Shown: positions 1 to 58,677 of the stretch, piece by piece | Layout: each line of letters opens with the position of its first letter | Numbering within the stretch: the first letter of the stretch is position 1 | Origin: Candidatus Bathyarchaeia archaeon | Lineage (GTDB): Archaea; Thermoproteota; Bathyarchaeia; Bathyarchaeales; Bathyarchaeaceae | Length of the DNA stretch: 58,677 nt | NCBI GenBank assembly: GCA_046760805.1 | Contig: JBHIEV010000002.1 | Location: 1-58,677 of the forward strand | Reading direction: 5' to 3' | Program-made: the position numbers and the translations under genes | The notes under the pieces: model-generated | The model's database searches: none | The model's input: the letters and a program-made list of their open reading frames with translations, nothing else | Told to the model about the DNA's origin: nothing

Positions 1-248
1 TTGTTTTGGCAAAGAGTACGTGCGACCTCATGTGTAGTGGAAGGACTGCACAGGAGGCTGCAGAGAGTGCGATAAGACTTGTGAATCGGAGGATGAAGGG
101 AGGATCTATGGGCTTGATCACAGTTGACATGAAGGGCAGAACTGGTGGAGCCCACAACTCTCCGAACCTCTGTTGGGCAGAAATGGCAGGGAAGAACCGT
201 GAGCCGAAGGCTGCTTTGAAGGCTAAAATCATCAAAGAAAATGCTTAA
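1..248 (+). CDS. C-terminal fragment of an Ntn-hydrolase isoaspartyl peptidase / plant-type L-asparaginase (5' end lies outside the window)
   Basis: The reading frame is open to the window edge. The tail ...RRMKGGSMGLITVDMKGRTGGAHNSPNLCWAE resembles the conserved C-terminal GG-G-I-D..G....N...M block of the asparaginase_2 family. Confidence 0.55.
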   Translation, partial: VLAKSTCDLMCSGRTAQEAAESAIRLVNRRMKGGSMGLITVDMKGRTGGAHNSPNLCWAEMAGKNREPKAALKAKIIKENA

Positions 249-369
249 ACTTCTCGCGCCTTGTTCAACGTTCTGCAGCAAATGAAGTATAGAAACGCTT
301 AATAAGAGACTGCATATTTTTGACTAGACTTGATCAATGGGATATAGCAGCAAAGGAGGTGAAAAACCC

Positions 370-438
370 ATGGAAGAAGAGGAAGAAGACTGGGAAGAGG
401 AAGAAGAAGAGGAGGAATGGGAAGAAGAGGAATGGTAG
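370..438 (+). CDS. Mini-ORF encoding the 22-aa poly-Glu/Trp peptide MEEEEEDWEEEEEEEEWEEEEW
   Basis: ATG at 370 lies 8 nt downstream of GGAGGTG (355-361) and the stop TAG is at 436-438. T-rich tracts follow at 457-469. A paralogous peptide is encoded at 4328-4399. Confidence 0.35.
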   Translation: MEEEEEDWEEEEEEEEWEEEEW

Positions 439-491
439 TCCATTCAAGAAACCTTCTTTTACCTTTTTCTTCTCACAGCTAGTTTTGAACC

Positions 492-499
492 TATAAATA
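492..499 (+). promoter_or_regulatory. TATA-like box (TATAAATA) upstream of the ABCE1 gene
   Basis: The AT-rich octamer lies about 55 nt upstream of ATG 554. An SD-like AAGGTGA sits at 536-542, consistent with an archaeal promoter plus a short 5' UTR. Confidence 0.35.
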
Positions 500-553
500 C
501 TCAAGTTTATTATCTCTCCTTTTCATCCTAAATGCAAGGTGACCTAAAGAGAG

Positions 554-3179
<2,626 letters not shown>

Positions 3180-3189
3180 GGGACTATTA

Positions 3190-4071
3190 TTGAAGGTTGA
3201 GTTTCAGTGCGCTAATTGCATATTTCATCGAGGCATTTCGGAGATTGCGGAGGCAACAGTTGATCCTTCTCTTCAGTTTAAGGTCGCATCAGCCTTGTTT
3301 CATTTGTTAGCGAAAGAGTTCAAACCTACCGCGGTCCCTGCATATCTCGGCACCAAAAGAGACCGACTCATAAAGAAAATGACCGGCAACTCAGACCCAT
3401 ACGCAAAGGTAAAGCAGCAAAGCAATCGAAAAGCCTTAGAATTTCTCCCCTTCGCAGAGAAACTAATCTTAAATGAGCCATCGCCTGACGCTAGATTTAG
3501 GAAGGCTTGCTTATGCTCTATCGTGGGCAACGTTATGGAGTTTGATATTCCCGGTCATGCTTTCAAATATGAGGATATTGGAAGGCTGGTTCAGAGGGCG
3601 GAGGAGGAATTGGCTGTTGATGAGATCGCTGAAATTTTTAACAGAGTCGAGAAAGCTGGGAGAATACTCTATCTTACCGACAACGCTGGAGAGATAGCTT
3701 TTGATAAGCTGTTAGTTGGCGAACTGAAAAATCTTGGAGCACATGTTACAGTTGCAGTGAAAGGCGGACCAATAATTAATGACGCCACTATGGAAGACGC
3801 CAGATACATCGGAATGGACAGAGTCGCGGATAGTGTAATTACTACGGGTACGGATGCGGTTGGGCTTATGCTAGAGGAATGTTCCCGTGAGTTTTTGGAC
3901 GTTTATGGTTCTGTTGATCTGGTTTTTGCAAAGGGTATGGGATATGTTGAGACGCTGACAGAATTGGATCTGGACTTCTCCCACGCTTTTCTGTTAAGAA
4001 CTAAGTGCCAGCCAGTCGCTAACTTTCTTAGAGTCGGAAAGGACAGAAATGTTGCCAAGTTAACGCTTTAG
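3190..4071 (+). CDS. DUF89 / ARMT1-like metal-dependent damage-control phosphatase family protein
   Basis: It has the N-terminal CxxC (CANC) typical of archaeal DUF89 and a conserved LTDNAGEIAFDKLL block. It is about 290 aa with a TTG start. Confidence 0.75.
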   Translation: MKVEFQCANCIFHRGISEIAEATVDPSLQFKVASALFHLLAKEFKPTAVPAYLGTKRDRLIKKMTGNSDPYAKVKQQSNRKALEFLPFAEKLILNEPSPDARFRKACLCSIVGNVMEFDIPGHAFKYEDIGRLVQRAEEELAVDEIAEIFNRVEKAGRILYLTDNAGEIAFDKLLVGELKNLGAHVTVAVKGGPIINDATMEDARYIGMDRVADSVITTGTDAVGLMLEECSREFLDVYGSVDLVFAKGMGYVETLTELDLDFSHAFLLRTKCQPVANFLRVGKDRNVAKLTL

Positions 4072-4327
4072 CATGATCTAAAGCTCAGTTTATGAGATTA
4101 ATGGACCAAATGACCTCATCGTGAAGATCAAAGCAAACGGGCTCGACGAGACGAGAAACCTTCCCCAATCTTCGATCAGATAAATCGGCTTCATTTCTTG
4201 TATATAAAGAAGAAAAGAAGAACGTTCCATGCCTACAATAGCCAAAAAAGGATAGTTTGGCCTTCTTTTTTCAAAAAAATCCGTATATCCAAATTGCAGA
4301 TTTAAAAACCGTTTCGGAGGTAGAAAT

Positions 4328-4399
4328 ATGCCCTGCCACCGTTCAGAAGAAGAGTGGGGAGAAGACGAAGACTGGGAGGAAGAAGAAGAGGAGTGGTAA
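4328..4399 (+). CDS. Mini-ORF encoding the 23-aa acidic Trp-containing peptide MPCHRSEEEWGEDEDWEEEEEEW
   Basis: ATG at 4328 lies 5 nt after GGAGGT (4317-4322) and the stop TAA is at 4397-4399. It has the same (acidic run)-W x3, C-terminal EEW organisation as the peptide at 370-438. Confidence 0.35.
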   Translation: MPCHRSEEEWGEDEDWEEEEEEW

Positions 4400-4403
4400 A
4401 ATA

Positions 4404-4451
4404 ATGGCAAAAAAGAAGAAGCCAAAGAAGAAAGAGAAAAAAGAGAAGTAA
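4404..4451 (+). CDS. Mini-ORF encoding the 15-aa polybasic peptide MAKKKKPKKKEKKEK
   Basis: The ATG lies 4 nt after the stop of the acidic mini-ORF. This is the C-terminal part of track ORF 4257..4451. It is followed immediately by a hairpin plus T6. Confidence 0.25.
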   Translation: MAKKKKPKKKEKKEK

Positions 4452-4460
4452 AGGGAACGA

Positions 4461-4493
4461 GGTAGATTAGGCCGACCTTAATCTCCCTTTTTT
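4461..4493 (+). terminator. Hairpin followed by T6, an intrinsic-terminator-like or attenuator-like element
   Basis: AGATTAGG (4464-4471) pairs with CCTTAATCT (4476-4484) with a one-nt bulge and a 4-nt loop. TTTTTT follows at 4488-4493. Confidence 0.4.
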
Positions 4494-4751
4494 GAATTTT
4501 AATCAGGGTTCTTCACCACTTTTTGCAGTAGGTTGAAGGCCTTTTTCTACTGGATCCCTCTGTGAAAAAGTGTTCGAATGATTTTTCTGTCAACCTCGAA
4601 CAGCATGTTGATGACAAAAAGCCTTTAAGAAAGGATTGCGTGAATTTCTGAGTTAAGGAGCTATAGGATGCTGTGTTAGCTTCAAAGGAGTGCACTGATC
4701 CAGAGATGGATCAAAGAACTGGCATGATCGCTCATAGGCTCCAAAGATGCA

Positions 4752-6026
4752 GTGACGGCGCGGTGTCTGAAGAGTGGAGGCGATGCTGGATGGATGAGGG
4801 TGGTAGTGATGAGGGAGACCGTTATGAAGGAGACTCCAGCCACGAGATTCGGCACAAGCTTAGGCCAATCTCTGCTCTCGCTCTCCTTCAATCTGGGAGG
4901 ATTGCTGGCTGGAACACTACTCGCCCTATTCTTCGATGTGTTCTCTCTTGCTCCATGGACATTGGTTCTTTTCCCGGGCATACTTAGTATAAGAGGGGCG
5001 ATAGGCGGTCTTTTCAGTGGCAGATTGGGTACAGGTCTGCATCTAGGAACAGTCAGGTACAGCTACACCAAAAACACGAGATATTTCTACCTGCTTCAAA
5101 ACGCTGTCGTCACGTTGACCTTTGTGAGCGGCATTGCTATAGGGTTGACAACATGGATATTCAGCGTAGTTTTCTGGGGAGCAACGATGGCAGATTTCCT
5201 AAATATAGCAGTCGTGGTCGTGGCAACCATGGGTTTATCTCTCGTTTTGGTGTCTCCACTAACGATAGTGATCTCCGTCTTTTCTTTCAGGCGTGGTTTA
5301 GATCCTGACGTCATCGTATATCCGGTAGTGTCAACGGTCGCTGACATTCTTGTTACAGCCTGCTACGTTTTGTGCCTAAGCATTTTCTTTTCGTCAACAG
5401 CGCTTGGATATTTCTTAATCGGAGCGCTTAACCTCGTCTTTTTGTCAGTTGTACTCTACATTCTAGCTAAGAACAGACAAGAAAAAGAGTTCGTCAAAAC
5501 AATCAAAGAGTTCCTCTTCACTCTCATATGTGTTGTTTATATAGTCAATCTTACCGGCTCTCTACTTAACCAATTGCGGAACGTAATAGGTGCCAGACCT
5601 GAGATATATATCGTGTATCCCGCCTTAATTGACACTACTGGAGACGTCGGCTCTATTGTAGGTTCAACCGCAACCACTAAACTCGCTCTGGGCACTATTG
5701 GACCAACCTTTTCCTCAATCAAGCAACACAAAGCAGAGATAAGCAGTGCATGGGTAGCTTCGGTGGTAATGTTTACTTTTTACTCAATAATCTCATTGCT
5801 TGTCTGCGGGATGGCGACTTTAGGAAATCTTTCATGGCTTGCAGCGAGACTCCTGATTACTAACATCTTAGCAGTATCCATTATGATAGCCATATCCTAC
5901 TTTGTGGCCATGGTCACCTATAGAAAAGGCTTGGACCCAGATAACTTTGTGATTCCGATCGAAAGCTCTTTGGCAGACAGCGTAACTACAATCTCTCTTC
6001 TCACAGCAGTGATGTTAATTGCATAG
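4752..6026 (+). CDS. Divalent-cation (Mg2+) transporter with two MgtE/SLC41-type transmembrane repeats and no cytosolic N/CBS domains
   Basis: The polytopic membrane protein has two repeats, each ending in the MgtE-TM signature (RRGLDPDVIVYPVVSTVADILVT and RKGLDPDNFVIPIESSLADSVTT). The true start may be ATG 4794, 4809 or 4824, and all three are SD-preceded. Confidence 0.8.
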   Translation: MTARCLKSGGDAGWMRVVVMRETVMKETPATRFGTSLGQSLLSLSFNLGGLLAGTLLALFFDVFSLAPWTLVLFPGILSIRGAIGGLFSGRLGTGLHLGTVRYSYTKNTRYFYLLQNAVVTLTFVSGIAIGLTTWIFSVVFWGATMADFLNIAVVVVATMGLSLVLVSPLTIVISVFSFRRGLDPDVIVYPVVSTVADILVTACYVLCLSIFFSSTALGYFLIGALNLVFLSVVLYILAKNRQEKEFVKTIKEFLFTLICVVYIVNLTGSLLNQLRNVIGARPEIYIVYPALIDTTGDVGSIVGSTATTKLALGTIGPTFSSIKQHKAEISSAWVASVVMFTFYSIISLLVCGMATLGNLSWLAARLLITNILAVSIMIAISYFVAMVTYRKGLDPDNFVIPIESSLADSVTTISLLTAVMLIA

Positions 6027-6043
6027 TTTATTTGGTCTCACTG

Positions 6044-6568
6044 CTACCCAGCGACTAACCGTTTCAGGTCCTCTACGCCTTCAGCGTAACCCGACGCAAT
6101 CAACATATCACCAGCTCTAATCACCGTGTTTGGACGAGGCCTCAACCACCTCTTTCCCCTTCGAACCACCAACACCCACATACCTGTCTCTTCGGGAATT
6201 TTGGCATCTCGCAATCTCTTCCCCAGAAGTGCGGAGTTGCGTGGAACGTACACCCTAGCCACCGTCTCTTCAGCCTCTTTTATGACTTGTTTCAAGATGG
6301 GGTGTGGTTCTGACACTCTCAGGATGACATCGGCGATCTCTGCCGCGGCGTCAGCGATCTCCTCAGTAACAATTCCTAACCGTATCAAGCCAAGAAAATC
6401 CTTGGACTCATCTGGCTTAAAGCCGGTCGACAGTACTAGGAGTTCAAAATCCGTGTGCAGTTTATCCACATGTTCTTCGAGTTCCTGCACCTCTTCCGCA
6501 AGTTCTTTGCTGTTAAGGAGCAATGAGGAGTATGCAAGATCTACCATAAGTTCAGAAGTATCCTTCAA
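6044..6568 (-). CDS. PhoU-like helical domain plus TrkA-C (RCK C-terminal) domain regulatory protein
   Basis: The helical block DLAYSSLLLNSKELAEEVQELEEHVDKL is PhoU-like. The C-terminal TrkA-C-like beta domain reads LLGKRLRDAKIPEETGMWVLVVRRGKRWLRPRPNTVIRAGDMLIASG. It is a paralog of 6622..7236. Similarity continues upstream of the TTG start (see findings). Confidence 0.7.
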   Translation of the reverse strand: MKDTSELMVDLAYSSLLLNSKELAEEVQELEEHVDKLHTDFELLVLSTGFKPDESKDFLGLIRLGIVTEEIADAAAEIADVILRVSEPHPILKQVIKEAEETVARVYVPRNSALLGKRLRDAKIPEETGMWVLVVRRGKRWLRPRPNTVIRAGDMLIASGYAEGVEDLKRLVAG

Positions 6569-6621
6569 AGACGCGAGCTTACTTGCGATTTCTCTGAAAG
6601 GCTTTTCAATATGTGACAGCT

Positions 6622-7236
6622 CTAGCCCTCCTCAGCATGTTTCTCAGTAGGTCCTCCAGCAAGTTTCTCCAGTTCATCGACGCCGCGAGGAGCTCCTCTG
6701 GCGAAGAGAACATCGCCTTCGCCAATCATCACTTCTTCGTCGGGATCGATTAACCATTTCTTGCCACGCCGAATCGCAATTACGTCAACTCCGATCTCAG
6801 CTGCGAGTTCCAACTCTCCCAGTCTCTTCTTCACAAAAACCGAGCCAGACTTGACCTGAGCTCGCGCCAACCGTTCCTCAACCTTCTGAAAAGCCTCGCG
6901 AACTATGGGATGAACACCGATCTCATGAAGTACAATAGTTGCAATGTCGGCAGCCGCATCAGAAATCTTGTCTGTGGCTGCTGCCACTTTTGTCACTCCG
7001 ATGAGCGATTCCGCGTCTTCCGCGTCTCTAGCTGCGAGCATAGCGTTCATGTCCAGTATGTAAGCGAGATAATCTACGCGCTCTTCTAGTTCAAGAACCT
7101 CTTCGGCGAGCTCACGCTTGTGGAAGAGAGCTGCGGAGTACGCTAGATCGATCATTATCTCTGAGAGGTCCTTCATTTCTGTAAGTACTTCTCGGACGGA
7201 GACAGGCTTGTACTCAATTCTCTCTGATTCTGTCAA
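6622..7236 (-). CDS. PhoU-like helical domain plus TrkA-C domain regulatory protein
   Basis: It has the same architecture as 6044..6568 (DLAYSAALFHKRELAEEVLELEERVDYL ... IGVDVIAIRRGKKWLIDPDEEVMIGEGDVLFARG). TTG start. Confidence 0.75.
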   Translation of the reverse strand: MTESERIEYKPVSVREVLTEMKDLSEIMIDLAYSAALFHKRELAEEVLELEERVDYLAYILDMNAMLAARDAEDAESLIGVTKVAAATDKISDAAADIATIVLHEIGVHPIVREAFQKVEERLARAQVKSGSVFVKKRLGELELAAEIGVDVIAIRRGKKWLIDPDEEVMIGEGDVLFARGAPRGVDELEKLAGGPTEKHAEEG

Positions 7237-7451
7237 ATGGAGGAAACACCTTCAAAACAACGTGGTTGCGGACGAACAAGTTAAACTCGATATGTAGATG
7301 ACGGATGCTGTCTTTTTAATTTTATCTGTAGGGACTAGCTGGTGAAAAATTGTTTTTCCATGCGGCTAGAACCTGCTGTGCCTTTTGGTTCTCATGGAGA
7401 AGCATAGTTCACATATAAAGCCGTAGCATCACATTATGGTCGGATAACCAA

Positions 7452-9551
7452 ATGACAGTCAACTTACCGAGAATTCGTATTGGCTCAGAGACTCTCTCAG
7501 ATCTTGACAAAGCGATTCAGAATGAATGGATTGTAACAAACGGACTTGGCGGATACGCATCATCCACCATCCTAGGCATCAACACACGAAAGTATCACGG
7601 TCTCCTAGTGGCTGCCTTTAACCCGCCCACTGACCGTAGAGTGCTTCTCACAAAACTCGACGAAGAGATACAAATAGAGAACAAGACCTACCACATACAA
7701 TCAAATGAGTTTAGAAACAAAGTTCACCCAGAAGGATACCGATTCTTATCAAGCTTCGCCCTAGAACCATTTCCAGCCTACGGATACTCTGTACACGGAT
7801 TTCAACTTCAGAAGATAGTATTCATGCCGCGGGCAAAAAACGCCACCATAATACTTTACAGGGTTTTCAATCTTGGCAATAGTGAAGCCTCGATTCAAAT
7901 CTCGCCTCTTGTCAATTCGAGACATTTCCACTCAGTAACCGACAAAGATAAACTAGATTGGAACTTCATTCAGAACCCATCAGAACAAGAGGTAACTGTC
8001 CAGCCGTCCATCCCACTTTCAACTCTTACTCTTTTCTCAAGCGAGGGACATTACGCTCCTAATAAGGGTGAATGGGTTGAAGAAATGTACTTCAGAGTGG
8101 ATAGTTCACGAGGAGAAAGTTGCTTAGATGACAACTTCAAACCAGGACATTTCAACCTGCAAGTCGCTGCTCAAGAAACAAAGAGGTTCTTTGTCCTAGC
8201 TGCGGCTGGCAAGGATGAGGCAGAAGCCGAGGCTATTCTCTCATCTATCCCTAGAAGACTAGAAGATATCGAAGCACTTTTCAATCAAGAATTGAACCGA
8301 CGAAAGGGTCTGCTAAGAAGATTCCAAGAGCGCCACACAGATGTTGAGATAAAAGACTGGTTGAGGTGGCTTCTTCTCGCAACAGACTCCTTCATCGTCA
8401 ACCGAGAGTCAACCAGAAAGAAGTCCGTAATCGCGGGATACCACTGGTTTGAAGATTGGGGCAGAGACTCACTTATCTCCCTTCCAGGCCTAACGCTTGT
8501 CACGGGCAGGTTCGAGGATGCAAAGGAGATTCTGCTGAGCTCCAAACACTACTGTAACAAAGGCATAATACCGAATCGATTCCCAGACTGCGCTGGAGAC
8601 GAGCCAGACTACAACACCGTTGATGCCACGTTATGGTACATCAACGCAGCATTTCAATTTCTCAAATACACAGGAGACTTCAATTTCATCCAAGAGAACC
8701 TATGGCAAACGCTGAAGGCGATCATCGAACATCACGTCCATGGAACATTCTATAACATACATATGGAAGATGACGGGCTAATCACACACGGCCCGCAACT
8801 GACCTGGATGGACGCCACGACAGACGATAGCTTCGTGACCCCCAGACAGGGAAAGGCAGTAGAGGTTCAAGCCTTATGGTACAACGCTCTAAGAATCATG
8901 CAAATCCTTGCAACCCGTTTCAATCAAAAAGAAGAAGCTAAAAGGTATTCTGCCATGGCAGAAACGGCCAGAAAAAGCTTCAGAGAGAAATTCTGGAACC
9001 CACAAGAAGACTGCTTACTCGACGTGATAGACGAAGAAAAGAAAGACAGGTCAATAAGGCCTAATCAAATAATAGCCGTCGCACTGGAGTTCTCTATCCT
9101 CGATAAAGCTAAGAATAAAAGTGTTGCTGAAGCCGTTTGGAAAAGGCTCTGGAGCACTTATGGACTAAGAACCATATCAAAAGATGACCCACGCTACGTC
9201 GGAAAATACGTGGGTGACTGGAATCAGAGGAACCGAGCCTATCACAATGGAACAGTCTGGCCTTGGCTCATCGGCCCCTTCACAACAGCCTTCCTAAAAG
9301 TGAAAAATCATGAGAAGCACTGGCGCAACTTTGCCTTCAAAACGTTTCTGCAGCCACTCTTTCAGCGTGAACTATACCAAGCTGGGCTTGGAACAATAAG
9401 CGAAATATTTGAGGGTGACCCCCCACATTCTTCTCGTGGATGCATAGCGCAGGCATGGAGTATGGCAGAGCCTCTGAGGACGTTTGTTGAGGACGTCCTG
9501 TTGAAGAGACCTCCATACGAGCGGCAGATTCTAGTAGGATTTGGACAATAA
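7452..9551 (+). CDS. Archaeal-type glycogen debranching enzyme (amylo-alpha-1,6-glucosidase, GDE_C family)
   Basis: It has the N-terminal GDE_N-like region (NGLGGYASSTILGINTRKYHGLLV) and a C-terminal six-hairpin glucosidase block (GYHWFEDWGRDSLISLPGL, WMDA, YHNGTVWPWL). Confidence 0.9.
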   Translation: MTVNLPRIRIGSETLSDLDKAIQNEWIVTNGLGGYASSTILGINTRKYHGLLVAAFNPPTDRRVLLTKLDEEIQIENKTYHIQSNEFRNKVHPEGYRFLSSFALEPFPAYGYSVHGFQLQKIVFMPRAKNATIILYRVFNLGNSEASIQISPLVNSRHFHSVTDKDKLDWNFIQNPSEQEVTVQPSIPLSTLTLFSSEGHYAPNKGEWVEEMYFRVDSSRGESCLDDNFKPGHFNLQVAAQETKRFFVLAAAGKDEAEAEAILSSIPRRLEDIEALFNQELNRRKGLLRRFQERHTDVEIKDWLRWLLLATDSFIVNRESTRKKSVIAGYHWFEDWGRDSLISLPGLTLVTGRFEDAKEILLSSKHYCNKGIIPNRFPDCAGDEPDYNTVDATLWYINAAFQFLKYTGDFNFIQENLWQTLKAIIEHHVHGTFYNIHMEDDGLITHGPQLTWMDATTDDSFVTPRQGKAVEVQALWYNALRIMQILATRFNQKEEAKRYSAMAETARKSFREKFWNPQEDCLLDVIDEEKKDRSIRPNQIIAVALEFSILDKAKNKSVAEAVWKRLWSTYGLRTISKDDPRYVGKYVGDWNQRNRAYHNGTVWPWLIGPFTTAFLKVKNHEKHWRNFAFKTFLQPLFQRELYQAGLGTISEIFEGDPPHSSRGCIAQAWSMAEPLRTFVEDVLLKRPPYERQILVGFGQ

Positions 9552-9664
9552 GAGTGGCCTTGCCAAGCCATTTGCATCGTATTTATCATGAAATGTCTCT
9601 CAAAGTCGCCACGAGCGACTCTTAGGCAAGAAATAAATAGAGCGATTCAACTAGTTTAGACGAA

Positions 9665-9734
9665 TGGGAGCTAGAGCGCTGAAAGAGAAAGGAGTTTTAG
9701 AAGGCGGAAAAAGCGCTTCTTCTTCTAGCTCCCA
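9665..9734 (+). other. Long imperfect hairpin in a roughly 430-bp convergent intergenic region, a possible structured RNA or terminator
   Basis: TGGGAGCTAGA (9665-9675) pairs with TCTAGCTCCCA (9724-9734). An inner GCGCT/AGCGC stem (9676-9680 / 9712-9716) encloses a 31-nt purine-rich loop. Confidence 0.3.
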
Positions 9735-9987
9735 CTCATTGTCCCTCTTCGCCTTCAACCCCTTTACACTTTTATGTAAAAACATTTATTATTTACTGCT
9801 TGTGTCTTAAAAATCTTTTGTTTTTTCCCTAGAAAAGAATATTTTTTGCCAAAAAGAAAAGGAGACCTGTGACAACGTGCTAATCCTAGAGGAAAATCTG
9901 CTACTCAAAGGATGATAGTGCATTGAATCCTACTATCAACAGATCTATGGAGCGTGCACCAAATGAGAGAACAAACCTTTCGAAGGA

Positions 9988-11124
9988 TTACTTACCCGTT
10001 ATTTCTTTCAATCTTTCAAGTTTTTGTTCGTGGTCGTAGGTCCATTTGTTTTCTTTGAAAAACTCGTACGAGAAAGTTTGGCGTCTGAACGAAGTGATAT
10101 CTAGAGTTACGTAGAGAAAGCTTTTGGTTAGTCTCCTTTCGACTAAACGGTTCATTGAGTCGATGAATTTTGAGAACTCGGTCTTTGGGGTATATGTATG
10201 GACTATGAGAGAGTGCCGGCCGATGATTTTTCCATAAGTGAGGATGAAGGGTTTGTTCTGCAGACTGTTGACAAATTTAGCCAGCTTTTGTTCGCTTTCG
10301 AAGTCAATTATGAAACTGCACATGTCAGATGTGGGGAGGGGATATGGAAGTGCTGCAAGGTCATAATCGGTGATGAGCCCACGATCAACAATGTGCTTAT
10401 GGTATCGATATCTAACCGCCTGCGGTGTTATATTGGCCACTTTTGCCAGTCTGGTAAACTTTTTGGTCCCATCTTTCTCCAATTCCTTCAAAATTAGCAT
10501 GTCGATTTCATCGACTTGAATGGAATAGGTTCTTGATTCTATTAGTTCTCGAGGAAGCTTTTCAGAAGCGTTTTGAATCTCATCAATCCAACGTTTCCAT
10601 TGGAAGCCCCATGATCGATCTCGAAAGTCAAACCAGTCGAAGTTAGGTGCAACTTGGGCAAAATTTGTGGTGCGATGAAAGATGTAACTCGAGAATGCTT
10701 TCAGTTGCATGGCTTCATCTAGATATTCTTCTAACTCTTTCACATACTCGGCTGGAAAGGCGAAGGTAGTGTAGTATCCGTCGTACTTTCCGTAACATCG
10801 CACCATGTAGGTCCAATAGTCAAGATTCTCAACGACTCGCTGCAGCTTCTTTTCCTGTCCACGTTTGGACTCTGCCACGAGAACTGCCTTCATTAATCCG
10901 AGCTTAGAATAATCTAGGTTGGTCCCGATTTTGGGGAGAAGACCTTCTTTCATCAACTTTTTTATACGGAAGGTTACGGTTGTGGAGGGCAACCCTAACA
11001 ATTTGGCTAGTGCCAACACGTTCCTTGGACCGTGCTTTCCAAGTCCTTCCAGTATCTTTGCATTAGTAGAGTCTAACATCTTTAGATGCTGCAGCATCCA
11101 GTTGTAGTCTTCCAGCTTGCTCAT
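9988..11124 (-). CDS. Transcriptional regulator with two Lrp/AsnC-type winged-helix HTH modules in tandem
   Basis: The two HTH segments are LDSTNAKILEGLGKHGPRNVLALAKLLGLPSTTVTFRIKKLMKEGLL and DEIDMLILKELEKDGTKKFTRLAKVANITPQAVRYRYHKHIVDRGLI. Each is followed by an alpha/beta domain of about 100 aa. Confidence 0.6.
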   Translation of the reverse strand: MSKLEDYNWMLQHLKMLDSTNAKILEGLGKHGPRNVLALAKLLGLPSTTVTFRIKKLMKEGLLPKIGTNLDYSKLGLMKAVLVAESKRGQEKKLQRVVENLDYWTYMVRCYGKYDGYYTTFAFPAEYVKELEEYLDEAMQLKAFSSYIFHRTTNFAQVAPNFDWFDFRDRSWGFQWKRWIDEIQNASEKLPRELIESRTYSIQVDEIDMLILKELEKDGTKKFTRLAKVANITPQAVRYRYHKHIVDRGLITDYDLAALPYPLPTSDMCSFIIDFESEQKLAKFVNSLQNKPFILTYGKIIGRHSLIVHTYTPKTEFSKFIDSMNRLVERRLTKSFLYVTLDITSFRRQTFSYEFFKENKWTYDHEQKLERLKEITGK

Positions 11125-11180
11125 CGGATCGCCCCATTATGGAAATTTTCCAGTCTACTAGGTCCTACCCGAAGTGAACA

Positions 11181-11405
11181 TTATTGCTTGTGGGGTATCG
11201 GGTTGTCAACGGGGTCTCCCGTTGGAATTGGTGCTGGATAGGATAGTTTTCCTTGCTGAAGGAGATCTTCAGTTAAAGCGACAGGTTTAGGAGAAACGTT
11301 TTTTATGTGTGTTTCTTGGGCAAACAAGGTGAGATTGCTGCATGCATAGACGATCGGTAGAGCCGCCACACAAATTAATATGAGACAGGCGATTTTTTTG
11401 TTCAT
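11181..11405 (-). CDS. Small secreted or lipoprotein-like hypothetical protein
   Basis: It has an N-terminal signal-like segment (MNKKIACLILICVAALPIVYAC) and a Pro-rich tail. I recognise no family. Confidence 0.35.
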   Translation of the reverse strand: MNKKIACLILICVAALPIVYACSNLTLFAQETHIKNVSPKPVALTEDLLQQGKLSYPAPIPTGDPVDNPIPHKQ

Positions 11406-11619
11406 TTTTCCTAGACCTACTCTACAATTATATGGGCAGCCTGTCTATTTTACTTTTCGCAATATTTCATAAATATTCTGCATAAAACATAATCGCATAA
11501 ATTGATGAAACTTATCTCTGATACTTAGCAGTGTTACGAAGAAATTAAATAAAGGAAGAGGATATCTTGCTTGCTTTACATAGTGACAAGATAGCCATAA
11601 CTGTCACGGTGGTTATGCA

Positions 11620-13212
11620 TTGACCGATGTCTGCTTAATCTTTGAGGCCCATCAGCCCTTCAGATTGAACCGCGATTTTCATCAAGACTTGCTCGCCAGT
11701 CACTCTGTAACGAAGAAAGCCCTTTTCGACCTCTATTTTGACAATAGGTTGAATCGCTACATCTTTGATAGAGCTGCCAAGAAGTGCTACTTCCCCTCAA
11801 ACAGCGTTATTCTGGAACAGATTGACAGGTACAAGAGAGATTCAAAGAAGTTCAAGGTTGCTTACGGTATCTCTGGAGTTTTCTTGGAGCAGTGTAAGCT
11901 ATGGAATCCAGACCTCCTGGATTCTTTCAAGGAGCTTGCCAAGTCAGGATGCGTCGAGTTTCTTGACCAACCGTACTATCACTCGCTTGCCAGCCTCTAT
12001 GGGAGAGATAGGTCAGAGTTTGTCGAACAGATCATAATGCATCGTAGGCTTATGAAAGAGTTGTTCAATTATGAGCCGATGGTTGTCGAGAACACGGAGT
12101 GTTTGTACAACAATGCGATTGCTAAGACTGTTGAGGGGCTTGGCTACGAGGCTACTGTAACGGAAGGGGTTGAGAGGATTCTCGGCTGGAGAAGCCCAAA
12201 TTACGTTTATAAGGCTAAAGATTCCGGCCTACGAGTTTTGCTTCGCAACTACCGTCTCTCAGACGACATTGGCTTTCGTTTCTCCTCGACTTGGTGGGAG
12301 GAGTGGCCTTTAAGTGCTGAAAAGTATGCAAGTTGGCTGGCAGCAACCCACGGACAAACGATTGTGCTATTTGTGGATTATGAAACATTCGGTGAGCACC
12401 ACTGGCCTGAGAGTGGGATCCATGAGTTCTTGAGGTGGCTGCCAGGAGAGGTGATTAAGTGGGACCACTTGAATTGGTGCACTCCTTCTCTGGTTATCCA
12501 TCAACATGATCCGGTTGGAGAAATCGATGTTGATGAGTTTAGCACGGTTTCTTGGGCTGATCTTGAGCGTGACCACAGTGCGTGGATTGACAACTCCATG
12601 CAGACCATCTGCTATGAGTCACTGAAAGAGCTGGAACAACCAGTCAAAGCAGTTGGTGATGAGGACCTACTAAGGTTGTGGCGGTATCTGCAGATGAGCG
12701 ATCATCTCTACTATATGAGCATAAAGGGAGGCGGTCCAGGAGACGTTCACTGCTACTTCAACCCATGCAGCAGTCCAGTAGAGGCCTTCGCCATCTACTC
12801 CAAGATCATCTCCGATCTTGAGGCGAGAATTCTGCGAGAACTGGAAAAGCCAGAGCATACAGCGAAGAGGCTGCTGCGCAGGCTTCCATTTGGAAAGGGC
12901 TTCACATTCTTCCATGACTTCGCAAGACCCACAGGGTTGACCGTTCAGAGCTTGGATGAGTTCCGTTCCGCTCTGAAAACTGTGAATGCAAAGTCTATTA
13001 GATTTCATGTAGAGCGAGGGGACTTCGAGACGTGGCTGCGGCAGGTTGTCGGCGACAATAAGCTAGCAGACAAGATAGCAAGTATGTCCACGACGAAGCT
13101 GGGTGGAGAGAAATTGCGGAAGAGAGTCTTAGATGCGGTTGAAAAAAGAATCGAAGAACTGCAAGAGGTCGCCAAGCCTTCATCAGCACGCAATAAGAAG
13201 AGCGCCTTGTGA
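11620..13212 (+). CDS. Glycoside hydrolase family 57 alpha-amylase-like enzyme with a C-terminal helical extension
   Basis: It has the GH57 N-terminal FEAHQPFRL block and the YETFGEHHWPE catalytic-region block. TTG start preceded by GGTGGT. Confidence 0.85.
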   Translation: MTDVCLIFEAHQPFRLNRDFHQDLLASHSVTKKALFDLYFDNRLNRYIFDRAAKKCYFPSNSVILEQIDRYKRDSKKFKVAYGISGVFLEQCKLWNPDLLDSFKELAKSGCVEFLDQPYYHSLASLYGRDRSEFVEQIIMHRRLMKELFNYEPMVVENTECLYNNAIAKTVEGLGYEATVTEGVERILGWRSPNYVYKAKDSGLRVLLRNYRLSDDIGFRFSSTWWEEWPLSAEKYASWLAATHGQTIVLFVDYETFGEHHWPESGIHEFLRWLPGEVIKWDHLNWCTPSLVIHQHDPVGEIDVDEFSTVSWADLERDHSAWIDNSMQTICYESLKELEQPVKAVGDEDLLRLWRYLQMSDHLYYMSIKGGGPGDVHCYFNPCSSPVEAFAIYSKIISDLEARILRELEKPEHTAKRLLRRLPFGKGFTFFHDFARPTGLTVQSLDEFRSALKTVNAKSIRFHVERGDFETWLRQVVGDNKLADKIASMSTTKLGGEKLRKRVLDAVEKRIEELQEVAKPSSARNKKSAL

Positions 13213-13235
13213 AGCTTGAACACACAGTGAGATCG

Positions 13236-13832
13236 TTATTTCAGGGCTTCCAATACCAACCTGATCCCTAAAAGGACAATCCATATCAAGACTGCAAGTG
13301 AACTGATGGTCTCTGGAATCGCCACGCCTTCCCACGGGAAAACCCATACAACACCCGCGACAAACCCCATCAAGGTTATCAAAGCTCCAATCTTTCCAGA
13401 GTGCTTTCGTATCATGGAGACTCCAACGAGAAACGAAGACAGGGAGATCAATGCGAAAAAGGCTACTGAGAAATATAGGTGCAAGTTTCCATAGTCCCCT
13501 GTAAATATGCCTATCGCACATAGACTTATTGCGGCCAGAGCGAGGATTAATGCGCCCATGTTGCCAAAGAGATGTTTCGATAACACCTTTTGAAGACCCA
13601 CTGCGAAAACTAGGATGAGAATTCCGCTTGTTATGAGACACAGATTGAAAAGTGTGGCGGAGGTTTTGTGAACTCCAAGATCGCTCAAGGTGTTCTTGGT
13701 CCAACTGAACCATGGAGAAAGTGTGATTGCTAAAAGTGTGCACGTAATGGCTATTATTGGACCTACGATGCCGCATATTCCAGCTATCCTAAGCCATGTT
13801 AGTCTGTTGCTTTGCGTGATTTCGCTGACCAT
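13236..13832 (-). CDS. DUF998-family integral membrane protein
   Basis: It is a six-TM hydrophobic protein with the DUF998-like N-terminal pattern (IAGICGIVGPIIAI...NTLSDLG...LFNLCLITSGILILVFA). Confidence 0.55.
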   Translation of the reverse strand: MVSEITQSNRLTWLRIAGICGIVGPIIAITCTLLAITLSPWFSWTKNTLSDLGVHKTSATLFNLCLITSGILILVFAVGLQKVLSKHLFGNMGALILALAAISLCAIGIFTGDYGNLHLYFSVAFFALISLSSFLVGVSMIRKHSGKIGALITLMGFVAGVVWVFPWEGVAIPETISSLAVLIWIVLLGIRLVLEALK

Positions 13833-13969
13833 TCTCCCATCACGTTCCCCATTCTACCCTCTTTTCTCCTGTCTTCCCTGCTCAGTACGTAATATTATTG
13901 GAAGTTTTTAAGATACTGACTTGAATTATAAGATATAGGCCTAGAAAGATATTTTCACATGGGATTTCC

Positions 13970-14758
13970 TTGATCGTTAAAGAAGTCTACGCAAAAACTA
14001 TCCTTTCCAAATCCCGAGTCTTAGATTATACGATTAATCCTTACATTGGTTGCGAACATGGTTGCACTTATTGTTATGCACGATTTATGAAAAGGTATAC
14101 TGATCACAAGGAAGAGTGGGGCAGATTTGTTGATGTGAAGATAAATGCACCAACTCTGCTGCAACATGAAATAGAGAGGAAACGAGTTGGCAGAGTTTGG
14201 ATAAGTGGGGTGTGCGATCCTTATCAACCGCTTGAGAAGGAATATGAAGTCACGAGGAGATGCCTCGAAATTCTGTCAAGGCGAAATTGGCCCGTTGTAA
14301 TCCAGACGAAATCCCCTCTTGTCTTACGTGATATGGACATACTAAGAGAAATTGAAGACATTGAGATCGGGCTTACAATTACCACAGCTGACGAGAATAT
14401 TAGAAAACTCTTTGAACCTCATTCTCCATCCATTAAAGAAAGGGTTGAGACATTAGATAGACTTCATTCTGCTGGTTTCAAAACCTTCGCGATGATAGCT
14501 CCAATGCTTCCAAAAGCTGAATGTTTAGTGCCACTACTTAGCGGAAGAGTGGATGATGTCTTGATTGACAGAATGAACTATCATTATGCTGATTGGGTGT
14601 ATAGGAAGTATGGGTTAGAATATGCTATGACCGGTAAATTCTTCGCACAGAAGAAACTGGAGCTTGCTAGGATGCTTGAAGAGAAGAGGATGCCTTATCA
14701 ATTCTGTTTTGACCGGTGCGGCCATCAGAGCTTTTCGAAGTGGAAAACATTTTGCTAA
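13970..14758 (+). CDS. Radical SAM protein (COG1533 / SplB-like group)
   Basis: The CxxxCxxC cluster motif is in INPYIGCEHGCTYCYARFM. The size and layout resemble SplB-like radical SAM proteins. TTG start. Confidence 0.7.
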   Translation: MIVKEVYAKTILSKSRVLDYTINPYIGCEHGCTYCYARFMKRYTDHKEEWGRFVDVKINAPTLLQHEIERKRVGRVWISGVCDPYQPLEKEYEVTRRCLEILSRRNWPVVIQTKSPLVLRDMDILREIEDIEIGLTITTADENIRKLFEPHSPSIKERVETLDRLHSAGFKTFAMIAPMLPKAECLVPLLSGRVDDVLIDRMNYHYADWVYRKYGLEYAMTGKFFAQKKLELARMLEEKRMPYQFCFDRCGHQSFSKWKTFC

Positions 14759-14801
14759 GCATTCTTGCACAGTACTTTCCGAAATGTTTAAGTAGGAAGA
14801 T

Positions 14802-14825
14802 TACAACTTACAAAATACAAGTTAC
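14802..14825. promoter_or_regulatory. 10-nt direct repeat TACAA(C/G)TTAC x2 just upstream of the RHH gene, a candidate operator
   Basis: TACAACTTAC (14802-14811) and TACAAGTTAC (14816-14825) are separated by one helical turn plus 4 nt. They end 23 nt before ATG 14849. Confidence 0.25.
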
Positions 14826-14848
14826 GCCATCAGTCTGGGTGAAGAAAA

Positions 14849-15211
14849 ATGGAAGAAGGCAAAACCGAAGACAAGGCAAAAAAGAAAGAGAAAATCGTAA
14901 TGGCGATGTGTTGTCCAGAAGGTGAGGGTGCAGAAGAGATCAAGGAGAGGGTTCTGTTGAAGCTAGGCGAAGGGCTGGAGGGCAGGAGCAACGTAGTAAT
15001 GACTCGACTGAATGATGAAGACCTTAAGCAGATTGACGCCCTCGTCGAGGTAGAAGTCTTCAAAAGCAGGTCTGAGGCCGTCGCGTTTTTCATCAAAGAG
15101 GGCATCCACGCCCGAAAAGACCTCTTTCAGAATGTCATGCCAACAGTTGACAAGATTCGAGAGCTGAAGGAGCAAGCCAAACGGTCACTAGGCAAGAAAG
15201 AGACTCGATGA
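14849..15211 (+). CDS. Ribbon-helix-helix (CopG/Arc/MetJ-like) DNA-binding protein with an N-terminal tail containing vicinal cysteines
   Basis: The RHH core is NVVMTRLNDEDLKQIDALVEVEVFKSRSEAVAFFIKEGI. The N-terminal tail is charged (...KIVMAMCCPEGEG...). Confidence 0.55.
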   Translation: MEEGKTEDKAKKKEKIVMAMCCPEGEGAEEIKERVLLKLGEGLEGRSNVVMTRLNDEDLKQIDALVEVEVFKSRSEAVAFFIKEGIHARKDLFQNVMPTVDKIRELKEQAKRSLGKKETR

Positions 15212-15232
15212 ACATCAGAGGGACGCCCTAGT

Positions 15233-16099
15233 TTGGAAGAAGAGAACATAAGGAAAGAGGTTAGAGAAGGATACGCCAAAATAGCCAGAGAGGGACTTTG
15301 CTGCGGCGCCGAAACTTCGTGCTCTGATAGTTCTAAGAGATATGAGAAACTGAGTAAGGAGATGGGTTACACCGAAAAGGAGCTACAATCTGTTCCTGAA
15401 GGAGCCAATCTTAGTCTTGGATGTGGGAATCCTGTTGCACTTGCGTCTCTGAAAGAAGGTGAAACCGTTCTTGATCTTGGTTCAGGCGCTGGAATTGACT
15501 GCTTCCTCGCGGCAGAGAAGGTTGGAGATAAAGGAAAAGTTATTGGCGTAGACATGACGCCTGAAATGATTGACAAGGCGAGGGAAAATGCTGAAAAAGG
15601 CAACTGCAGAAACGTGGAGTTTAGACTTGGAGAGATTGAGAATCTACCAGTTGGAGACAACACAGTTGACGCCGTCATTTCAAACTGCGTCATAAACCTT
15701 TCACAAAACAAGAAAAGAGTCTTTGAGGAGGCTTTCAGAGTGATAAGACCTGGCGGTAGGTTAATGGTTTCAGACATGGTCTTGTTGAAGGAACTTCCAG
15801 AATCCATAAAGAAGAGAGCACATCCAGCCAGTTGCGTCCGTTATGCAATCATGAAAGACAAATACATAGAAGCAATAAAGCAAGCAGGCTTTCAAGACGT
15901 CAGAATAATTGAGGAAAAACGGTATTCCTTTGAAGACATTACTAGTGATCCAGACGCACGAGTTATCGTTGCCAACCCGAACAAAAATACCCAAGAATTA
16001 AAAAGTTTATCCGAACTCGAAAAGGAAGCAAAAGAGATAGTGAAAGAAACCCTGGATTCAACCGCGAGCATCAATGTTTCAGCGATAAAACCTTTATAG
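15233..16099 (+). CDS. arsM: Arsenite S-adenosylmethionine methyltransferase
   Basis: The ArsM N-terminal block is VREGYAKIAREGLCCG. It has the SAM-binding VLDLGSGAGIDCF motif and conserved cysteines in LGCGNP and SNCVINL. TTG start. Confidence 0.85.
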   Translation: MEEENIRKEVREGYAKIAREGLCCGAETSCSDSSKRYEKLSKEMGYTEKELQSVPEGANLSLGCGNPVALASLKEGETVLDLGSGAGIDCFLAAEKVGDKGKVIGVDMTPEMIDKARENAEKGNCRNVEFRLGEIENLPVGDNTVDAVISNCVINLSQNKKRVFEEAFRVIRPGGRLMVSDMVLLKELPESIKKRAHPASCVRYAIMKDKYIEAIKQAGFQDVRIIEEKRYSFEDITSDPDARVIVANPNKNTQELKSLSELEKEAKEIVKETLDSTASINVSAIKPL

Positions 16100-16185
16100 A
16101 TGACAGACGAAGTGCTCCTCAACCTTTTTCGTTCCTATTCAAATGCACGCCTACATTCTGAACTAAGGGTTTAACCCTTATATGG

Positions 16186-17493
16186 GTGAGTGTTATCGCA
16201 TTGGGAAAGAGAGAGTGGAGCATGGGGTTTACGAGCGCCATTGGCAGGTTTAGAGATTTTCTGTGGCGGGAGTTCTCCTTTATTACTGGTAACTATCGGA
16301 TTCTAGTGTTCAGTTGGATGATAATGGATCTCGCCTTCGAGATGCCTGCATCTAACTTTCAGTATTACGTTGAGGCTTTAGGTGGACCGCCTGTGGCGTT
16401 GGGACTGATAGGTCTTGGGAATTTCTTGGCTATGGCAGTTGTGGCATTCCCCGGCGGTTATCTCGCAGATAAGTATGGGAGGCGTTGGCTGATTTCGACA
16501 ATGACTTTTGCGATGGCTTTATCATTTCTATTTTTTGCGCTGGCCCCTACGTGGCACTTTGTATTGTTAGGATCAATCGTCAGTAGTCTTTGCCTTATTT
16601 ATCAGCCAGCTTTGTTTGCGATGGTTCAGGATTCGTTGCCTGCAGATCGTAGGGGAATGGGATCCTCAATCATTCAGCTCATTCACGGCACGTTCAACAC
16701 TCCAGGTCCCGTGATTGCCATTTTCATTTTCGCTTGGTTTGGGAAGGTTATGGGTCAGAGACTCATCTACTTCTTGATGACTGGGCTCTTCCTAGCGGCG
16801 GCTGTGTTACGGCTTAAGTTGAGGGAGACGATGAGTGATGATGATCCGATTCATTTCAGCTATTTCGTTTCTTCATATCCTAGGGCTGTCAGAGAAAGCT
16901 TTAGGGTTTGGAAAGTTGTGCCTAGGACGGTGTTGTGGCTGTTCTCGGTGAGGACACTTGTGATGTTCGGTGTGTCTCTTACTAGTGTCATTAATGCACT
17001 TTATGCTAGGGATGTTTTGGGGATACCGGAGGGGCAGTGGTATTTCGCGTATATTCCTCTCTTGGTGACTATGGTGGTGGCTTCTCTTCCCATTGGCAAG
17101 ATGGTTGATAAGGTTGGACGAAAGATTCCGATGATTCTTGGTTTGGGTGCATTCGGTGTGGGCACGATAGTTTTTGCCTTTGGCAACTTCTCAATGGTCC
17201 TGGTTTCCATGTCCTTATTTGGTCTTGCTCAGATGATGGTGATGTCAGGGGCGATGGCGCTTTCAACAGACCTTATAGAACCTGAGAACAGGGGTAAAGT
17301 GGTTGGATTCAACAATTTTGTTGGATATATCGTCATGGGCTTGGGCATGTTGATGGGTGGCTTTCTCTATGGAAATGTTATGCCGCAGTCTCCCTTCTTC
17401 CTAAACCTTGGAGTCATTTTTGTGGCTTTGCTTATGGTTCTACTTTTGATACATGAACCTAAGAAGCGAGTAGGCGCATTGGGGTCTGTATAG
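16186..17493 (+). CDS. Major facilitator superfamily transporter
   Basis: It has about 12 predicted TM helices and an MFS loop 2-3 motif (GGYLADKYGRRW). The start is uncertain (GTG 16186 or ATG 16222). Confidence 0.8.
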   Translation: MSVIALGKREWSMGFTSAIGRFRDFLWREFSFITGNYRILVFSWMIMDLAFEMPASNFQYYVEALGGPPVALGLIGLGNFLAMAVVAFPGGYLADKYGRRWLISTMTFAMALSFLFFALAPTWHFVLLGSIVSSLCLIYQPALFAMVQDSLPADRRGMGSSIIQLIHGTFNTPGPVIAIFIFAWFGKVMGQRLIYFLMTGLFLAAAVLRLKLRETMSDDDPIHFSYFVSSYPRAVRESFRVWKVVPRTVLWLFSVRTLVMFGVSLTSVINALYARDVLGIPEGQWYFAYIPLLVTMVVASLPIGKMVDKVGRKIPMILGLGAFGVGTIVFAFGNFSMVLVSMSLFGLAQMMVMSGAMALSTDLIEPENRGKVVGFNNFVGYIVMGLGMLMGGFLYGNVMPQSPFFLNLGVIFVALLMVLLLIHEPKKRVGALGSV

Positions 17494-17717
17494 AAGCAAC
17501 CCGTCATTTTACGTTAAGTCTCCTTTCTCTCTCAGCGACTTTGGACTCTACTTGGGCATCCTTAGATTCCTTGGGAAGAGGGGGCAGATTAGACTTGTGG
17601 AAGATTCTTCTATAACAATCAGGGAAAAAACTACGTATTATTGATGGCACAAAGTTATTGTAGAGTCTGGAACAACTCTCTGTAGTCTGTCCTAAACATG
17701 TTTCTGGTGGCTGAGTC

Positions 17718-17924
17718 TTGAAGATCGTTTACTGTCCTGGGTGTAGAGAGCCCTTGATTCAGGAAAGATGCAAAGTCAGCAAGCATTTCTGTCAGAATGA
17801 AAGTTGCCCCGTGATATTTGTGCGATATCCCTATGATCAGGCTAAGAGGAGGGTAGTTTGTGCATTGTTGGCAACTGAGAGAACAATCGAAAAGGCTCAA
17901 AACGGACGATTAGGTCACATTTGA
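17718..17924 (+). CDS. Possible small zinc-ribbon protein
   Basis: The TTG start is preceded by GGTGG. The cysteine pattern is CPGC-x15-CQNESC. An equally long antisense ORF (17655..17900) makes coding status uncertain. Confidence 0.25.
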   Translation: MKIVYCPGCREPLIQERCKVSKHFCQNESCPVIFVRYPYDQAKRRVVCALLATERTIEKAQNGRLGHI

Positions 17925-18059
17925 GGGTGCGCTCGTATTTGGCTCTGCAGCTATTTGTTTGTTGCGCTTAGCATATCGGCGTAACATAAATAACATAAAG
18001 CTGGAATTGTATAGCAAGCGTATGCGAATTGTTGTGACCCGTGCATCCGGTGTTTCTAA

Positions 18060-19223
18060 ATGAATGTCTGCATAGCGACCTGGGAGTTTCCACCGAGAAT
18101 TGTAGGAGGAATAGCCCGCCACTGCAACGGATTGGCTAAAGCCTTGGTTCACAACGGTCACGAAGTACATGTCGTCACCTTGGACTTCCCTGGCACACCA
18201 AACTACGAAGAAGTCGAGGGAGTTAAGATATATCGTACCGCGACGGAGCTGGGACACCCAAACTTCCTCACGTGGGCGCTTCTGTTTAATCATTTTATAG
18301 AGAAGAAGATGGCTGATGTGAGCAGAGAGGTAAATTTTGACGTAGTTCATGTTCACGATTGGCTTACCGGTTTTGCGGGCATATCCTTCAAACATCAGAT
18401 GAAAAAGCCTTTGGTCGTCACCATTCATGGCACAGAGATTGGCAGGGCACAAGGCTTGCACAATCCCGACTCCTTCACCATAGACGGGATAGAGTGGTGG
18501 ACAACGTACGAGGCAAACAAGATAATAGTGACTAGCGGCTCCATGAAAGGAGAAATTCAAGGTCACTTCCGTCTGCCACCAGAAAAGATCGAGATAATCT
18601 CAAACGGAATTGATCCAAAGAATTACAACGCCTCCGTTGATCGGTCTGCGGTTAGAGGACGGTATAGGGTCAGTCCCCACGAGAAGCTTATTCTCTGCGT
18701 CGGTCGACTGGTTCCCCAGAAGGGAATAGAATACCTGATTTGGGCTGTCCCCCGAATAGCTGGACGTTTCCACGAGGCGAAGTTCATAATAGTAGGTGAG
18801 GGATGGCTGAGAGGTCATCTAGAGCACATCGCCCGAACGACTGGACAGCAATGGAGGATCAGATTCACTGGATGGATTCCAGATCAGGAATTGATAGCCC
18901 TGCTGAACAGTGCAGATGTTCTAGTTGTTCCGTCGATCTATGAGCCCTTCGGTATAGTGGCTCTAGAAGGGATGGCTGCTGGCGTTCCTGTGGTCGCGAG
19001 TGATGTGGGGGGTTTGGCAGAGATAGTAGAACACGAACGCACGGGAATCTTGGCTTACTCGAGAAATCCAGAGTCTATTGCATGGGCGGTTGGCAGAGTC
19101 TTGTCCGACCCAGATCATTCAAAATGGTTGGTCCAGAATGCAAGAGAGACCGTGCAAAAGGCTTATAGTTGGGAAGCTATTGCTATGAGAACTGCTGAGG
19201 TTTACAAGGAGGTTGTGGGGTAG
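18060..19223 (+). CDS. GT-B fold glycosyltransferase (GT4/GT5-like, glycogen-synthase-like)
   Basis: The N-terminus EFPPRIVGGIARHCNGLAKALVHNGHEVHVVT and the E-x7-E region PSIYEPFGIVALEGMAAGVPVV are present. It is a paralog of 22429..23691. Confidence 0.8.
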   Translation: MNVCIATWEFPPRIVGGIARHCNGLAKALVHNGHEVHVVTLDFPGTPNYEEVEGVKIYRTATELGHPNFLTWALLFNHFIEKKMADVSREVNFDVVHVHDWLTGFAGISFKHQMKKPLVVTIHGTEIGRAQGLHNPDSFTIDGIEWWTTYEANKIIVTSGSMKGEIQGHFRLPPEKIEIISNGIDPKNYNASVDRSAVRGRYRVSPHEKLILCVGRLVPQKGIEYLIWAVPRIAGRFHEAKFIIVGEGWLRGHLEHIARTTGQQWRIRFTGWIPDQELIALLNSADVLVVPSIYEPFGIVALEGMAAGVPVVASDVGGLAEIVEHERTGILAYSRNPESIAWAVGRVLSDPDHSKWLVQNARETVQKAYSWEAIAMRTAEVYKEVVG

Positions 19224-19227
19224 AGGT

Positions 19228-19506
19228 ATGTCTGCCAACTCGCCAGACGAATTTCCAGTCTCCTTCGAGAGGAGTGAGGAGTTCCGCCTACTCCGTATGC
19301 TACACAATATCGGCGCAACCAAACCTGAGAAATCTCTCTCCATCGAAGAAATCTCGGAATGGACGGGGACTGAGACTACAAGGATAGAACCTGAGCTTCA
19401 AAAACTTGCTGAGCAAGGCTTTGTGGAGTTGGTGGGAGTTGAGGGAACCAACAAGTATCATGTCACGCTCAGCGGGATGAGGAAAGTGCTTAGTATGTAC
19501 TCTTAA
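19228..19506 (+). CDS. Small winged-helix DNA-binding protein
   Basis: ATG 19228 follows GAGGT and sits just after the GT stop. The wHTH-like segment is LSIEEISEWTGTETTRIEPELQKLAEQGFVELVG. Confidence 0.45.
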   Translation: MSANSPDEFPVSFERSEEFRLLRMLHNIGATKPEKSLSIEEISEWTGTETTRIEPELQKLAEQGFVELVGVEGTNKYHVTLSGMRKVLSMYS

Positions 19507-19608
19507 AGTAAATCAAGCGTCGTGAGCACTTGCGAATTTTGCAATTTCAACATTCTTTCTACATTATCATACTGTGAAGTATTGAATAGTTAGTCGACCA
19601 AAAGTTTG

Positions 19609-19626
19609 TCTGTGCGTGCGCACAGA
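19609..19626. promoter_or_regulatory. Palindrome TCTGTGCG-TG-CGCACAGA upstream of the IPCT/DIPPS-like gene
   Basis: The arms are perfect 8-bp inverted repeats with a 2-nt spacer. It lies about 115 nt upstream of ATG 19743 in an AT-rich promoter region. Confidence 0.3.
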
Positions 19627-19742
19627 ATTTAACATAAATCTCCGCTTCAAGTGTCATAAATTTTAGATTTCTCAGGGTTTCTTCACAAAAAAATAACATT
19701 TAAAAGTAATTCTTCATATTATAAGCGTCGTTGTGTTTTGAG

Positions 19743-21149
19743 ATGGATGGAGTGAATAGCGAAGCTACTAAAGCCCTCGTCTTGGCAGCTGGAGAAGGAA
19801 GCCGACTGAGAAAATACGCAAAGCAAAAAACACTCCACCACATTGCAGGTGTGCCGTTGCTAGGAAGAATCCTTCAAGGTCTTAAGGAAGCCGGAATAAA
19901 CAGCGTCTACATAGTCATAGGGTATGAAGGAGACGAGATACGCCGAGAGATCGGCGAGAATTATGCAGGACTTGACATCACCTACATAACGGCCAAAAAC
20001 TGGGAAAAAGGAAACCTGTACTCTTTTCTTGCCGCAAAACGTGTTTTCAAAAAGGATTTTATTCTTTGTATGGGTGACCACATTTTTGACAGCCAAATCG
20101 TGAAAAACCTCATCAACGCCAATCTTAATGGTGCTCTTGTTCTGGCTGTTGATAGAGTTGGGTACGCATTCGATGACACAAAAGTGCGAGAGCACGATGG
20201 AATGATCCTCAACATCGGCAAGCACATAAATCCTTCAAACTGCGTAGACACCGGATTTTTCCTCTGCTCGCCTAGAATATTCTCGTACGCCGAAAGAGCT
20301 GCAAAGCGAGGAGCATCAGAACTTGCCGACTGTATTCCGCTTGCCGCCCAAAACAAAGATGCACAGGTGCTTGACATAGGTGGGCACTACTGGGTAGACG
20401 TAGACACCAAAAAAGACCTCGAACGTGCAAAACAATTACTTGCTAAACGCTCGCAGAAGAAGCGTGGCGCATCTGATCTCATAGCCCACTATATTAACAG
20501 ACCGATAGAAAATGCAATTATCTGTCACATATCGGATTCTTGGATAACCCCCAACCAGATTACAATCTTAACAAATGTGTTAGCTTATCTCACGGCAGCT
20601 CTATTCCTTTTCGGTCATCTCTTAATCGGGTCATTTCTAACGTTTGTTGTAGGCGTCATAGATGGGTTGGATGGCAAATTAGCTAGGATACGTGGACAGA
20701 CAACAAGACTCGGGCGTATGGAACACTTGTTTGATCTGTTGTTTGAGTTTTCATGGCTGATAGCCCTTGCCGTATTCTTAAGCCGAAGCGGAGACTCGTT
20801 ACCGCTCTTGCTCGTTGCCTCCTCCATTACACTTATTGCGTTCTATAGGTTTTGCTACGACCAATTCAGTAGAACGATGGGCGTTAGTTTAGATGTGTAT
20901 GGGCGGTTTGAACGTGCCTTCAGGAGAGTCGCTGGCAGGAGAAACATATACAACGTTTACATTCTGATAGGAGTTCTTTTGGGAGTGCCGCTTTACTCAT
21001 TGATGGGAATCCTATTTCACTCGGCCCTAACCGCAGTGGTATATGCCTCTAGAGCAGCTATACATCTACACGCCATTGACAAAAAAGAACAGACACACAC
21101 GCTAGAAACAAAGGCGCTGGAGCATGGTTTGTCTAGTCATTCACCCTAA
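19743..21149 (+). CDS. Fusion of a sugar-phosphate nucleotidyltransferase with a CDP-alcohol phosphatidyltransferase, resembling IPCT/DIPPS (di-myo-inositol-phosphate synthesis)
   Basis: The N-terminal NTP-transferase loop is LAAGEGSRLR. The C-terminal membrane domain carries the CDP-OH-P motif DGLDGKLARIRGQTTRLGRMEHLFDLLFE (D-G-x2-A-R...G-x3-D-x3-D). Confidence 0.65.
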   Translation: MDGVNSEATKALVLAAGEGSRLRKYAKQKTLHHIAGVPLLGRILQGLKEAGINSVYIVIGYEGDEIRREIGENYAGLDITYITAKNWEKGNLYSFLAAKRVFKKDFILCMGDHIFDSQIVKNLINANLNGALVLAVDRVGYAFDDTKVREHDGMILNIGKHINPSNCVDTGFFLCSPRIFSYAERAAKRGASELADCIPLAAQNKDAQVLDIGGHYWVDVDTKKDLERAKQLLAKRSQKKRGASDLIAHYINRPIENAIICHISDSWITPNQITILTNVLAYLTAALFLFGHLLIGSFLTFVVGVIDGLDGKLARIRGQTTRLGRMEHLFDLLFEFSWLIALAVFLSRSGDSLPLLLVASSITLIAFYRFCYDQFSRTMGVSLDVYGRFERAFRRVAGRRNIYNVYILIGVLLGVPLYSLMGILFHSALTAVVYASRAAIHLHAIDKKEQTHTLETKALEHGLSSHSP

Positions 21150-21312
21150 TTTATTTTGTGTTCCATACGACACGACCCTCCCTAATCCAAACTCTTCTCT
21201 TCACATCGACCGCTGGAGAATCAGCTAAATAACCTAGTACCAACATGTGTGCGCACTTCTTATATCATACTGAGAATCAACAAGAGACTGAGAAACTAGA
21301 AATCCCATTCGC

Positions 21313-22416
21313 TCATATTCGCGCGCAACTGATTTTCAAAGGTCCTCTGCTAAAGTTTTTTTCTTCCTCCCGAATCGCATCTTTCAGATCAGTAGCCGCG
21401 TCCTCAGGTCTCACCGTGTTAATGAACATACCAGAGCTCTTTTCAAACCCAGCCCAGATGGCTAATTTCGGGTAAACCTCCAGATGCCAATGATAGCACT
21501 TGCGATACTGCCGACTCGGGGAAATATGAAATCCGAAGTTGTATGGAGGGTCATTCAGTAGAGAGTTTAATCCCCCAAGAGACAACCTCAAAGCTATACC
21601 GAAGTCTTCGACCTCAGCATCGGATATATCTAGTAACGTTGGTTGGTGTCTTTTTGGAGCAATCCAGAACTCCAACGGTTGCACACTTGCCCATGGGGCG
21701 AAAATGACAAAACTCTTGTTCTCCCAGATAAATCGTTGGCTGTTCTTCTCTCTTCTTATGATATCGCAGAATGCGCATTTTTTGTTTTCTGCCCTGAATT
21801 TTCTGCACGCATTCAGTTCTTCCTCCAAGATCGCCGGAACGAATGGGGCAGCAATTATTTGAGAGTGAGCGTGAGAAAGAGAAGCACCAGCCTCTTGCCC
21901 ATGGTTTCTAAAGATCGAAACATACCTAACATACGCCTTTGAGGATAAAGCCTTCAACCGATCAAGATACGCGTTGATTACGTGGGTTAGCTGCGAAATT
22001 CGCGCTACGCCGGGATGCTCGTTATGGTTAGGTGATTCGATGAGGACTTCATGGTGACCGATGGCTCTAGCGAGGAAGGGACTCTCTTTGATCTCTACTT
22101 TCTCTGGACTTTCAGGAGGGGTGAAGGCGGGGTAAAGGTTTGGTACACACCTCACTATCCAGCCTTTGTGGCGGAAGCTGTTTTGATCTTTCTCCTTCTT
22201 TATCTTGCCATTCTTTGAAGGAATGTATACTAGGACGGCTGGTGGGGTCATGCGTTCATTTCCTGGACAGAGCGGGCATGTGTCTATCTTTCTTTTTTCT
22301 TGTTTCTTCCTTGCGAAGTCTGTTGGTCGTCGCTTTCTCTCTGTGGCAATGACTGTCCATCGGTCTAGAAGGTAGTCCTTGCGTATCTCATTTGTTGACA
22401 GCCATATCCCGCCCAA
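21313..22416 (-). CDS. galT: Galactose-1-phosphate uridylyltransferase-family (HIT superfamily, GalT-like) nucleotidyltransferase
   Basis: It has the zinc-site CPLCPGNE and the active-site SLSHAHSQIIA (H-x-H-x-Q). TTG start, 12 nt downstream of the glycosyltransferase gene. Confidence 0.8.
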   Translation of the reverse strand: MGGIWLSTNEIRKDYLLDRWTVIATERKRRPTDFARKKQEKRKIDTCPLCPGNERMTPPAVLVYIPSKNGKIKKEKDQNSFRHKGWIVRCVPNLYPAFTPPESPEKVEIKESPFLARAIGHHEVLIESPNHNEHPGVARISQLTHVINAYLDRLKALSSKAYVRYVSIFRNHGQEAGASLSHAHSQIIAAPFVPAILEEELNACRKFRAENKKCAFCDIIRREKNSQRFIWENKSFVIFAPWASVQPLEFWIAPKRHQPTLLDISDAEVEDFGIALRLSLGGLNSLLNDPPYNFGFHISPSRQYRKCYHWHLEVYPKLAIWAGFEKSSGMFINTVRPEDAATDLKDAIREEEKNFSRGPLKISCARI

Positions 22417-22428
22417 GAAGGTGATTGG

Positions 22429-23691
22429 TCAGCTTTGGGGTTTGGACTCTAGGAGCTGTTCATAAAGCCGAATAGTCCTTTCAGCGGCTGTGTCCCATGT
22501 GAACTCTTCAAGAACTCTCTTTCTACCATTCTTACCTAGTTCTATTCGCTTTTGGGGGTCTTTTATGGCATTTGTGATCCCCCAAGCGATGTCCGCTGGG
22601 TCGTTTGGATTTACGTGGAAGCCACATTGGTTTGGACCGCTTGGAACAACACTCTCTCTCATCCCGCTGATGCCTGCGGCTCCGACGACCACTGGTTTTT
22701 CCATGCTCATCGCTTCCAATGCAACTATGCCGAAGGGTTCGTAAAGGCTTGGGAAGACGGCAACGTCGCAGGCTGCGTAATGGGCTATGCGCTCCTCTTC
22801 CGGTACGAATTCAAAGCGGAACTTCACGGAGTCTTGGAGTTTCAATTTTCTCACGAGACCTTCTAAGTAGTCCTGCATGTCTCCAAGACCGACGATCACA
22901 AGCTTCGCGTCGGGAATGTCTTTCAAGATCTGGGGCATTGCTCTGATCAATTTGTCTACGCCTTTGATGTAGACGAGTCTGCCGACAAAGAGCGCCATCA
23001 AATCGTCATCTTTGACTTGGTATCTCTGCCTAACGTCTCGGATGGTATCTTGGCTTACGGCTTTAGGAGAATACTTCTCTGGATCCACTCCGTTATAGCA
23101 CACTTGGACTTTCTCCGGGTGAAAATCCGCTTTTACGAGCTCGTCCACCATTGCGTAGGATACTGTGATTACCATGTCCGCCATCTCTCCGCCACGATGT
23201 TCAATGTTGGTTACCACGTCGGATCCGTTGCCCATTGTTCTTCCTCTTTCAGATGAGTGTATGTGGAAGACGAAGGGTAGGTTGAGTTCTTTTTTGACTG
23301 CGGTGCCTGAAATTGCTGAGAGCCAGTCGTGGGCGACGACTATGTCGTATTGGAAGTTTTCTAGGCGGACAAGCTCGTTTATTAGTTTTGATGCGCTCAG
23401 GTAGTTGTATACGAGGATTTTGGAGAATAGTTCTATTCCTCTACCCCACTTTTTGACGTCTTCAGCTATGACGTCAGGGAGGGAGTCAGAGATGTCTATG
23501 TGGCGTGGTCTGTGGATCTCCATACCTCGCCACAGCTCTCTTGTAGGTAGACTTCCCTCGTCGTCGTTCATGGTAAAGATGGTTACGTCGTGACCCATCA
23601 AAACGAACTTTCTAGTGATCTCTGCAGCGTAGGTTCCTAGACCCCCAACGATTTTTGGAGGATACTCATAAACAAGCACCGCAATCTTCAT
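22429..23691 (-). CDS. GT-B fold glycosyltransferase, glycogen-synthase-like
   Basis: The N-terminus is MKIAVLVYEYPPKIVGGLGTYAAEITRKFVLMGHDVTIFT and the E-x7-E region is PSLYEPFGIVALEAMSMEKPVV. Confidence 0.8.
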   Translation of the reverse strand: MKIAVLVYEYPPKIVGGLGTYAAEITRKFVLMGHDVTIFTMNDDEGSLPTRELWRGMEIHRPRHIDISDSLPDVIAEDVKKWGRGIELFSKILVYNYLSASKLINELVRLENFQYDIVVAHDWLSAISGTAVKKELNLPFVFHIHSSERGRTMGNGSDVVTNIEHRGGEMADMVITVSYAMVDELVKADFHPEKVQVCYNGVDPEKYSPKAVSQDTIRDVRQRYQVKDDDLMALFVGRLVYIKGVDKLIRAMPQILKDIPDAKLVIVGLGDMQDYLEGLVRKLKLQDSVKFRFEFVPEEERIAHYAACDVAVFPSLYEPFGIVALEAMSMEKPVVVGAAGISGMRESVVPSGPNQCGFHVNPNDPADIAWGITNAIKDPQKRIELGKNGRKRVLEEFTWDTAAERTIRLYEQLLESKPQS

Positions 23692-23923
23692 TTCATTCCT
23701 CTCCTAAAGCGTTCCATACCAGATTCATATGATCAGATGAGAGCCCTCTATCCAAACCTCTTTCCCTACTATCTTGGTGCCTTTTGGTATATTGTAATCT
23801 CTATAACTCTGAGACACTCATATTTAAGAGGTTTGAATCATGGATACTCGAAGATAGTTCATCTCTACACCAGAAACCTTGTGATCTACAGGCTCATAAT
23901 CGTTGGTTATAGAACTTGGCTAT

Positions 23924-24241
23924 TCACGTGACCAAGACGCAGTGTGGTAACTGGCCTTCTGACGGAAGTCTTCCTTGGCTGACTCTTGATTTTTCTACGA
24001 TGGCCAGCTTCGCCTTGTTCTTCTTCGCATGCATAGCATGGAGATAGCTGTGTAGAACCACTTCGTCACCAATACGTACTGTTGGAAGGCGGTTTACTTT
24101 AATGGCAGAGGCCCAGTCGTTCAGCATTTTCGAATATACTTTTAGCGTAGGATCAGTAGCGCTTGAATTCTCAGTGAATGCCGTTAAGACTCCGTAAACC
24201 GAACAACGCATCTCCTCCCTTTCTGCGCGCACACAGTTCAT
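23924..24241 (-). CDS. Hypothetical protein, translationally coupled to 24238..24834
   Basis: An ATGA start/stop overlap occurs at 24238-24241. I recognise no family. Confidence 0.35.
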   Translation of the reverse strand: MNCVRAEREEMRCSVYGVLTAFTENSSATDPTLKVYSKMLNDWASAIKVNRLPTVRIGDEVVLHSYLHAMHAKKNKAKLAIVEKSRVSQGRLPSEGQLPHCVLVT

Positions 24242-24834
24242 GTTCTCTTAGCCCCACAGTTCGGACAAAACGTTGACGATTCAGTCATGAGAGCACCACA
24301 GTATTCGCACCTTATCATAACAACCTCCCTGGTTATAACTTCCCTTTCTCTCGCAATAGGCGCAGAAGGTGGTGGAGTTTCACGCGTGCTGATCTGATCC
24401 TGAATTAAACGGGCAAAGGTTTTCGCATCAGCTGAATCATCGGCTGTCATCCAAAGTTCAGGCGGGGACCCGACCGCGTTAATCCGATAGTAGGCCGGTC
24501 TATAGGCGAGTCCTATCACTATTAGAATAAGTCCAACAACGAATAATAGAGCACTTGTCTCAAAGCCGCCACCGAGGTATGAAGCAACTACATATAGTAT
24601 AGCCCCGAGAAAGGATACTAGTATTCCCCAAATGGTCACCTTGATAAATGACTGACGCTCATATGATGAGCCGATAATGTGAGTATAAGTTAGTGAGTGA
24701 AATTTCTCGCCTGCTAGAATACTTCTATTATGTCTGATAACTCGCTTATTTGTGGCATACAAAGTTCCACTCTGTTTTGCTTTGGCAGAAGCGAGAATCG
24801 TTTCATCTTTCAGAAGGAAATCATCAATCGGCAT
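24238..24834 (-). CDS. Membrane protein with a bacterial-PH-like N-terminal domain, two TM helices and a C-terminal zinc ribbon
   Basis: The bPH-like segment is LKDETILASAKAKQSGTLYATNKRVI. It has two hydrophobic helices and the C-terminal ribbon CEYCGALMTESSTFCPNCG. Confidence 0.5.
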   Translation of the reverse strand: MPIDDFLLKDETILASAKAKQSGTLYATNKRVIRHNRSILAGEKFHSLTYTHIIGSSYERQSFIKVTIWGILVSFLGAILYVVASYLGGGFETSALLFVVGLILIVIGLAYRPAYYRINAVGSPPELWMTADDSADAKTFARLIQDQISTRETPPPSAPIAREREVITREVVMIRCEYCGALMTESSTFCPNCGAKRT

Positions 24835-24908
24835 CAGAATGCAGACTCCAATTCGAATAATATTTATGCTGAGAACTTCTTTCTTAAGTGCTTTATGCGG
24901 GCGCGCAT

Positions 24909-25562
24909 CTATTTTTTGATGTTTCTTAGTGTTGTTTTGATTGCGATTTCGATGGCTTTGGTTGTTGTTTCTAGGTTCATGCTGGGTATCTTTCCCTTTC
25001 TTGCCTTCTGCAGTTGTGCGGCTTGGAATGGTAGGCTAGGGACGTGGATGAATCCTGCATGTGTGTCTAGTTTGTGTTTGTGAATTTTGTGCATTGTGTG
25101 GTAGAATAGTTGGTTGCATCCGAAGGTGCCCGCAGTGTAGGAGATTTCTGCTGGGATGTTGTTTTCTCGGAGTTTGTTGAGTATTTCTCGTATGTGTAGG
25201 GTTGTGAAGTATGCTGCTGGTGCGTTTGGTTCTAGAGTTTGGTCTTTTGGGCGTGTTCCGCAGTTGTATATGATAGAGGACTCGGTTAGGTCTGCGAAGT
25301 TTAAGGCAGCCTTTTCCAGCGAAATGTGGGGGCGGTAGGATTGTCCCATGTTGATTAAGACTGCTGGCTTCTGAGCGTCTATTATTCGCGTGATTGTGGG
25401 CTTAATCTTCTTGTATGCTAGTGGGATCTGGAAGGACTTGACCTTGAAAGAGTCTATCTCTCTGCCTTCGAAGGTCTTTGCGGTTTCCCATGAGGGGTTT
25501 ATAGTGAAGTCGGCGTAGGGTTCAAAACCAGTCAAGACTACAATCTCATTTGGGTTGGGCAT
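24909..25562 (-). CDS. pcp: Pyroglutamyl-peptidase I (peptidase C15)
   Basis: Motifs VLTGFEPYADFTINPS and the nucleophile region GTFGCNQLFY are present, along with FIHVP. Confidence 0.85.
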   Translation of the reverse strand: MPNPNEIVVLTGFEPYADFTINPSWETAKTFEGREIDSFKVKSFQIPLAYKKIKPTITRIIDAQKPAVLINMGQSYRPHISLEKAALNFADLTESSIIYNCGTRPKDQTLEPNAPAAYFTTLHIREILNKLRENNIPAEISYTAGTFGCNQLFYHTMHKIHKHKLDTHAGFIHVPSLPFQAAQLQKARKGKIPSMNLETTTKAIEIAIKTTLRNIKK

Positions 25563-25637
25563 ATTGGAGTCACCGACCTAATCTCCTCTATGTGGGTCCT
25601 TGAAGACTGATAACTCTATCTCTGCCGAGCAATTATG

Positions 25638-25973
25638 CTAGGAAGGGGAGAGCAGTTGTTTCCTTGCCGTTAGTAGTGCTGAGTGTTTGGGGTGGAAGGA
25701 GAGGGTGAATAGAAGGCTCTTCATGCTCTCGCAGATGTCTTTCTCTCTGAGAGCCTTTTGGGAGTCGCAGTAGATGGGAATCTTTTCTGGGTCATCTTCC
25801 CTTGCGTAGTAGACATATGTTGGGAAAGCCTTTGTTGTGTGGATGATTTGGATTTGCAGTTTTAGAGCTTCGGCGATTTTTGAGGCTGCTGATTTTATTG
25901 CTTCTAGTCGTTCTTGTCTGTCTGTGGCTTGGGGGGTGTAGATTAGGAGTTTTCCGTTGAGCACGGGGTTCAC
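25638..25973 (-). CDS. Hypothetical protein
   Basis: It is a 111-aa ORF with a GTG start and no recognisable motif. Confidence 0.3.
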   Translation of the reverse strand: MNPVLNGKLLIYTPQATDRQERLEAIKSAASKIAEALKLQIQIIHTTKAFPTYVYYAREDDPEKIPIYCDSQKALREKDICESMKSLLFTLSFHPKHSALLTARKQLLSPS

Positions 25974-26126
25974 TGTGTAAGTGCCTTGCTTGTTTGGTTT
26001 TTAGGGTTGTTGATGTATGTGATGAGGGTAGAGTACGGAGAGTGGTGGGTGAAAGTGACTTTGCACCACAAAAACTAGTCCTAAGCCGCGCGAGTTTGGC
26101 GGGGTTAGGTTAAATGCGGTCTTTGG

Positions 26127-26146
26127 TTTTTTCCTTTTGGAAAAAA
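26127..26146. terminator. A/T-only palindromic hairpin TTTTTTCC-TTTT-GGAAAAAA, bidirectional terminator-like
   Basis: It has perfect 8-bp arms and presents a T-run on both strands. It sits within a 490-bp ORF-free region. Confidence 0.35.
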
Positions 26147-26463
26147 GCTCGTTTTCAACATATGTCCTTTATTAGGATCCAAATATGATTGTCACTGCGC
26201 TCGTGAGCAAGTCTAAGGCATATTACAGGTTTTCGCTCGAAAGAAGTGGGGGGTAGCGGTTTGGTCTGGTAGTGGGCTGTCAAGATCTGGTTTCTGCGCG
26301 ATATGATTCTTCAACTCTGTCCTCGGGGCATTATGTAGTCGTTATGGGACTCATTCCTGAATGTAATCCTCCCCTTTTTGTATGCACACACTAACTTCTA
26401 AAAATGCTTGCGCGACGTGGGTGTATTTGGATCGGCTAGGGCATTCTGGACGTCTTCTGAATC

Positions 26464-27390
26464 TCAGGATAGGAACAAGATGGCGACTCCGATGACTGCC
26501 ACTATGGCCCCTAGTATCCCCCGCAAGCTAGTTCTCTGTCCGTAGAGCACCCATACCACCGGGATGATGAGGACAGGCATTAATGACATTAATGTTTGAG
26601 CGGTGCCTGCTTCGGTGTAGGCTACGGCGACCATGGAAAGCGTTACGCCCATGAACGGCCCAATAAACGCGCCGGCAGCAGTGTACTTGATTCCCCTTCG
26701 GTTCTTTAGGGCTTTGTGTAACTCTTTTAGTTTTCCTGTGATCAGTGCGCAGATCCACACGAACACCGCTCCTAGGGTCATACGTATTAGTGCGGCAGAT
26801 AACGGGTTCAGCATGCTGTTCGGGTCAAGATAGATTCCCTTCTTCGCGAAAACGAGACCGATTCCTTGACCGACTGCCCCAACTAAGGCGAGCGACACGC
26901 CCCAGATCTTTTGCCTCTTTGATGTAGCCTCTTCTTCTGAAGACTCTTTCTTTTCCAGTATGACTGCAGTGACGCCGGTGAGTGTTGTGGCGATTCCTAT
27001 TGTGGCTAGTGATGGGATTATCTCCGCCAACATCAAGTATGCTGTTATGGACGCAAATATTGGTGATAATGCCATTACAAGAACTGATCGCCTCGGACCG
27101 ATGAGGACAAAGGCCGCAAACAGTCCGAAGTCGCCTATGCCGAGGCCGACAATTCCACTCAGCCCTATCCAGAGCAAATGCTCATTGGTTGCTACTGGAA
27201 ATAGGGTACCTAGCAGGAGAGAGTGTGTAATAGCTAGAAGACCAACGGCTATGACTATTCGATAAGCGTTGACGCTGAATGAGCCGATTCGTTTGCCTGC
27301 TGAGGTGAATAGTATAGAGTTGAATGTCCAAAGGCATGAAGTGAGTATTGCAGCGGTTTCTCCGATGATTTCTGAGATCATAGTCTTCAC
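26464..27390 (-). CDS. EamA/DMT-superfamily transporter
   Basis: It has about 10 TM helices arranged as two EamA-like repeats separated by a charged loop (KKESSEEEATSKRQK). Confidence 0.8.
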   Translation of the reverse strand: MKTMISEIIGETAAILTSCLWTFNSILFTSAGKRIGSFSVNAYRIVIAVGLLAITHSLLLGTLFPVATNEHLLWIGLSGIVGLGIGDFGLFAAFVLIGPRRSVLVMALSPIFASITAYLMLAEIIPSLATIGIATTLTGVTAVILEKKESSEEEATSKRQKIWGVSLALVGAVGQGIGLVFAKKGIYLDPNSMLNPLSAALIRMTLGAVFVWICALITGKLKELHKALKNRRGIKYTAAGAFIGPFMGVTLSMVAVAYTEAGTAQTLMSLMPVLIIPVVWVLYGQRTSLRGILGAIVAVIGVAILFLS

Positions 27391-27513
27391 TGACTGTCAA
27401 TGCGAAATGGTTCTGGCAGTCTTAAGCCTTTTTGCTATGGAGTTCAAGCATGCATGAATCTCCAATACATAAATGATAAATGGTTTACGGCTTAACTCGG
27501 AAGGGGAAATCTC

Positions 27514-27783
27514 ATGGATTTGGAGAGTTTGGCCATAACATTGATGGTAACCGTAGGAACATTAGTGGTCTTAGCACGCTCGCGCGAATACAAAACATCT
27601 GGGTCCTTTCTTGGAATGGGCATCATTTGGCTCCTTGCGGCACTACTCTACAGTCTCTTCAAAGGGAACTACTCTTTCGACACCAACACACCACTCTTCA
27701 ACATTGGACTGATATTCACGATTGCAGGCGGTGCTGGTTTAACCATCCAATATCTTAGGGAAGTAAGGAATAGACCGTTCTAG
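27514..27783 (+). CDS. Small hypothetical membrane protein
   Basis: It is an 89-aa ORF with three hydrophobic segments. An alternative overlapping ORF 27480..27758 is less membrane-like. Confidence 0.3.
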   Translation: MDLESLAITLMVTVGTLVVLARSREYKTSGSFLGMGIIWLLAALLYSLFKGNYSFDTNTPLFNIGLIFTIAGGAGLTIQYLREVRNRPF

Positions 27784-27804
27784 CATACATGTAAGCACAC
27801 TCCA

Positions 27805-28569
27805 TTATCCAATCTGAAAGATCTCTTTTGTGTTCCTCGCGGTTGCCTCGGCTACTTCACTCAAAGAGACTCCCTTAAGCTCAGCAATTTTCCTAGCTAC
27901 AAAAGGCAGGAAGGCAGGCTCATTTCGTTTGCCCCGCATCTCCTGTGGAGCAAGCCAAGGACTATCAGTCTCGAGAAGAATCTTGCGCAGGTCAGTCCAT
28001 CTGGCAATCTCCTGCAATCTAAGAGCGTTTGGATAGGTCACGGATCCCGCAAAAGATACATAAAAACCAGACCTAAGACACCGCTCAGCCATCTCTTTGC
28101 TGCCTGAGAAGCAGTGCATCACACCCTCCACTCTTCCCTCGAACCTCAAAAGAACATCCAGAACCTCTCCGTGCGCCTCCCTATCATGAACCACAACAGG
28201 CAACCCGAACTCCTCAGCAAGATCTAATTGCGCCTCAAAGGCACTTCTCTGAGAGTCTCTAGGTGACAAGTTCCGATAGAAATCCAATCCGATCTCGCCG
28301 ATAGCCACAACTTTCGCACACCCAGCCAGCCTCCTCAGCTCATCCAAGACAACATCATTGAACTGACTGGCATTATGAGGATGAACTCCCACCGTAGCAT
28401 AAACCCCCCTATACCTTTCAGCTAACTCAACAGCCCTCCTACTGCCATCAACATCAAACCCAACATTCACAATACACTCCACACCAGCCTCTCTCGCCCG
28501 ACCTATCACCTCCTCCCGATCCCCATCAAAACTCGCCCACTGAAGATGAGCGTGACTATCAACCAACAT
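27805..28569 (-). CDS. tatD: TatD-family metal-dependent hydrolase/DNase
   Basis: Motifs MLVDSHAHL, IGEIGLD, HCFSGS and ETDSPWL are present. I set the start at ATG 28569. Confidence 0.85.
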   Translation of the reverse strand: MLVDSHAHLQWASFDGDREEVIGRAREAGVECIVNVGFDVDGSRRAVELAERYRGVYATVGVHPHNASQFNDVVLDELRRLAGCAKVVAIGEIGLDFYRNLSPRDSQRSAFEAQLDLAEEFGLPVVVHDREAHGEVLDVLLRFEGRVEGVMHCFSGSKEMAERCLRSGFYVSFAGSVTYPNALRLQEIARWTDLRKILLETDSPWLAPQEMRGKRNEPAFLPFVARKIAELKGVSLSEVAEATARNTKEIFQIG

Positions 28570-28843
28570 ACTCCAGATCTCCCAAACCAAAGGCAATCCA
28601 CGCAGTTGTTTCGTTAATAGCGAATCTATTTAAACTCAAGCGAAACACCCTTTAAAGGTCAGCGAGACTGACTTCGTCCGCCCAGACTTCACAATCATGT
28701 ACCAAGGCGAAGAATAGTGCAGATCCCACCCCCACCGTTTTAGCCTCTTTTGAAGAAGAAAGCATTTTGTGCATATTTGTCCAGATCAGGATGAAATCTT
28801 TCATATCGCTTTGAATTGAAGCTCTTGGCGTTTGTTGCCGGCA

Positions 28844-30103
28844 CTAAATAGCGATGGTTTCTTCTCTCTCTGGAATGTACACTTCAGTCATTCCTGAAAT
28901 TTCTTCAGAAAGAGCTTGTGCTTGCTCTAGTTCCCCATGAACAAGAAACGTCCGCTCAGGCTTCAATGATCTTACCAGTTGAATAAGTTCCAGTTGATCA
29001 GCATGGCCGGAAAGCTCGATCTGCTCCACCTCTGCTTGAACAGGAATTTTGTTCCCATTCTCGACGAGTTCGCCTTTTTCTCTGGCAATTTTTAGCGGGC
29101 TTTCTGGTGGAAGATAGCCCGAGTTTATGACAACGGAATTGTCTTCGTCTGCTGCCCACTCAGTCAGTAGGTGAAGACTTGCACCTGCGTGGCCGAAGCC
29201 TGAAGTGCAGATGACTATGGCTGGCTCCTTAATTTGTTCTGTTCGCCGAAGTTGCTTCACGTGTCGGAAGTTGAAGGGGTGCCTTTGTTTCTGGATTTCT
29301 TCGGTGAAGAACTGCTTGTAGCTGTTGAAGTACCCTGTGATTCTGTGGGCCAGTTTAGAAATTGTGTAAACGCGGTATTCTGGCAGAACGCCGTCCTCCA
29401 TGGCTTGGTCGATTCTCTTGGCCATCTCCTGACTACGATGGAAGGCGAATGCGGGAATTAAGACGTTTCCTTTTCTCTCAATTGTGTTAAGAATTTGTCT
29501 GAAAAGCTGGTCGATTAACTCGCTCCTCCGCTTCCTGGTTGTCCCTCCATAAGTTGACTCAATAATCAATGCATCAGGCTCTCTTGGAAGATTCTCTGGT
29601 CTACTTCCCTCCAAGATTTCAGTGTCGTGAAGACAAAAATCTCCCGTATACAAAATCTCTTTACCCTCAGTCTGAACGCTAGTCATTTTTGCCCCTGCAA
29701 CATGTCCTGCTGGATGCAATCGGATCGACATCCCAGGCAGAGCAATTGCATCTCGAACCCACCAAGATCTCTCGATATTTTCTACATCCCCTCCGTTGTA
29801 GTGGAAATTGTTTCCATTCATCTTCTGAATCTTTACCATATCGCGAAGGAGATCAGCGGTGACATCACGGGTTATCTCTGACCCAGCTATGACCGGATTC
29901 CCACGGGATAGGCTCAAGAGGCTGCCTGAGTGGTCCAGATGAGCGTGACTAATGATTACCGCGTCAAAATTCGTAGGAAGCTGATTGGGAACCTTTTCTC
30001 CAACCTTGATTCCATAATCTAGAGCAACCCTCTCATTTTCGGTCTCGAGGGCAATACACGAGCCGCCTACTTCTCGGGCTCCTCCAAGGAAATGAATCTT
30101 CAT
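28844..30103 (-). CDS. Beta-CASP metallo-beta-lactamase RNase (aCPSF2-like)
   Basis: The N-terminus is MKIHFLGGAREVGGSC and the MBL motif is ISHAHLDHSG. It is about 420 aa with beta-CASP-type C-terminal blocks (SGHAD). Confidence 0.8.
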   Translation of the reverse strand: MKIHFLGGAREVGGSCIALETENERVALDYGIKVGEKVPNQLPTNFDAVIISHAHLDHSGSLLSLSRGNPVIAGSEITRDVTADLLRDMVKIQKMNGNNFHYNGGDVENIERSWWVRDAIALPGMSIRLHPAGHVAGAKMTSVQTEGKEILYTGDFCLHDTEILEGSRPENLPREPDALIIESTYGGTTRKRRSELIDQLFRQILNTIERKGNVLIPAFAFHRSQEMAKRIDQAMEDGVLPEYRVYTISKLAHRITGYFNSYKQFFTEEIQKQRHPFNFRHVKQLRRTEQIKEPAIVICTSGFGHAGASLHLLTEWAADEDNSVVINSGYLPPESPLKIAREKGELVENGNKIPVQAEVEQIELSGHADQLELIQLVRSLKPERTFLVHGELEQAQALSEEISGMTEVYIPEREETIAI

Positions 30104-30436
30104 ATATATACCTCCTTTGTTTCGCTAAAACGTCAACTCTTCTAAAAATCGGATGAAAGCGTTCATTCTCCGACTCGAAGACGGCAACAGTAAGAAACTG
30201 TGGACCGGTACGTTTTATCGCTACGATACACCAGACGGCAGTATATTAAGTTATTGATCAGTCTAACATTTGCGCGCCTAGGTGGAAGACTTCACGAGGG
30301 GCTACTGCCTCTTTCTCCCAAGCGCTTCAACCAATAGATGCCCAACAATGATATCAACGAAGCAAAATATAGGTAGAATTGGCTGCGTGCGCTATGAAAA
30401 CATTCTTATTTGAACATCAAGTAAATGGTAGAGTGA

Positions 30437-30709
30437 GTGACGGAGATGTTACGTGAGGAGAAGCTTGAGGAAGTCGGGAAGGTTTCTCATTACTTCACAA
30501 AGATAGGAGTAGCAGTCATAAACCTGACAGCGCCGCTCTCGGTAGGTGACAGAATTACAATAAAAGGAGTGACAACGGACCTCGAACAGACAGTGGATTC
30601 TATGCAGATAGAACACGAAAACGTCACAACAGCAAAGGCAGGGCAGAGTATAGGACTCAAAGTTAAGGAGAGAGTAAGAGAAAGCGACGTAGTCTACAAG
30701 ATAGTCTGA
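30437..30709 (+). CDS. Small EF-Tu-domain-2-like beta-barrel protein ('translation elongation factor-like protein')
   Basis: The block GKVSHYFTKIGVAVINLTAPLSVGDRITIKG...MQIEHENVTTAKAGQSIGLKV matches the family as I recall it. The start is ambiguous (GTG 30437 or ATG 30446). Confidence 0.5.
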   Translation: MTEMLREEKLEEVGKVSHYFTKIGVAVINLTAPLSVGDRITIKGVTTDLEQTVDSMQIEHENVTTAKAGQSIGLKVKERVRESDVVYKIV

Positions 30710-30810
30710 TAGCCCTAAAACAGAAGCCCCAAGCGGTAAAACGACATCTATCCTACTACTTCCCTTGCTCTAGCGAAACATATTCCTAGGGCTAATAGAG
30801 GGTGACCAGA

Positions 30811-31746
30811 ATGGGAAATTGGGACCTAATCATAATCGGAGCCGGACCAGCGGGCCTCACAGCCGGAATATACGGCGCCCGCAGCGGTCTCAAAACGCTA
30901 ATTCTGGAGGAGAAGACTCCTGGTGGCGAAGCCATTAACACGCCTCTGGTCGAGAACTATCCCGGTTTCCCCGAGGGAGTCAGCGGACGCGAATTATCAG
31001 AAAAGATGACAGAGCACTGCAGGAAAGTTGGGGCGGAGATTAAGGAGCTGGAGAGGGTTACCGAACTTCAACTTGGCGGTGAAAAGAAAGTCATCAGGAC
31101 AAATAAGGCCACGTACACATCCTCAACTGTGATCGTCGCCTCCGGATGCCACTACAGGACCCTTGGCGTACCAGGTGAAAGCAAGTTCCGTGGCAGGGGG
31201 GTGAGCTACTGCGCCCTCTGTGACGGCCCATTCTTCAAAGGAAGAAAGGTGCTAGTTGTTGGCGGTGGAAACTCAGCTGTCGTTTCAGCGATTTATCTGT
31301 CAAACTTGGCGTCAGATGTTAAACTGGCTCACCGAAGGAGCCAGCTTAGGGCTGAAGAAGCACTTCAAAAGGATCTACGTGTGCAAGGGGTGAAGATTCT
31401 CTGGAACACGGAACTGAAGGAGATCACGGGGGATTCAAAGGTAAGCGAGGTAGTTATATTTAACAACAAAACCAACGAAACTACAAGGATGAATGTCGAC
31501 GGCGTCTTCATCCAGGTTGGCGAGGCGCCCAACAGCCAATTCGCAAAAGAAGCAGGAATTACTGTAGACAAAGAGGGCTACATCATCGTAGATAATCGGC
31601 AGAGAACTAACATTAGCGGTGTGTACGCCGCTGGCGATGTCACCAACTGCCCAATCAAGCAGATCGGAACAGCTGTTGGACAAGCCATAATTGCAGTCAA
31701 TGAGGCATTCGGCTACGTAAAACAACCCTACTACTACAAAAGATAA
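30811..31746 (+). CDS. trxB: Thioredoxin-disulfide reductase
   Basis: It has the FAD motif IIGAGPAG, the redox-active CALCDG and the NAD(P)H motif GGGNSA. ATG 30811 lies 7 nt after GAGGGTGA. Confidence 0.9.
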   Translation: MGNWDLIIIGAGPAGLTAGIYGARSGLKTLILEEKTPGGEAINTPLVENYPGFPEGVSGRELSEKMTEHCRKVGAEIKELERVTELQLGGEKKVIRTNKATYTSSTVIVASGCHYRTLGVPGESKFRGRGVSYCALCDGPFFKGRKVLVVGGGNSAVVSAIYLSNLASDVKLAHRRSQLRAEEALQKDLRVQGVKILWNTELKEITGDSKVSEVVIFNNKTNETTRMNVDGVFIQVGEAPNSQFAKEAGITVDKEGYIIVDNRQRTNISGVYAAGDVTNCPIKQIGTAVGQAIIAVNEAFGYVKQPYYYKR

Positions 31747-31784
31747 ACCCTTCAGTTTGGCCTCAAAATATCCTCTTCAGCTCG

Positions 31785-34057
<2,273 letters not shown>

Positions 34058-34328
34058 CGTTCAACCCTCTTTCAGTCTTCAATTTTCTCTTGATGCACGT
34101 TTTCATTGAGAACTAATATGAGTGAATGGAGCTGCAGAAAAAGATTATGCCTTATGTTGGGTAGCACGGAGAAGGAGATGAGTCTAGGACCAGCATTCAA
34201 AGCTTGCAAGCACAAGAAAACGTACCATGCAAAGGCTTCCCTATGGATGCCTAAACAGAACTGTGTCTTGAACAGATTCACCTTTCGCCTTAAATATAAG
34301 ACCAGTCTACATTTTGGCGGTTTCCAGG

Positions 34329-34889
34329 ATGATTGAAGGTAAGAGAGTCCGCTTGCGCAGTTTTGAGCTTTCAGATCTCGACGAGATTATGAAGCATTGG
34401 AACAATATGGAACTGAGGAATCTCCTTGGAAGTGCCGACAGGGGTCCAGCCGCTCGCAGTGAAGAAGAGGAATGGATCAAAAACACGTGGAAACAGCGTC
34501 AAGAAAGAAAAGGATTCACATTCGCAATAGAAGCCATCACGGACAAGAAGCTCATTGGTGGAACAGGCATTTTCAACATCGATTGGACTAGCAGATCCGC
34601 TATGGTAGGAATAAGCATATACAACCCAGAATATTGGGGTAAAGGTTATGGACAAGAATCCATGGACCTAGTCCTGGGCTTCGCTTTCCGAGTTCTCAAC
34701 CTTAACAGATTAGAACTCAACACGTTTGACTTCAACAAACGAGCGCAAAAATGCTACATGAAAGTTGGCTTCAAAGAGGTTGGAAGAAGAAGGAAAGCCC
34801 GCTTTATAGACGGACAGTATCACGATGACGTTTTAATGGATATTTTGAAGGACGAGTGGCTAGCTAAATCTAAGGCTCATCAAAACTGA
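34329..34889 (+). CDS. GNAT-family N-acetyltransferase (RimJ/RimL-like)
   Basis: It has the RimJ/L-like N-terminus VRLRSFELSDLDEI and the acetyl-CoA region WGKGYGQESMDLVLGFAF. Confidence 0.8.
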   Translation: MIEGKRVRLRSFELSDLDEIMKHWNNMELRNLLGSADRGPAARSEEEEWIKNTWKQRQERKGFTFAIEAITDKKLIGGTGIFNIDWTSRSAMVGISIYNPEYWGKGYGQESMDLVLGFAFRVLNLNRLELNTFDFNKRAQKCYMKVGFKEVGRRRKARFIDGQYHDDVLMDILKDEWLAKSKAHQN

Positions 34890-34959
34890 AAGGAACTCAC
34901 ATGCGCTGACCAGCGCACAGAGCTGCTTAGAACAGGTGTTCTAACTTAACGCTTTGTTG

Positions 34960-35838
34960 CTAAACTATCTTGTTCAGTACTTTATCGACCTTTATCTTGT
35001 GGGTTCCAAGTGCCAGTTCCTTCGGGTCCACTCCCAATGCCAAGCTTAGAAGCTCCGAGTAGTGGATTACTGGCATGTCATAGGACTCATTAAACTTGTT
35101 TCTCACCTGTAACTGTCCGATGTCAAGTGCAACGAAGCAGAAGGGGCAAAGGGTCGCAATGCAGTCAGCACCAGCCTTGGCCGTGTTTGCAAGTTTTTCT
35201 CTAGCGAGTTCAAGGGCTAAGTCGTCAGAATAACCTCTCAACAATCCCCCGCAACATTTCAGCTTATTCCGATATTCCACACTCTCCGCACCCAAAGTCT
35301 CAATCAAATCTTCAAGGATACGAGGGCTTTCTGGGTCGTCGAGTCTAAGGAGTTCGCTTGGTCTAAGAGCGTGGCAACCATAAAATGCTGCCACTTTCAG
35401 GTTGTTGAGGGGCTTAGAGACGCTTTCTTTGAGACGCTTTAGTCCAACATCATCCTTTAAGACCTGGAGGAAGTGTTTCACCTCTTTGCTGCCCATGAAT
35501 TCCTTTCCAGCTTTACCCAGAATCTTGTTTATCTTTGCCTTCAGCGGTCCATCCTTCTTCAGCATGCCGTTCGCCATTGCGAGAGATTCAAAACAACCGC
35601 TGCACAAAGTAACTAAGTCTAGGTCGGCTTCTTCGGCGAGGCAGATGTTGTACGCTGCCACGGCTACGCTGGTTTCGAAGTCTATAGACTGTACTGGTGG
35701 AGGGCAACAGCACGTCATGTTGGCTAGATCAACAAGGTCGATTCCGAGTTTGGCTAGGGCTTTTCTTGCCGACAACTCATAGTTTGGTTGACGAGCAGGT
35801 ATGGTACAACCCAGAAATAGAGCGTAGCTTGTCATCAT
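34960..35838 (-). CDS. hdrB: Heterodisulfide reductase subunit B (two CCG domains)
   Basis: Cysteine-rich CCG-type motifs are present (MTCCCPPP, CSGC, KCCGG, CPFC). Confidence 0.9.
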   Translation of the reverse strand: MMTSYALFLGCTIPARQPNYELSARKALAKLGIDLVDLANMTCCCPPPVQSIDFETSVAVAAYNICLAEEADLDLVTLCSGCFESLAMANGMLKKDGPLKAKINKILGKAGKEFMGSKEVKHFLQVLKDDVGLKRLKESVSKPLNNLKVAAFYGCHALRPSELLRLDDPESPRILEDLIETLGAESVEYRNKLKCCGGLLRGYSDDLALELAREKLANTAKAGADCIATLCPFCFVALDIGQLQVRNKFNESYDMPVIHYSELLSLALGVDPKELALGTHKIKVDKVLNKIV

Positions 35839-36329
35839 ATTCCCTCCATCTTCTGCTGAAGCTTAGTAAAGCCTGTAGCAGAGAGAATCCTCCTCAGCGC
35901 ATCCACACCCGTTGGCTGAAGGGGTGGCAAACCCAAGGCAGATCTCTTCTTCTCTACGAAAGCGGAAACCTTGACTATCCGACCGTCACTTTGGATGGCG
36001 GATGCAAACTCTGAGTAGATGTTGGGGATGTGACCTTCTTTGAAGGCAATGTTCCTCAACGCGTACATCAAGTCAGCTATCTCGACCTTCTGGGGACACC
36101 TTTCCTGACAGTTGTAGCACGAGCAGCACAACCATATGCCTTCCCCTGAAACCACTTCATCCTTCTCTCCCAAGAGCGACAGTTTGATGACTTCTCTAGG
36201 ATTAAAGCGTGGAGTGATTCTAGCCACTGGGCAACTGCTGGCGCAGGTTCCACACTGATAACAAAGAGTCATAGTTTCGCCGCCTAAACGGCTTGTGACT
36301 ACATCAGAGAAGGCTCTTCCACGATTCAT
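35835..36329 (-). CDS. hdrC: Heterodisulfide reductase subunit C
   Basis: It has two ferredoxin-type motifs, CYQCGTCASSCP and CCSCYNCQERCP. The ATGA overlaps hdrB. Confidence 0.9.
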   Translation of the reverse strand: MNRGRAFSDVVTSRLGGETMTLCYQCGTCASSCPVARITPRFNPREVIKLSLLGEKDEVVSGEGIWLCCSCYNCQERCPQKVEIADLMYALRNIAFKEGHIPNIYSEFASAIQSDGRIVKVSAFVEKKRSALGLPPLQPTGVDALRRILSATGFTKLQQKMEGI

Positions 36330-36349
36330 TCAATTTCACGCTCCTCTCT

Positions 36350-38776
36350 CTAAGAACCTCCCATCAATTGCAGTGAACCTAACTTTTCCAATCTCTCAGT
36401 CATCATGTGCGCGGCCTCCGCAAACTTGTCTCCTTCAATAAACACCATGTTGAACATCTCCAACCTCTCTGGCTCTATACCATACTCCCCAAGCAGCCTT
36501 CTGGCAAGTTTCACCTTCTTTTCAGTCTTTTGGCTACCCACCTCATAATGGCAGCCATCGTTCTTGCATCCCACAACCATCACTCCTTGAGCACCTGCCT
36601 TGAAGGCTTCTAGAAACTGGTGAACCTGCAGGATACCCGTGCAAGGAACCTTCATAACCCTCACATTGGCTGGATACTGCATCATACCCATACCCGAAGA
36701 ATCCACTGCAGTGCCCCCACATTCCGAACAGCATATGGCTAAGACCAAAGGTTTCGACGTTCCGTTTACAGACATAAGTGCCTTCATCTGAGCCAACATC
36801 TGATCTGGTCTAGAATGCCTAAGCTCTATAGCGTTGAGGGGGCATGCTCCTACGCAGATACCACACCCCTCACACACGAGATCCGCCACCCGAGCCACAA
36901 AGTGTTCTTCACTAGTTGGCACCAGACTTATCGCGCCGAAAGGACAGGTAACTGGGCAGAACTGGCAGTCACCACAATACTCCTCGTTGATTACGGCGGT
37001 TCTCTGATCTTTAATTATCTTGCCGTTCATCATGAACTTGGCGGCCTTCAAAGCTGCCGAATGCGCGTGCAGGGAAGTTGTAGGCGCATCCTTCGGAAAT
37101 GTTGCTCCTCCGCAGATGTATAGCCCTCTCAACGTGGTTTCAGTCGGTCTCAGTTTAGCGTTGTACTCTTTGAAGAAGCCATCCCCATTCAACAAAGGCT
37201 CAAGACCAATCTGGGCTAGTTCTTTGGTGCCTTCGGATGGTACCATGGCGGGAGCCAACACTACTAGGTCAGCGTCTAGTTCTAGGAATCTTCTTAAAAG
37301 AGCGTCTTCTACATCGACGATCAACCTATTTGTCTTTGGGTCCCGTGAGATTTCGGTTGGTCTGCCCTTGACAAATTTGATCCCCATCTCCCTCGCCCGT
37401 TCATAGTAATCTTCGTGCTGCCTTCCAGTGGTTCTTATGTCTATGTAGCAGATCGTAATGTCAGTATCTGGGTAGGCAGATTTGATCAACATAGCATGTT
37501 TTAGCGAGATCATGCAGCAGATGCTCGAGCAGTAGGGATTGTAGCGCCTATCTCGGGAACCGACACACTGTATGAAAACGATTTTCTGGGCGGGCTTCCG
37601 GTCAGAAGGTCTAATAATAACGCCGCCTGTGGGACCAAAACCGTCAATCATCCTGGCAAGCTCAAGATTGGTCACGACATCCGGGTAATCGCCATAGTGA
37701 TACTCCTTTATTATACTTGAATCGAACTCCTGGAAACCCGTGGCAACTATTATGGTGCCAACGTTGAGTGTTATCCGCTCACTTTTCTGGTCTAATTCGA
37801 TAGCGTTCGTAGGACAAACTTCAGCGCATTTGGCACAATCGTGGAATTTGCAGACGCTTTCGTCGATTACGTAGACGGGTGGGTGGACATTCGGGATGTT
37901 CATGTAGACGGCTTTGCGGGTTTTCAACTTTGCGTTATATTCGTCTGGAACTTCTACGGGGCAAACAGTAGTGCACAAGTCACATGCAACACATTTCATT
38001 TCGTTGACGTATCTTGGCTTCTTCTCTATCGTGACCTCGTAGTTTCCAGGACCTCCCTTTTCCAATTTCAAGACTTTTGAATTGGTCAATATGTTCAGTT
38101 TGGGAATCTCGCTGAAACCGGAACGATATACGCACTTTCGGGAAGTGTGGGTGATGGTTTTCACATCTGAAGCCGGAGACTGTATACAGGTGGCACAATC
38201 ATCCGTTGGGAAGAAACGCCCCGCACGGGCAGCCAATCCACCGAGAAACGGTTCTTTTTCAACCAAGTGCAATTCGAATCCTAAATCTGCCAAATCTACT
38301 GCCGCCTGCATACCGGCTATGCCTCCGCCTATAACCAAGGCAGATTTGAGGACTGGAAACTCTAGTTTCTCTATGGGTTCGAGAAGTTTGGCACGTTCAA
38401 TTGCAGCGAGAAGCATGGCCTTGGCCTTTTCTGTGGCTTCCTCAGGTGTTTTCCGATGAGGCACCGCGCAGTGGTCTTTAAGGTCGATGACTTCCACCAG
38501 ATAGGGATTGAGACCAGCGTTTTCAACCGCTTGAACGATGTTAACCTCGCTAAGCTTCGGGAGACACTCCGCAACGACGACTCTGTTTATCTTTCCATCT
38601 TTGATAGCATCAACAATGAGTTGTAATCCTTTGCCACGCCAAAACTCACTACTTTTACCGACGAGAACCACACCTGGAACTTTCTTCACATAATCAGCTA
38701 GCGCGTTGAGGTTCAAAATTTCAGAGAGTTGTTTCCCGCAGTTAGACAGGAATACGCCGACCTTGACTTTGTTCAT
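36350..38776 (-). CDS. hdrA: Heterodisulfide reductase subunit A fused C-terminally to an MvhD (FlpD) domain
   Basis: The FAD motif is VIGGGIAGMQAA, with several CxxCxxCxxxCP ferredoxin motifs. The C-terminal roughly 140 aa (ICCSECGG...VPCTG...VMVVGCKNDGCHY) match the MvhD [2Fe-2S] domain pattern. Confidence 0.9.
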   Translation of the reverse strand: MNKVKVGVFLSNCGKQLSEILNLNALADYVKKVPGVVLVGKSSEFWRGKGLQLIVDAIKDGKINRVVVAECLPKLSEVNIVQAVENAGLNPYLVEVIDLKDHCAVPHRKTPEEATEKAKAMLLAAIERAKLLEPIEKLEFPVLKSALVIGGGIAGMQAAVDLADLGFELHLVEKEPFLGGLAARAGRFFPTDDCATCIQSPASDVKTITHTSRKCVYRSGFSEIPKLNILTNSKVLKLEKGGPGNYEVTIEKKPRYVNEMKCVACDLCTTVCPVEVPDEYNAKLKTRKAVYMNIPNVHPPVYVIDESVCKFHDCAKCAEVCPTNAIELDQKSERITLNVGTIIVATGFQEFDSSIIKEYHYGDYPDVVTNLELARMIDGFGPTGGVIIRPSDRKPAQKIVFIQCVGSRDRRYNPYCSSICCMISLKHAMLIKSAYPDTDITICYIDIRTTGRQHEDYYERAREMGIKFVKGRPTEISRDPKTNRLIVDVEDALLRRFLELDADLVVLAPAMVPSEGTKELAQIGLEPLLNGDGFFKEYNAKLRPTETTLRGLYICGGATFPKDAPTTSLHAHSAALKAAKFMMNGKIIKDQRTAVINEEYCGDCQFCPVTCPFGAISLVPTSEEHFVARVADLVCEGCGICVGACPLNAIELRHSRPDQMLAQMKALMSVNGTSKPLVLAICCSECGGTAVDSSGMGMMQYPANVRVMKVPCTGILQVHQFLEAFKAGAQGVMVVGCKNDGCHYEVGSQKTEKKVKLARRLLGEYGIEPERLEMFNMVFIEGDKFAEAAHMMTERLEKLGSLQLMGGS

Positions 38777-38786
38777 TACTAATCCC

Positions 38787-40241
38787 TCACCTTCTTATCG
38801 TCTTCAACAACCGCTTTTCGCTATCGTAAATCTTCACTTCCAAGGGCATTTCACCGATGGCGAAGTGGGTCGCACAGGCAAAGCATGGGTCGTAGGCTCT
38901 GAAGGCCATCTCCACCATGTTCAGCAGCCCGTCGCTAACCTTGCCATTGTGGATGAGTCCTTTTGCAACGTTTCTTACGGACATGCAAATGCTCGGTGCG
39001 TTGTTAACTGTAGCGACTATCAGGTTGACTTTCTTGGCTAAGGCTTTTTCATCTAGTATGTAATGGTGAATCAGAGTTCCTCTAGCAGCCTCAACTATTC
39101 CGACTCCTTCCCCAGGCTTTCCAGGTTTGTTTCTGATATCCTTCTTTGTTATTCCTTTGTCTGTAACCAGTTCCAAGGCCCTTTCAGCCGCGTACATAAG
39201 TTCTATTAGGCGAGCCCAGTGAAAAGCCAACGTGGCGTGAACGGGTTTTCCACCGAGAGTTTTGTACATCCTTGCGTATTCTTCTTGGGCCATGGGTGTT
39301 GCCATGCCTTCTGCGGCGTTCAATCTTCCAAGGGTGCCAACTCGGTAGATGCCACTGTCGGTCCCTGCGACTAAACCTTTCCATCCAACCTTTTTGAGGT
39401 AGGGTAGTTTGACGTAGGTCCATGGTTCAACGTGTTCCTCGATAACGTCCAAGTATTCTGAGGGAGCAAATTTCACAAACTCCTTCCCTTCTGGATCAAC
39501 CACCCTGACATCGCCGTCGTAGAAGTTTACTTTGTTGTTCTTATCAACGGTTCCCATGTAATAGGTTTCTAAGGTGTAAGGCTCGCTCTTGATCACGTTT
39601 ACATAGTCAACGTTTTTGAGAACCACATCATCGAAGATTTTCAGAGAGAACTTTGCGAATTCGACGGCGCTTCTAACCATCTTCTCAATCTCTTTCCTCT
39701 CCTCTTCAGACAGAGCCTTTGCCATTCCGCCCGGCAAAGCGCTCACGGGATGAGTTGCCTTTCCTCCGAGTATTGCTGTTATTTTCTGTCCATAGGCTCT
39801 ATGTTTTATCACTTCTTTGGCGATATCTAAGCCGACTTTCTCTATCACTCCAAGAATGTTTCGTTTCGCTGGTGGAGCGTCTGGTCCTACAACGAAGTCT
39901 GGGGCTGCTAAGAAGTAGAAATTCAATATGTGATCGTAGATATAATAGCCACAATACTCCAGCTCTCTCAGTTTCTTGGCGGTTTCCGTAGGTTCCACAT
40001 TGAACGCTGCGTCGCACGCTTTTGCACCTGCCATGTGGTGGGCAACTGGGCAGACTCCGCAGATTCTGGTGGTTATTATAGGTAGGTCTTCAGCTCTTCT
40101 TCCCTCGCAGAAACGCTCGAATCCTCTCAGTTCTGGGACTTGGAAGTAGGCGTTTTCCACGTTTCCCTCATCGTTGAGAAATATTGTTATTTTTCCGTGG
40201 CCTTCCAGTCTCGTGATTGGATCTATGACTATTTCTTTCAT
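38787..40241 (-). CDS. mvhA: [NiFe]-hydrogenase large subunit, Mvh (group 3c, F420-non-reducing) type
   Basis: It has the N-terminal RLEGHG and RICGVCPVAHH motifs and the C-terminal DPCFACATH followed by a 25-aa extension. Confidence 0.9.
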   Translation of the reverse strand: MKEIVIDPITRLEGHGKITIFLNDEGNVENAYFQVPELRGFERFCEGRRAEDLPIITTRICGVCPVAHHMAGAKACDAAFNVEPTETAKKLRELEYCGYYIYDHILNFYFLAAPDFVVGPDAPPAKRNILGVIEKVGLDIAKEVIKHRAYGQKITAILGGKATHPVSALPGGMAKALSEEERKEIEKMVRSAVEFAKFSLKIFDDVVLKNVDYVNVIKSEPYTLETYYMGTVDKNNKVNFYDGDVRVVDPEGKEFVKFAPSEYLDVIEEHVEPWTYVKLPYLKKVGWKGLVAGTDSGIYRVGTLGRLNAAEGMATPMAQEEYARMYKTLGGKPVHATLAFHWARLIELMYAAERALELVTDKGITKKDIRNKPGKPGEGVGIVEAARGTLIHHYILDEKALAKKVNLIVATVNNAPSICMSVRNVAKGLIHNGKVSDGLLNMVEMAFRAYDPCFACATHFAIGEMPLEVKIYDSEKRLLKTIRR

Positions 40242-41182
40242 TTCAACACCTTCCTCCTCAGAATGGAACGAGCAAGAGAATACTTGTAAAAGGTCCCTAT
40301 CGGATCCACCGCCTGATCAATGACTTCTGGACTAGTGGCGATTGATGCAAGAGCACTGACAGCTGCAGCGCCTTGGTCGGTCACGCGTGGTCCTGGACCA
40401 CCGCAACCAGTGCAAGGTATATTTGCGTTTACACACTGGGCTTCGCAGCCCCCTCGTGTGGCTGGACCCATACATATTACACCCTGATCCCAGAAACATG
40501 TCTTGAAATCGTCTTCGATTTCGTAAATTCTCCTTATTTCGGATAGCTTCCTTTCCTTTTTCTCTCTCGGACATTCGTCGCAGACGGATTTACTGGGCAT
40601 CAGAACCGATCCTTTGGGAGGTAGTTTGTTTTCGAATATGGCTCCAACTGCCTGAATTACGAGGGAAACAGGTGGAGGGCAACCTGATAGGAAATAGTCT
40701 ACGTCTACCGTTTGTGCCAAGGTTTTCACGGTGTCGTAGAATTCAGGTAGTTCCAGTTCTCCTTCTTTAACCTTCACGGAAGTCTTCGGTTTCACAAAGC
40801 CTAGATTCTTAGTTGAAGGCGTCTCAGAGTATGCGCGTTCAAAGACTGTTTCCCTATCCCAAAGATTCGCAAGGCCAACGACACATCCGTCACAAGCACA
40901 GGAGCCGAAGGCTACTAAAACCTTAGATTTTTTCCTCAGAAGCTTCGCCATATGCTCCTGTTCTTCAGTTCTGATTGCACCGTTAAAGAAGCAGACATCG
41001 ATGTATTTGTCTGGCATCGCCTCTACGTCTTTGTACTTGATGTCCATGGCCACCGGCCAAAAGACTATATCCGCGTTGGCAACAACATCCAAGATCTTCT
41101 CATCAATGTCGAGAACGGCTATTTCGCAGCCTCCGCAACTGGCTGCCCAGTAGAAAGCAAACTTTAGCTTCTCCTTCTCCAT
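40238..41182 (-). CDS. mvhG: [NiFe]-hydrogenase small subunit, Mvh type
   Basis: The proximal cluster motif is ASCGGCE, with additional Cys clusters (GSCACDGC, CDECP, CTGCGGPG). ATG 41182 follows GGTGGT; an alternative GTG start is at 41206. Confidence 0.88.
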   Translation of the reverse strand: MEKEKLKFAFYWAASCGGCEIAVLDIDEKILDVVANADIVFWPVAMDIKYKDVEAMPDKYIDVCFFNGAIRTEEQEHMAKLLRKKSKVLVAFGSCACDGCVVGLANLWDRETVFERAYSETPSTKNLGFVKPKTSVKVKEGELELPEFYDTVKTLAQTVDVDYFLSGCPPPVSLVIQAVGAIFENKLPPKGSVLMPSKSVCDECPREKKERKLSEIRRIYEIEDDFKTCFWDQGVICMGPATRGGCEAQCVNANIPCTGCGGPGPRVTDQGAAAVSALASIATSPEVIDQAVDPIGTFYKYSLARSILRRKVLK

Positions 41183-41341
41183 ATTACCACCCATCTGTGA
41201 TAGCACTCTCTACTCTTTAGCTAAAGAACAGAGAATTATTGCTTCTCAAATTTAAATTTAGCCATTCAAAAGAGAACACATTGCTGCTACTCAATGTCTA
41301 CATCAGAAAAAGTCAAATCCGCGCTTCCCCCAACAAATAGA

Positions 41342-41557
41342 TCATGTTTTCCCCCAATTGGTTCGTTCCCATAATCTTTCATGGAAGTAGTACAAGAGAA
41401 TCTGAACAGCATTAAACGCAACAGTGATGTACGTTGTCTGGATCCAACTATCCGTAACAATCCATGTAATTGCTCCCAACACTAGAATTCCCACGATTCT
41501 CCACGTCGCACTCTTGACTAGACTCCTTAATCTTGTGTCCAACTTTCGCCTCTCCAA
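41342..41557 (-). CDS. DUF2061-family small membrane protein
   Basis: The block SLVKSATWRIVG...ITVAFNAVQILLYYFHERLWE matches the DUF2061 pattern. TTG start. Confidence 0.6.
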   Translation of the reverse strand: MERRKLDTRLRSLVKSATWRIVGILVLGAITWIVTDSWIQTTYITVAFNAVQILLYYFHERLWERTNWGKT

Positions 41558-41905
41558 TGCACGAGTGTTCCTCTTTCTATTTGAAGCTTATTGACCCCCC
41601 TCCACCAAATGCCAGTTCTTCTCTCAAGAGCGAGGTTTGTGGCTATCGAGACTTTGCCTGTACCACTATCTGCTATTTCTAGTGCTCTGCCTAAGCATCA
41701 ACCGTAAAAGCGGAATTTCAGGAAGCCCCTGCACCAATCTATCTCTTTCTAACTCGGTGAAGACCTGCATTTCTCGAATCTGAGCGCCTAAGACTGGAGT
41801 GGGTCTCTGCGTCTGAAAGAGAACGATTCGCAACGATTATTAAGGACTCGACGAAGGAAATAAAGAAACTCGGTCCGAGTCCTTTAAGGGCAGGCGGCAA
41901 GACGA

Positions 41906-42457
41906 ATGTCTGAAACGGAAAAGAAGCGAGAAGAAAAGGCGGAGGAACGAACAGTGCTCAGAATAACTGACATGGATCCTAAATTCAAATATGAGATCAG
42001 CAAGACTCCAGGGTCGGAGAAGCTCATGCTATGTTTCCAATGTGGAACCTGCACCGCTGACTGCCCCATCGCACGTTTCACCGATTCCTACAGGCCCAGA
42101 AAACTTGTTCGAATGGTACAGCTGGGGTTAAAAGAGAAAGCTCTTTCGGATGACTCCATATGGCTCTGCACTAGCTGCTTCACCTGTGTGGACCATTGTC
42201 CACAGGATGTGGGAACAGCCGAGGTTGTTAGAGCCCTCCGAAACCTAGCTGTCAAAGAGCGCCCGATGCCCCGGGTCTATGAGGAGTTGTCTTCTGCAAT
42301 TCTGAAAACTGGCTACGCCTACGAGATTCCTCAACTGAGGCTCAAAAAGAGGGAGGAGCAGGGATTGCCTCCGTTGCCGAAAGGCGATGTTGCGAGCGTC
42401 GACAAACTGTTCAAGGCGACAGGCTTTTCCAAGACATTGGAAAGGGAGAAGGAATAG
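41906..42457 (+). CDS. hdrC: Second HdrC-like 2x[4Fe-4S] protein
   Basis: Motifs CFQCGTCTADCP and CTSCFTCVDHCP are present. Confidence 0.85.
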   Translation: MSETEKKREEKAEERTVLRITDMDPKFKYEISKTPGSEKLMLCFQCGTCTADCPIARFTDSYRPRKLVRMVQLGLKEKALSDDSIWLCTSCFTCVDHCPQDVGTAEVVRALRNLAVKERPMPRVYEELSSAILKTGYAYEIPQLRLKKREEQGLPPLPKGDVASVDKLFKATGFSKTLEREKE

Positions 42458-42458
42458 G

Positions 42459-43340
42459 ATGGGGGAAGAAGCACCGAAGTATCTGCTCTTTCTAGGCTGT
42501 GTCATCCCATATCGAGTTTCCAGCTACGAGATTTCCACAAGAAAGGTTCTTGACAGACTCGGAGTAGAGTTAGTGGAGATGCCGGATTTCACCTGCTGTG
42601 GACTTCCACTCGATCCGGTTAATCATGAGACAATGCTTACCTTAGCAGCACGGAACTTGTGCTTGGCTGAACAGCAAAACCTGCCTATCATGGCTCTCTG
42701 TAACGGATGTTTCGGCGTTCTAAACCACGTAAACAAAGAGCTCAAGGAAGACAAGAAACTCAGAGAGAGGGTCAACGGATACCTAAAGGAAACAGGTATG
42801 GAGTTTAGGGGAACGACCACAGTAAAGCATCTCATCCACGTTCTCGCTGAAGATGTAGGCTTCGAAAAGATAAAGGAGACCGTCAAGAAGCCGCTCAACC
42901 CGCTCAAAGTGGCTGTCCACACGGGATGCCACGTGATGCGCCCAGTCAAATATGTGGGCTCCGACGACCCAGAAAACCCCACGCTTCTAAAAAAACTAGT
43001 TAGACTAACTGGAGCGGAATACTTGGACTACATGGATGAGAACGAGTGTTGTGGCAACCCAATAATAGGCGTAAACAGTCAAATACCGCTTCAACTCGCC
43101 AGAAACAAACTAGACCACATCAGAGCGGTTGAGGCCCAGGCGCTGATCACCGTTTGCCCATTCTGCCATATGATGTATGACCTACATCAACCGAGAATAG
43201 AGAGGACCTTCAACGAGAAGTTTTGCATTCCAGTTCTTCATTATCCGCAACTTTTAGGGTTAGCTATGGGCATGAGTCCTGCTGAATTAGCCTTAAAGGA
43301 CCTCAGAGTAGATGCATCCGAACTTGTAGCCCTCTTGTGA
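42459..43340 (+). CDS. hdrB: Second HdrB-like CCG-domain protein
   Basis: ATG 42459 lies 2 nt after the hdrC2 stop. CCG-type motifs are present (FTCCGLP, CNGC, ECCGNP, CPFC). Confidence 0.85.
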   Translation: MGEEAPKYLLFLGCVIPYRVSSYEISTRKVLDRLGVELVEMPDFTCCGLPLDPVNHETMLTLAARNLCLAEQQNLPIMALCNGCFGVLNHVNKELKEDKKLRERVNGYLKETGMEFRGTTTVKHLIHVLAEDVGFEKIKETVKKPLNPLKVAVHTGCHVMRPVKYVGSDDPENPTLLKKLVRLTGAEYLDYMDENECCGNPIIGVNSQIPLQLARNKLDHIRAVEAQALITVCPFCHMMYDLHQPRIERTFNEKFCIPVLHYPQLLGLAMGMSPAELALKDLRVDASELVALL

Positions 43341-43435
43341 TTCTTCTGGGTTTTTGCCCTCAAACTCGACGTACATAGTTGGGAAGCAAGACTTAAGGGA
43401 GTTCCCATTATGTTTGCTTAGGAGGAGTTTGTCCA

Positions 43436-44482
43436 TTGAAAAAGATTACCATGGCTCACGGCGCTGGCGGAACCGTGATGAAGGAACTTGTTGAGAGGTA
43501 CGTGCTGAAGCATCTTGGAGGGGGTAATGCTGAAGTTCCGCTGGATGCTCTTGACGACTCTGCTGTGATCAGCGACATTGTCTTGCATTCCGACTCCCAC
43601 GCTGTGAGACCTCAGTTCTTTCCTGGAGGCGATATCGGTAGACTGGCGGTTGCGGGAACCGTCAACGACATAGCGGTGATGGGGGCTGAGCCTGTTGCAC
43701 TTTCATCCGCCTTGATATTGGAGGAGGGCCTTCCGATGGCTGATCTGGACAAGATTTTGGAGAGCATCGCTGAGACGTGTAAAGAGGCTGAGGTGCTCGT
43801 AATCACGGGCGACACGAAGGTTGTTGAGAAGGGGGCTTTGGGAGGATGCGTCATAAACACCTCTGGAATAGGAAGGCGAAACGCTGCTTTGGAGAAGAAC
43901 ATCGCCGAGGTGAGGAGGCACCGCTCTTTCAACGCAAGGTGGGTTCTCGACTCCAACCTGAGGGAGGGAGACAGAATAATCATCTCTGGCACGGTTGGAG
44001 ACCACGGACTAGCTGTATTGTCGGCTCAGGAAGGCTACAACTTTGGGAGTCAGGTGATGTCCGACGTGACTCCGCTAAACAAGCTCATCATGCACTTGTT
44101 GAATATTGGTGGAATTGTGGCTATGAAGGACCCGACACGAGGAGGCTTATCGAACGCACTGAACGAGTTCAGTGAGAAGTCAGGGGTTGGGATTCTGGTG
44201 GAGGAAGAGAAGATACCGATACGCGGTGATGTTAGGGCGGCTTGCGAGATGCTTGGCATCGACCCGCTGGACGTGGGAAACGAAGGCAAAGTGTTGATAG
44301 GGGTCGTGCCTCAGAAGGCTGAGGAAGTCTTGGATGTGCTGAAGGAGACCAAGGAGGGCAGAGACGCAGAGTTGATAGGGACTGCAACAAAAGAGTTCAA
44401 CGAGGTTGCCCTTGAGACAGTTGTGGGTGGGAAGAGAATCCTGGCACCTCCAATAGGAGACCCCGTTCCCAGAATATGCTAG
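43436..44482 (+). CDS. hypE: Hydrogenase maturation protein HypE
   Basis: It has the N-terminal ITMAHGAGG, an AIR-synthase-like fold, and the diagnostic C-terminal PRIC. The TTG start lies 9 nt after GGAGGAG. Confidence 0.93.
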   Translation: MKKITMAHGAGGTVMKELVERYVLKHLGGGNAEVPLDALDDSAVISDIVLHSDSHAVRPQFFPGGDIGRLAVAGTVNDIAVMGAEPVALSSALILEEGLPMADLDKILESIAETCKEAEVLVITGDTKVVEKGALGGCVINTSGIGRRNAALEKNIAEVRRHRSFNARWVLDSNLREGDRIIISGTVGDHGLAVLSAQEGYNFGSQVMSDVTPLNKLIMHLLNIGGIVAMKDPTRGGLSNALNEFSEKSGVGILVEEEKIPIRGDVRAACEMLGIDPLDVGNEGKVLIGVVPQKAEEVLDVLKETKEGRDAELIGTATKEFNEVALETVVGGKRILAPPIGDPVPRIC

Positions 44483-44488
44483 ATAGTT

Positions 44489-45583
44489 TTAATGAATAAC
44501 TGAGTGTTTTGCCCAGATTCTACATGTACCTTCTATGGAGACCATGCATGCGCCTTTTGGAGCAGAAGGTTTGCAAGCCTTCATAAAGAGGGGGCACTCG
44601 GGAGGGTTTATCTTTCCAATCATAACCAGATGGCAAAGGCAGCCGGGCAACAAGTCTCTGGAACGCTCTATGTGCACATCATACTTTTCTCTAGCATTAT
44701 AAGGCGTGAACTCTTCCCTCAGCGCCAGAGCCGACGAAGGGATTCTTCCAAGTCCTCTCCAGCGTCCACTCACTACCTTGAACACCTTCTGGATGGCTGC
44801 TTGAGCTTTGACGTTTCCTTCCCACGCCACCGAGCGCTTATACTCGTTCTCTAGCCTAGCCTCTCCGTCTCTCAGCTGCCTCAGAAGCATAGAAATCGCA
44901 AAAAGAATATCTAAGGGTTCGAAGCCCGCCACCACAGTTGGCATGTGATAGGCGTCGGGAAACGTCTGATAAGGCTTCATCCCGATTATCGTTGAGACGT
45001 GACCGGGCGCGATGAAGCCGTCTATGTGTAGGTCTCCGACGCCGAGGAGCAGCTCCATGGCTGGTGGTATCAACCTGTGACATACAAGAAAGCTGAGGTT
45101 TTCGGGAGGCTTGTTTAAAATTTCGACTGCAGTAGCTGGTGCTGTGGTTTCAAACCCTATGGCGAGAAAGACAAAATCCTTGCAAGGCTCTTTCTCCGCC
45201 ATTCTCACGGCGTCCTTGACGCTGTAAACAACCCTAACATCCCCGCCCGAAGCCTTCGCCTCCTGAAGCGAACTCTCTGAAGCGGGGACACGGATCACGT
45301 CACCATAAGTCACAACGGTCACGCCTTCGAGAGCCAAAGCGATAGCCTCATCAAGTTCAACGGCTGGAAGAATACAGACGGGACAGCCAGGTCCAGCAAT
45401 CACTTTTACTGTTTTGGGAAGGAGAGATCGCAGTCCGTAGTGGGTTATGGTCCACTCATGAGTACCGCACACGTGGCAGAACTTCACTTCATAAGGAGGA
45501 GCCAGCTTCTCAATCTGAGCCGCAATCTTCTTTGTCAATGCTGGGTCTCTAAATCTCACTTGCTCCTTCATCAGCGTTGACAA
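44489..45583 (-). CDS. hypD: Hydrogenase maturation protein HypD
   Basis: Motifs FRDP, CHVCGTHEW, GPGCPVC and FETT are present. The start is TTG 45583 or ATG 45571. Confidence 0.93.
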   Translation of the reverse strand: MSTLMKEQVRFRDPALTKKIAAQIEKLAPPYEVKFCHVCGTHEWTITHYGLRSLLPKTVKVIAGPGCPVCILPAVELDEAIALALEGVTVVTYGDVIRVPASESSLQEAKASGGDVRVVYSVKDAVRMAEKEPCKDFVFLAIGFETTAPATAVEILNKPPENLSFLVCHRLIPPAMELLLGVGDLHIDGFIAPGHVSTIIGMKPYQTFPDAYHMPTVVAGFEPLDILFAISMLLRQLRDGEARLENEYKRSVAWEGNVKAQAAIQKVFKVVSGRWRGLGRIPSSALALREEFTPYNAREKYDVHIERSRDLLPGCLCHLVMIGKINPPECPLFMKACKPSAPKGACMVSIEGTCRIWAKHSVIH

Positions 45584-45585
45584 CC

Positions 45586-45960
45586 CTATTCCAAAATCAA
45601 TTTAATGCTCTTTATCAGGCATTCTCTTCCGCCGACAATATCAACTGTGCCACCGCATTTGGGGCATTTAAGCGTTGGAACTGGGACATGATACATGGGA
45701 TCGTCTTCATAGTTGAAGTTTCCCTCGTAACCGCAACTGCTACACTTTACAACGCCATCCTTCGCCTCTATTAAGAGCCTCGAGTTCTTCATTATAGTAC
45801 CCTCAGTGAGAACCTTGTATGAGAACCTAACTTGTTCCAGACCGAGAAACGTGAGCTTTCCGATGACAAGACAGACTTCTGCGACACCCTTTGCGTTGTG
45901 CTTTCTCGCTTCATGAAGAACGTTTTCAACGATTTGAGAGGTCATTGAGAACTCGTGCAA
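45586..45960 (-). CDS. hypA: Hydrogenase nickel-insertion protein HypA
   Basis: It has the N-terminal MHEFS Ni site and the zinc site CSSCG...CPKCG. TTG start. Confidence 0.9.
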   Translation of the reverse strand: MHEFSMTSQIVENVLHEARKHNAKGVAEVCLVIGKLTFLGLEQVRFSYKVLTEGTIMKNSRLLIEAKDGVVKCSSCGYEGNFNYEDDPMYHVPVPTLKCPKCGGTVDIVGGRECLIKSIKLILE

Positions 45961-45985
45961 TACCTAACCAACTCACAAAAAAGCC

Positions 45986-46681
45986 TTAAAGTCCAAGCGC
46001 CTCGATAACTGTCCCTACGCCCTCTCCACTTCTACAGTTCGTTACAGCAACCTTCGCCTTCGGATTCACCCTCTTAACATCCCCCTCCAACCTCTTCACG
46101 TCAACCCCCATAGCATCAGCCAAGTCCATCTTGTTTATCACCACCACATCAGCATCCATGAAGATAAACGGATGCTTAATGACCATGTAGGGACCCTCCG
46201 TAACGCTCACCACCACCACACGCTGATCAGAGCCCAAAGGAAACTCGGCTGGGCAGATGAGGTTGCCAACATTTTCAATGAACAGCAAATCAATATTTTT
46301 CAGGTCGATTCTCCGAAGCGCCTTTCCAACAAGATTAGCATCCAGATGACATTCCTTCCCAGTGGTTATCGGAACAGCCTCAGCACCATGCCTCTCAATC
46401 CGCCCCGCGTCTATAGTAGTCGTCAGATCCCCCTTCAATGCGGCTATCCTATACTTCCCAATCAAGGATTGAACCAGCTTCTCTATGAGAGAGGTCTTCC
46501 CTGACCCAGTTGCACCCATAACTTCTATCGCTTTCACACCATACTTCCGCAGAAACTCTTTGTTCTTCTCCGCAAGTGTTCGATTCAACTCAAGAATGTC
46601 AGCCTCAAGCTCCACATCAAAGACCTCCCCTTCCTCAGCCTTGACAACCTCCTTCAACCGCGCCACCCCAATTTCATTCAT
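45986..46681 (-). CDS. hypB: Hydrogenase nickel-incorporation GTPase HypB
   Basis: It has the P-loop GATGSGKTS, the ENVGNLICP metal-binding motif and NKMDL. Confidence 0.92.
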   Translation of the reverse strand: MNEIGVARLKEVVKAEEGEVFDVELEADILELNRTLAEKNKEFLRKYGVKAIEVMGATGSGKTSLIEKLVQSLIGKYRIAALKGDLTTTIDAGRIERHGAEAVPITTGKECHLDANLVGKALRRIDLKNIDLLFIENVGNLICPAEFPLGSDQRVVVVSVTEGPYMVIKHPFIFMDADVVVINKMDLADAMGVDVKRLEGDVKRVNPKAKVAVTNCRSGEGVGTVIEALGL

Positions 46682-46892
46682 ATTTGAGAAGTTCCTCCCA
46701 CATCTTCAGAGTCTCTTCTGCCGCCTTCCTATCAATCACCTGAATCGCATACCCAGCATGGACCAAAACATACTCTCCAACCTTAGCATCCACAAGCATA
46801 ACATTCACCTCACGAAGAACCCCTTCGCCAAAGTCAACCTTGGCGGTGTCTCCTCTAATCTCCACCACTTCTGCTGGAATCGCGAGGCACAT
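46674..46892 (-). CDS. hypC: Hydrogenase assembly chaperone HypC
   Basis: The obligatory N-terminal MCLAIPA is present. I set the start at ATG 46892 so that Cys is residue 2. The gene overlaps hypB by 8 nt. Confidence 0.9.
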   Translation of the reverse strand: MCLAIPAEVVEIRGDTAKVDFGEGVLREVNVMLVDAKVGEYVLVHAGYAIQVIDRKAAEETLKMWEELLKYE

Positions 46893-46995
46893 CTCAATCA
46901 CCTATAGCGAAACGCTCCAAAATAAATTCATTTCGAATACAAAGCGCTCACATGAAACTACTCATCATGACCATAGCTTCACACGCATCGATTTT

Positions 46996-49263
46996 CTAAG
47001 CTTGAAAACTCGTAGCAATAGTCTGCCCAAAAGAGATGCCCCCATCCCCCGGTGGTACCTGACGATGAATCAAGAATTCAAAGCCGCTTTTCTCAACTGC
47101 TCTTCTGACTGTGTGTGTGATGTACTCATTGTACGCAACCCCACCAGAAAATCCTACAGTCTTGACCCCAATCCGTCCAGCCTCCTCAACAGCCCGCTGA
47201 GCCAACGATCTGGCAAGATACGACTGAGCAGAGCAGGCAAGGTCAGGAACCGAATACTCGTCTATCTTGGTAAAGATTTCACGAACCATACGTGTAGTTT
47301 CAATTCTAGCACCTTCAAATATAGGAGACAAGTTCAAAACATCAACTCCCGCTGTGGCAGCGGACTCCAATTTCATAGCAGGTTCACCCTCATAGGTTCG
47401 TTCATAACATAATCCGAGTATCGCAGAGACGGCATCCAAGACCCTCCCACAACTTGTGGTCTTCACAGCCAAACCTTTCCTCAGTTGTTTAAGAACTATC
47501 TCGGCTTCTCTCTCTCCGTGTGGAAAGCGATCACTTCGGGAAATCAGCCAGTCCTCCACATCTGCCACACCGTGGAGTATTCCCGTTGCCATTCGTAAGG
47601 GATACAGCGTAGCCAAGTCCCCTCCAACCATCGGCTGCTCCTGAAGATGCGTAAGGCGCTGAAAACCCTCCTGATTACAGTAGAGTATCTCTCCACCCCA
47701 CGCATTGCCATCCGAGCCGTAGCCAAATCCATCGCAGGCTATACCCACCATCTCTTCAACATCGTGCTCGCCCATAAGAGACGCAATGTGAGCATAGTGG
47801 TGCTGAACTGGAAAAACAGGACATTCAAACTCATTCGCTAGGCGCTGAGCCAGCTTTGTTGCTGCAAACTTCGGATGCAAATCACAGGCTATCATCTCAA
47901 CCTTGCTGTTCGTTAATCTGGTCAGGTGACTTATGGTCTCTTTTAAGAAGTTGAGAGTTTCCAGATTCTCGACATCCCCAATATGCTGTGAAATAAAGGC
48001 CTTGTCCCTCGAAAGCACACATGCAGTCACATTTAGCTCCGCGCCAACCCCTAAGACACAACTCTTCGCCGACATCTTTAAGTGAATAGGCTCGGGCGCA
48101 TACCCCCTAGACCGGCGAACTATGCTGTGGTTATCGCCGTGTAGGCGGACAACAGAGTCGTCGCATCTCTGAGCTATTCTTCTATTATGAAGGAGGAAAA
48201 AGTCAACAGTACCCCCAAGCCTCTTAATGGCTTCTTGATTCTCCGTAACGATCGGCTCGTTTGGAGGGTTGGCGCTAGTCATCACAAACGCGGGCTCGTT
48301 GACCTTGTCAAAAAGCATGTGGTGCAGTCCTGTGTATGGCAGCATAACGCCAATGTTGTGCAGGCCTGGCGAGATCAGTTCTGAAAGATAACAGTCATCC
48401 CGCTTCCTCAACAGCAGAATAGGTTTGATGTAAGATGCCAGTAGCTTAGCCTCTTCAACGCTCAGCTGAGCAAACGACCTCACGGTTTCGATGTCACGAG
48501 CCATTATGGCAAACGGCTTCTGGGCTCTGTGCTTAACCTTTCGCAATCTAGCGATAGGCTCGGACTGAGTTGTCGCAGTTGCCACGTGGAAGCCTCCATT
48601 TCCCTTGATTGCAACTATGTATCCCTCCTCGAGGAGCCTCCCCGCCTCCTCTATCGGGTTTTCACTCTTTACATGTTGACCGTTGTTGGTGGTGAGGTAG
48701 GCTCTCGGACCACACTTACTACACGCCACGGTCTGGGCGTGAAACCTGCGGTTTGATGGAGTCTTGTACTCTCTGCTGCAGAACTCGCACATGCTGAAAT
48801 CCCGCATTGTAGTGTTCGGTCTGTCGTATGGAAGCCTTTGGATTGTGGTGTATCTGGGACCGCAGTTAGTGCACGTGATGAAAAAGTAGTTATGACGCTG
48901 ATTCTTAGGATCACGAAGCTCGCTTAGGCATTCATCACAGATCGAGACGTCTGGCGGGATCACTGATCCTGAGAGTTCCACTCTTTTGGAACTTCCCAGA
49001 ATCGTGAACTTTTCAAACTTGCCACTGTCCTCTGCATAATTCGTGGTTATTTCATAGATTCGGGCGAGGGGAGGCTTATCCTCTTTCAACTCCGCAAGAA
49101 AGTTGTTAACATCGCTCTCTTTTCCCTCAACAACTACCTCCACCGCGGCATCTCCTCTGTTTCGCACGTAGCCGACCAGCTCGTTCTTCACAGCGATTCT
49201 GTAGATGAAGGGGCGAAAACCGACGCCTTGGACAATGCCACTGACCTTAATTTCAGCACGCAA
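46996..49263 (-). CDS. hypF: Carbamoyltransferase HypF
   Basis: The domain order is acylphosphatase (GIVQGVGFRPF), two CxxC-x18-CxxC zinc fingers, a YrdC-like domain and a Kae1-like domain. TTG start. Confidence 0.93.
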   Translation of the reverse strand: MRAEIKVSGIVQGVGFRPFIYRIAVKNELVGYVRNRGDAAVEVVVEGKESDVNNFLAELKEDKPPLARIYEITTNYAEDSGKFEKFTILGSSKRVELSGSVIPPDVSICDECLSELRDPKNQRHNYFFITCTNCGPRYTTIQRLPYDRPNTTMRDFSMCEFCSREYKTPSNRRFHAQTVACSKCGPRAYLTTNNGQHVKSENPIEEAGRLLEEGYIVAIKGNGGFHVATATTQSEPIARLRKVKHRAQKPFAIMARDIETVRSFAQLSVEEAKLLASYIKPILLLRKRDDCYLSELISPGLHNIGVMLPYTGLHHMLFDKVNEPAFVMTSANPPNEPIVTENQEAIKRLGGTVDFFLLHNRRIAQRCDDSVVRLHGDNHSIVRRSRGYAPEPIHLKMSAKSCVLGVGAELNVTACVLSRDKAFISQHIGDVENLETLNFLKETISHLTRLTNSKVEMIACDLHPKFAATKLAQRLANEFECPVFPVQHHYAHIASLMGEHDVEEMVGIACDGFGYGSDGNAWGGEILYCNQEGFQRLTHLQEQPMVGGDLATLYPLRMATGILHGVADVEDWLISRSDRFPHGEREAEIVLKQLRKGLAVKTTSCGRVLDAVSAILGLCYERTYEGEPAMKLESAATAGVDVLNLSPIFEGARIETTRMVREIFTKIDEYSVPDLACSAQSYLARSLAQRAVEEAGRIGVKTVGFSGGVAYNEYITHTVRRAVEKSGFEFLIHRQVPPGDGGISFGQTIATSFQA

Positions 49264-49324
49264 AGTTTGTTAAGCTCCCTCTTGGAGTACTTCGAGCCTA
49301 CGTGTTTCCTAAATCTTTCGCCTG

Positions 49325-49357
49325 TATGACCTACGTCATATTCCCATTTATGTCATA
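49325..49357. promoter_or_regulatory. TATGAC-N4-GTCATA palindrome plus a third GTCATA half-site, just upstream of a TATA-like box (TATTATATAAAAG, 49365-49377)
   Basis: The arms are at 49325-49330 and 49335-49340, with TGTCATA at 49351-49357. The element lies in the divergent hypF / group-4 hydrogenase intergenic region. Confidence 0.3.
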
Positions 49358-49520
49358 CCTCAACTATTATATAAAAGCACACGCGAAAGCTGAAGTCAAA
49401 GTGACGAGAACATGAGGGAAGACCCACTCCACAATATTTCAGCACCTGTTCCAACAATGTCGCCGGTCACAGCAAGTTGTCTTCCAGCAGATCACCCCCC
49501 AATTATGGCGGCAGAACAAT

Positions 49521-49943
49521 ATGGGACTGTTTAAGTGGAGCCGAGCAAAATCACCATGGATCCTTCACTTCAACACCGGCGGCTGCAACGGATGCACAAT
49601 CGAGATTGTAGCCGCCTTAACACCCAAATTTGACATTGAAAGGTTTGGGATAATCCAGCGCGGCAGCCCTCGACACGCAGACATACTCGCTATCACAGGC
49701 CCGGTGACAAGGCAAGTTAAGGACAGACTGGTCAGAATATATGAACAGATGCTTGAACCCAAGTTCGTCGTCGGTGTTGGCGCCTGTCCACTCAGCGGAG
49801 GGGTCTTCCGAGGTTCCTACAACGTTCACGAGGGATTAGACACCATCCTTCCAGTAGACGTGTACATTCCAGGATGCCCACCGAAGCCTGAAGCCATAAT
49901 TGACGGCCTCGTGAAGCTCCTATCGAAGCTGAGGACTAGTTGA
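49521..49943 (+). CDS. Group-4 [NiFe]-hydrogenase small subunit (NuoB / EchC / MbhJ-like)
   Basis: The four cluster cysteines lie in GGCNGC, GACP and PGCPP. It is 140 aa. Confidence 0.88.
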   Translation: MGLFKWSRAKSPWILHFNTGGCNGCTIEIVAALTPKFDIERFGIIQRGSPRHADILAITGPVTRQVKDRLVRIYEQMLEPKFVVGVGACPLSGGVFRGSYNVHEGLDTILPVDVYIPGCPPKPEAIIDGLVKLLSKLRTS

Positions 49944-49945
49944 AT

Positions 49946-50440
49946 ATGACCACAGAAATCGCAGAAGAGACAAGAATCGTTAGAAAAATGAAAGATGCAA
50001 TTGGAGAAGACATTCTAGAGGTCAGAATCCCTCGTCCTCACCGGATTTTTGTTCACGTCAACAAAGACGCGTTCAAAAAAGTCATTCGGTACCTAACCCA
50101 AAAAGCGAATTTCACCCACATCTCAACCATTACAGGCGTTGACTTAGGAGAGGAGATTGAAGCCATCTACCATCTAAGCCATGATGGAAGAATAGAAGTC
50201 TCGCTTAAAGTTCGAGTACCAAAAGATGACCCAGCCCTCCCAACAGTCACTGACATCAATCCTGGTGCAATACTTTACGAACGGGAGGTTCACGATCTCT
50301 TGGGAATAACATTCGAGGAACATCCAGACCTTTCGCCTCTCGTGTTGCCTGAGGGATGGCCCAGAGACGTTTATCCACTGAGAAAGGAATGGACAATCGA
50401 AAAGCTTGAGAAGAAAATCGCGAAAAGGAGGAGACAGTGA
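49946..50440 (+). CDS. NuoC / EchD / MbhK-like subunit
   Basis: The NuoC-like block ERE(V)HDLLGI(T)F..HPD is present. The gene overlaps its neighbours (operon coupling). Confidence 0.8.
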   Translation: MTTEIAEETRIVRKMKDAIGEDILEVRIPRPHRIFVHVNKDAFKKVIRYLTQKANFTHISTITGVDLGEEIEAIYHLSHDGRIEVSLKVRVPKDDPALPTVTDINPGAILYEREVHDLLGITFEEHPDLSPLVLPEGWPRDVYPLRKEWTIEKLEKKIAKRRRQ

Positions 50441-51636
50441 TATCATATCCAACCATCCGCATTCCAGTGGGACCACAACATCCAGCTCTCAAGGAACCGG
50501 AATATTTCATGTTCGAGGTTGAGGGTGAACACGTTGTCAATGTTAAGCCACGGATCGGTTACATCCATCGTGGAATCGAGAAAGCCGCAGAGAGCCGAAC
50601 CTTCATCCAAGACCTGTATCTAATCGAGCGAATATGTGGATTATGCTCACACTCCCACACAACCTGCTACACACAAGTAATTGAAGAAATCCTAGGCGTA
50701 GAGATACCACCTAGAGCTAGGTACATTAGGACCATCATCGCCGAGCTTGAAAGAATCCACAGCCACGCCCTCTGGATCGGATTAGCTGCCCACGAGATCG
50801 GTTTCGACACACTTTTCATGTATGTGTGGCGAGATCGCGAGATGGTCATGAACCTTCTAGAGCTGGTTTCAGGTAAGCGCGTACATCACGCTATGAACAC
50901 GATAGGAGGAGTGGAAAGAGACATAGCACCAGAAACAGCAAAAAAAATGCAAGAGGGGCTAAACTCCTTTCAAGAGCGAATGAAGTACTACAAGAAAATT
51001 GGAAGTACTGAACAAACCATTTTGAAAAGAACTGCGCAAATCGGAATTTTAAGACCCGAAGATGCCTCAGCCCTCTGTGCCGTCGGCCCGACTTTACGAG
51101 CCAGCGGAATCAAGCATGATGTGAGAGCAGATGATCCGTATGCCGCTTATAGTGAGATTCCATTCGAAGTTATAACCTATGATGGGTGCGACGTCCTAAG
51201 CCGTCTGCTCATCAGATTCGACGAAATCCTTGAAAGCATAAACATAATCCTCTACGCCCTGGAACACCTTCCTGAAGGAGAAGTCAAAGTCAAAGTCCCA
51301 AGGAGAGTACCCGAAGGAGAAGCCGTTGGCCGTGTTGAGGCGCCCAGAGGAGAACTCATCCACTACGCAAAGACAAACGGAACCACAAAACCAGAGCGCT
51401 ACAAGATAAGAACTCCGACTCTGGGGAACCTACCATCTGTCTGCAAGATGCTTGTTGGCGGTTACATTGCAGATATACCAATCGTCTTAGCGGGAATAGA
51501 TCCATGCTTCGCCTGCATGGATCGGATGGCTTTTGTAGACGAAAGCAAGGACAAACGATGGGTCTGGACTGGTGAAGAGTTAAGAAAGTATGCAATAGAA
51601 TGGTATCAGAAGGAACATCCATTTAGTTCACTTTGA
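50437..51636 (+). CDS. Group-4 [NiFe]-hydrogenase large subunit (NuoD / EchE / MbhL-like) with intact Ni-Fe ligands
   Basis: It has GPQHPA and IGYIHRGIEK, the N-terminal ligand motif RICGLCSHSH and the C-terminal DPCFACMDR followed by a 36-aa extension. Confidence 0.9.
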   Translation: MISYPTIRIPVGPQHPALKEPEYFMFEVEGEHVVNVKPRIGYIHRGIEKAAESRTFIQDLYLIERICGLCSHSHTTCYTQVIEEILGVEIPPRARYIRTIIAELERIHSHALWIGLAAHEIGFDTLFMYVWRDREMVMNLLELVSGKRVHHAMNTIGGVERDIAPETAKKMQEGLNSFQERMKYYKKIGSTEQTILKRTAQIGILRPEDASALCAVGPTLRASGIKHDVRADDPYAAYSEIPFEVITYDGCDVLSRLLIRFDEILESINIILYALEHLPEGEVKVKVPRRVPEGEAVGRVEAPRGELIHYAKTNGTTKPERYKIRTPTLGNLPSVCKMLVGGYIADIPIVLAGIDPCFACMDRMAFVDESKDKRWVWTGEELRKYAIEWYQKEHPFSSL

Positions 51637-51649
51637 GTGGTGACGAAAG

Positions 51650-52027
51650 TTGGCGATGGTCAGAGAGCTCCTAAAGCACGTATTCAAGAAGCCCGCCACT
51701 CTTAGATACCCGTCTGAGAAGAAGAAACCGATCAAGGGCATGCGAGGAAGACCCGTCTGGGACATAGAGCGTTGCGTCGGATGCGAACTCTGCTTTAGAG
51801 ATTGCCCTTCTGGAGCCATTGAGATGATTGGAAAGGGTTCTCAGGCTGAATTCAAACACTATCTCGATCGATGCATATTCTGCGGATGGTGCGCTGAAGT
51901 TTGTCCTACTGACGCAATCACGATGACGGAAGAGTACGAGTTAGCCGGTTTCGATCGGGCCGAGATGATCATAGAGTTTAAGAGAGCACGAGATGAAGAA
52001 TCTAGTCAGTCAAACGAAAACGAGTGA
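51650..52027 (+). CDS. NuoI / EchF / MbhN-like 2x[4Fe-4S] ferredoxin subunit
   Basis: Motifs CVGCELCFRDCP and CIFCGWCAEVCP are present. Confidence 0.85.
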   Translation: MAMVRELLKHVFKKPATLRYPSEKKKPIKGMRGRPVWDIERCVGCELCFRDCPSGAIEMIGKGSQAEFKHYLDRCIFCGWCAEVCPTDAITMTEEYELAGFDRAEMIIEFKRARDEESSQSNENE

Positions 52028-52055
52028 AGACTTAAAGTGCGTTCATTCTCTCCCT

Positions 52056-52792
52056 CTATAGGTCGCCACAAATTGGGCACTTAGCGTTCCTCTTCATCTC
52101 CACCATCTCGAAGACCATCTCTTTCCCATTCAGAAATAGCATTCTTCCAACGAGGGGCTCTCCTATCCCTGTAACAAGCTTGATAGCCTCCATAACCTGC
52201 AACGATGCAAACAAGGCTGGAGTAGCACCCAACACTGGGAACCTTTCAACTTCAGGGGGTCTTTCGGAAATATGCATCGTAGGCAAGGCCCTCTGCCAGG
52301 TAATAAAGCAGTCATTTGTCCATGTAACGCTGAGATGCCAGCATGAACAAATGGCGTGACTTTTGTTACGCAATACTCATTAATGAAAAATCTCGTTCTC
52401 CAGTTGTCCATCCCATCCACAACTACGTCTGCACCTTTAAAGAGGCCTTCCACGCTATCCTTGCTGATCTTGGCGATTATGGCTTCCACTTCAATTTCAG
52501 GGTTTAATGCCTCAAGCTTCTCCTTAGCGACTTCAGCCTTAGACCGTCCGATATCTCTCTGCCAACAAAGAATCTGACGATTTAGGTCACTTAGCTGGAA
52601 TTTCTCCTCGTCTATGAGGATGACTTTTCCGATTCCAGCCGCTGCGAGGTAGAGTGATGATGGGCATCCTAACCCACCGAGACCAGCTACCGCAACTTTG
52701 GAAGCCTTCGGCTTTTTCTGTCCCTCTAATCCCAGACCAGGAATCAGCATCTGTCGGTTGTAGCGCTCCAACTCTGAAAGCGATAGCCTCAT
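52056..52792 (-). pseudogene. ThiF/MoeB/UbaA-type E1-like adenylyltransferase interrupted by a 1-nt frameshift at a homopolymer
   Basis: The N-terminal part lies in the frame of ORF 52163..52978 (start ATG 52792: MRLSLSELERYNRQ, GLGGLG, CLRC). The C-terminal part lies in the frame of ORF 52056..52373 (PPEVERFPVLGATP...CPIC). The frames meet at the G5 run at 52255-52259. Confidence 0.75.
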
Positions 52793-52871
52793 CTGAGAAC
52801 CCTCAAGGCTAAGTCTACGTCTGCATAAATAATAGTTTTCAGTTATAGTGAGGGAAGATGTTTGAAACAAT

Positions 52872-53207
52872 ATGTGGTGTTTGATCGTGCATTTGGTGGT
52901 TCTCGTTACAACATCAAGTGTGAAAGAGGCGGAGCAGATAGCGCAAGAACTACTCAAAAAGCGATTAGCAGCATGCATAAATACTATACCAACCGTTCAA
53001 TCGAGATTTTGGTGGAAAGGAAGGATTGAGCGGTGCGACGAAGCTTTGATGATTATCAAGTCGAGAAGTGAGCTGTTTGATGAACTGGCCGAATCGGTTA
53101 GAGCCATCCACTCATATCAAGTTCCCGAGATAATTGGTGTTCCAGTTCAGCAAGGTTTAACCGAATATCTCGACTGGATCGACAAGGCCACACATAAGTC
53201 GTCATAA
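52872..53207 (+). CDS. cutA: CutA1 divalent-cation tolerance family protein
   Basis: Motifs VVLVTTSSVKEAEQIAQELLKKRLAACIN, SRFWWKG and SYQVPEII are present. Confidence 0.85.
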   Translation: MWCLIVHLVVLVTTSSVKEAEQIAQELLKKRLAACINTIPTVQSRFWWKGRIERCDEALMIIKSRSELFDELAESVRAIHSYQVPEIIGVPVQQGLTEYLDWIDKATHKSS

Positions 53208-53266
53208 ACTTTAAACAGAAGGGCTAAACTTTAACTTACATAGAAAGCCTACAGTGAGATGCAACA

Positions 53267-53536
53267 ATGGAAGTGAGGATTAGATACCTGAGCCAGGATA
53301 TAGCAGAGCAGTTTGGCTCAAGCGAGAAGAGGGAGATCGTCCACTTATCCGATAACGCCACTTATGATCAACTCTTGGGTCTACTTGAAAAGAAGTGTGG
53401 AAAAGCAGAGACGGGAGAAGAAGCGTTCGACACGTTCTTTTTTGTATGCGAAGGAAAGCCTCTCACTGCAATAAGGGATGAATTGATAAATCCAGATAGA
53501 GAGGTGTTAGTTGCACACAAAGTCTTTGGCGGATAG
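53267..53536 (+). CDS. Ubiquitin-like beta-grasp sulfur-carrier / SAMP-like protein (MoaD/ThiS family) ending in Gly-Gly
   Basis: It is 89 aa with the C-terminus ...VLVAHKVFGG-stop. The beta-grasp-like pattern starts with MEVRIRY. Confidence 0.7.
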   Translation: MEVRIRYLSQDIAEQFGSSEKREIVHLSDNATYDQLLGLLEKKCGKAETGEEAFDTFFFVCEGKPLTAIRDELINPDREVLVAHKVFGG

Positions 53537-53676
53537 CCATCTTTCACACGCAATACGAGACAGAGACAAAAGACATCGACAATTATTGTGAAGTTCTTAT
53601 CAGCTAGAAAGATATTGCTTATATTTTAGAAGATGGTGAGATAGGGCATTAGAACCTTTGGCGGGAGGTGAATGGC

Positions 53677-53754
53677 TTGAGTTGCTGTAAGAAGAAAAGG
53701 ACCAAGAATCCTTGCGGTTCAAAAGAGACCAAAAAGGAAGAAGAGTGTAAGTAA
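53677..53754 (+). CDS. Candidate mini-ORF encoding the 25-aa Cys/Lys-rich peptide MSCCKKKRTKNPCGSKETKKEEECK
   Basis: The TTG start lies 6 nt after GGAGGTG (53664-53670). A TATA-like TTATATTTTA (53619-53628) sits about 50 nt upstream. Stop TAA at 53752-53754. Confidence 0.25.
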   Translation: MSCCKKKRTKNPCGSKETKKEEECK

Positions 53755-53795
53755 TCCACGAAGACGTACCAAAGTTCTCAACAGTTTCTATATAC

Positions 53796-53816
53796 ACACA
53801 ACAGTAGCTGTTGTGT
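53796..53816. promoter_or_regulatory. Perfect palindrome ACACAACAG-TAG-CTGTTGTGT immediately downstream of a TATA-like box (TTTCTATATA, 53785-53794), a candidate repressor operator for the second Ubl gene
   Basis: It has 9-bp perfect arms and a 3-nt spacer. It lies between the TATA-like box and the expected transcription start, about 60 nt upstream of ATG 53875. Confidence 0.4.
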
Positions 53817-53874
53817 TGATGAAATACAAATATCTAGGGAAAACTAGACAATAGAGCTGCCAGTGGGAGTCTTC

Positions 53875-54156
53875 ATGAATGGTCAAATTAAGGTCTTGCT
53901 TGCCGCAAGGTTTAGAGAGATTGCTGGACAGAGAGAGATTCTAGAGAAAATTGGTTCAGACACAACTTTAGAAGACATCCTGAGAACTTTGGCGAAAAGG
54001 CATGGAAGAGACTTCAACCAGATAATCGATTCGAAAACTGGGCAAATCAGCTCAGAAAACTGGGTCATGGTTAATGGTAAAAGCGTTAGAAGAATAGATA
54101 TCGAGTTAAAAGAGAATGACGTTGTGGTAATTACTGTTCCCGCTGGCGGAGGATAA
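53875..54156 (+). CDS. Ubiquitin-like beta-grasp MoaD/ThiS/SAMP-family protein ending in Gly-Gly-Gly
   Basis: It has the MoaD-like N-terminus MNGQIKVLLAARFREIAG and the C-terminus ITVPAGGG-stop. ATG 53875 lies 5 nt after GGGAG (the track ORF starts at GTG 53863). Confidence 0.75.
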   Translation: MNGQIKVLLAARFREIAGQREILEKIGSDTTLEDILRTLAKRHGRDFNQIIDSKTGQISSENWVMVNGKSVRRIDIELKENDVVVITVPAGGG

Positions 54157-54333
54157 GATCGCACTAACCAGAGCTGAAGATCAGTTGCAAGTCGCGGATC
54201 GCTAGCTTTCTCGTTCTTCTTGACAGTCTTACCTTTAATGAATATACATAAAACCCAAACTTCAAAGGAAATGCATATTTATACTAGTGCCATAGAGAGA
54301 AATGACTGAAATACATGGTTCCAGAACATTCTG

Positions 54334-55575
54334 TTGGAGGATTCTCCTATTTTTGAAAGTGTCGAGAAGCTGATTAAGGCCCATGAAGGAATCGAAAGAG
54401 AAGTCTACCTGGACCTAGAGAACTGCAGTCCCATACCTGCAGAAGTAGTTGAGGCGATGGTTCCATACTTCTCCGAGAAAGCTTACGGTAATCCAACGGT
54501 AACCCACAAGCCCGGCTGGATGGCTTATGAGACGATTCAGAAGGTTTCTCAGCAAGTCGCGGGCTATGTTGGGGCAACTTCGGTTGAGGAGATAAACTTC
54601 ACTCCTAGCGAAACAGAAGCTAACAACCAAGCTTTGATTGGTACAGCATTGGCGAACAAAAAGAAGGGCAACAGGATAGTTATTTCGGAGATAGAGCCTC
54701 TGAGCATAAAGTTCTCTTCAAACATACTTGAAAAATACGGCTTTAAAATCGACAAAATTCCAGTTGATAAAGAAGGCTTCGTGGACTTAGAGAAGCTTCT
54801 TAGTGCCGTTGATGAAGAGACCATTCTCGTCAGCATAATGTTGGTCAATCATGAAATTGGAACGGTAGAACCGATTAGGGAAGCCGTTGAACTGGTCAAG
54901 GAGAAGAATCCTGAGACTCTATTTCACACAGATGCATCAGATGCCTACGGGAGAATCCCCGTAAACGTTAACGAGCTAGGAGTCGACTTGATGACGCTGA
55001 GCAGCTACAAAATTCTTGGTCCGAGGGGAGTTGGTGTGCTATACGTTAGAGAGGGAGTGAACGTTGAGAGACTCTTGGAGGGACAGATTGGGACACAGAA
55101 GCTTTGGCCCGGAGTGGAGAATGTACCCTTAATAATGGGCTTCCTCAAGGCGTCGGAGCTTGCGTTCAAAAAGTTTGACGAAAATGTCTCACAGATGAGG
55201 AAGTTAAGGGACAAATTGACAGGGGGAATTCTTGACAGAATATCTGAAACACTTTTGAACGGACCAAAAGGGCTCAAGAGGGCTCCAGACAACGTAAATA
55301 TAAGCTTTCTACACTGTGAGGGTGAAGCTTTGACCATCGAGTTGAGTTTGAACGGTGTTTATGTCTCAAGTGGAAGCGCATGCACCAGACTGCTTCTTCA
55401 GCCAAGCCACGTCTTAACAGCCATCGGAAGAGAGTTTGAGGAGGCACATGGAAGCATCCTAATGAAGGTGACTAGATACCATACAGATGAAGACATTGAA
55501 TACGTTCTCGAGGTGTTGCCACAAGCTGTCAAAAGACTTCGAGAAATAAGCCCGATTAAAGGAGGCGCAGGATAG
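54334..55575 (+). CDS. Class-V aminotransferase, group I (IscS/NifS-like) cysteine desulfurase
   Basis: The PLP-lysine region is SSYKILGPRGVG and the active-site loop is SSGSACTRLLLQPSHVLTAIG. TTG start. Confidence 0.85.
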   Translation: MEDSPIFESVEKLIKAHEGIEREVYLDLENCSPIPAEVVEAMVPYFSEKAYGNPTVTHKPGWMAYETIQKVSQQVAGYVGATSVEEINFTPSETEANNQALIGTALANKKKGNRIVISEIEPLSIKFSSNILEKYGFKIDKIPVDKEGFVDLEKLLSAVDEETILVSIMLVNHEIGTVEPIREAVELVKEKNPETLFHTDASDAYGRIPVNVNELGVDLMTLSSYKILGPRGVGVLYVREGVNVERLLEGQIGTQKLWPGVENVPLIMGFLKASELAFKKFDENVSQMRKLRDKLTGGILDRISETLLNGPKGLKRAPDNVNISFLHCEGEALTIELSLNGVYVSSGSACTRLLLQPSHVLTAIGREFEEAHGSILMKVTRYHTDEDIEYVLEVLPQAVKRLREISPIKGGAG

Positions 55576-55576
55576 A

Positions 55577-56071
55577 GTGTCAAGAGCGCCACTACCCTAT
55601 AGTTCCAAGATACTGGAGCTTTTTAGAAATCCAAGGAACCTCGGTAAAATGGAGGATGCGACCGTCTCATCCGTTGCTGGAAGCCCAGCATGCGGAGACA
55701 TGATAGCCTTCTACTTGAAGATAAATGAGAAGGAGGAAGTTATAGAGAAAGCAAGCTTCGAAAGCTATGGATGTGCAGCCAACATCGCAACCGCCAGCAT
55801 TACAACAGAAATGGTTAAAGGCAAAGAATTGAAGGAAGCCTGGAAGATTTCTTGGAAAGAGGTTGCGGATGAAGTTGGTGGCTTACCTACTGTGAAGTTT
55901 CATTGTGGAATTCTGTCTATAGGTGCAGTTAGAAGAGCGATTAGAGAATACTATAAGAAGAAAGGTGAAAAACCAAGCTGGCTACAGGATGAACTAACCT
56001 TCGAGGAGAAGCAAGCTTTAGAAGAGGAGGAGTTAGCCAAGGCTCTATCGAAGAAGATTGGAGGAAAATAG
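55577..56071 (+). CDS. iscU: IscU/NifU-like Fe-S cluster scaffold
   Basis: The three scaffold cysteines are in their usual contexts (GSPACGD, YGCAANIA, KFHCGIL). GTG start 1 nt after the desulfurase stop. Confidence 0.85.
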   Translation: MSRAPLPYSSKILELFRNPRNLGKMEDATVSSVAGSPACGDMIAFYLKINEKEEVIEKASFESYGCAANIATASITTEMVKGKELKEAWKISWKEVADEVGGLPTVKFHCGILSIGAVRRAIREYYKKKGEKPSWLQDELTFEEKQALEEEELAKALSKKIGGK

Positions 56072-56081
56072 AGAAGGAAGT

Positions 56082-56348
56082 ATGTTGCTAAAGGAGTATG
56101 TAAGTAGAATCGAGGAGGCTTGCGGAGAAGGTAGAGACTTCATCGTTATGTTGAAGTATGCTAAAAGGGAAGAGGCGATTAACAGAATACTTGAAAAGTG
56201 TAAGATTGAACGCACTCTTTCACGGGTTATGACGAAGGGGAAATATAAGAATAAAGACGTTAGTGTTTTTGTGACAGGAAAACTCATTCTCAAGGGCTTA
56301 AAAGGGAGAGAAGAAGCCGAAGAAATCCTAGAAGAGCTACTCACTTGA
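56082..56348 (+). CDS. Hypothetical small protein co-oriented with the iscS-iscU pair
   Basis: ATG 56082 follows GAAGGAAG. It is 88 aa with no family recognised. The track ORF starts at 56058 and overlaps the iscU end. Confidence 0.4.
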   Translation: MLLKEYVSRIEEACGEGRDFIVMLKYAKREEAINRILEKCKIERTLSRVMTKGKYKNKDVSVFVTGKLILKGLKGREEAEEILEELLT

Positions 56349-56383
56349 TGGGAACCAAATAGTGTAATTCCCTGAATCATCAC

Positions 56384-57598
56384 TCATTTGACCAAACTTT
56401 CTGCTATTTCTTTGACGGTTGACACAAGCTTGTCTATTTCCTCTCTTGTGTTATAAAAGTAGGCTGAAGCTCGAACGCTTCCTGTTTTGCGGATGAGATT
56501 TTTTGTGAGTGGAAGGGCGCAGTGATGGCCTGAACGTACCATGATATCAGCTGAAACGTCGAGGGCTAAAGCAACATCATGTGGATTCAAGTCGCCAACG
56601 TTGAATGCTGTAATCCCAATTTTGTTTTTGGGTTCGGGACCGTAGACTTCAACTTTGGGAATTTTTTTGAAATTTTCATACATCTGTTGAGTAAGTTCTT
56701 TCTCGTAGTTTTCAATCTTATCCATTCCTATTCCCTGGAGGTAATTCACTGCGGCTCCAAGACCGATGGCCTCCGCAATGGCTGGCGTTCCAGCCTCGAA
56801 TCGCGTGGGGCTTTCATCAAGTCGGTAGTAGTCGAGACCTACGTCTGCTATAGTTCCTCCGCCTATGCACAAGGGTTCAATTTCGTCGATCAACTCCTCT
56901 CTGATGTATAGGGCTCCTGATCCTGTTGGAGCGCACATCTTATGACCACTAAAAGCAATGAAGTCACATGCAATCTTCTGGACATCTACCTTCATGTGGG
57001 GAACGGACTGCGCCCCATCAAGGAGGACGTAGGCGCCGTGTTCGTGCGCTATCTTTGTTATCTCTCTGACGGGCTCTATTACTCCCAAGACGTTTGATAC
57101 GTGGGTTATGGCTACCAGCTTTGTCCGGTCGTCAATTGACTTTTCGAAATCGGCTGGGTCCAAGATTCCTTGCACAGCGGGTTCGCTGGGCCTGACGATT
57201 TCTAGGTTTGCATGGTGTCGTTTCTTCACGCGGAGCCAGACGATGAAATTGGAGTGATGCTCAATAAGTGAGGTGACAATTTTGTCTCCTCTTTGCCAGT
57301 TTAAGCCGTTGGAGATGATGTTTATTCCCTCGGTGGTGTTTCGAGTGATAACAATTTCGGAATCGGATTTTGCGTTGATGAAGTCCGCAACCTTCGTGTG
57401 GGCGCGCTCGTATTCTTCACTGGCTTTTTGAGACAAGCGATGGACACCTCGCTCTACGTTAGCCCGATACTCACGGTAAAACTCTAAAATCTTCCGGAGG
57501 ACTGGTTCAGGAGTTAGGCTGGATGCCGCATTGTCCAAGTATACAATGCCTGAATCCAAGATTGGGAAGTCTTGTCTAATTTTCTCTAAATCTAACAA
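56384..57598 (-). CDS. sufS: Group II (SufS/CsdA-like) cysteine desulfurase
   Basis: Motifs FPILDSGIVYLDNAASS, FSGHKMCAPTGSGALY (PLP Lys) and the active-site RSGHHCALPL are present. TTG start. Confidence 0.88.
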   Translation of the reverse strand: MLDLEKIRQDFPILDSGIVYLDNAASSLTPEPVLRKILEFYREYRANVERGVHRLSQKASEEYERAHTKVADFINAKSDSEIVITRNTTEGINIISNGLNWQRGDKIVTSLIEHHSNFIVWLRVKKRHHANLEIVRPSEPAVQGILDPADFEKSIDDRTKLVAITHVSNVLGVIEPVREITKIAHEHGAYVLLDGAQSVPHMKVDVQKIACDFIAFSGHKMCAPTGSGALYIREELIDEIEPLCIGGGTIADVGLDYYRLDESPTRFEAGTPAIAEAIGLGAAVNYLQGIGMDKIENYEKELTQQMYENFKKIPKVEVYGPEPKNKIGITAFNVGDLNPHDVALALDVSADIMVRSGHHCALPLTKNLIRKTGSVRASAYFYNTREEIDKLVSTVKEIAESLVK

Positions 57599-57638
57599 CC
57601 GTGTACACCTCTTGCATGCACAACATCTTACTTTAACA

Positions 57639-57890
57639 TCACAGTTTTCTTATCAGTATGCGCCATTTTCCATCTTTGTCAGTTTCAACCTTTATTAATT
57701 CCATTTTCAGCTGTTTTGTTGTTCTTATTATGTCCACCCTCGATTCCTCGTGGGTTCCTATCACGAGAAGAACACTGTCTTTTTCGAGTTTATCTAAACT
57801 TCTTCTGAATTTTATTAAAGGTACAGGAATACCTCGCCTGATGTGTCTAGTACAGTATATGCTCCCACCATTAGTCCTCTCCGTCATCAC
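57639..57890 (-). CDS. TusA/SirA-fold protein lacking the canonical CPxP cysteine
   Basis: It aligns by eye with E. coli TusA through to the C-terminal ...RILIRK (TusA YLIRK). GLRCPEP is replaced here by RRGIPVP. Confidence 0.5.
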   Translation of the reverse strand: MMTERTNGGSIYCTRHIRRGIPVPLIKFRRSLDKLEKDSVLLVIGTHEESRVDIIRTTKQLKMELIKVETDKDGKWRILIRKL

Positions 57891-57999
57891 TAACGATACT
57901 TGGAATCTTTCGCGTTCTTTTTCATAGTTTTAAATAACGCTATTTCTCCATTTTTTAATAGTACTATATGCTCTCTCCTTTCTTCCTGTGCTTTAATTT

Positions 58000-58611
58000 T
58001 TATTTTTTCAAATTCCTCGTAAGTGTTCCCATCAAACTCCAAGCCCGTGACATTTTGGAATGGTTACGTAAAAACTCTCCATAATTTTCGCAAGAATCGG
58101 GAATGATGGTGACGATTAACCCTCTCTTATTTTCGTCATGAAGCTGTTCAGCAACTTTTAATGCACCGTAACAATTCGCCCCGCTTGAAATCCCTACAGG
58201 GATCTTAGCTTTCCATAAGTCTAACATAGTATTATAAGCGTCCTTGTCGCTGACCTCTATTATTTGGTCGCATAATTCTCTTGCTTCTTCAAAAAAGCGA
58301 GTTGCACCAAGCTCATCTCTGCTTCTTAGTCCTAACTGATGATGATCTTCTTGTGGTATGAGACCAATAATTTTGATATCTGGTATAGCTTCTCTCAGGT
58401 AATATCCGCACCCAATCATGGTTCCACATGTTCCAAGGCTTACAACAAAATGGGTTATTCCTCCACCCGTTTGATGATAAATTTCAGGTCCTGTTGTCAA
58501 GAAGTGTGATAGCGGATTGCCCAAGTCGTTGTACTGATCATAGTTGATGACCTCTAAATCTGTTTTTTCCACATATCTAGCGGCTGCTATGGCTTCACCT
58601 CTTTGCAGCAA
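58000..58611 (-). CDS. C-terminal two-thirds of a CysK/CysM-like PLP-dependent (Trp-synthase beta superfamily) enzyme. The N-terminal PLP-lysine region is not in the open frame.
   Basis: The blocks GNPLSHFLTTGPEIYHQTGGGITHFVVSLGTCGTMIGCGYYLRE and GISSGANCYGALKVA match the CysK Asn-loop-distal and GTGGT/SSG regions. An in-frame TGA at 58645-58647 lies upstream of the TTG at 58611. Confidence 0.6.
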   Translation of the reverse strand: MLQRGEAIAAARYVEKTDLEVINYDQYNDLGNPLSHFLTTGPEIYHQTGGGITHFVVSLGTCGTMIGCGYYLREAIPDIKIIGLIPQEDHHQLGLRSRDELGATRFFEEARELCDQIIEVSDKDAYNTMLDLWKAKIPVGISSGANCYGALKVAEQLHDENKRGLIVTIIPDSCENYGEFLRNHSKMSRAWSLMGTLTRNLKK

Positions 58612-58677
58612 CAGTCGGACAAATACGCAGTGAAATCGGCTTCGTCACGTAGTAGGTAAGACCCTGCTAGTCCGAAA

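Follow-up and report, generated by a model that had tools for sequence, protein, structure and literature searches.

DSS1/Sem1 is a small, disordered, acidic protein of eukaryotes (70–90 aa) whose conserved Trp and Phe residues anchor in basic grooves of its partners, which are PCI-domain proteins and BRCA2, and it can mimic nucleic acid. LysW, a small protein of archaea and Thermus, has a Zn ribbon and an acidic C-terminal tail with a Trp (EDWGE) that ends in Glu, its attachment site, and is encoded with LysX/ArgX ATP-grasp genes. In the eukaryotic pair prothymosin-alpha and histone H1 (∼110–200 aa), an extremely acidic disordered chain is matched with a Lys-rich chain.

Acidic runs also matter during translation. 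Intrinsic ribosome destabilization (IRD) is strongest when the run is at the very N-terminus (10.1101/2021.02.02.429294; PMC9718836) and is counteracted by bulky residues (10.1101/2021.02.02.429294). Two other systems concern ABCE1 directly. The C-terminal hydrophobic residues of aP1 bind NBD1 of ABCE1 and activate it (PMC6125642), and Lto1 serves ABCE1/Rli1 specifically (PMC4523923). Here, we describe archaeal mini-ORFs that encode peptides rich in Glu and Trp and compare them to these systems.

Two Acidic Mini-ORFs in a Bathyarchaeial Contig

In the window, which is the whole 58.7-kb stretch of DNA that was analyzed, positions 370–438 (+) translate to MEEEEEDWEEEEEEEEWEEEEW and positions 4328–4399 (+) translate to MPCHRSEEEWGEDEDWEEEEEEW. 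Each of these mini-ORFs, copies 1 and 2, has three Trp codons and a stop codon directly after a Trp. Across six frames, no other stop-to-stop segment has at least 10 D/E residues in 15 or ends in [DE][DE]W-stop, and not even one such acidic segment arose when the window was simulated 100 times under a first-order Markov model. These results uphold the original prediction that the two mini-ORFs are present. A 111-aa antisense ORF at 4090–4425 was rejected as poly-Ser junk with no Pfam match.

Other elements of the prediction require adjustment. A Shine–Dalgarno (SD) sequence was expected 5–8 nt upstream of each start; this is correct for copy 2 (GGAGGT at 4316–4321 (+), 6 nt from the ATG), but in copy 1 the GGAGGT at 355–360 is 9 nt from the ATG, or 7 nt when the SD is read as GGAGGTGA. 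There is also an in-frame ATG at 337, upstream of copy 1, that has no conserved counterpart in relatives. The shared architecture extends to the acidic/Trp design and the Trp-stop ending, but the copies belong to different subfamilies, types 1 and 2. Likewise, three Trp residues are common to both copies but are not a family trait, as the consensus across Bathyarchaeia has four with five-residue spacing.

As anticipated, no described family matches these peptides. Scans of Pfam and NCBIfam with representative peptides (E ≤ 10) found nothing meaningful, and in the Pfam scan with four representative peptides at that threshold there was no match to a relevant family, PF05160 (DSS1_SEM1) included. 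Searches of Rfam gave no relevant match around either copy, the MgtE leader, or gaps in Desulfurococcales-type loci. A profile search of 5.8 billion proteins returned 17 weak matches, all of which are to members of the same family that have artificial N-terminal extensions and are annotated as "hypothetical protein"; the best E-value of the family profile search in the larger protein database was 0.03. The exact peptides of S. acidocaldarius, M. sedula, and H. butylicus were not found in the protein collection, and literature searches for Glu/Trp archaeal microproteins, WEEEEW/EEEEW, an ABCE1 uORF or microprotein, and Saci_0673 found nothing relevant. The Glu/Trp microprotein gene is essentially unannotated.

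A Conserved Gene Upstream of ABCE1

Copy 1 (type 1; 370–438, +) ends 115 nt from the start of ABCE1 (RLI; 554–2350, +), the neighbor named in the original prediction. The predicted protein has Fer4_RLI and two ABC_tran domains (Pfam) and is 88% identical to Bathyarchaeia ABCE1. Type-1 mini-ORFs have ABCE1 as a conserved downstream neighbor, with orthologues in same-strand ABCE1 loci. A same-strand ORF is located within 1 kb upstream of ABCE1 in 45 of 55 loci from Bathyarchaeia, 6 of 7 Desulfurococcales-type loci, and 3 of 4 loci from Sulfolobaceae, and in 0 of 22 loci from Asgard or other archaea (0 of 14 in Asgard alone). Carriers include the cultured S. acidocaldarius, M. sedula, H. butylicus, and P. 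occultum.

Across 80 ABCE1-anchored loci and the window, all 43 matches are on the ABCE1 strand and end in [DE][DE]W-stop; none is on the opposite strand. In S. acidocaldarius, M. sedula, and A. infernus, the last three residues are EEW or DEW, and a minority of relatives have ...WEDEE(T/M) in place of a terminal Trp. Dozens of genomes retain the start, the frame, the placement of Trp residues, and the stop codon right after Trp; substitutions are synonymous or exchange E and D, and indels are in-frame. The 21-residue tail EEEEEWEEEDWEEEEWEEEEW is identical in thirteen species, with coding sequences that use all three stop codons and otherwise differ only in GAA/GAG and GAC/GAT. Because this "100% identical" group was picked for its identity, the informative contrasts are to flanks and ABCE1: in 12 of the thirteen species, nucleotide identity is 93% in the ORF and 67–71% in the flanks, while identity is ∼80% for the ABCE1 protein and 75% at third positions of GAN codons.

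The acidic frame is the one with conserved features. The codon preceding Trp is GAA, GAG, GAC, or GAT in 143 of 147 cases, which is E/D in the acidic frame and N, S, T, or I in the +1 frame. In at least 10 loci, the +2 frame is interrupted by stop codons, and ends of the +1 frame are variable and unconserved. On comparative evidence, we conclude that the gene exists and that selection has acted on the peptide in the acidic frame rather than on a neutral GAA repeat, as had been argued from the two copies; that indels among homologues keep the frame agrees as well.

Judging from its sequence, the type-1 gene carries its own expression signals. A BRE/TATA-like element (gaaacgCTTAATAAg; 291–306, +) is the putative promoter of copy 1, and 36 aligned relatives have counterparts (acgCTTAAAAag or gaaaatGCTTAAAg) ∼50–70 nt 5′ of the start codon. 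The SD GGAGGTGA (355–362, +) is near-invariant in essentially all relatives and is positioned 5–9 nt ahead of the ATG, GTG, or TTG start of the acidic frame. Downstream, a T-rich tract (ttcttttacctttttcttct; 454–473, +; T5 at 464–468) is a probable archaeal oligo-T terminator. Within 60 nt of the type-1 stop, 39 of 40 loci have a run of at least four Ts (background of 32%) and 30 of 40 have a run of at least five (background of 10%), enrichments that are overstated relative to AT-rich spacers because the background is mostly coding DNA. T content is highest 20–40 nt 3′ of the stop.

ABCE1 is predicted to have a separate promoter. TATA-like elements TATAAATA (492–499) and AAGTTTATTAT (503–513), together spanning 492–513 (+), are conserved in relatives, where AAGTTTATTAT or a CATATTTATaa element is ∼50 nt ahead of the ABCE1 ATG. 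The element is kept in four loci that lack the mini-ORF and in four others in which the mini-ORF is decayed. Read-through or fusion of copy 1 to ABCE1 was ruled out, as the frames differ and the spacer is variable in length and not a multiple of three.

The gap between the ORF and ABCE1 is 35–49 nt in Sulfolobaceae and mostly 110–130 nt in Bathyarchaeia. In Sulfolobaceae, upstream neighbors are all different and the ORF has nonetheless remained 35–49 nt ahead of ABCE1. In M. sedula, the ABCE1 start is preceded by an SD (GGGAGGTG) just 3′ of the ORF, which suggests co-transcription, as a regulatory uORF would show. Two loci deviate from the common arrangement. In L032, an intact consensus ORF is 896 nt from ABCE1 with intervening minus-strand ORFs, and in L060, the ORF is 3′ of ABCE1, after the gene at the Cgi121 position, and faces a convergent gene. 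In Desulfurococcales-type loci, the gap that separates the ORF from ABCE1 contains a probable C/D-box sRNA on the opposite strand.

The genes for FBPase and TIM, functionally unrelated to ABCE1, are likewise conserved neighbors. Synteny with ABCE1 may therefore partly reflect frozen gene order.

The S. acidocaldarius locus (NC_007181.1, minus strand, about 534,785–535,000) has a TTTTATAA box and a T6 tract. The peptide contains neither Lys nor Arg, would be cut to pieces by Glu-C, and has an expected intact mass of ∼3–4.5 kDa. In a transcript atlas of this species, ABCE1 corresponds to Saci_0672 (NC_007181.1, 532970–534784, minus strand), and the atlas entries, its coordinates for novel sRNAs, asRNAs, and small proteins aside, have nothing between Saci_0672 and the tRNA gene Saci_0674 (PMC12817955).

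A Second Subfamily Paired With a Lys-Rich Mini-ORF

Copy 2 (type 2; 4328–4399, +) has orthologues in five loci (L087, L088, L089, L093, and L094) and a variant in L091. Type-2 peptides have the form MPC[AR]RSEEEW...EEW-stop and are 23–28 aa in length with the frame kept, and the SD is conserved as tttGGAGGTagaaacATG in L087–L094. A Lys-rich mini-ORF of 15 codons (MAKKKKPKKKEKKEK; 4404–4451, +), overlooked in the original prediction, starts 4 nt past the stop of copy 2, and its SD is formed by the last codons of copy 2 (GAGGAGTGG). This partner is conserved with copy 2: MAKKKKKPKKKKEKE-like 15-mers, likewise 4 nt past the acidic ORF, occur in all five orthologous loci and the variant. In 1.06 Mb, there are only 10 SD-preceded Lys-rich mini-ORFs, seven of which are type-2 partners. 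The bicistronic unit is followed by a hairpin (AGATTAGG-ccga-CCTTAATCT) and T6 (4464–4493, +), which together resemble a terminator, and relatives have an equivalent stem and T-run. In a third subfamily, type 3, one peptide combines a Lys-rich head with the acidic tail, and the ORF is accompanied by a Lys-rich ORF of its own. Types 2 and 3 repeat the peptide design of type 1 in contexts unrelated to ABCE1.

An MgtE-type gene (4752 or 4809 to 6026) is 350–410 nt past copy 2, confirming the neighbor that had been named, and orthologues of copy 2 are upstream of MgtE in relatives with 72–87% identical MgtE. Situated between the two, and outside of the microprotein unit, are a promoter-like box (AAAAAGCCTTTAAGAAAGG; 4616–4634) and a ∼160-nt leader with a GAUCCA-GAGA-UGGAUC hairpin (4697–4712); the whole region (4616–4808, +) is conserved in L087–L095. 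In L095, the box and leader are present and the mini-ORFs are absent. The suggestion that copy 2 is a sensor for a Mg2+ transporter thus fails, given that copy 2 is in a bicistron with the Lys-rich ORF, the unit has its own hairpin and T6, and MgtE has a box and leader that persist in L095. From the arrangement of these elements, copy 2 is independent of MgtE.

Predicted Function and Alternatives

Comparisons across genomes establish the conserved Lys-rich partner and the deep synteny with ABCE1; we infer that the ORFs are translated in vivo, that their products work in trans, and which partners they have. We favor, with roughly even confidence, that the mini-ORFs are genuine, independently expressed genes that encode trans-acting polyanionic microproteins, mostly with a Trp-COOH ending. 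Between the two possibilities that had been raised, stand-alone acidic microproteins and cis-acting sensors, the former best fits the evidence. The peptides are 20–36 aa in length, have a side-chain net charge of −12 to −23, and have a bulky aromatic or hydrophobic residue at about every fifth position. We propose that they are intrinsically disordered polyanions, most with a free [D/E][D/E]-Trp carboxy terminus. They would act in trans by mimicking nucleic acid or an acidic protein tail and would dock onto basic partners with aromatic or hydrophobic pockets. The N-terminal poly-Glu would become translatable through the hydrophobic residue that follows Met and the regularly spaced Trp residues, consistent with a "size principle" that opposes IRD.

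Partners are predicted to differ among subfamilies. For types 2 and 3, the most likely partner is the co-encoded Lys-rich micropeptide; in type 2, acidic and Lys-rich ORFs would be translationally coupled, and in type 3, the Lys-rich head is joined to the acidic tail by fusion. For type 1, the conserved location beside ABCE1 suggests a partner in the ribosome-recycling machinery, with the pocket in ABCE1 NBD1 for the disordered C-terminal tail of the stalk protein aP1 as the most concrete candidate; a soluble peptide bound there would tune the recruitment or activation of ABCE1. A bolder possibility, which we hold only tentatively, is that an ancient partner of ABCE1 in Thermoproteota (Bathyarchaeia, Desulfurococcales, and Sulfolobales) is a free poly-Glu/Trp peptide with a Trp-COOH end that docks on ABCE1, at the stalk-tail pocket or as an Lto1-like Fe–S adaptor, and controls ribosome recycling or ABCE1 maturation, with paralogues that form polyanion/polycation pairs with Lys-rich 15–20-mers.

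A regulatory uORF would equally be expected to have this constant location, immediately 5′ of ABCE1 and in the same orientation. A cis-acting uORF could set the expression of ABCE1 through homeostatic feedback, in which a start in poly-Glu is risky because of IRD, termination after Trp needs recycling, and read-through of the T-run or re-initiation at ABCE1 is controlled either by the share of ribosomes that complete the ORF or by the share that stays unrecycled after its stop when ABCE1 is scarce. In type 2, the acidic ORF would similarly gate translation of the Lys-rich ORF, as might be suggested by a stop only 4 nt from the next start. The proximity to ABCE1 extends strikingly deep in phylogeny: the ORF is close upstream and always on the ABCE1 strand, at distances that have outlived a full turnover of upstream neighbors in Sulfolobaceae, and the SD of M. 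sedula ABCE1 is typical of an internal gene of an operon. Moreover, N-terminal D/E runs are an established cause of IRD in bacteria and eukaryotes, an effect that mgtL uses, and regulatory arrest or leader peptides can also be conserved in amino acids up to the stop. Against this, a T-run and a separate ABCE1 TATA intervene, the latter kept in genomes without the ORF, and Desulfurococcales-type loci are predicted to have an opposite-strand sRNA gene in the gap. The ORF is perfectly conserved in L032 and L060, where a role as leader of ABCE1 is impossible, which weakens the proposal of a cis sensor even though the adjacency on which it was based holds. In addition, paralogues unrelated to ABCE1 repeat the same design, IRD is known from outside of archaea only, and the P. 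furiosus proteome does not avoid N-terminal D/E. We consider regulation in cis to be a live but less likely alternative.

Another alternative, by analogy to the C-terminal Trp of Lto1 and the [LIM]-[DES]-[WF]-COOH ending, is that the peptide is an adaptor or signal for Fe–S maturation of ABCE1. The acidic body would hold the basic Fe–S domain of apo-ABCE1, and the Trp-carboxylate would dock on a DUF59/Cia2-like delivery protein. In eukaryotes, ABCE1/Rli1 has a specific requirement for an adaptor that binds the CIA targeting complex through its C-terminal Trp (PMC4523923), and recognition is dominated by the terminal aromatic residue and free carboxylate, with upstream residues secondary for Trp-terminated peptides (10.64898/2026.04.06.716496). 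The [DE][DE]W-stop of all 43 matches and synteny with an Fe–S protein are compatible with such a role. However, the peptides have no sequence relation to Lto1 and no deca-GX3 motif, the antepenultimate residue is Glu rather than Leu, Ile, or Met, and some relatives do not end in Trp at all. The ORF is also missing near ABCE1 in all 14 loci of Asgard archaea, the closest relatives of eukaryotes, and types 2 and 3 share the ending with no Fe–S protein gene adjoining them. An adaptor function is therefore improbable.

Still less credible is that the peptides buffer or sense cations (Mg2+ or polyamine) for Mg2+ homeostasis, with copy 2 functioning together with the neighboring MgtE/PhoU block. Poly-carboxylates would bind cations, IRD is sensitive to Mg2+ in bacteria, and copy 2 and its orthologues are upstream of MgtE, but the separate MgtE box and leader, which L095 has without a mini-ORF, and the terminator-like end of the type-2 unit separate the two. 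Type 1, which is the widespread form, is unconnected with cation transport, and the strict positions of Trp residues and the terminal Trp would be left unexplained. Finally, that no acidic peptide is made and the tracts are neutral GAA simple repeats, or encode overlapping Lys/Arg-rich products (320–496 and 4257–4451), is effectively refuted on the sequence data: repeat composition alone leaves the +1 frame open and GAA/GAG changes there are conservative K/R changes, but a start 5–9 nt past an SD and a stop right after the last Trp occur only in the acidic frame, GAN codons before Trp would encode N, S, T, or I in the +1 frame, stops break the +2 frame in at least 10 loci, and tracts are strand-specific (43 versus 0) with in-frame indels and conservation far above that of flanks.

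Significance

Few proteins of archaea and eukaryotes are as conserved and essential as ABCE1, and a small gene has been linked to it since before the split of Bathyarchaeia and Sulfolobales. With only 20–36 codons, the gene escaped annotation because of its size, and it is at least as constrained as the ABCE1 sequence. It also begins with what bacterial and eukaryotic proteomes avoid, an N-terminal poly-Glu run, because such a run aborts translation. The conservation of this ABCE1-adjacent gene points to an unrecognized player in archaeal translation.

Should ABCE1 or the ribosome be the target of the peptide, it would represent a previously unknown control point of ribosome recycling. If it instead acts in cis, it would represent nascent-peptide-based regulation in archaea, for which no example was found in the literature searched. 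Either way, the gene offers a test of whether IRD exists in archaea, and its occurrence in M. sedula and the genetically tractable S. acidocaldarius is favorable in this regard. Were the ancient ABCE1 partner to be real, it would add a new regulatory layer to a universal and essential translation factor and define a new class of archaeal micropeptide pairs. The acidic/Lys-rich pairs are conserved coding genes in archaeal intergenic DNA that fall below every standard length cut-off.

Comparison With Known Systems

Like DSS1/Sem1, the predicted microproteins are small, disordered, acidic, and contain Trp. They differ in size and have no match to PF05160 (E ≤ 10), and to our knowledge these archaea do not have the PCI-domain or BRCA2 partners. 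The resemblance to LysW is limited, as the peptides have no Cys4 ribbon and mostly end in Trp, and the neighborhoods examined contain no ATP-grasp gene. The acidic and Lys-rich chains recall prothymosin-alpha and histone H1, but the proposed archaeal partners are of 15–28 aa, are encoded side by side in types 2 and 3 or within one chain in type 3, and lack homology to the eukaryotic proteins.

The ending resembles the CIA tripeptide and the Trp of Lto1 in that the chain terminates in an acidic residue and then a Trp whose carboxylate is free (PMC4523923; PMC10245660; 10.64898/2026.04.06.716496). A C-terminal aromatic residue preceded by D/E/S is found in 43 of 43 matches. The aliphatic L/I/M at the antepenultimate position is not found; nearly all members have Glu or Asp there, with Glu typical of position −2. 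There is no GX3 repeat or deca-GX3 domain, and the ORF is absent near Asgard ABCE1.

The tail of aP1 (P1/P2 in eukaryotes) is also a disordered Glu-rich segment with a few hydrophobic or aromatic residues at its end. That tail is part of a ribosomal protein, has an LxxLFG-type end rather than Trp, and forms a short helix upon binding. The product of the mini-ORF, in contrast, would be free-standing, is far more acidic, and has periodic Trp residues, and we propose that it too binds ABCE1.

MgtL and other bacterial IRD leaders are alike in being short, SD-led ORFs with an N-terminal acidic run upstream of another gene. The composition of mini-ORF peptides (57–82% D/E, beginning at residues 2–7) would suit IRD extremely well, and the link to IRD, a phenomenon demonstrated outside of archaea only, is a legitimate analogy (PMC9718836; 10.1101/2021.02.02.429294). 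A leader peptide is expected to have no promoter or terminator between it and the regulated gene. At MgtE, a Lys-rich ORF, a hairpin and T6, a box, and a leader intervene, and at ABCE1, a putative T-run terminator and an ABCE1 TATA intervene, with the 35–49 nt gaps in Sulfolobaceae being ambiguous. Nor do the mini-ORFs occur only with a regulated gene, as they are intact in L032 and L060 and have paralogues elsewhere. Unlike MgtL, they have no evident alternative RNA structures, are predicted to have their own promoter and terminator signals, and persist when uncoupled, and the whole peptide, including the positions of Trp residues and the terminal Trp, is conserved across archaeal classes.

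Two Acidic Mini-ORFs and Their Coding Frame

Two short ORFs on the forward strand of the window, copy 1 (370–438; MEEEEEDWEEEEEEEEWEEEEW-stop) and copy 2 (4328–4399; MPCHRSEEEWGEDEDWEEEEEEW-stop), are each preceded by a Shine–Dalgarno (SD) sequence, GGAGGT. Its spacing to the start codon is 9 nt for copy 1, or 7 nt when the motif is taken as GGAGGTGA, and 6 nt for copy 2. In a six-frame scan of the whole 58.7 kb, only these two have segments with at least 10 of 15 residues being D/E, only these two have [DE][DE]W-stop endings, and 100 simulated versions of the window from a first-order Markov model contained no such acidic segment. The order of neighboring genes is ABCE1 (554–2350), triose-phosphate isomerase (TIM), an ARMT1-like phosphatase, copy 2, an MgtE-type transporter, and two PhoU/TrkA_C genes. 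At 88% identity, ABCE1 matches sequences from Bathyarchaeia MAGs, and the window is therefore from a Bathyarchaeia archaeon. Translation, scan, simulation, and gene neighborhood all bear out the mini-ORFs as originally described.

Type 1, the subfamily of copy 1, was surveyed by six-frame scan in 80 ABCE1-anchored loci, one genome per species. An acidic, Trp-punctuated mini-ORF is on the ABCE1 strand in nearly every Bathyarchaeia locus, typically encodes M(V)FEEEEEWEEEDWEEEEWEEEEW-stop, and usually ends 110–130 nt before the ABCE1 start. All 43 matches are on the ABCE1 strand and all 43 are Trp-terminal, with a filter that also permitted Phe or Tyr at the end. Thirteen species have an identical 21-residue tail, in which DNA differences are only GAA/GAG and GAC/GAT, and TAA, TGA, and TAG all occur as stops. 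This group was chosen for identity and the informative contrast is that of the ORF with flanks, ABCE1, and GAN third positions: in 12 of the genomes, identity is 93% in the ORF, 67–71% in its own flanks, ∼80% in the ABCE1 protein, and only 75% at GAN third positions.

Overlapping ORFs, in which the GAA repeats encode Lys or Arg, are present in other forward frames of the window (320–496 and 4257–4451), and these frames were therefore tested. Only in the acidic frame does a start codon (ATG in 18 cases, GTG in 10, TTG in 7) follow a near-invariant GGAGGTGA by 5–9 nt and does a stop come straight after the last Trp. The codon before Trp is GAA, GAG, GAC, or GAT in 143 of 147 instances, read as E, E, D, and D in the acidic frame and as N, S, T, and I in the +1 frame. 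The +2 frame was rejected as the coding frame, with stops within the tract in at least 10 loci, as was the +1 frame, which is open by composition only and has variable, unconserved ends. A 111-aa antisense ORF over copy 2 was discarded as poly-Ser junk with no Pfam match. Judged by sequence, the coding frame of the mini-ORFs is the acidic one. Strand specificity, frame-specific boundaries, synonymous changes, and identity far higher in the ORF than in its flanks uphold the original prediction that selection acts on the peptide rather than on a neutral repeat. Type-1 mini-ORFs favor GAA over GAG at 2.2:1 (416 vs. 186), compared with 0.81:1 for seven of the window's long genes; internal SD-like strings (GAGG/GGAGG) may be avoided in this way, or decoding may impose a constraint.

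Copy 2, Lys-Rich Partners, and the MgtE Leader

By its sequence, copy 2 is of a different subfamily (type 2) from copy 1. Among ten MgtE-anchored metagenome loci, its orthologues read MPC[AR]RSEEEW...EEW, are 23–28 aa long, and keep the frame. Exactly 4 nt after the type-2 ORF is a conserved Lys-rich ORF of 15 codons, MAKKKKKPKKKKEKE (window 4404–4451, forward). SD-preceded Lys-rich mini-ORFs are very rare, with 10 in 1.06 Mb, one being an alternate-frame artifact and seven being type-2 partners. Four of the MgtE-anchored relatives have a third type on the opposite (minus) strand (L087 1311–1409, L088 1228–1374, L089 1060–1206, and L094 1928–2026), with its own TATA and SD. Type 3, MSKKKPKKR-EEEEEEEEPEEEEWEEEEW (also written MSKKKPKKR-E8-P-EEEEWEEEEW), is a Lys-rich head fused to an acidic, Trp-terminated tail, and a Lys-rich ORF with its own SD, (M)AKKKPAKKPEKKKEKKEY, lies ∼70 nt downstream. 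That the two kinds of peptide, acidic and Lys-rich, work as partners is suggested by their co-encoding, coupled translation, and fusion. In L088 (762–812, minus) and L089 (594–644, minus), one more Lys-rich mini-ORF with an SD in front, MQEKPKRKKRGKKKSA, is downstream of type 3. In relatives with type 3, an Lrp/AsnC regulator gene is between the type-3 and type-2 units, with the type-3 unit divergent from it; the window has neither regulator nor type 3.

The proposal that copy 2 acts as a sensor for the Mg2+ transporter finds no support. The type-2 unit ends in its own hairpin and T6 run (4464–4493, forward), and ∼120 nt past this hairpin is a separate promoter-like box, AAAAAGCCTTTAAGAAAGG (4616–4634, forward), conserved in loci L087–L095. 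Within 4616–4808 (forward), an MgtE leader of ∼160 nt has near-invariant nucleotides across these loci, even at 59% protein identity. In L095, whose MgtE is 59% identical, the box and leader are kept and the mini-ORFs are absent. The leader includes a GAUCCA-GNRA-UGGAUC hairpin (4697–4712, forward), folds at −32.6 kcal/mol in RNAalifold with compensatory change in only 4 of 49 pairs, has no Rfam match, and is a candidate cis-regulatory RNA of the Mg2+ transporter in Bathyarchaeia. The mechanically called MgtE ORF starts at GTG 4752, but because conservation of the region before 4809 is at the level of nucleotides rather than codons, the true start is probably the alternative ATG 4809 (MRETVMKE), preceded by GAGGGTGGT. 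In the compared stretch of relative L086 (8205–9115), a glycogen-debranching enzyme gene directly follows ARMT1; the corresponding stretch of the window (4072–7450) has an inserted block comprising the type-2 pair at its edge, MgtE, and the two PhoU/TrkA_C genes.

Predicted Expression Signals and Synteny of Type 1

A conserved BRE/TATA-like box (window 291–306, forward) precedes the type-1 start by ∼50–70 nt and is followed by the SD and ORF. Within 60 nt after the stop, runs of at least four T are present in 39 of 40 loci versus 32% of random windows, and runs of at least five in 30 of 40 versus 10%, an enrichment somewhat overstated because the background is mostly coding DNA; T content is highest 20–40 nt past the stop. 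Together, promoter-like box, SD, and T-run indicate that the type-1 unit carries its own predicted expression signals. A second TATA-like element, AAGTTTATTAT or CATATTTATaa, is 3′ of the T-run and ∼50 nt before the ABCE1 ATG. It is kept in loci that lack the mini-ORF (L012, L013, L038, and L043) or in which it has decayed (L006, L025, L029, and L071), and therefore ABCE1 appears to have a promoter of its own.

Loci of cultured organisms were fetched with ABCE1 of Zestosphaera, then of Acidianus, as queries. Mini-ORFs were found upstream of ABCE1 in Hyperthermus butylicus (MKWILLEEEEEWWEEEEEEEWWEEEEEEEEWEEEEW; 148 nt), Pyrodictium occultum (MKWLILDEEEEWWEEEEEEEEWWEEEEEEEEWEEEEW; 241 nt), Acidianus infernus (MEEDWEEDLEEEEWEEETEEDWEEDEW; 35 nt; record labelled MAG by NCBI), Sulfolobus acidocaldarius ((M)VFEEDWEEEFEEFEEEEDWEEEEDWEEEW; 49 nt), and Metallosphaera sedula (MEEEWEDIEEEEWEDIEEEEDWEEDEW; 44 nt), with no gene call except one of 30 aa in a S. 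acidocaldarius assembly. The upstream neighbors all differ in these three Sulfolobaceae (MFS transporter, AdoHcyase, and ribose-5-phosphate isomerase), and only the mini-ORF and ABCE1 pair is constant. A mini-ORF is at most 1 kb upstream of ABCE1 on the same strand in 45 of 55 Bathyarchaeia, six of seven Desulfurococcales-type, and three of four Sulfolobaceae loci, and in none of 14 Asgard and eight other archaeal loci. The sole examined Sulfolobaceae locus without an acidic mini-ORF within 4 kb is that of Saccharolobus shibatae (L103; CP077717.1). There, an SSV-like provirus carrying homologues of F-112, D-63, and F93 borders the ABCE1 upstream region (369–3209, 3210–4000).

Judged by gene arrangement, coupling to ABCE1 is nevertheless not obligatory for the mini-ORF. 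L032 has an intact consensus copy at 896 nt from ABCE1, with two minus-strand ORFs (weak methyltransferase matches) between; the L060 mini-ORF is on the downstream side of ABCE1, beyond Pribosyltran and a Cgi121-position gene, with a convergent gene opposite; L059 has a TFS/RPB9-like gene between mini-ORF and ABCE1; and in Desulfurococcales-type genomes the gap holds a probable C/D-box sRNA gene. The L059 gene (5579–5860; 29 nt after the mini-ORF) encodes a 93-aa protein that has just the N-terminal Zn-ribbon of the RPB9/TFS type, its C-terminal half being acidic. The core of the putative sRNA, GTGGTGACGGC, is invariant and is encoded on the opposite strand (L100 ∼7880–7945, L101, L066 ∼5845–5905, and L059 ∼5885–5945; degenerate in L097 and L098), flanked by C-box (AUGAUGA), C′-like, and D-box (CUGA) motifs; the sRNA has no Rfam gathering match. 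Frozen gene order may account for part of the synteny with ABCE1, given that its conserved neighbors include FBPase and TIM as well.

Predicted Function and Relation to Known Systems

On comparative evidence, types 1, 2, and 3 are a real family constrained at the peptide level, with deep ABCE1 synteny and paralogues paired with Lys-rich peptides. Side-chain net charges are −12 to −23, and the Trp spacing of the Bathyarchaeia consensus (i, i+5, i+10, i+15) gives no amphipathic helix. We suggest that the products would be disordered polyanions working in trans, which aromatic residues and the terminal Trp-carboxylate may anchor on basic partners. The Lys-rich peptide is the obvious candidate partner of types 2 and 3, and the recycling machinery would be the most likely one of type 1. 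Stalk protein aP1 has a disordered C-terminal tail that binds a pocket on NBD1 of ABCE1 and thereby activates ABCE1 (PMC6125642). In work on intrinsic ribosome destabilization, translation is aborted by D/E runs at the N-terminus, and bulky residues immediately before such a run counteract abortion; to be made at all, a poly-Glu peptide would need just such features as periodic Trp and, after Met, a hydrophobic residue.

The main rival, that type 1 is a cis-acting uORF coupling ABCE1 expression to elongation or recycling success, agrees with the invariant upstream, same-strand position of the mini-ORF and with the SD-led ABCE1 start in M. sedula. It is weakened by the signals and T-run of type 1, by the ABCE1 TATA kept without a mini-ORF, by the separability of the two genes, and by type-2 and type-3 paralogues with Lys-rich partners. 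The original option of copy 1 as an ABCE1 cis-sensor is weakened and is the less probable reading. A role as an Fe-S adaptor resembling eukaryotic Lto1 is an attractive long shot, as a terminal aromatic and free carboxylate dominate recognition of the TCR (targeting-complex recognition) type, but homology is lacking, no archaeal receptor is known, and Asgard loci have no mini-ORF.

The original claim of no described family agrees with all searches. No Pfam or NCBIfam model matches the peptides, and a profile search of 5.8 billion proteins had only 17 weak matches, the same peptides with artificial N-terminal extensions and labelled "hypothetical protein," among them a sub-variant ending ...WEDEET or ...WEDEEM. 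Exact peptides of cultured species are absent from a 15-billion-sequence collection, full-text literature searches found no published description, and the RefSeq-based annotation in a S. acidocaldarius atlas has nothing between ABCE1 (Saci_0672; NC_007181.1 532970–534784, minus) and tRNA Saci_0674. S. acidocaldarius and M. sedula make the family accessible to experiment. Because no known family accommodates these peptides, we rate the Glu/Trp microproteins as a categorically new, Thermoproteota-wide, and unannotated family of inferred function.

Follow-up and report, generated by a model that had tools for sequence, protein, structure and literature searches.

Models of how complex I evolved and is assembled invoke a peripheral arm and a membrane arm as modules. 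In 2021, Loh, Herve and Brune reported Hfo, a Fpo-like 11-subunit [NiFe] hydrogenase of Bathyarchaeia that belongs to HydDB subgroup 4g (PMC7886697). Hfo-like clusters also occur in Ca. Methanomethylicus and Pyrodictium delaneyi, and this type of enzyme still awaits biochemical characterisation (PMC7886697). The same paper gives C[GS][ILV]C[AGNS]xxH and [DE][PL]Cx[AGST]Cx[DE][RL] as the patterns of the [NiFe] ligand motifs L1 and L2, respectively.

In this study, we analysed a bathyarchaeal contig of 58,677 nucleotides (58.7 kb; the whole of this stretch is called the window) together with the remainder of its genome (G000), a 149-contig metagenome-assembled genome that is 96% complete. The products of four genes in the window, hfoB, hfoC, hfoD, and hfoI, very probably make up the cytoplasm-facing, peripheral catalytic arm of a single 11-subunit [NiFe] hydrogenase that is membrane-bound and complex-I-like. 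This enzyme would be of the Hfo type (group 4g), with its membrane arm encoded elsewhere in the genome. Gene content, motif integrity, orthology, co-variation, and purifying selection all point to this reading. The assignment to Hfo is made by comparing the predicted subunits with the architecture described by Loh et al. (PMC7886697).

Results

Genes of the catalytic arm

The ORF check of the window detected four ORFs exactly at the positions given for them earlier, 49521-52027. A first-pass annotation had described them as four tightly packed NuoB-, NuoC-, NuoD-, and NuoI-like genes with intact Ni-Fe ligand motifs in the echCDEF order; coordinates, Pfam/NCBIfam matches, and motifs agree with this description, and B-C-D-I corresponds to echC-D-E-F. 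The product of hfoB (49521..49943, plus strand) is a NuoB-like small subunit of 140 amino acids (Pfam PF01058 Oxidored_q6, 108.6 bits; NCBIfam NuoB, 171 bits) and the only NuoB homologue in the genome. It has the hydrogenase-type GCNGC motif and four cysteines (22, 25, 89, and 119) for a single, proximal [4Fe-4S] cluster. The hfoC gene (49940..50440, plus strand), the single NuoC gene of the genome, starts with TTG in a 4-nt overlap with the hfoB stop codon and encodes a NuoC-like protein of 166 amino acids (Pfam PF00329 Complex1_30kDa, 112 bits). A TTG start was also found for hfoL of the relative L005.

The hfoD gene (50437..51636, plus strand), which overlaps hfoC by 4 nt, encodes a NuoD-like [NiFe] large subunit of 399 amino acids (PF00346 Complex1_49kDa, 236 bits; PF00374 NiFeSe_Hases, 57 bits); the genome has no second group-4 large subunit. 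Its L1 motif, RICGLCSHSH (50629..50658, plus strand; residues 65-74), contains CGLCSHSH, which fits the published pattern, and its L2 motif, DPCFACMDR (51499..51525, plus strand; residues 355-363), likewise fits. L2 is followed by a C-terminal extension of 36 amino acids (51526..51633, plus strand) that matches the C-terminal tail of E. coli HycE in the alignment. Among solved structures, HfoD scored best with HycE (7Z0S, 307 bits) and MbhL (6CFW, 298 bits), followed by Nqo4 (225), and the scores with groups 1-3-type subunits were far lower (FrhA, 74 bits; MvhA, 53 bits). The top-scoring NCBIfam models for HfoD were NuoD and FpoD, every one of them under its cut-off, and the named matches to the HfoD family were hydrogenase large subunits of Bathyarchaeota/Thermoproteota.

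The gap between hfoD and hfoI was measured as 13 nt, the value annotated earlier, and a ribosome-binding site, GGTGA, lies inside this spacer. The hfoI gene (51650..52027, plus strand) encodes a NuoI/HycF-like protein of 125 amino acids with two [4Fe-4S] clusters, identified by its Pfam/NCBIfam family match and containing the motifs CVGCELCFRDCP and CIFCGWCAEVCP.

Flanking and maturation genes

A complete set of hyp genes adjoins the cluster. The hypF gene (46996..49263, minus strand; NCBIfam TIGR00143, 870 bits), encoding the carbamoyltransferase for the CN ligands, is divergent from hfoB, and hypC (46674-46901), hypB (45986-46681), hypA (45586-45960), and hypD (44489-45583), all on the minus strand, and hypE (43436-44482, plus strand) were each identified by Pfam/NCBIfam family matches. 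The hypF/hfoBCDI arrangement recurs in L008, L009, L010, and G003. With regard to the neighbours, the divergent hypF had been annotated correctly, and the gene 3' of hfoI is indeed ThiF/E1-like and convergent, though it is broken by a frameshift.

The divergent intergenic region between hypF and hfoB (49264..49520) contains the palindrome TATGACCTACGTCATA (49325-49340) and the TATA-like sequence TTATATAAAA (49367-49376). The core of this region is kept in the four split-lineage loci with sequence reaching there, namely the window, G003, L008, and L009, with G in place of T in L009. Furthermore, a HycI homologue is encoded on contig C84 (4324-4875; Pfam PF01750, 57 bits), and it is 80% identical to the HycI adjoining the cluster in the relative L008. 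Judging from these homologies, a HycI-type endopeptidase presumably cuts off the 36-residue tail of HfoD once Ni has been inserted.

Genes of the membrane arm

We found no NuoH-like or antiporter-like gene on the 58.7-kb window contig. A genome-wide search for orphan NuoH/NuoL genes located such genes on two other contigs, C6 and C18, only. The remaining complex-I core genes were present in exactly one copy each, including one NuoH and three antiporter-like genes. Single copies of hfoA and hfoH lie at C6:25342-26675, hfoJ1-J2-K-N at C18:15574-17985, and hfoL-M at C18:11839-15553; Pfam confirms A, H, J, K, N, L, and M. Thus, the claim that the module is encoded without any membrane subunit holds for the operon and the contig and fails for the genome, and the suggestion that the membrane partners are encoded elsewhere was borne out. 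All eleven Hfo subunit types (A, B, C, D, H, I, J, K, L, M, and N) are present in this genome, as four gene units over three contigs.

The J subunit is encoded by two ORFs, J1 with PF00499 and J2, which has no Pfam match yet is kept in all relatives. HfoL is of the NuoL type with a long C-terminal extension, and it scored higher with Nqo12/NuoL (168 bits) than with MbhH (98 bits). This distal subunit is devoid of two canonical lysines, and the number of ions pumped per reaction may therefore not be the same as in complex I. The ORFs flanking the membrane loci included no Mrp E/F/G-like genes, and a weak MbhD-domain match inside the NuoJ1 ORF was the sole Mrp-related signal. From the NuoEFG and FpoFO input modules, the search covered NuoF (PF01512), which was absent from the genome, and the FrhB/FpoF family.

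Five paralogues of the FrhB/FpoF family were found in the genome, none linked to any hfo locus. A FrhB-CBS flavoprotein was considered as a twelfth subunit and rejected for this genome: its gene comes after a second, collinear class of cluster in L016 and L017, and the present genome has only the unlinked paralogues, which are 26-32% identical to that FrhB-CBS. This second class (class II), A-B-CD-H-I-J-K-L-M-N plus FrhB-CBS, coexists in the order, and its D is 53-56% identical.

Comparison with relatives

In L005, L007, G017, and G008, the HfoD proteins of which are 72-78% identical, the eleven genes are in one locus arranged as LM / JKN / ABCDHI. The membrane subunits of the present genome showed 52-80% identity with those of L005 and L007, and B, C, D, and I showed 54-76%. 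On these alignments, we regard the C6 and C18 genes as orthologous to the membrane genes co-located with the hydrogenase genes in relatives. Over 12 relatives, the identities of HfoD and HfoH were closely correlated (Pearson r = 0.96, Spearman rho = 0.98). Between G000 and G003, both of which are split, dN/dS was 0.06-0.15 for 10 of the 11 subunits (11 of the 12 ORFs), values that are rough since dS was about 1-1.6, near saturation; J2 was saturated in this comparison. Such values indicate purifying selection on the hfo genes between the two split genomes. Furthermore, HfoB and HfoD of the split lineage are collinear with those of the unsplit loci, with zero indels and few changes specific to the lineage; the GPQHPALKEPE loop at the N-terminus is conserved between them.

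History of the split

The split was observed in six independent assemblies (G000, G003, G001, L008, L009, and L010). In the tree, the six split loci grouped together in a single clade (UFBoot 94, SH-aLRT 92), with unsplit loci branching around it. Therefore, the split reflects a single relocation of B-C-D-I beside hypF and not a misassembly. In G003, A-H, J1-J2-K-N, and M-L are together in one locus from which the B, C, D, and I genes are gone. For a spread over three contigs in a metagenome-assembled genome, binning errors are conceivable; the same gene set was found independently in G003. An ancestor of the genus very probably had the eleven genes in one locus, LM / JKN / ABCDHI, from which the B, C, D, and I genes were then relocated beside the hyp maturation genes; their removal joined nuoA and nuoH as a pair.

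HfoD and HfoI are present in G001, another genome of this genus, and membrane subunits were not detected in it. This assembly is 62% complete and consists of 3-5-kb contigs chained by 100-N spacers, with HfoD cut at a gap; therefore, the missing membrane subunits carry little weight, and G001 was rejected as a natural membrane-less case.

Discussion

Proposed function

The cluster and its membrane partners have the features of group 4: the L1 and L2 motifs, a NuoB-like subunit with four cysteines, a NuoH-like anchor, and antiporter-like subunits. It is likely, by analogy with characterised relatives, that electron transfer from ferredoxin to H2 is coupled to ion translocation. We infer the physical assembly, the ferredoxin partner, the reaction direction, and the translocated ion by homology to MBH, formate hydrogenlyase (FHL), and complex I. 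In the proposed mechanism, electrons from reduced ferredoxin would enter at the two HfoI [4Fe-4S] clusters, and the HfoB [4Fe-4S] cluster would relay them to the [NiFe] site in HfoD for the reduction of protons to H2; the enzyme may also work in the opposite direction. Ion translocation via HfoH, A, J, and K and the antiporter-like HfoL, M, and N would be driven by the reaction at the D/B/H/A interface. Maturation of HfoD would be carried out by HypABCDEF, whose genes adjoin the cluster.

Alternative explanations

The first-pass annotation had raised the idea of a soluble hydrogenase or undescribed coupling. B-C-D-I could then be a free-standing, ferredoxin-dependent enzyme that departed from the membrane, as the membrane-less operon and window contig, the conserved putative promoter region that the operon has in common with hypF, and the D and I genes of G001 would suggest; we consider this improbable. 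The genome has retained one intact set of the seven cognate membrane genes under purifying selection, and it has no other NuoB or NuoD able to use them. Compared with the membrane-bound orthologues, the interface subunits HfoB and HfoD look unaltered, and G001 is the fragmented, 62%-complete assembly described above. Since the cognate membrane genes were found in separate loci and co-vary with the large subunit, which is the very finding that the annotation had set against its own idea, that idea is not supported.

Docking of B-C-D-I onto another complex, also considered in the first-pass annotation, is still less probable. The partner could be the MvhADG/HdrABC machinery, as the same contig (window 36350-40241) encodes an HdrA-MvhD fusion and has an MvhA-like gene, or a protein of 840 amino acids with 2Fe-2S, NuoG-type Fe-S, and GltD domains (NuoG-N/GltD-like), whose gene ends 238 bp upstream of hfoA in the hfoA-hfoH region of C6. 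However, NuoH co-varies with the module and no alternative partner does. The 840-aa gene is the last one of a benzoyl-CoA-reductase/2-hydroxyacyl-CoA-dehydratase-like operon with a ferredoxin, and in the congeneric G003 an inositol-phosphate synthase gene adjoins hfoA instead. The 840-aa protein was accordingly rejected as a new electron-input subunit.

Very little also speaks for a non-hydrogenase, that is, a Fpo/Nuo-like ferredoxin:acceptor oxidoreductase with a D subunit that merely resembles a hydrogenase; in its favour, NuoD and FpoD were the NCBIfam models with the highest scores, all of them below their cut-offs. HfoD retains the four [NiFe] cysteines in complete L1 and L2 motifs, HycE and MbhL outscore Nqo4, a HycE-like cleavable tail is accompanied by a HycI gene, and the complete hyp set adjoins the cluster. 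HfoB has the hydrogenase-type CxxC and not the tandem CC of complex I, which, together with the [NiFe] cysteines, sets the enzyme apart from complex I and Fpo. There is practically no chance that the missing membrane genes are an assembly or binning artefact at the locus, even in a genome of 149 contigs, because the distance from hfoBCDI to the contig end exceeds 6 kb, base composition is even across the cluster, and the divergent hypF and an I gene directly after D recur in five other independent assemblies (JGI, NCBI, and GTDB genomes).

Energy metabolism and significance

ATP synthase was absent from the 96%-complete genome by two methods, and it was absent from 35 of the 41 relatives (19 of the 21 high-quality ones). 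A membrane H+-pyrophosphatase was found in this genome and in 36 of the 41 relatives. Our search of the literature available to us gave nothing relevant that pairs the loss of ATP synthase with H+-PPase in Bathyarchaeia. Hfo, transferring electrons from ferredoxin to H2, might serve as the main ion pump in a minimal chemiosmotic circuit without ATP synthase, in which the gradient is used by H+-PPase as a PPi synthase and by transporters, and B-C-D-I, under the conserved palindromic putative operator common to hypF, might be made on demand and docked onto a separately expressed membrane arm; taken jointly, these two proposals are speculative and rather unlikely. An order of Bathyarchaeia with a presumed ion-pumping hydrogenase and a membrane pyrophosphatase, and almost never an ATP synthase, may merit more attention than the hfoBCDI finding.

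A group-4 hydrogenase that is soluble would have meant a new type of enzyme, and hfoBCDI is not one; it belongs to a further complex-I-like hydrogenase of the already described Hfo type, whose genes show a lineage-specific rearrangement. Though of modest value, the rearrangement cuts the cluster where the peripheral (hydrogenase) arm meets the membrane arm, and the relocation puts the catalytic arm under a putative divergent promoter region common with maturation genes. It also calls for caution in annotation: "orphan" NuoBCDI modules in fragmented metagenome-assembled genomes need a whole-genome check before they are labelled "soluble".

Comparison with known systems

In cyanobacterial and plastid NDH-1, which is of the complex-I type, the subunit genes are scattered over several loci and one complex is assembled. 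NDH-1 differs from the enzyme here in that it reduces plastoquinone and has no [NiFe] site, yet it is a precedent that a split operon need not mean split function.

The first-pass annotation had called the module Ech/Mbh-like group 4. Group 4 is correct, whereas the membrane part is neither Ech- nor Mbh-like, with the full set of A, H, J, K, L, M, and N. Ech (group 4e) has the same gene order (echC-D-E-F), and ferredoxin dependence is presumed here; however, it has six subunits, of which only EchA and EchB are in the membrane, whereas seven membrane subunit types, three of them antiporter-like, are encoded here. The formate hydrogenlyase of E. coli (group 4a) provides, in HycE, the best solved homologue of HfoD, including the C-terminal extension removed by HycI, a homologue of which is also encoded here. 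It differs in that the class of the present enzyme has neither a formate dehydrogenase partner nor a fused NuoC-NuoD. The membrane arm of formate hydrogenlyase consists of HycC and HycD only, in contrast to the seven subunit types here.

MBH of Pyrococcus furiosus (group 4d, PDB 6CFW), which provides the second-closest solved homologue, MbhL, resembles the present enzyme in the ferredoxin-to-H2 peripheral module of J/K/L/N-type subunits (homologues of NuoB, C, D, and I). In the unsplit relatives, the NuoH-homologue gene between D and I matches the position of mbhM. MBH has one antiporter-like subunit and a Mrp Na+ module (MbhA-G), whereas Hfo here has three antiporter-like subunits and NuoA/J/K, with no Mrp module.

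The closest system is Hfo as published (PMC7886697), with which the present enzyme shares the eleven subunit types, the intact L1 and L2 motifs in D, the absence of a Mrp-type Na+ module and of a NuoF gene, and a bathyarchaeal host with CODH/ACS. The published Hfo is encoded by one Fpo-like cluster, which is absent from this genome, where B-C-D-I lies by hypF, A-H on C6, and J1J2KN and LM on C18; even the unsplit relatives are ordered LM / JKN / ABCDHI and not collinearly from A to N. The one-cluster layout is a feature of gene order and not a property of the enzyme.

The hfoBCDI cluster and its surroundings

Profile matches confirmed the families of the four tightly packed genes at 49521-52027, for which the first-pass annotation gave exact coordinates. 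They encode subunits of a complex-I-like [NiFe] hydrogenase of the Fpo-like 11-subunit type (Hfo): hfoB (49521-49943; NuoB-like, 140 aa; PF01058, 108.6 bits), hfoC (49940-50440; NuoC-like, 166 aa; PF00329, 112 bits), hfoD (50437-51636; NuoD-like, 399 aa; PF00346, 236 bits; its N-terminal part also matches the PF00374 hydrogenase signature), and hfoI (51650-52027; NuoI/HycF-like 2x[4Fe-4S], 125 aa). Overlaps of 4 nt join hfoB to hfoC (TTGA) and hfoC to hfoD (GTGA), and the 13 nt counted between hfoD and hfoI, as annotated, contain a GGTGA ribosome-binding site. The HfoD motifs RICGLCSHSH (aa 65-74) and DPCFACMDR (aa 355-363) match the L1 and L2 [NiFe] patterns quoted by Loh et al. (PMC7886697), in agreement with the intact Ni-Fe ligands noted earlier. 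Furthermore, Cys 22, 25, 89, and 119 of HfoB form the hydrogenase-type CxxC...C...CPP pattern, and HfoI carries the CxxCxxCxxxCP motif twice. The divergent hypF, beyond which lie hypC, hypB, hypA, hypD, and hypE, and the convergent ThiF/E1-like gene downstream of hfoI were both observed, as previously described. Contig C2 and the window are the same stretch; over 6 kb separate the cluster from the contig end, and its composition is even.

The ThiF/E1-like gene (52056-52978, minus strand) consists of two overlapping reading frames, 52163-52978 and 52056-52373, spanning Pfam ThiF positions 1-177 and 171-237, respectively. Alignment with the intact 245-aa orthologue in L008, a locus of a relative, placed a frame change near 52255; the gene is split by a frameshift, which makes it a pseudogene unless the assembly is in error here.

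In the divergent region between hypF and hfoB, positions 49325-49340 form the palindrome TATGACCTACGTCATA, and 49367-49376 a TATA-like box. The conserved core of this region, in which TATA-like boxes come after the palindrome ATGACnTAnGTCAT, is kept in the four loci of this layout that reach the stretch (the window, G003 of the same genus, L008, and L009), with one mismatch in L009. These elements are a candidate operator and promoter, and would be compatible with the joint regulation of hyp and hfoBCDI. Beyond the L2 arginine, HfoD has a tail of 36 residues that could be aligned with the part of E. coli HycE removed by HycI. C84:4324-4875 encodes a HycI homologue (PF01750, 57 bits), which shares 80% identity with the one found near the L008 cluster.

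Membrane subunits encoded on other contigs

The first-pass annotation had proposed either that the membrane partners are encoded elsewhere or that this group-4 hydrogenase has no membrane subunit and may be soluble, its coupling being of an undescribed kind. A Pfam search of the whole genome (G000; 1.56 Mb, 149 contigs, 96% complete) detected no NuoH-like or antiporter-like gene on contig C2. The same search found exactly one NuoH, at C6:25342-26304, and three antiporter-like genes, all on C18. Directly upstream of NuoH lies NuoA (111 aa), with its conserved PYACGE loop. On C18, NuoL (HfoL; 717 aa, 11839-13992) and NuoM (516 aa) are on the plus strand; convergent with them on the minus strand are NuoN (496 aa), NuoK (104 aa when counted from the likely start), and NuoJ as two ORFs, J1 matching PF00499 and J2 matching no Pfam family. 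No second NuoB, NuoC, or group-4 NuoD was detected among all ORFs by phmmer, in which the other [NiFe] large subunits were group-3-like (34-40 bits); NuoF was not found in the genome. All eleven complex-I core subunit types are thus encoded once in G000, in four units on three contigs.

Several other genes were also recorded. A minus-strand operon upstream of hfoA-hfoH (C6:26914-35143) encodes two HGD-D subunits (2-hydroxyacyl-CoA dehydratase / benzoyl-CoA reductase-like), two BcrAD/BadFG ATPases, a ferredoxin, and, last, an 840-aa protein in which a NuoG-type N-terminus (2Fe-2S + 4Fe-4S) is fused to a GltD-like NAD(P)H flavoprotein; the operon may specify an ATP-dependent reductase of aryl- or acyl-CoA together with an NAD(P)H:ferredoxin module of its own. 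In the window, 36350-40241 (minus strand) encodes an 808-aa HdrA-like protein with a fused MvhD/FlpD domain, adjoining a 484-aa MvhA-like, group 3c-like [NiFe] large subunit; a second copy of this pair is on C97. Next to hfoL, G003 (L011:16994-18910) and G006 (C113) have one more antiporter-like gene, the fourth, which is not in G000; its product shares 42% identity with HfoL.

The HfoD family is large and named mainly from Bathyarchaeota and Thermoproteota. All eleven genes occupy a single locus in L005 (a 1.4-Mb JGI contig), L007, G017, and G008 (HfoD 72-78% identical), in the order nuoL-M, then nuoJ1-J2-K-N, then nuoA-B-C-D-H-I. Relative to L005 and L007, the identities of the G000 A, H, J2, K, L, M, and N subunits (52-80%) run parallel to those of B, C, D, and I (54-76%). 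Across 12 relatives, HfoD and HfoH identities to G000 covary (Pearson r 0.96, Spearman rho 0.98), the pairs running from 81/84, 78/81, and 77/82 down to 62/58. Between G000 and G003, both with separated genes, dN/dS was 0.06-0.15 for 10 of 11 subunits, or 11 of 12 ORFs, the exception being the saturated J2. With dS near saturation the values are rough, but the membrane genes clearly show no decay.

HfoD and HfoB of the lineage with separated genes align with their orthologues from single-locus relatives without indels, lineage-wide substitutions at otherwise invariant columns number only four in HfoD and two in HfoB, and the N-terminal GPQHPALKEPE loop of HfoD is unchanged. This is the beta1-beta2 loop, which faces NuoH in complex I. 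Since cognate NuoH/NuoL-like genes in separate loci of the same genome covary with the module, the soluble reading is not supported; the first alternative was right, and the partners of hfoBCDI are encoded elsewhere in the genome.

Recurrence and origin of the split

The divergent arrangement of hypF and B-C-D-I, with I straight after D, recurs in G000, G003, L008, L009, and L010, and G001 shows the same layout as far as its fragments allow. In the HfoD maximum-likelihood tree, the six split loci form one clade (UFBoot 94, SH-aLRT 92) nested among unsplit loci. The rearrangement is real and a single event. In G003 the remaining genes are still together (H-A, an inositol-phosphate synthase gene, J1-J2-K-N, M-L); hence, the event took out B, C, D, and I, which encode the peripheral arm, and joined nuoA to nuoH. 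A further breakpoint in G000 parts A-H (C6) from the other membrane genes (C18). The lineage-specific split follows the line that divides the peripheral arm from the membrane arm.

Direction and energy metabolism

By homology, ferredoxin would reduce HfoI, from which electrons would reach the [NiFe] site of HfoD by way of the HfoB cluster; redox chemistry at the D/B/H/A junction would be coupled to ion translocation via H/A/J/K and L/M/N. CODH/ACS is present in G000. Neither PF01496 nor PF00006 of the A/V-type ATP synthase is present in this genome, which is 96% complete, and the ATP synthase genes of the relative G022 gave no tblastn match in it, although their flanking genes did. A membrane H+-PPase is encoded at C12:6125-8092. 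Within the order, PF00006 occurs in just 6 of 41 genomes (2 of the 21 of high quality) and the H+-PPase in 36 (20 of 21). The reverse direction is possible given the H+-PPase. Because there is no ATPase to energise the membrane, the enzyme seems more likely to run in the direction that evolves H2 and builds a gradient; this corresponds to the alternative scenario of Loh et al. (PMC7886697), who reported ATP synthase to be missing in some bathyarchaeal genomes and mostly attributed this to incompleteness. Its order-wide absence is a more intriguing by-product than the hydrogenase split itself.

Comparison with known systems

Three group-4 classes were found in this order of Bathyarchaeia. Class I is the G000 enzyme, with C and D unfused. 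Class II has the collinear order A-B-CD-H-I-J-K-L-M-N (L016:1-4884; L017:1943-13256; L019:5417-14656), with D 53-56% identical and its [NiFe] motif intact; an FrhB-CBS fusion gene follows in L016 and L017. Class III is a smaller Mbh/Ech-like enzyme, present in G022 (L018) in addition to another group-4 cluster. Neither class II nor class III occurs in G000.

The top solved homologue of HfoD was HycE (307 bits), followed by MbhL (298 bits), with complex-I Nqo4 well behind (225 bits). HfoL, in contrast, scored higher against complex-I Nqo12/NuoL (168 bits), the alignment reaching into the C-terminal extension, than against MbhH (98 bits). Class I HfoL retains the TM5 Glu (GWE) and TM7 Lys (GKAAQ), whereas the H..K of Nqo12 in TM11 is replaced by D..S and its TM12 Lys by T or A, changes kept in all six examined (G000, L005, L007, L011, L013, and L014). 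The two class II L subunits examined have the canonical H..K and H..Q, respectively, in TM11, and both have the TM12 Lys. Given the roles of these residues in complex I, the distal pump half-channel may be altered in class I.

Hfo was described in Bathyarchaeia by Loh, Herve and Brune in 2021 (PMC7886697) as an Fpo-like 11-subunit [NiFe] hydrogenase without biochemical characterisation, placed in subgroup 4g by HydDB, with similar clusters in Ca. Methanomethylicus and Pyrodictium. It combines a hydrogenase catalytic arm with a complex-I-type membrane arm; the same combination is encoded in G000, and the subunit composition fits the published Bathy-6 Hfo, be that class I or class II. Taken together, the G000 enzyme is a further member of the Hfo type already described, its gene cluster having undergone a split specific to the lineage.
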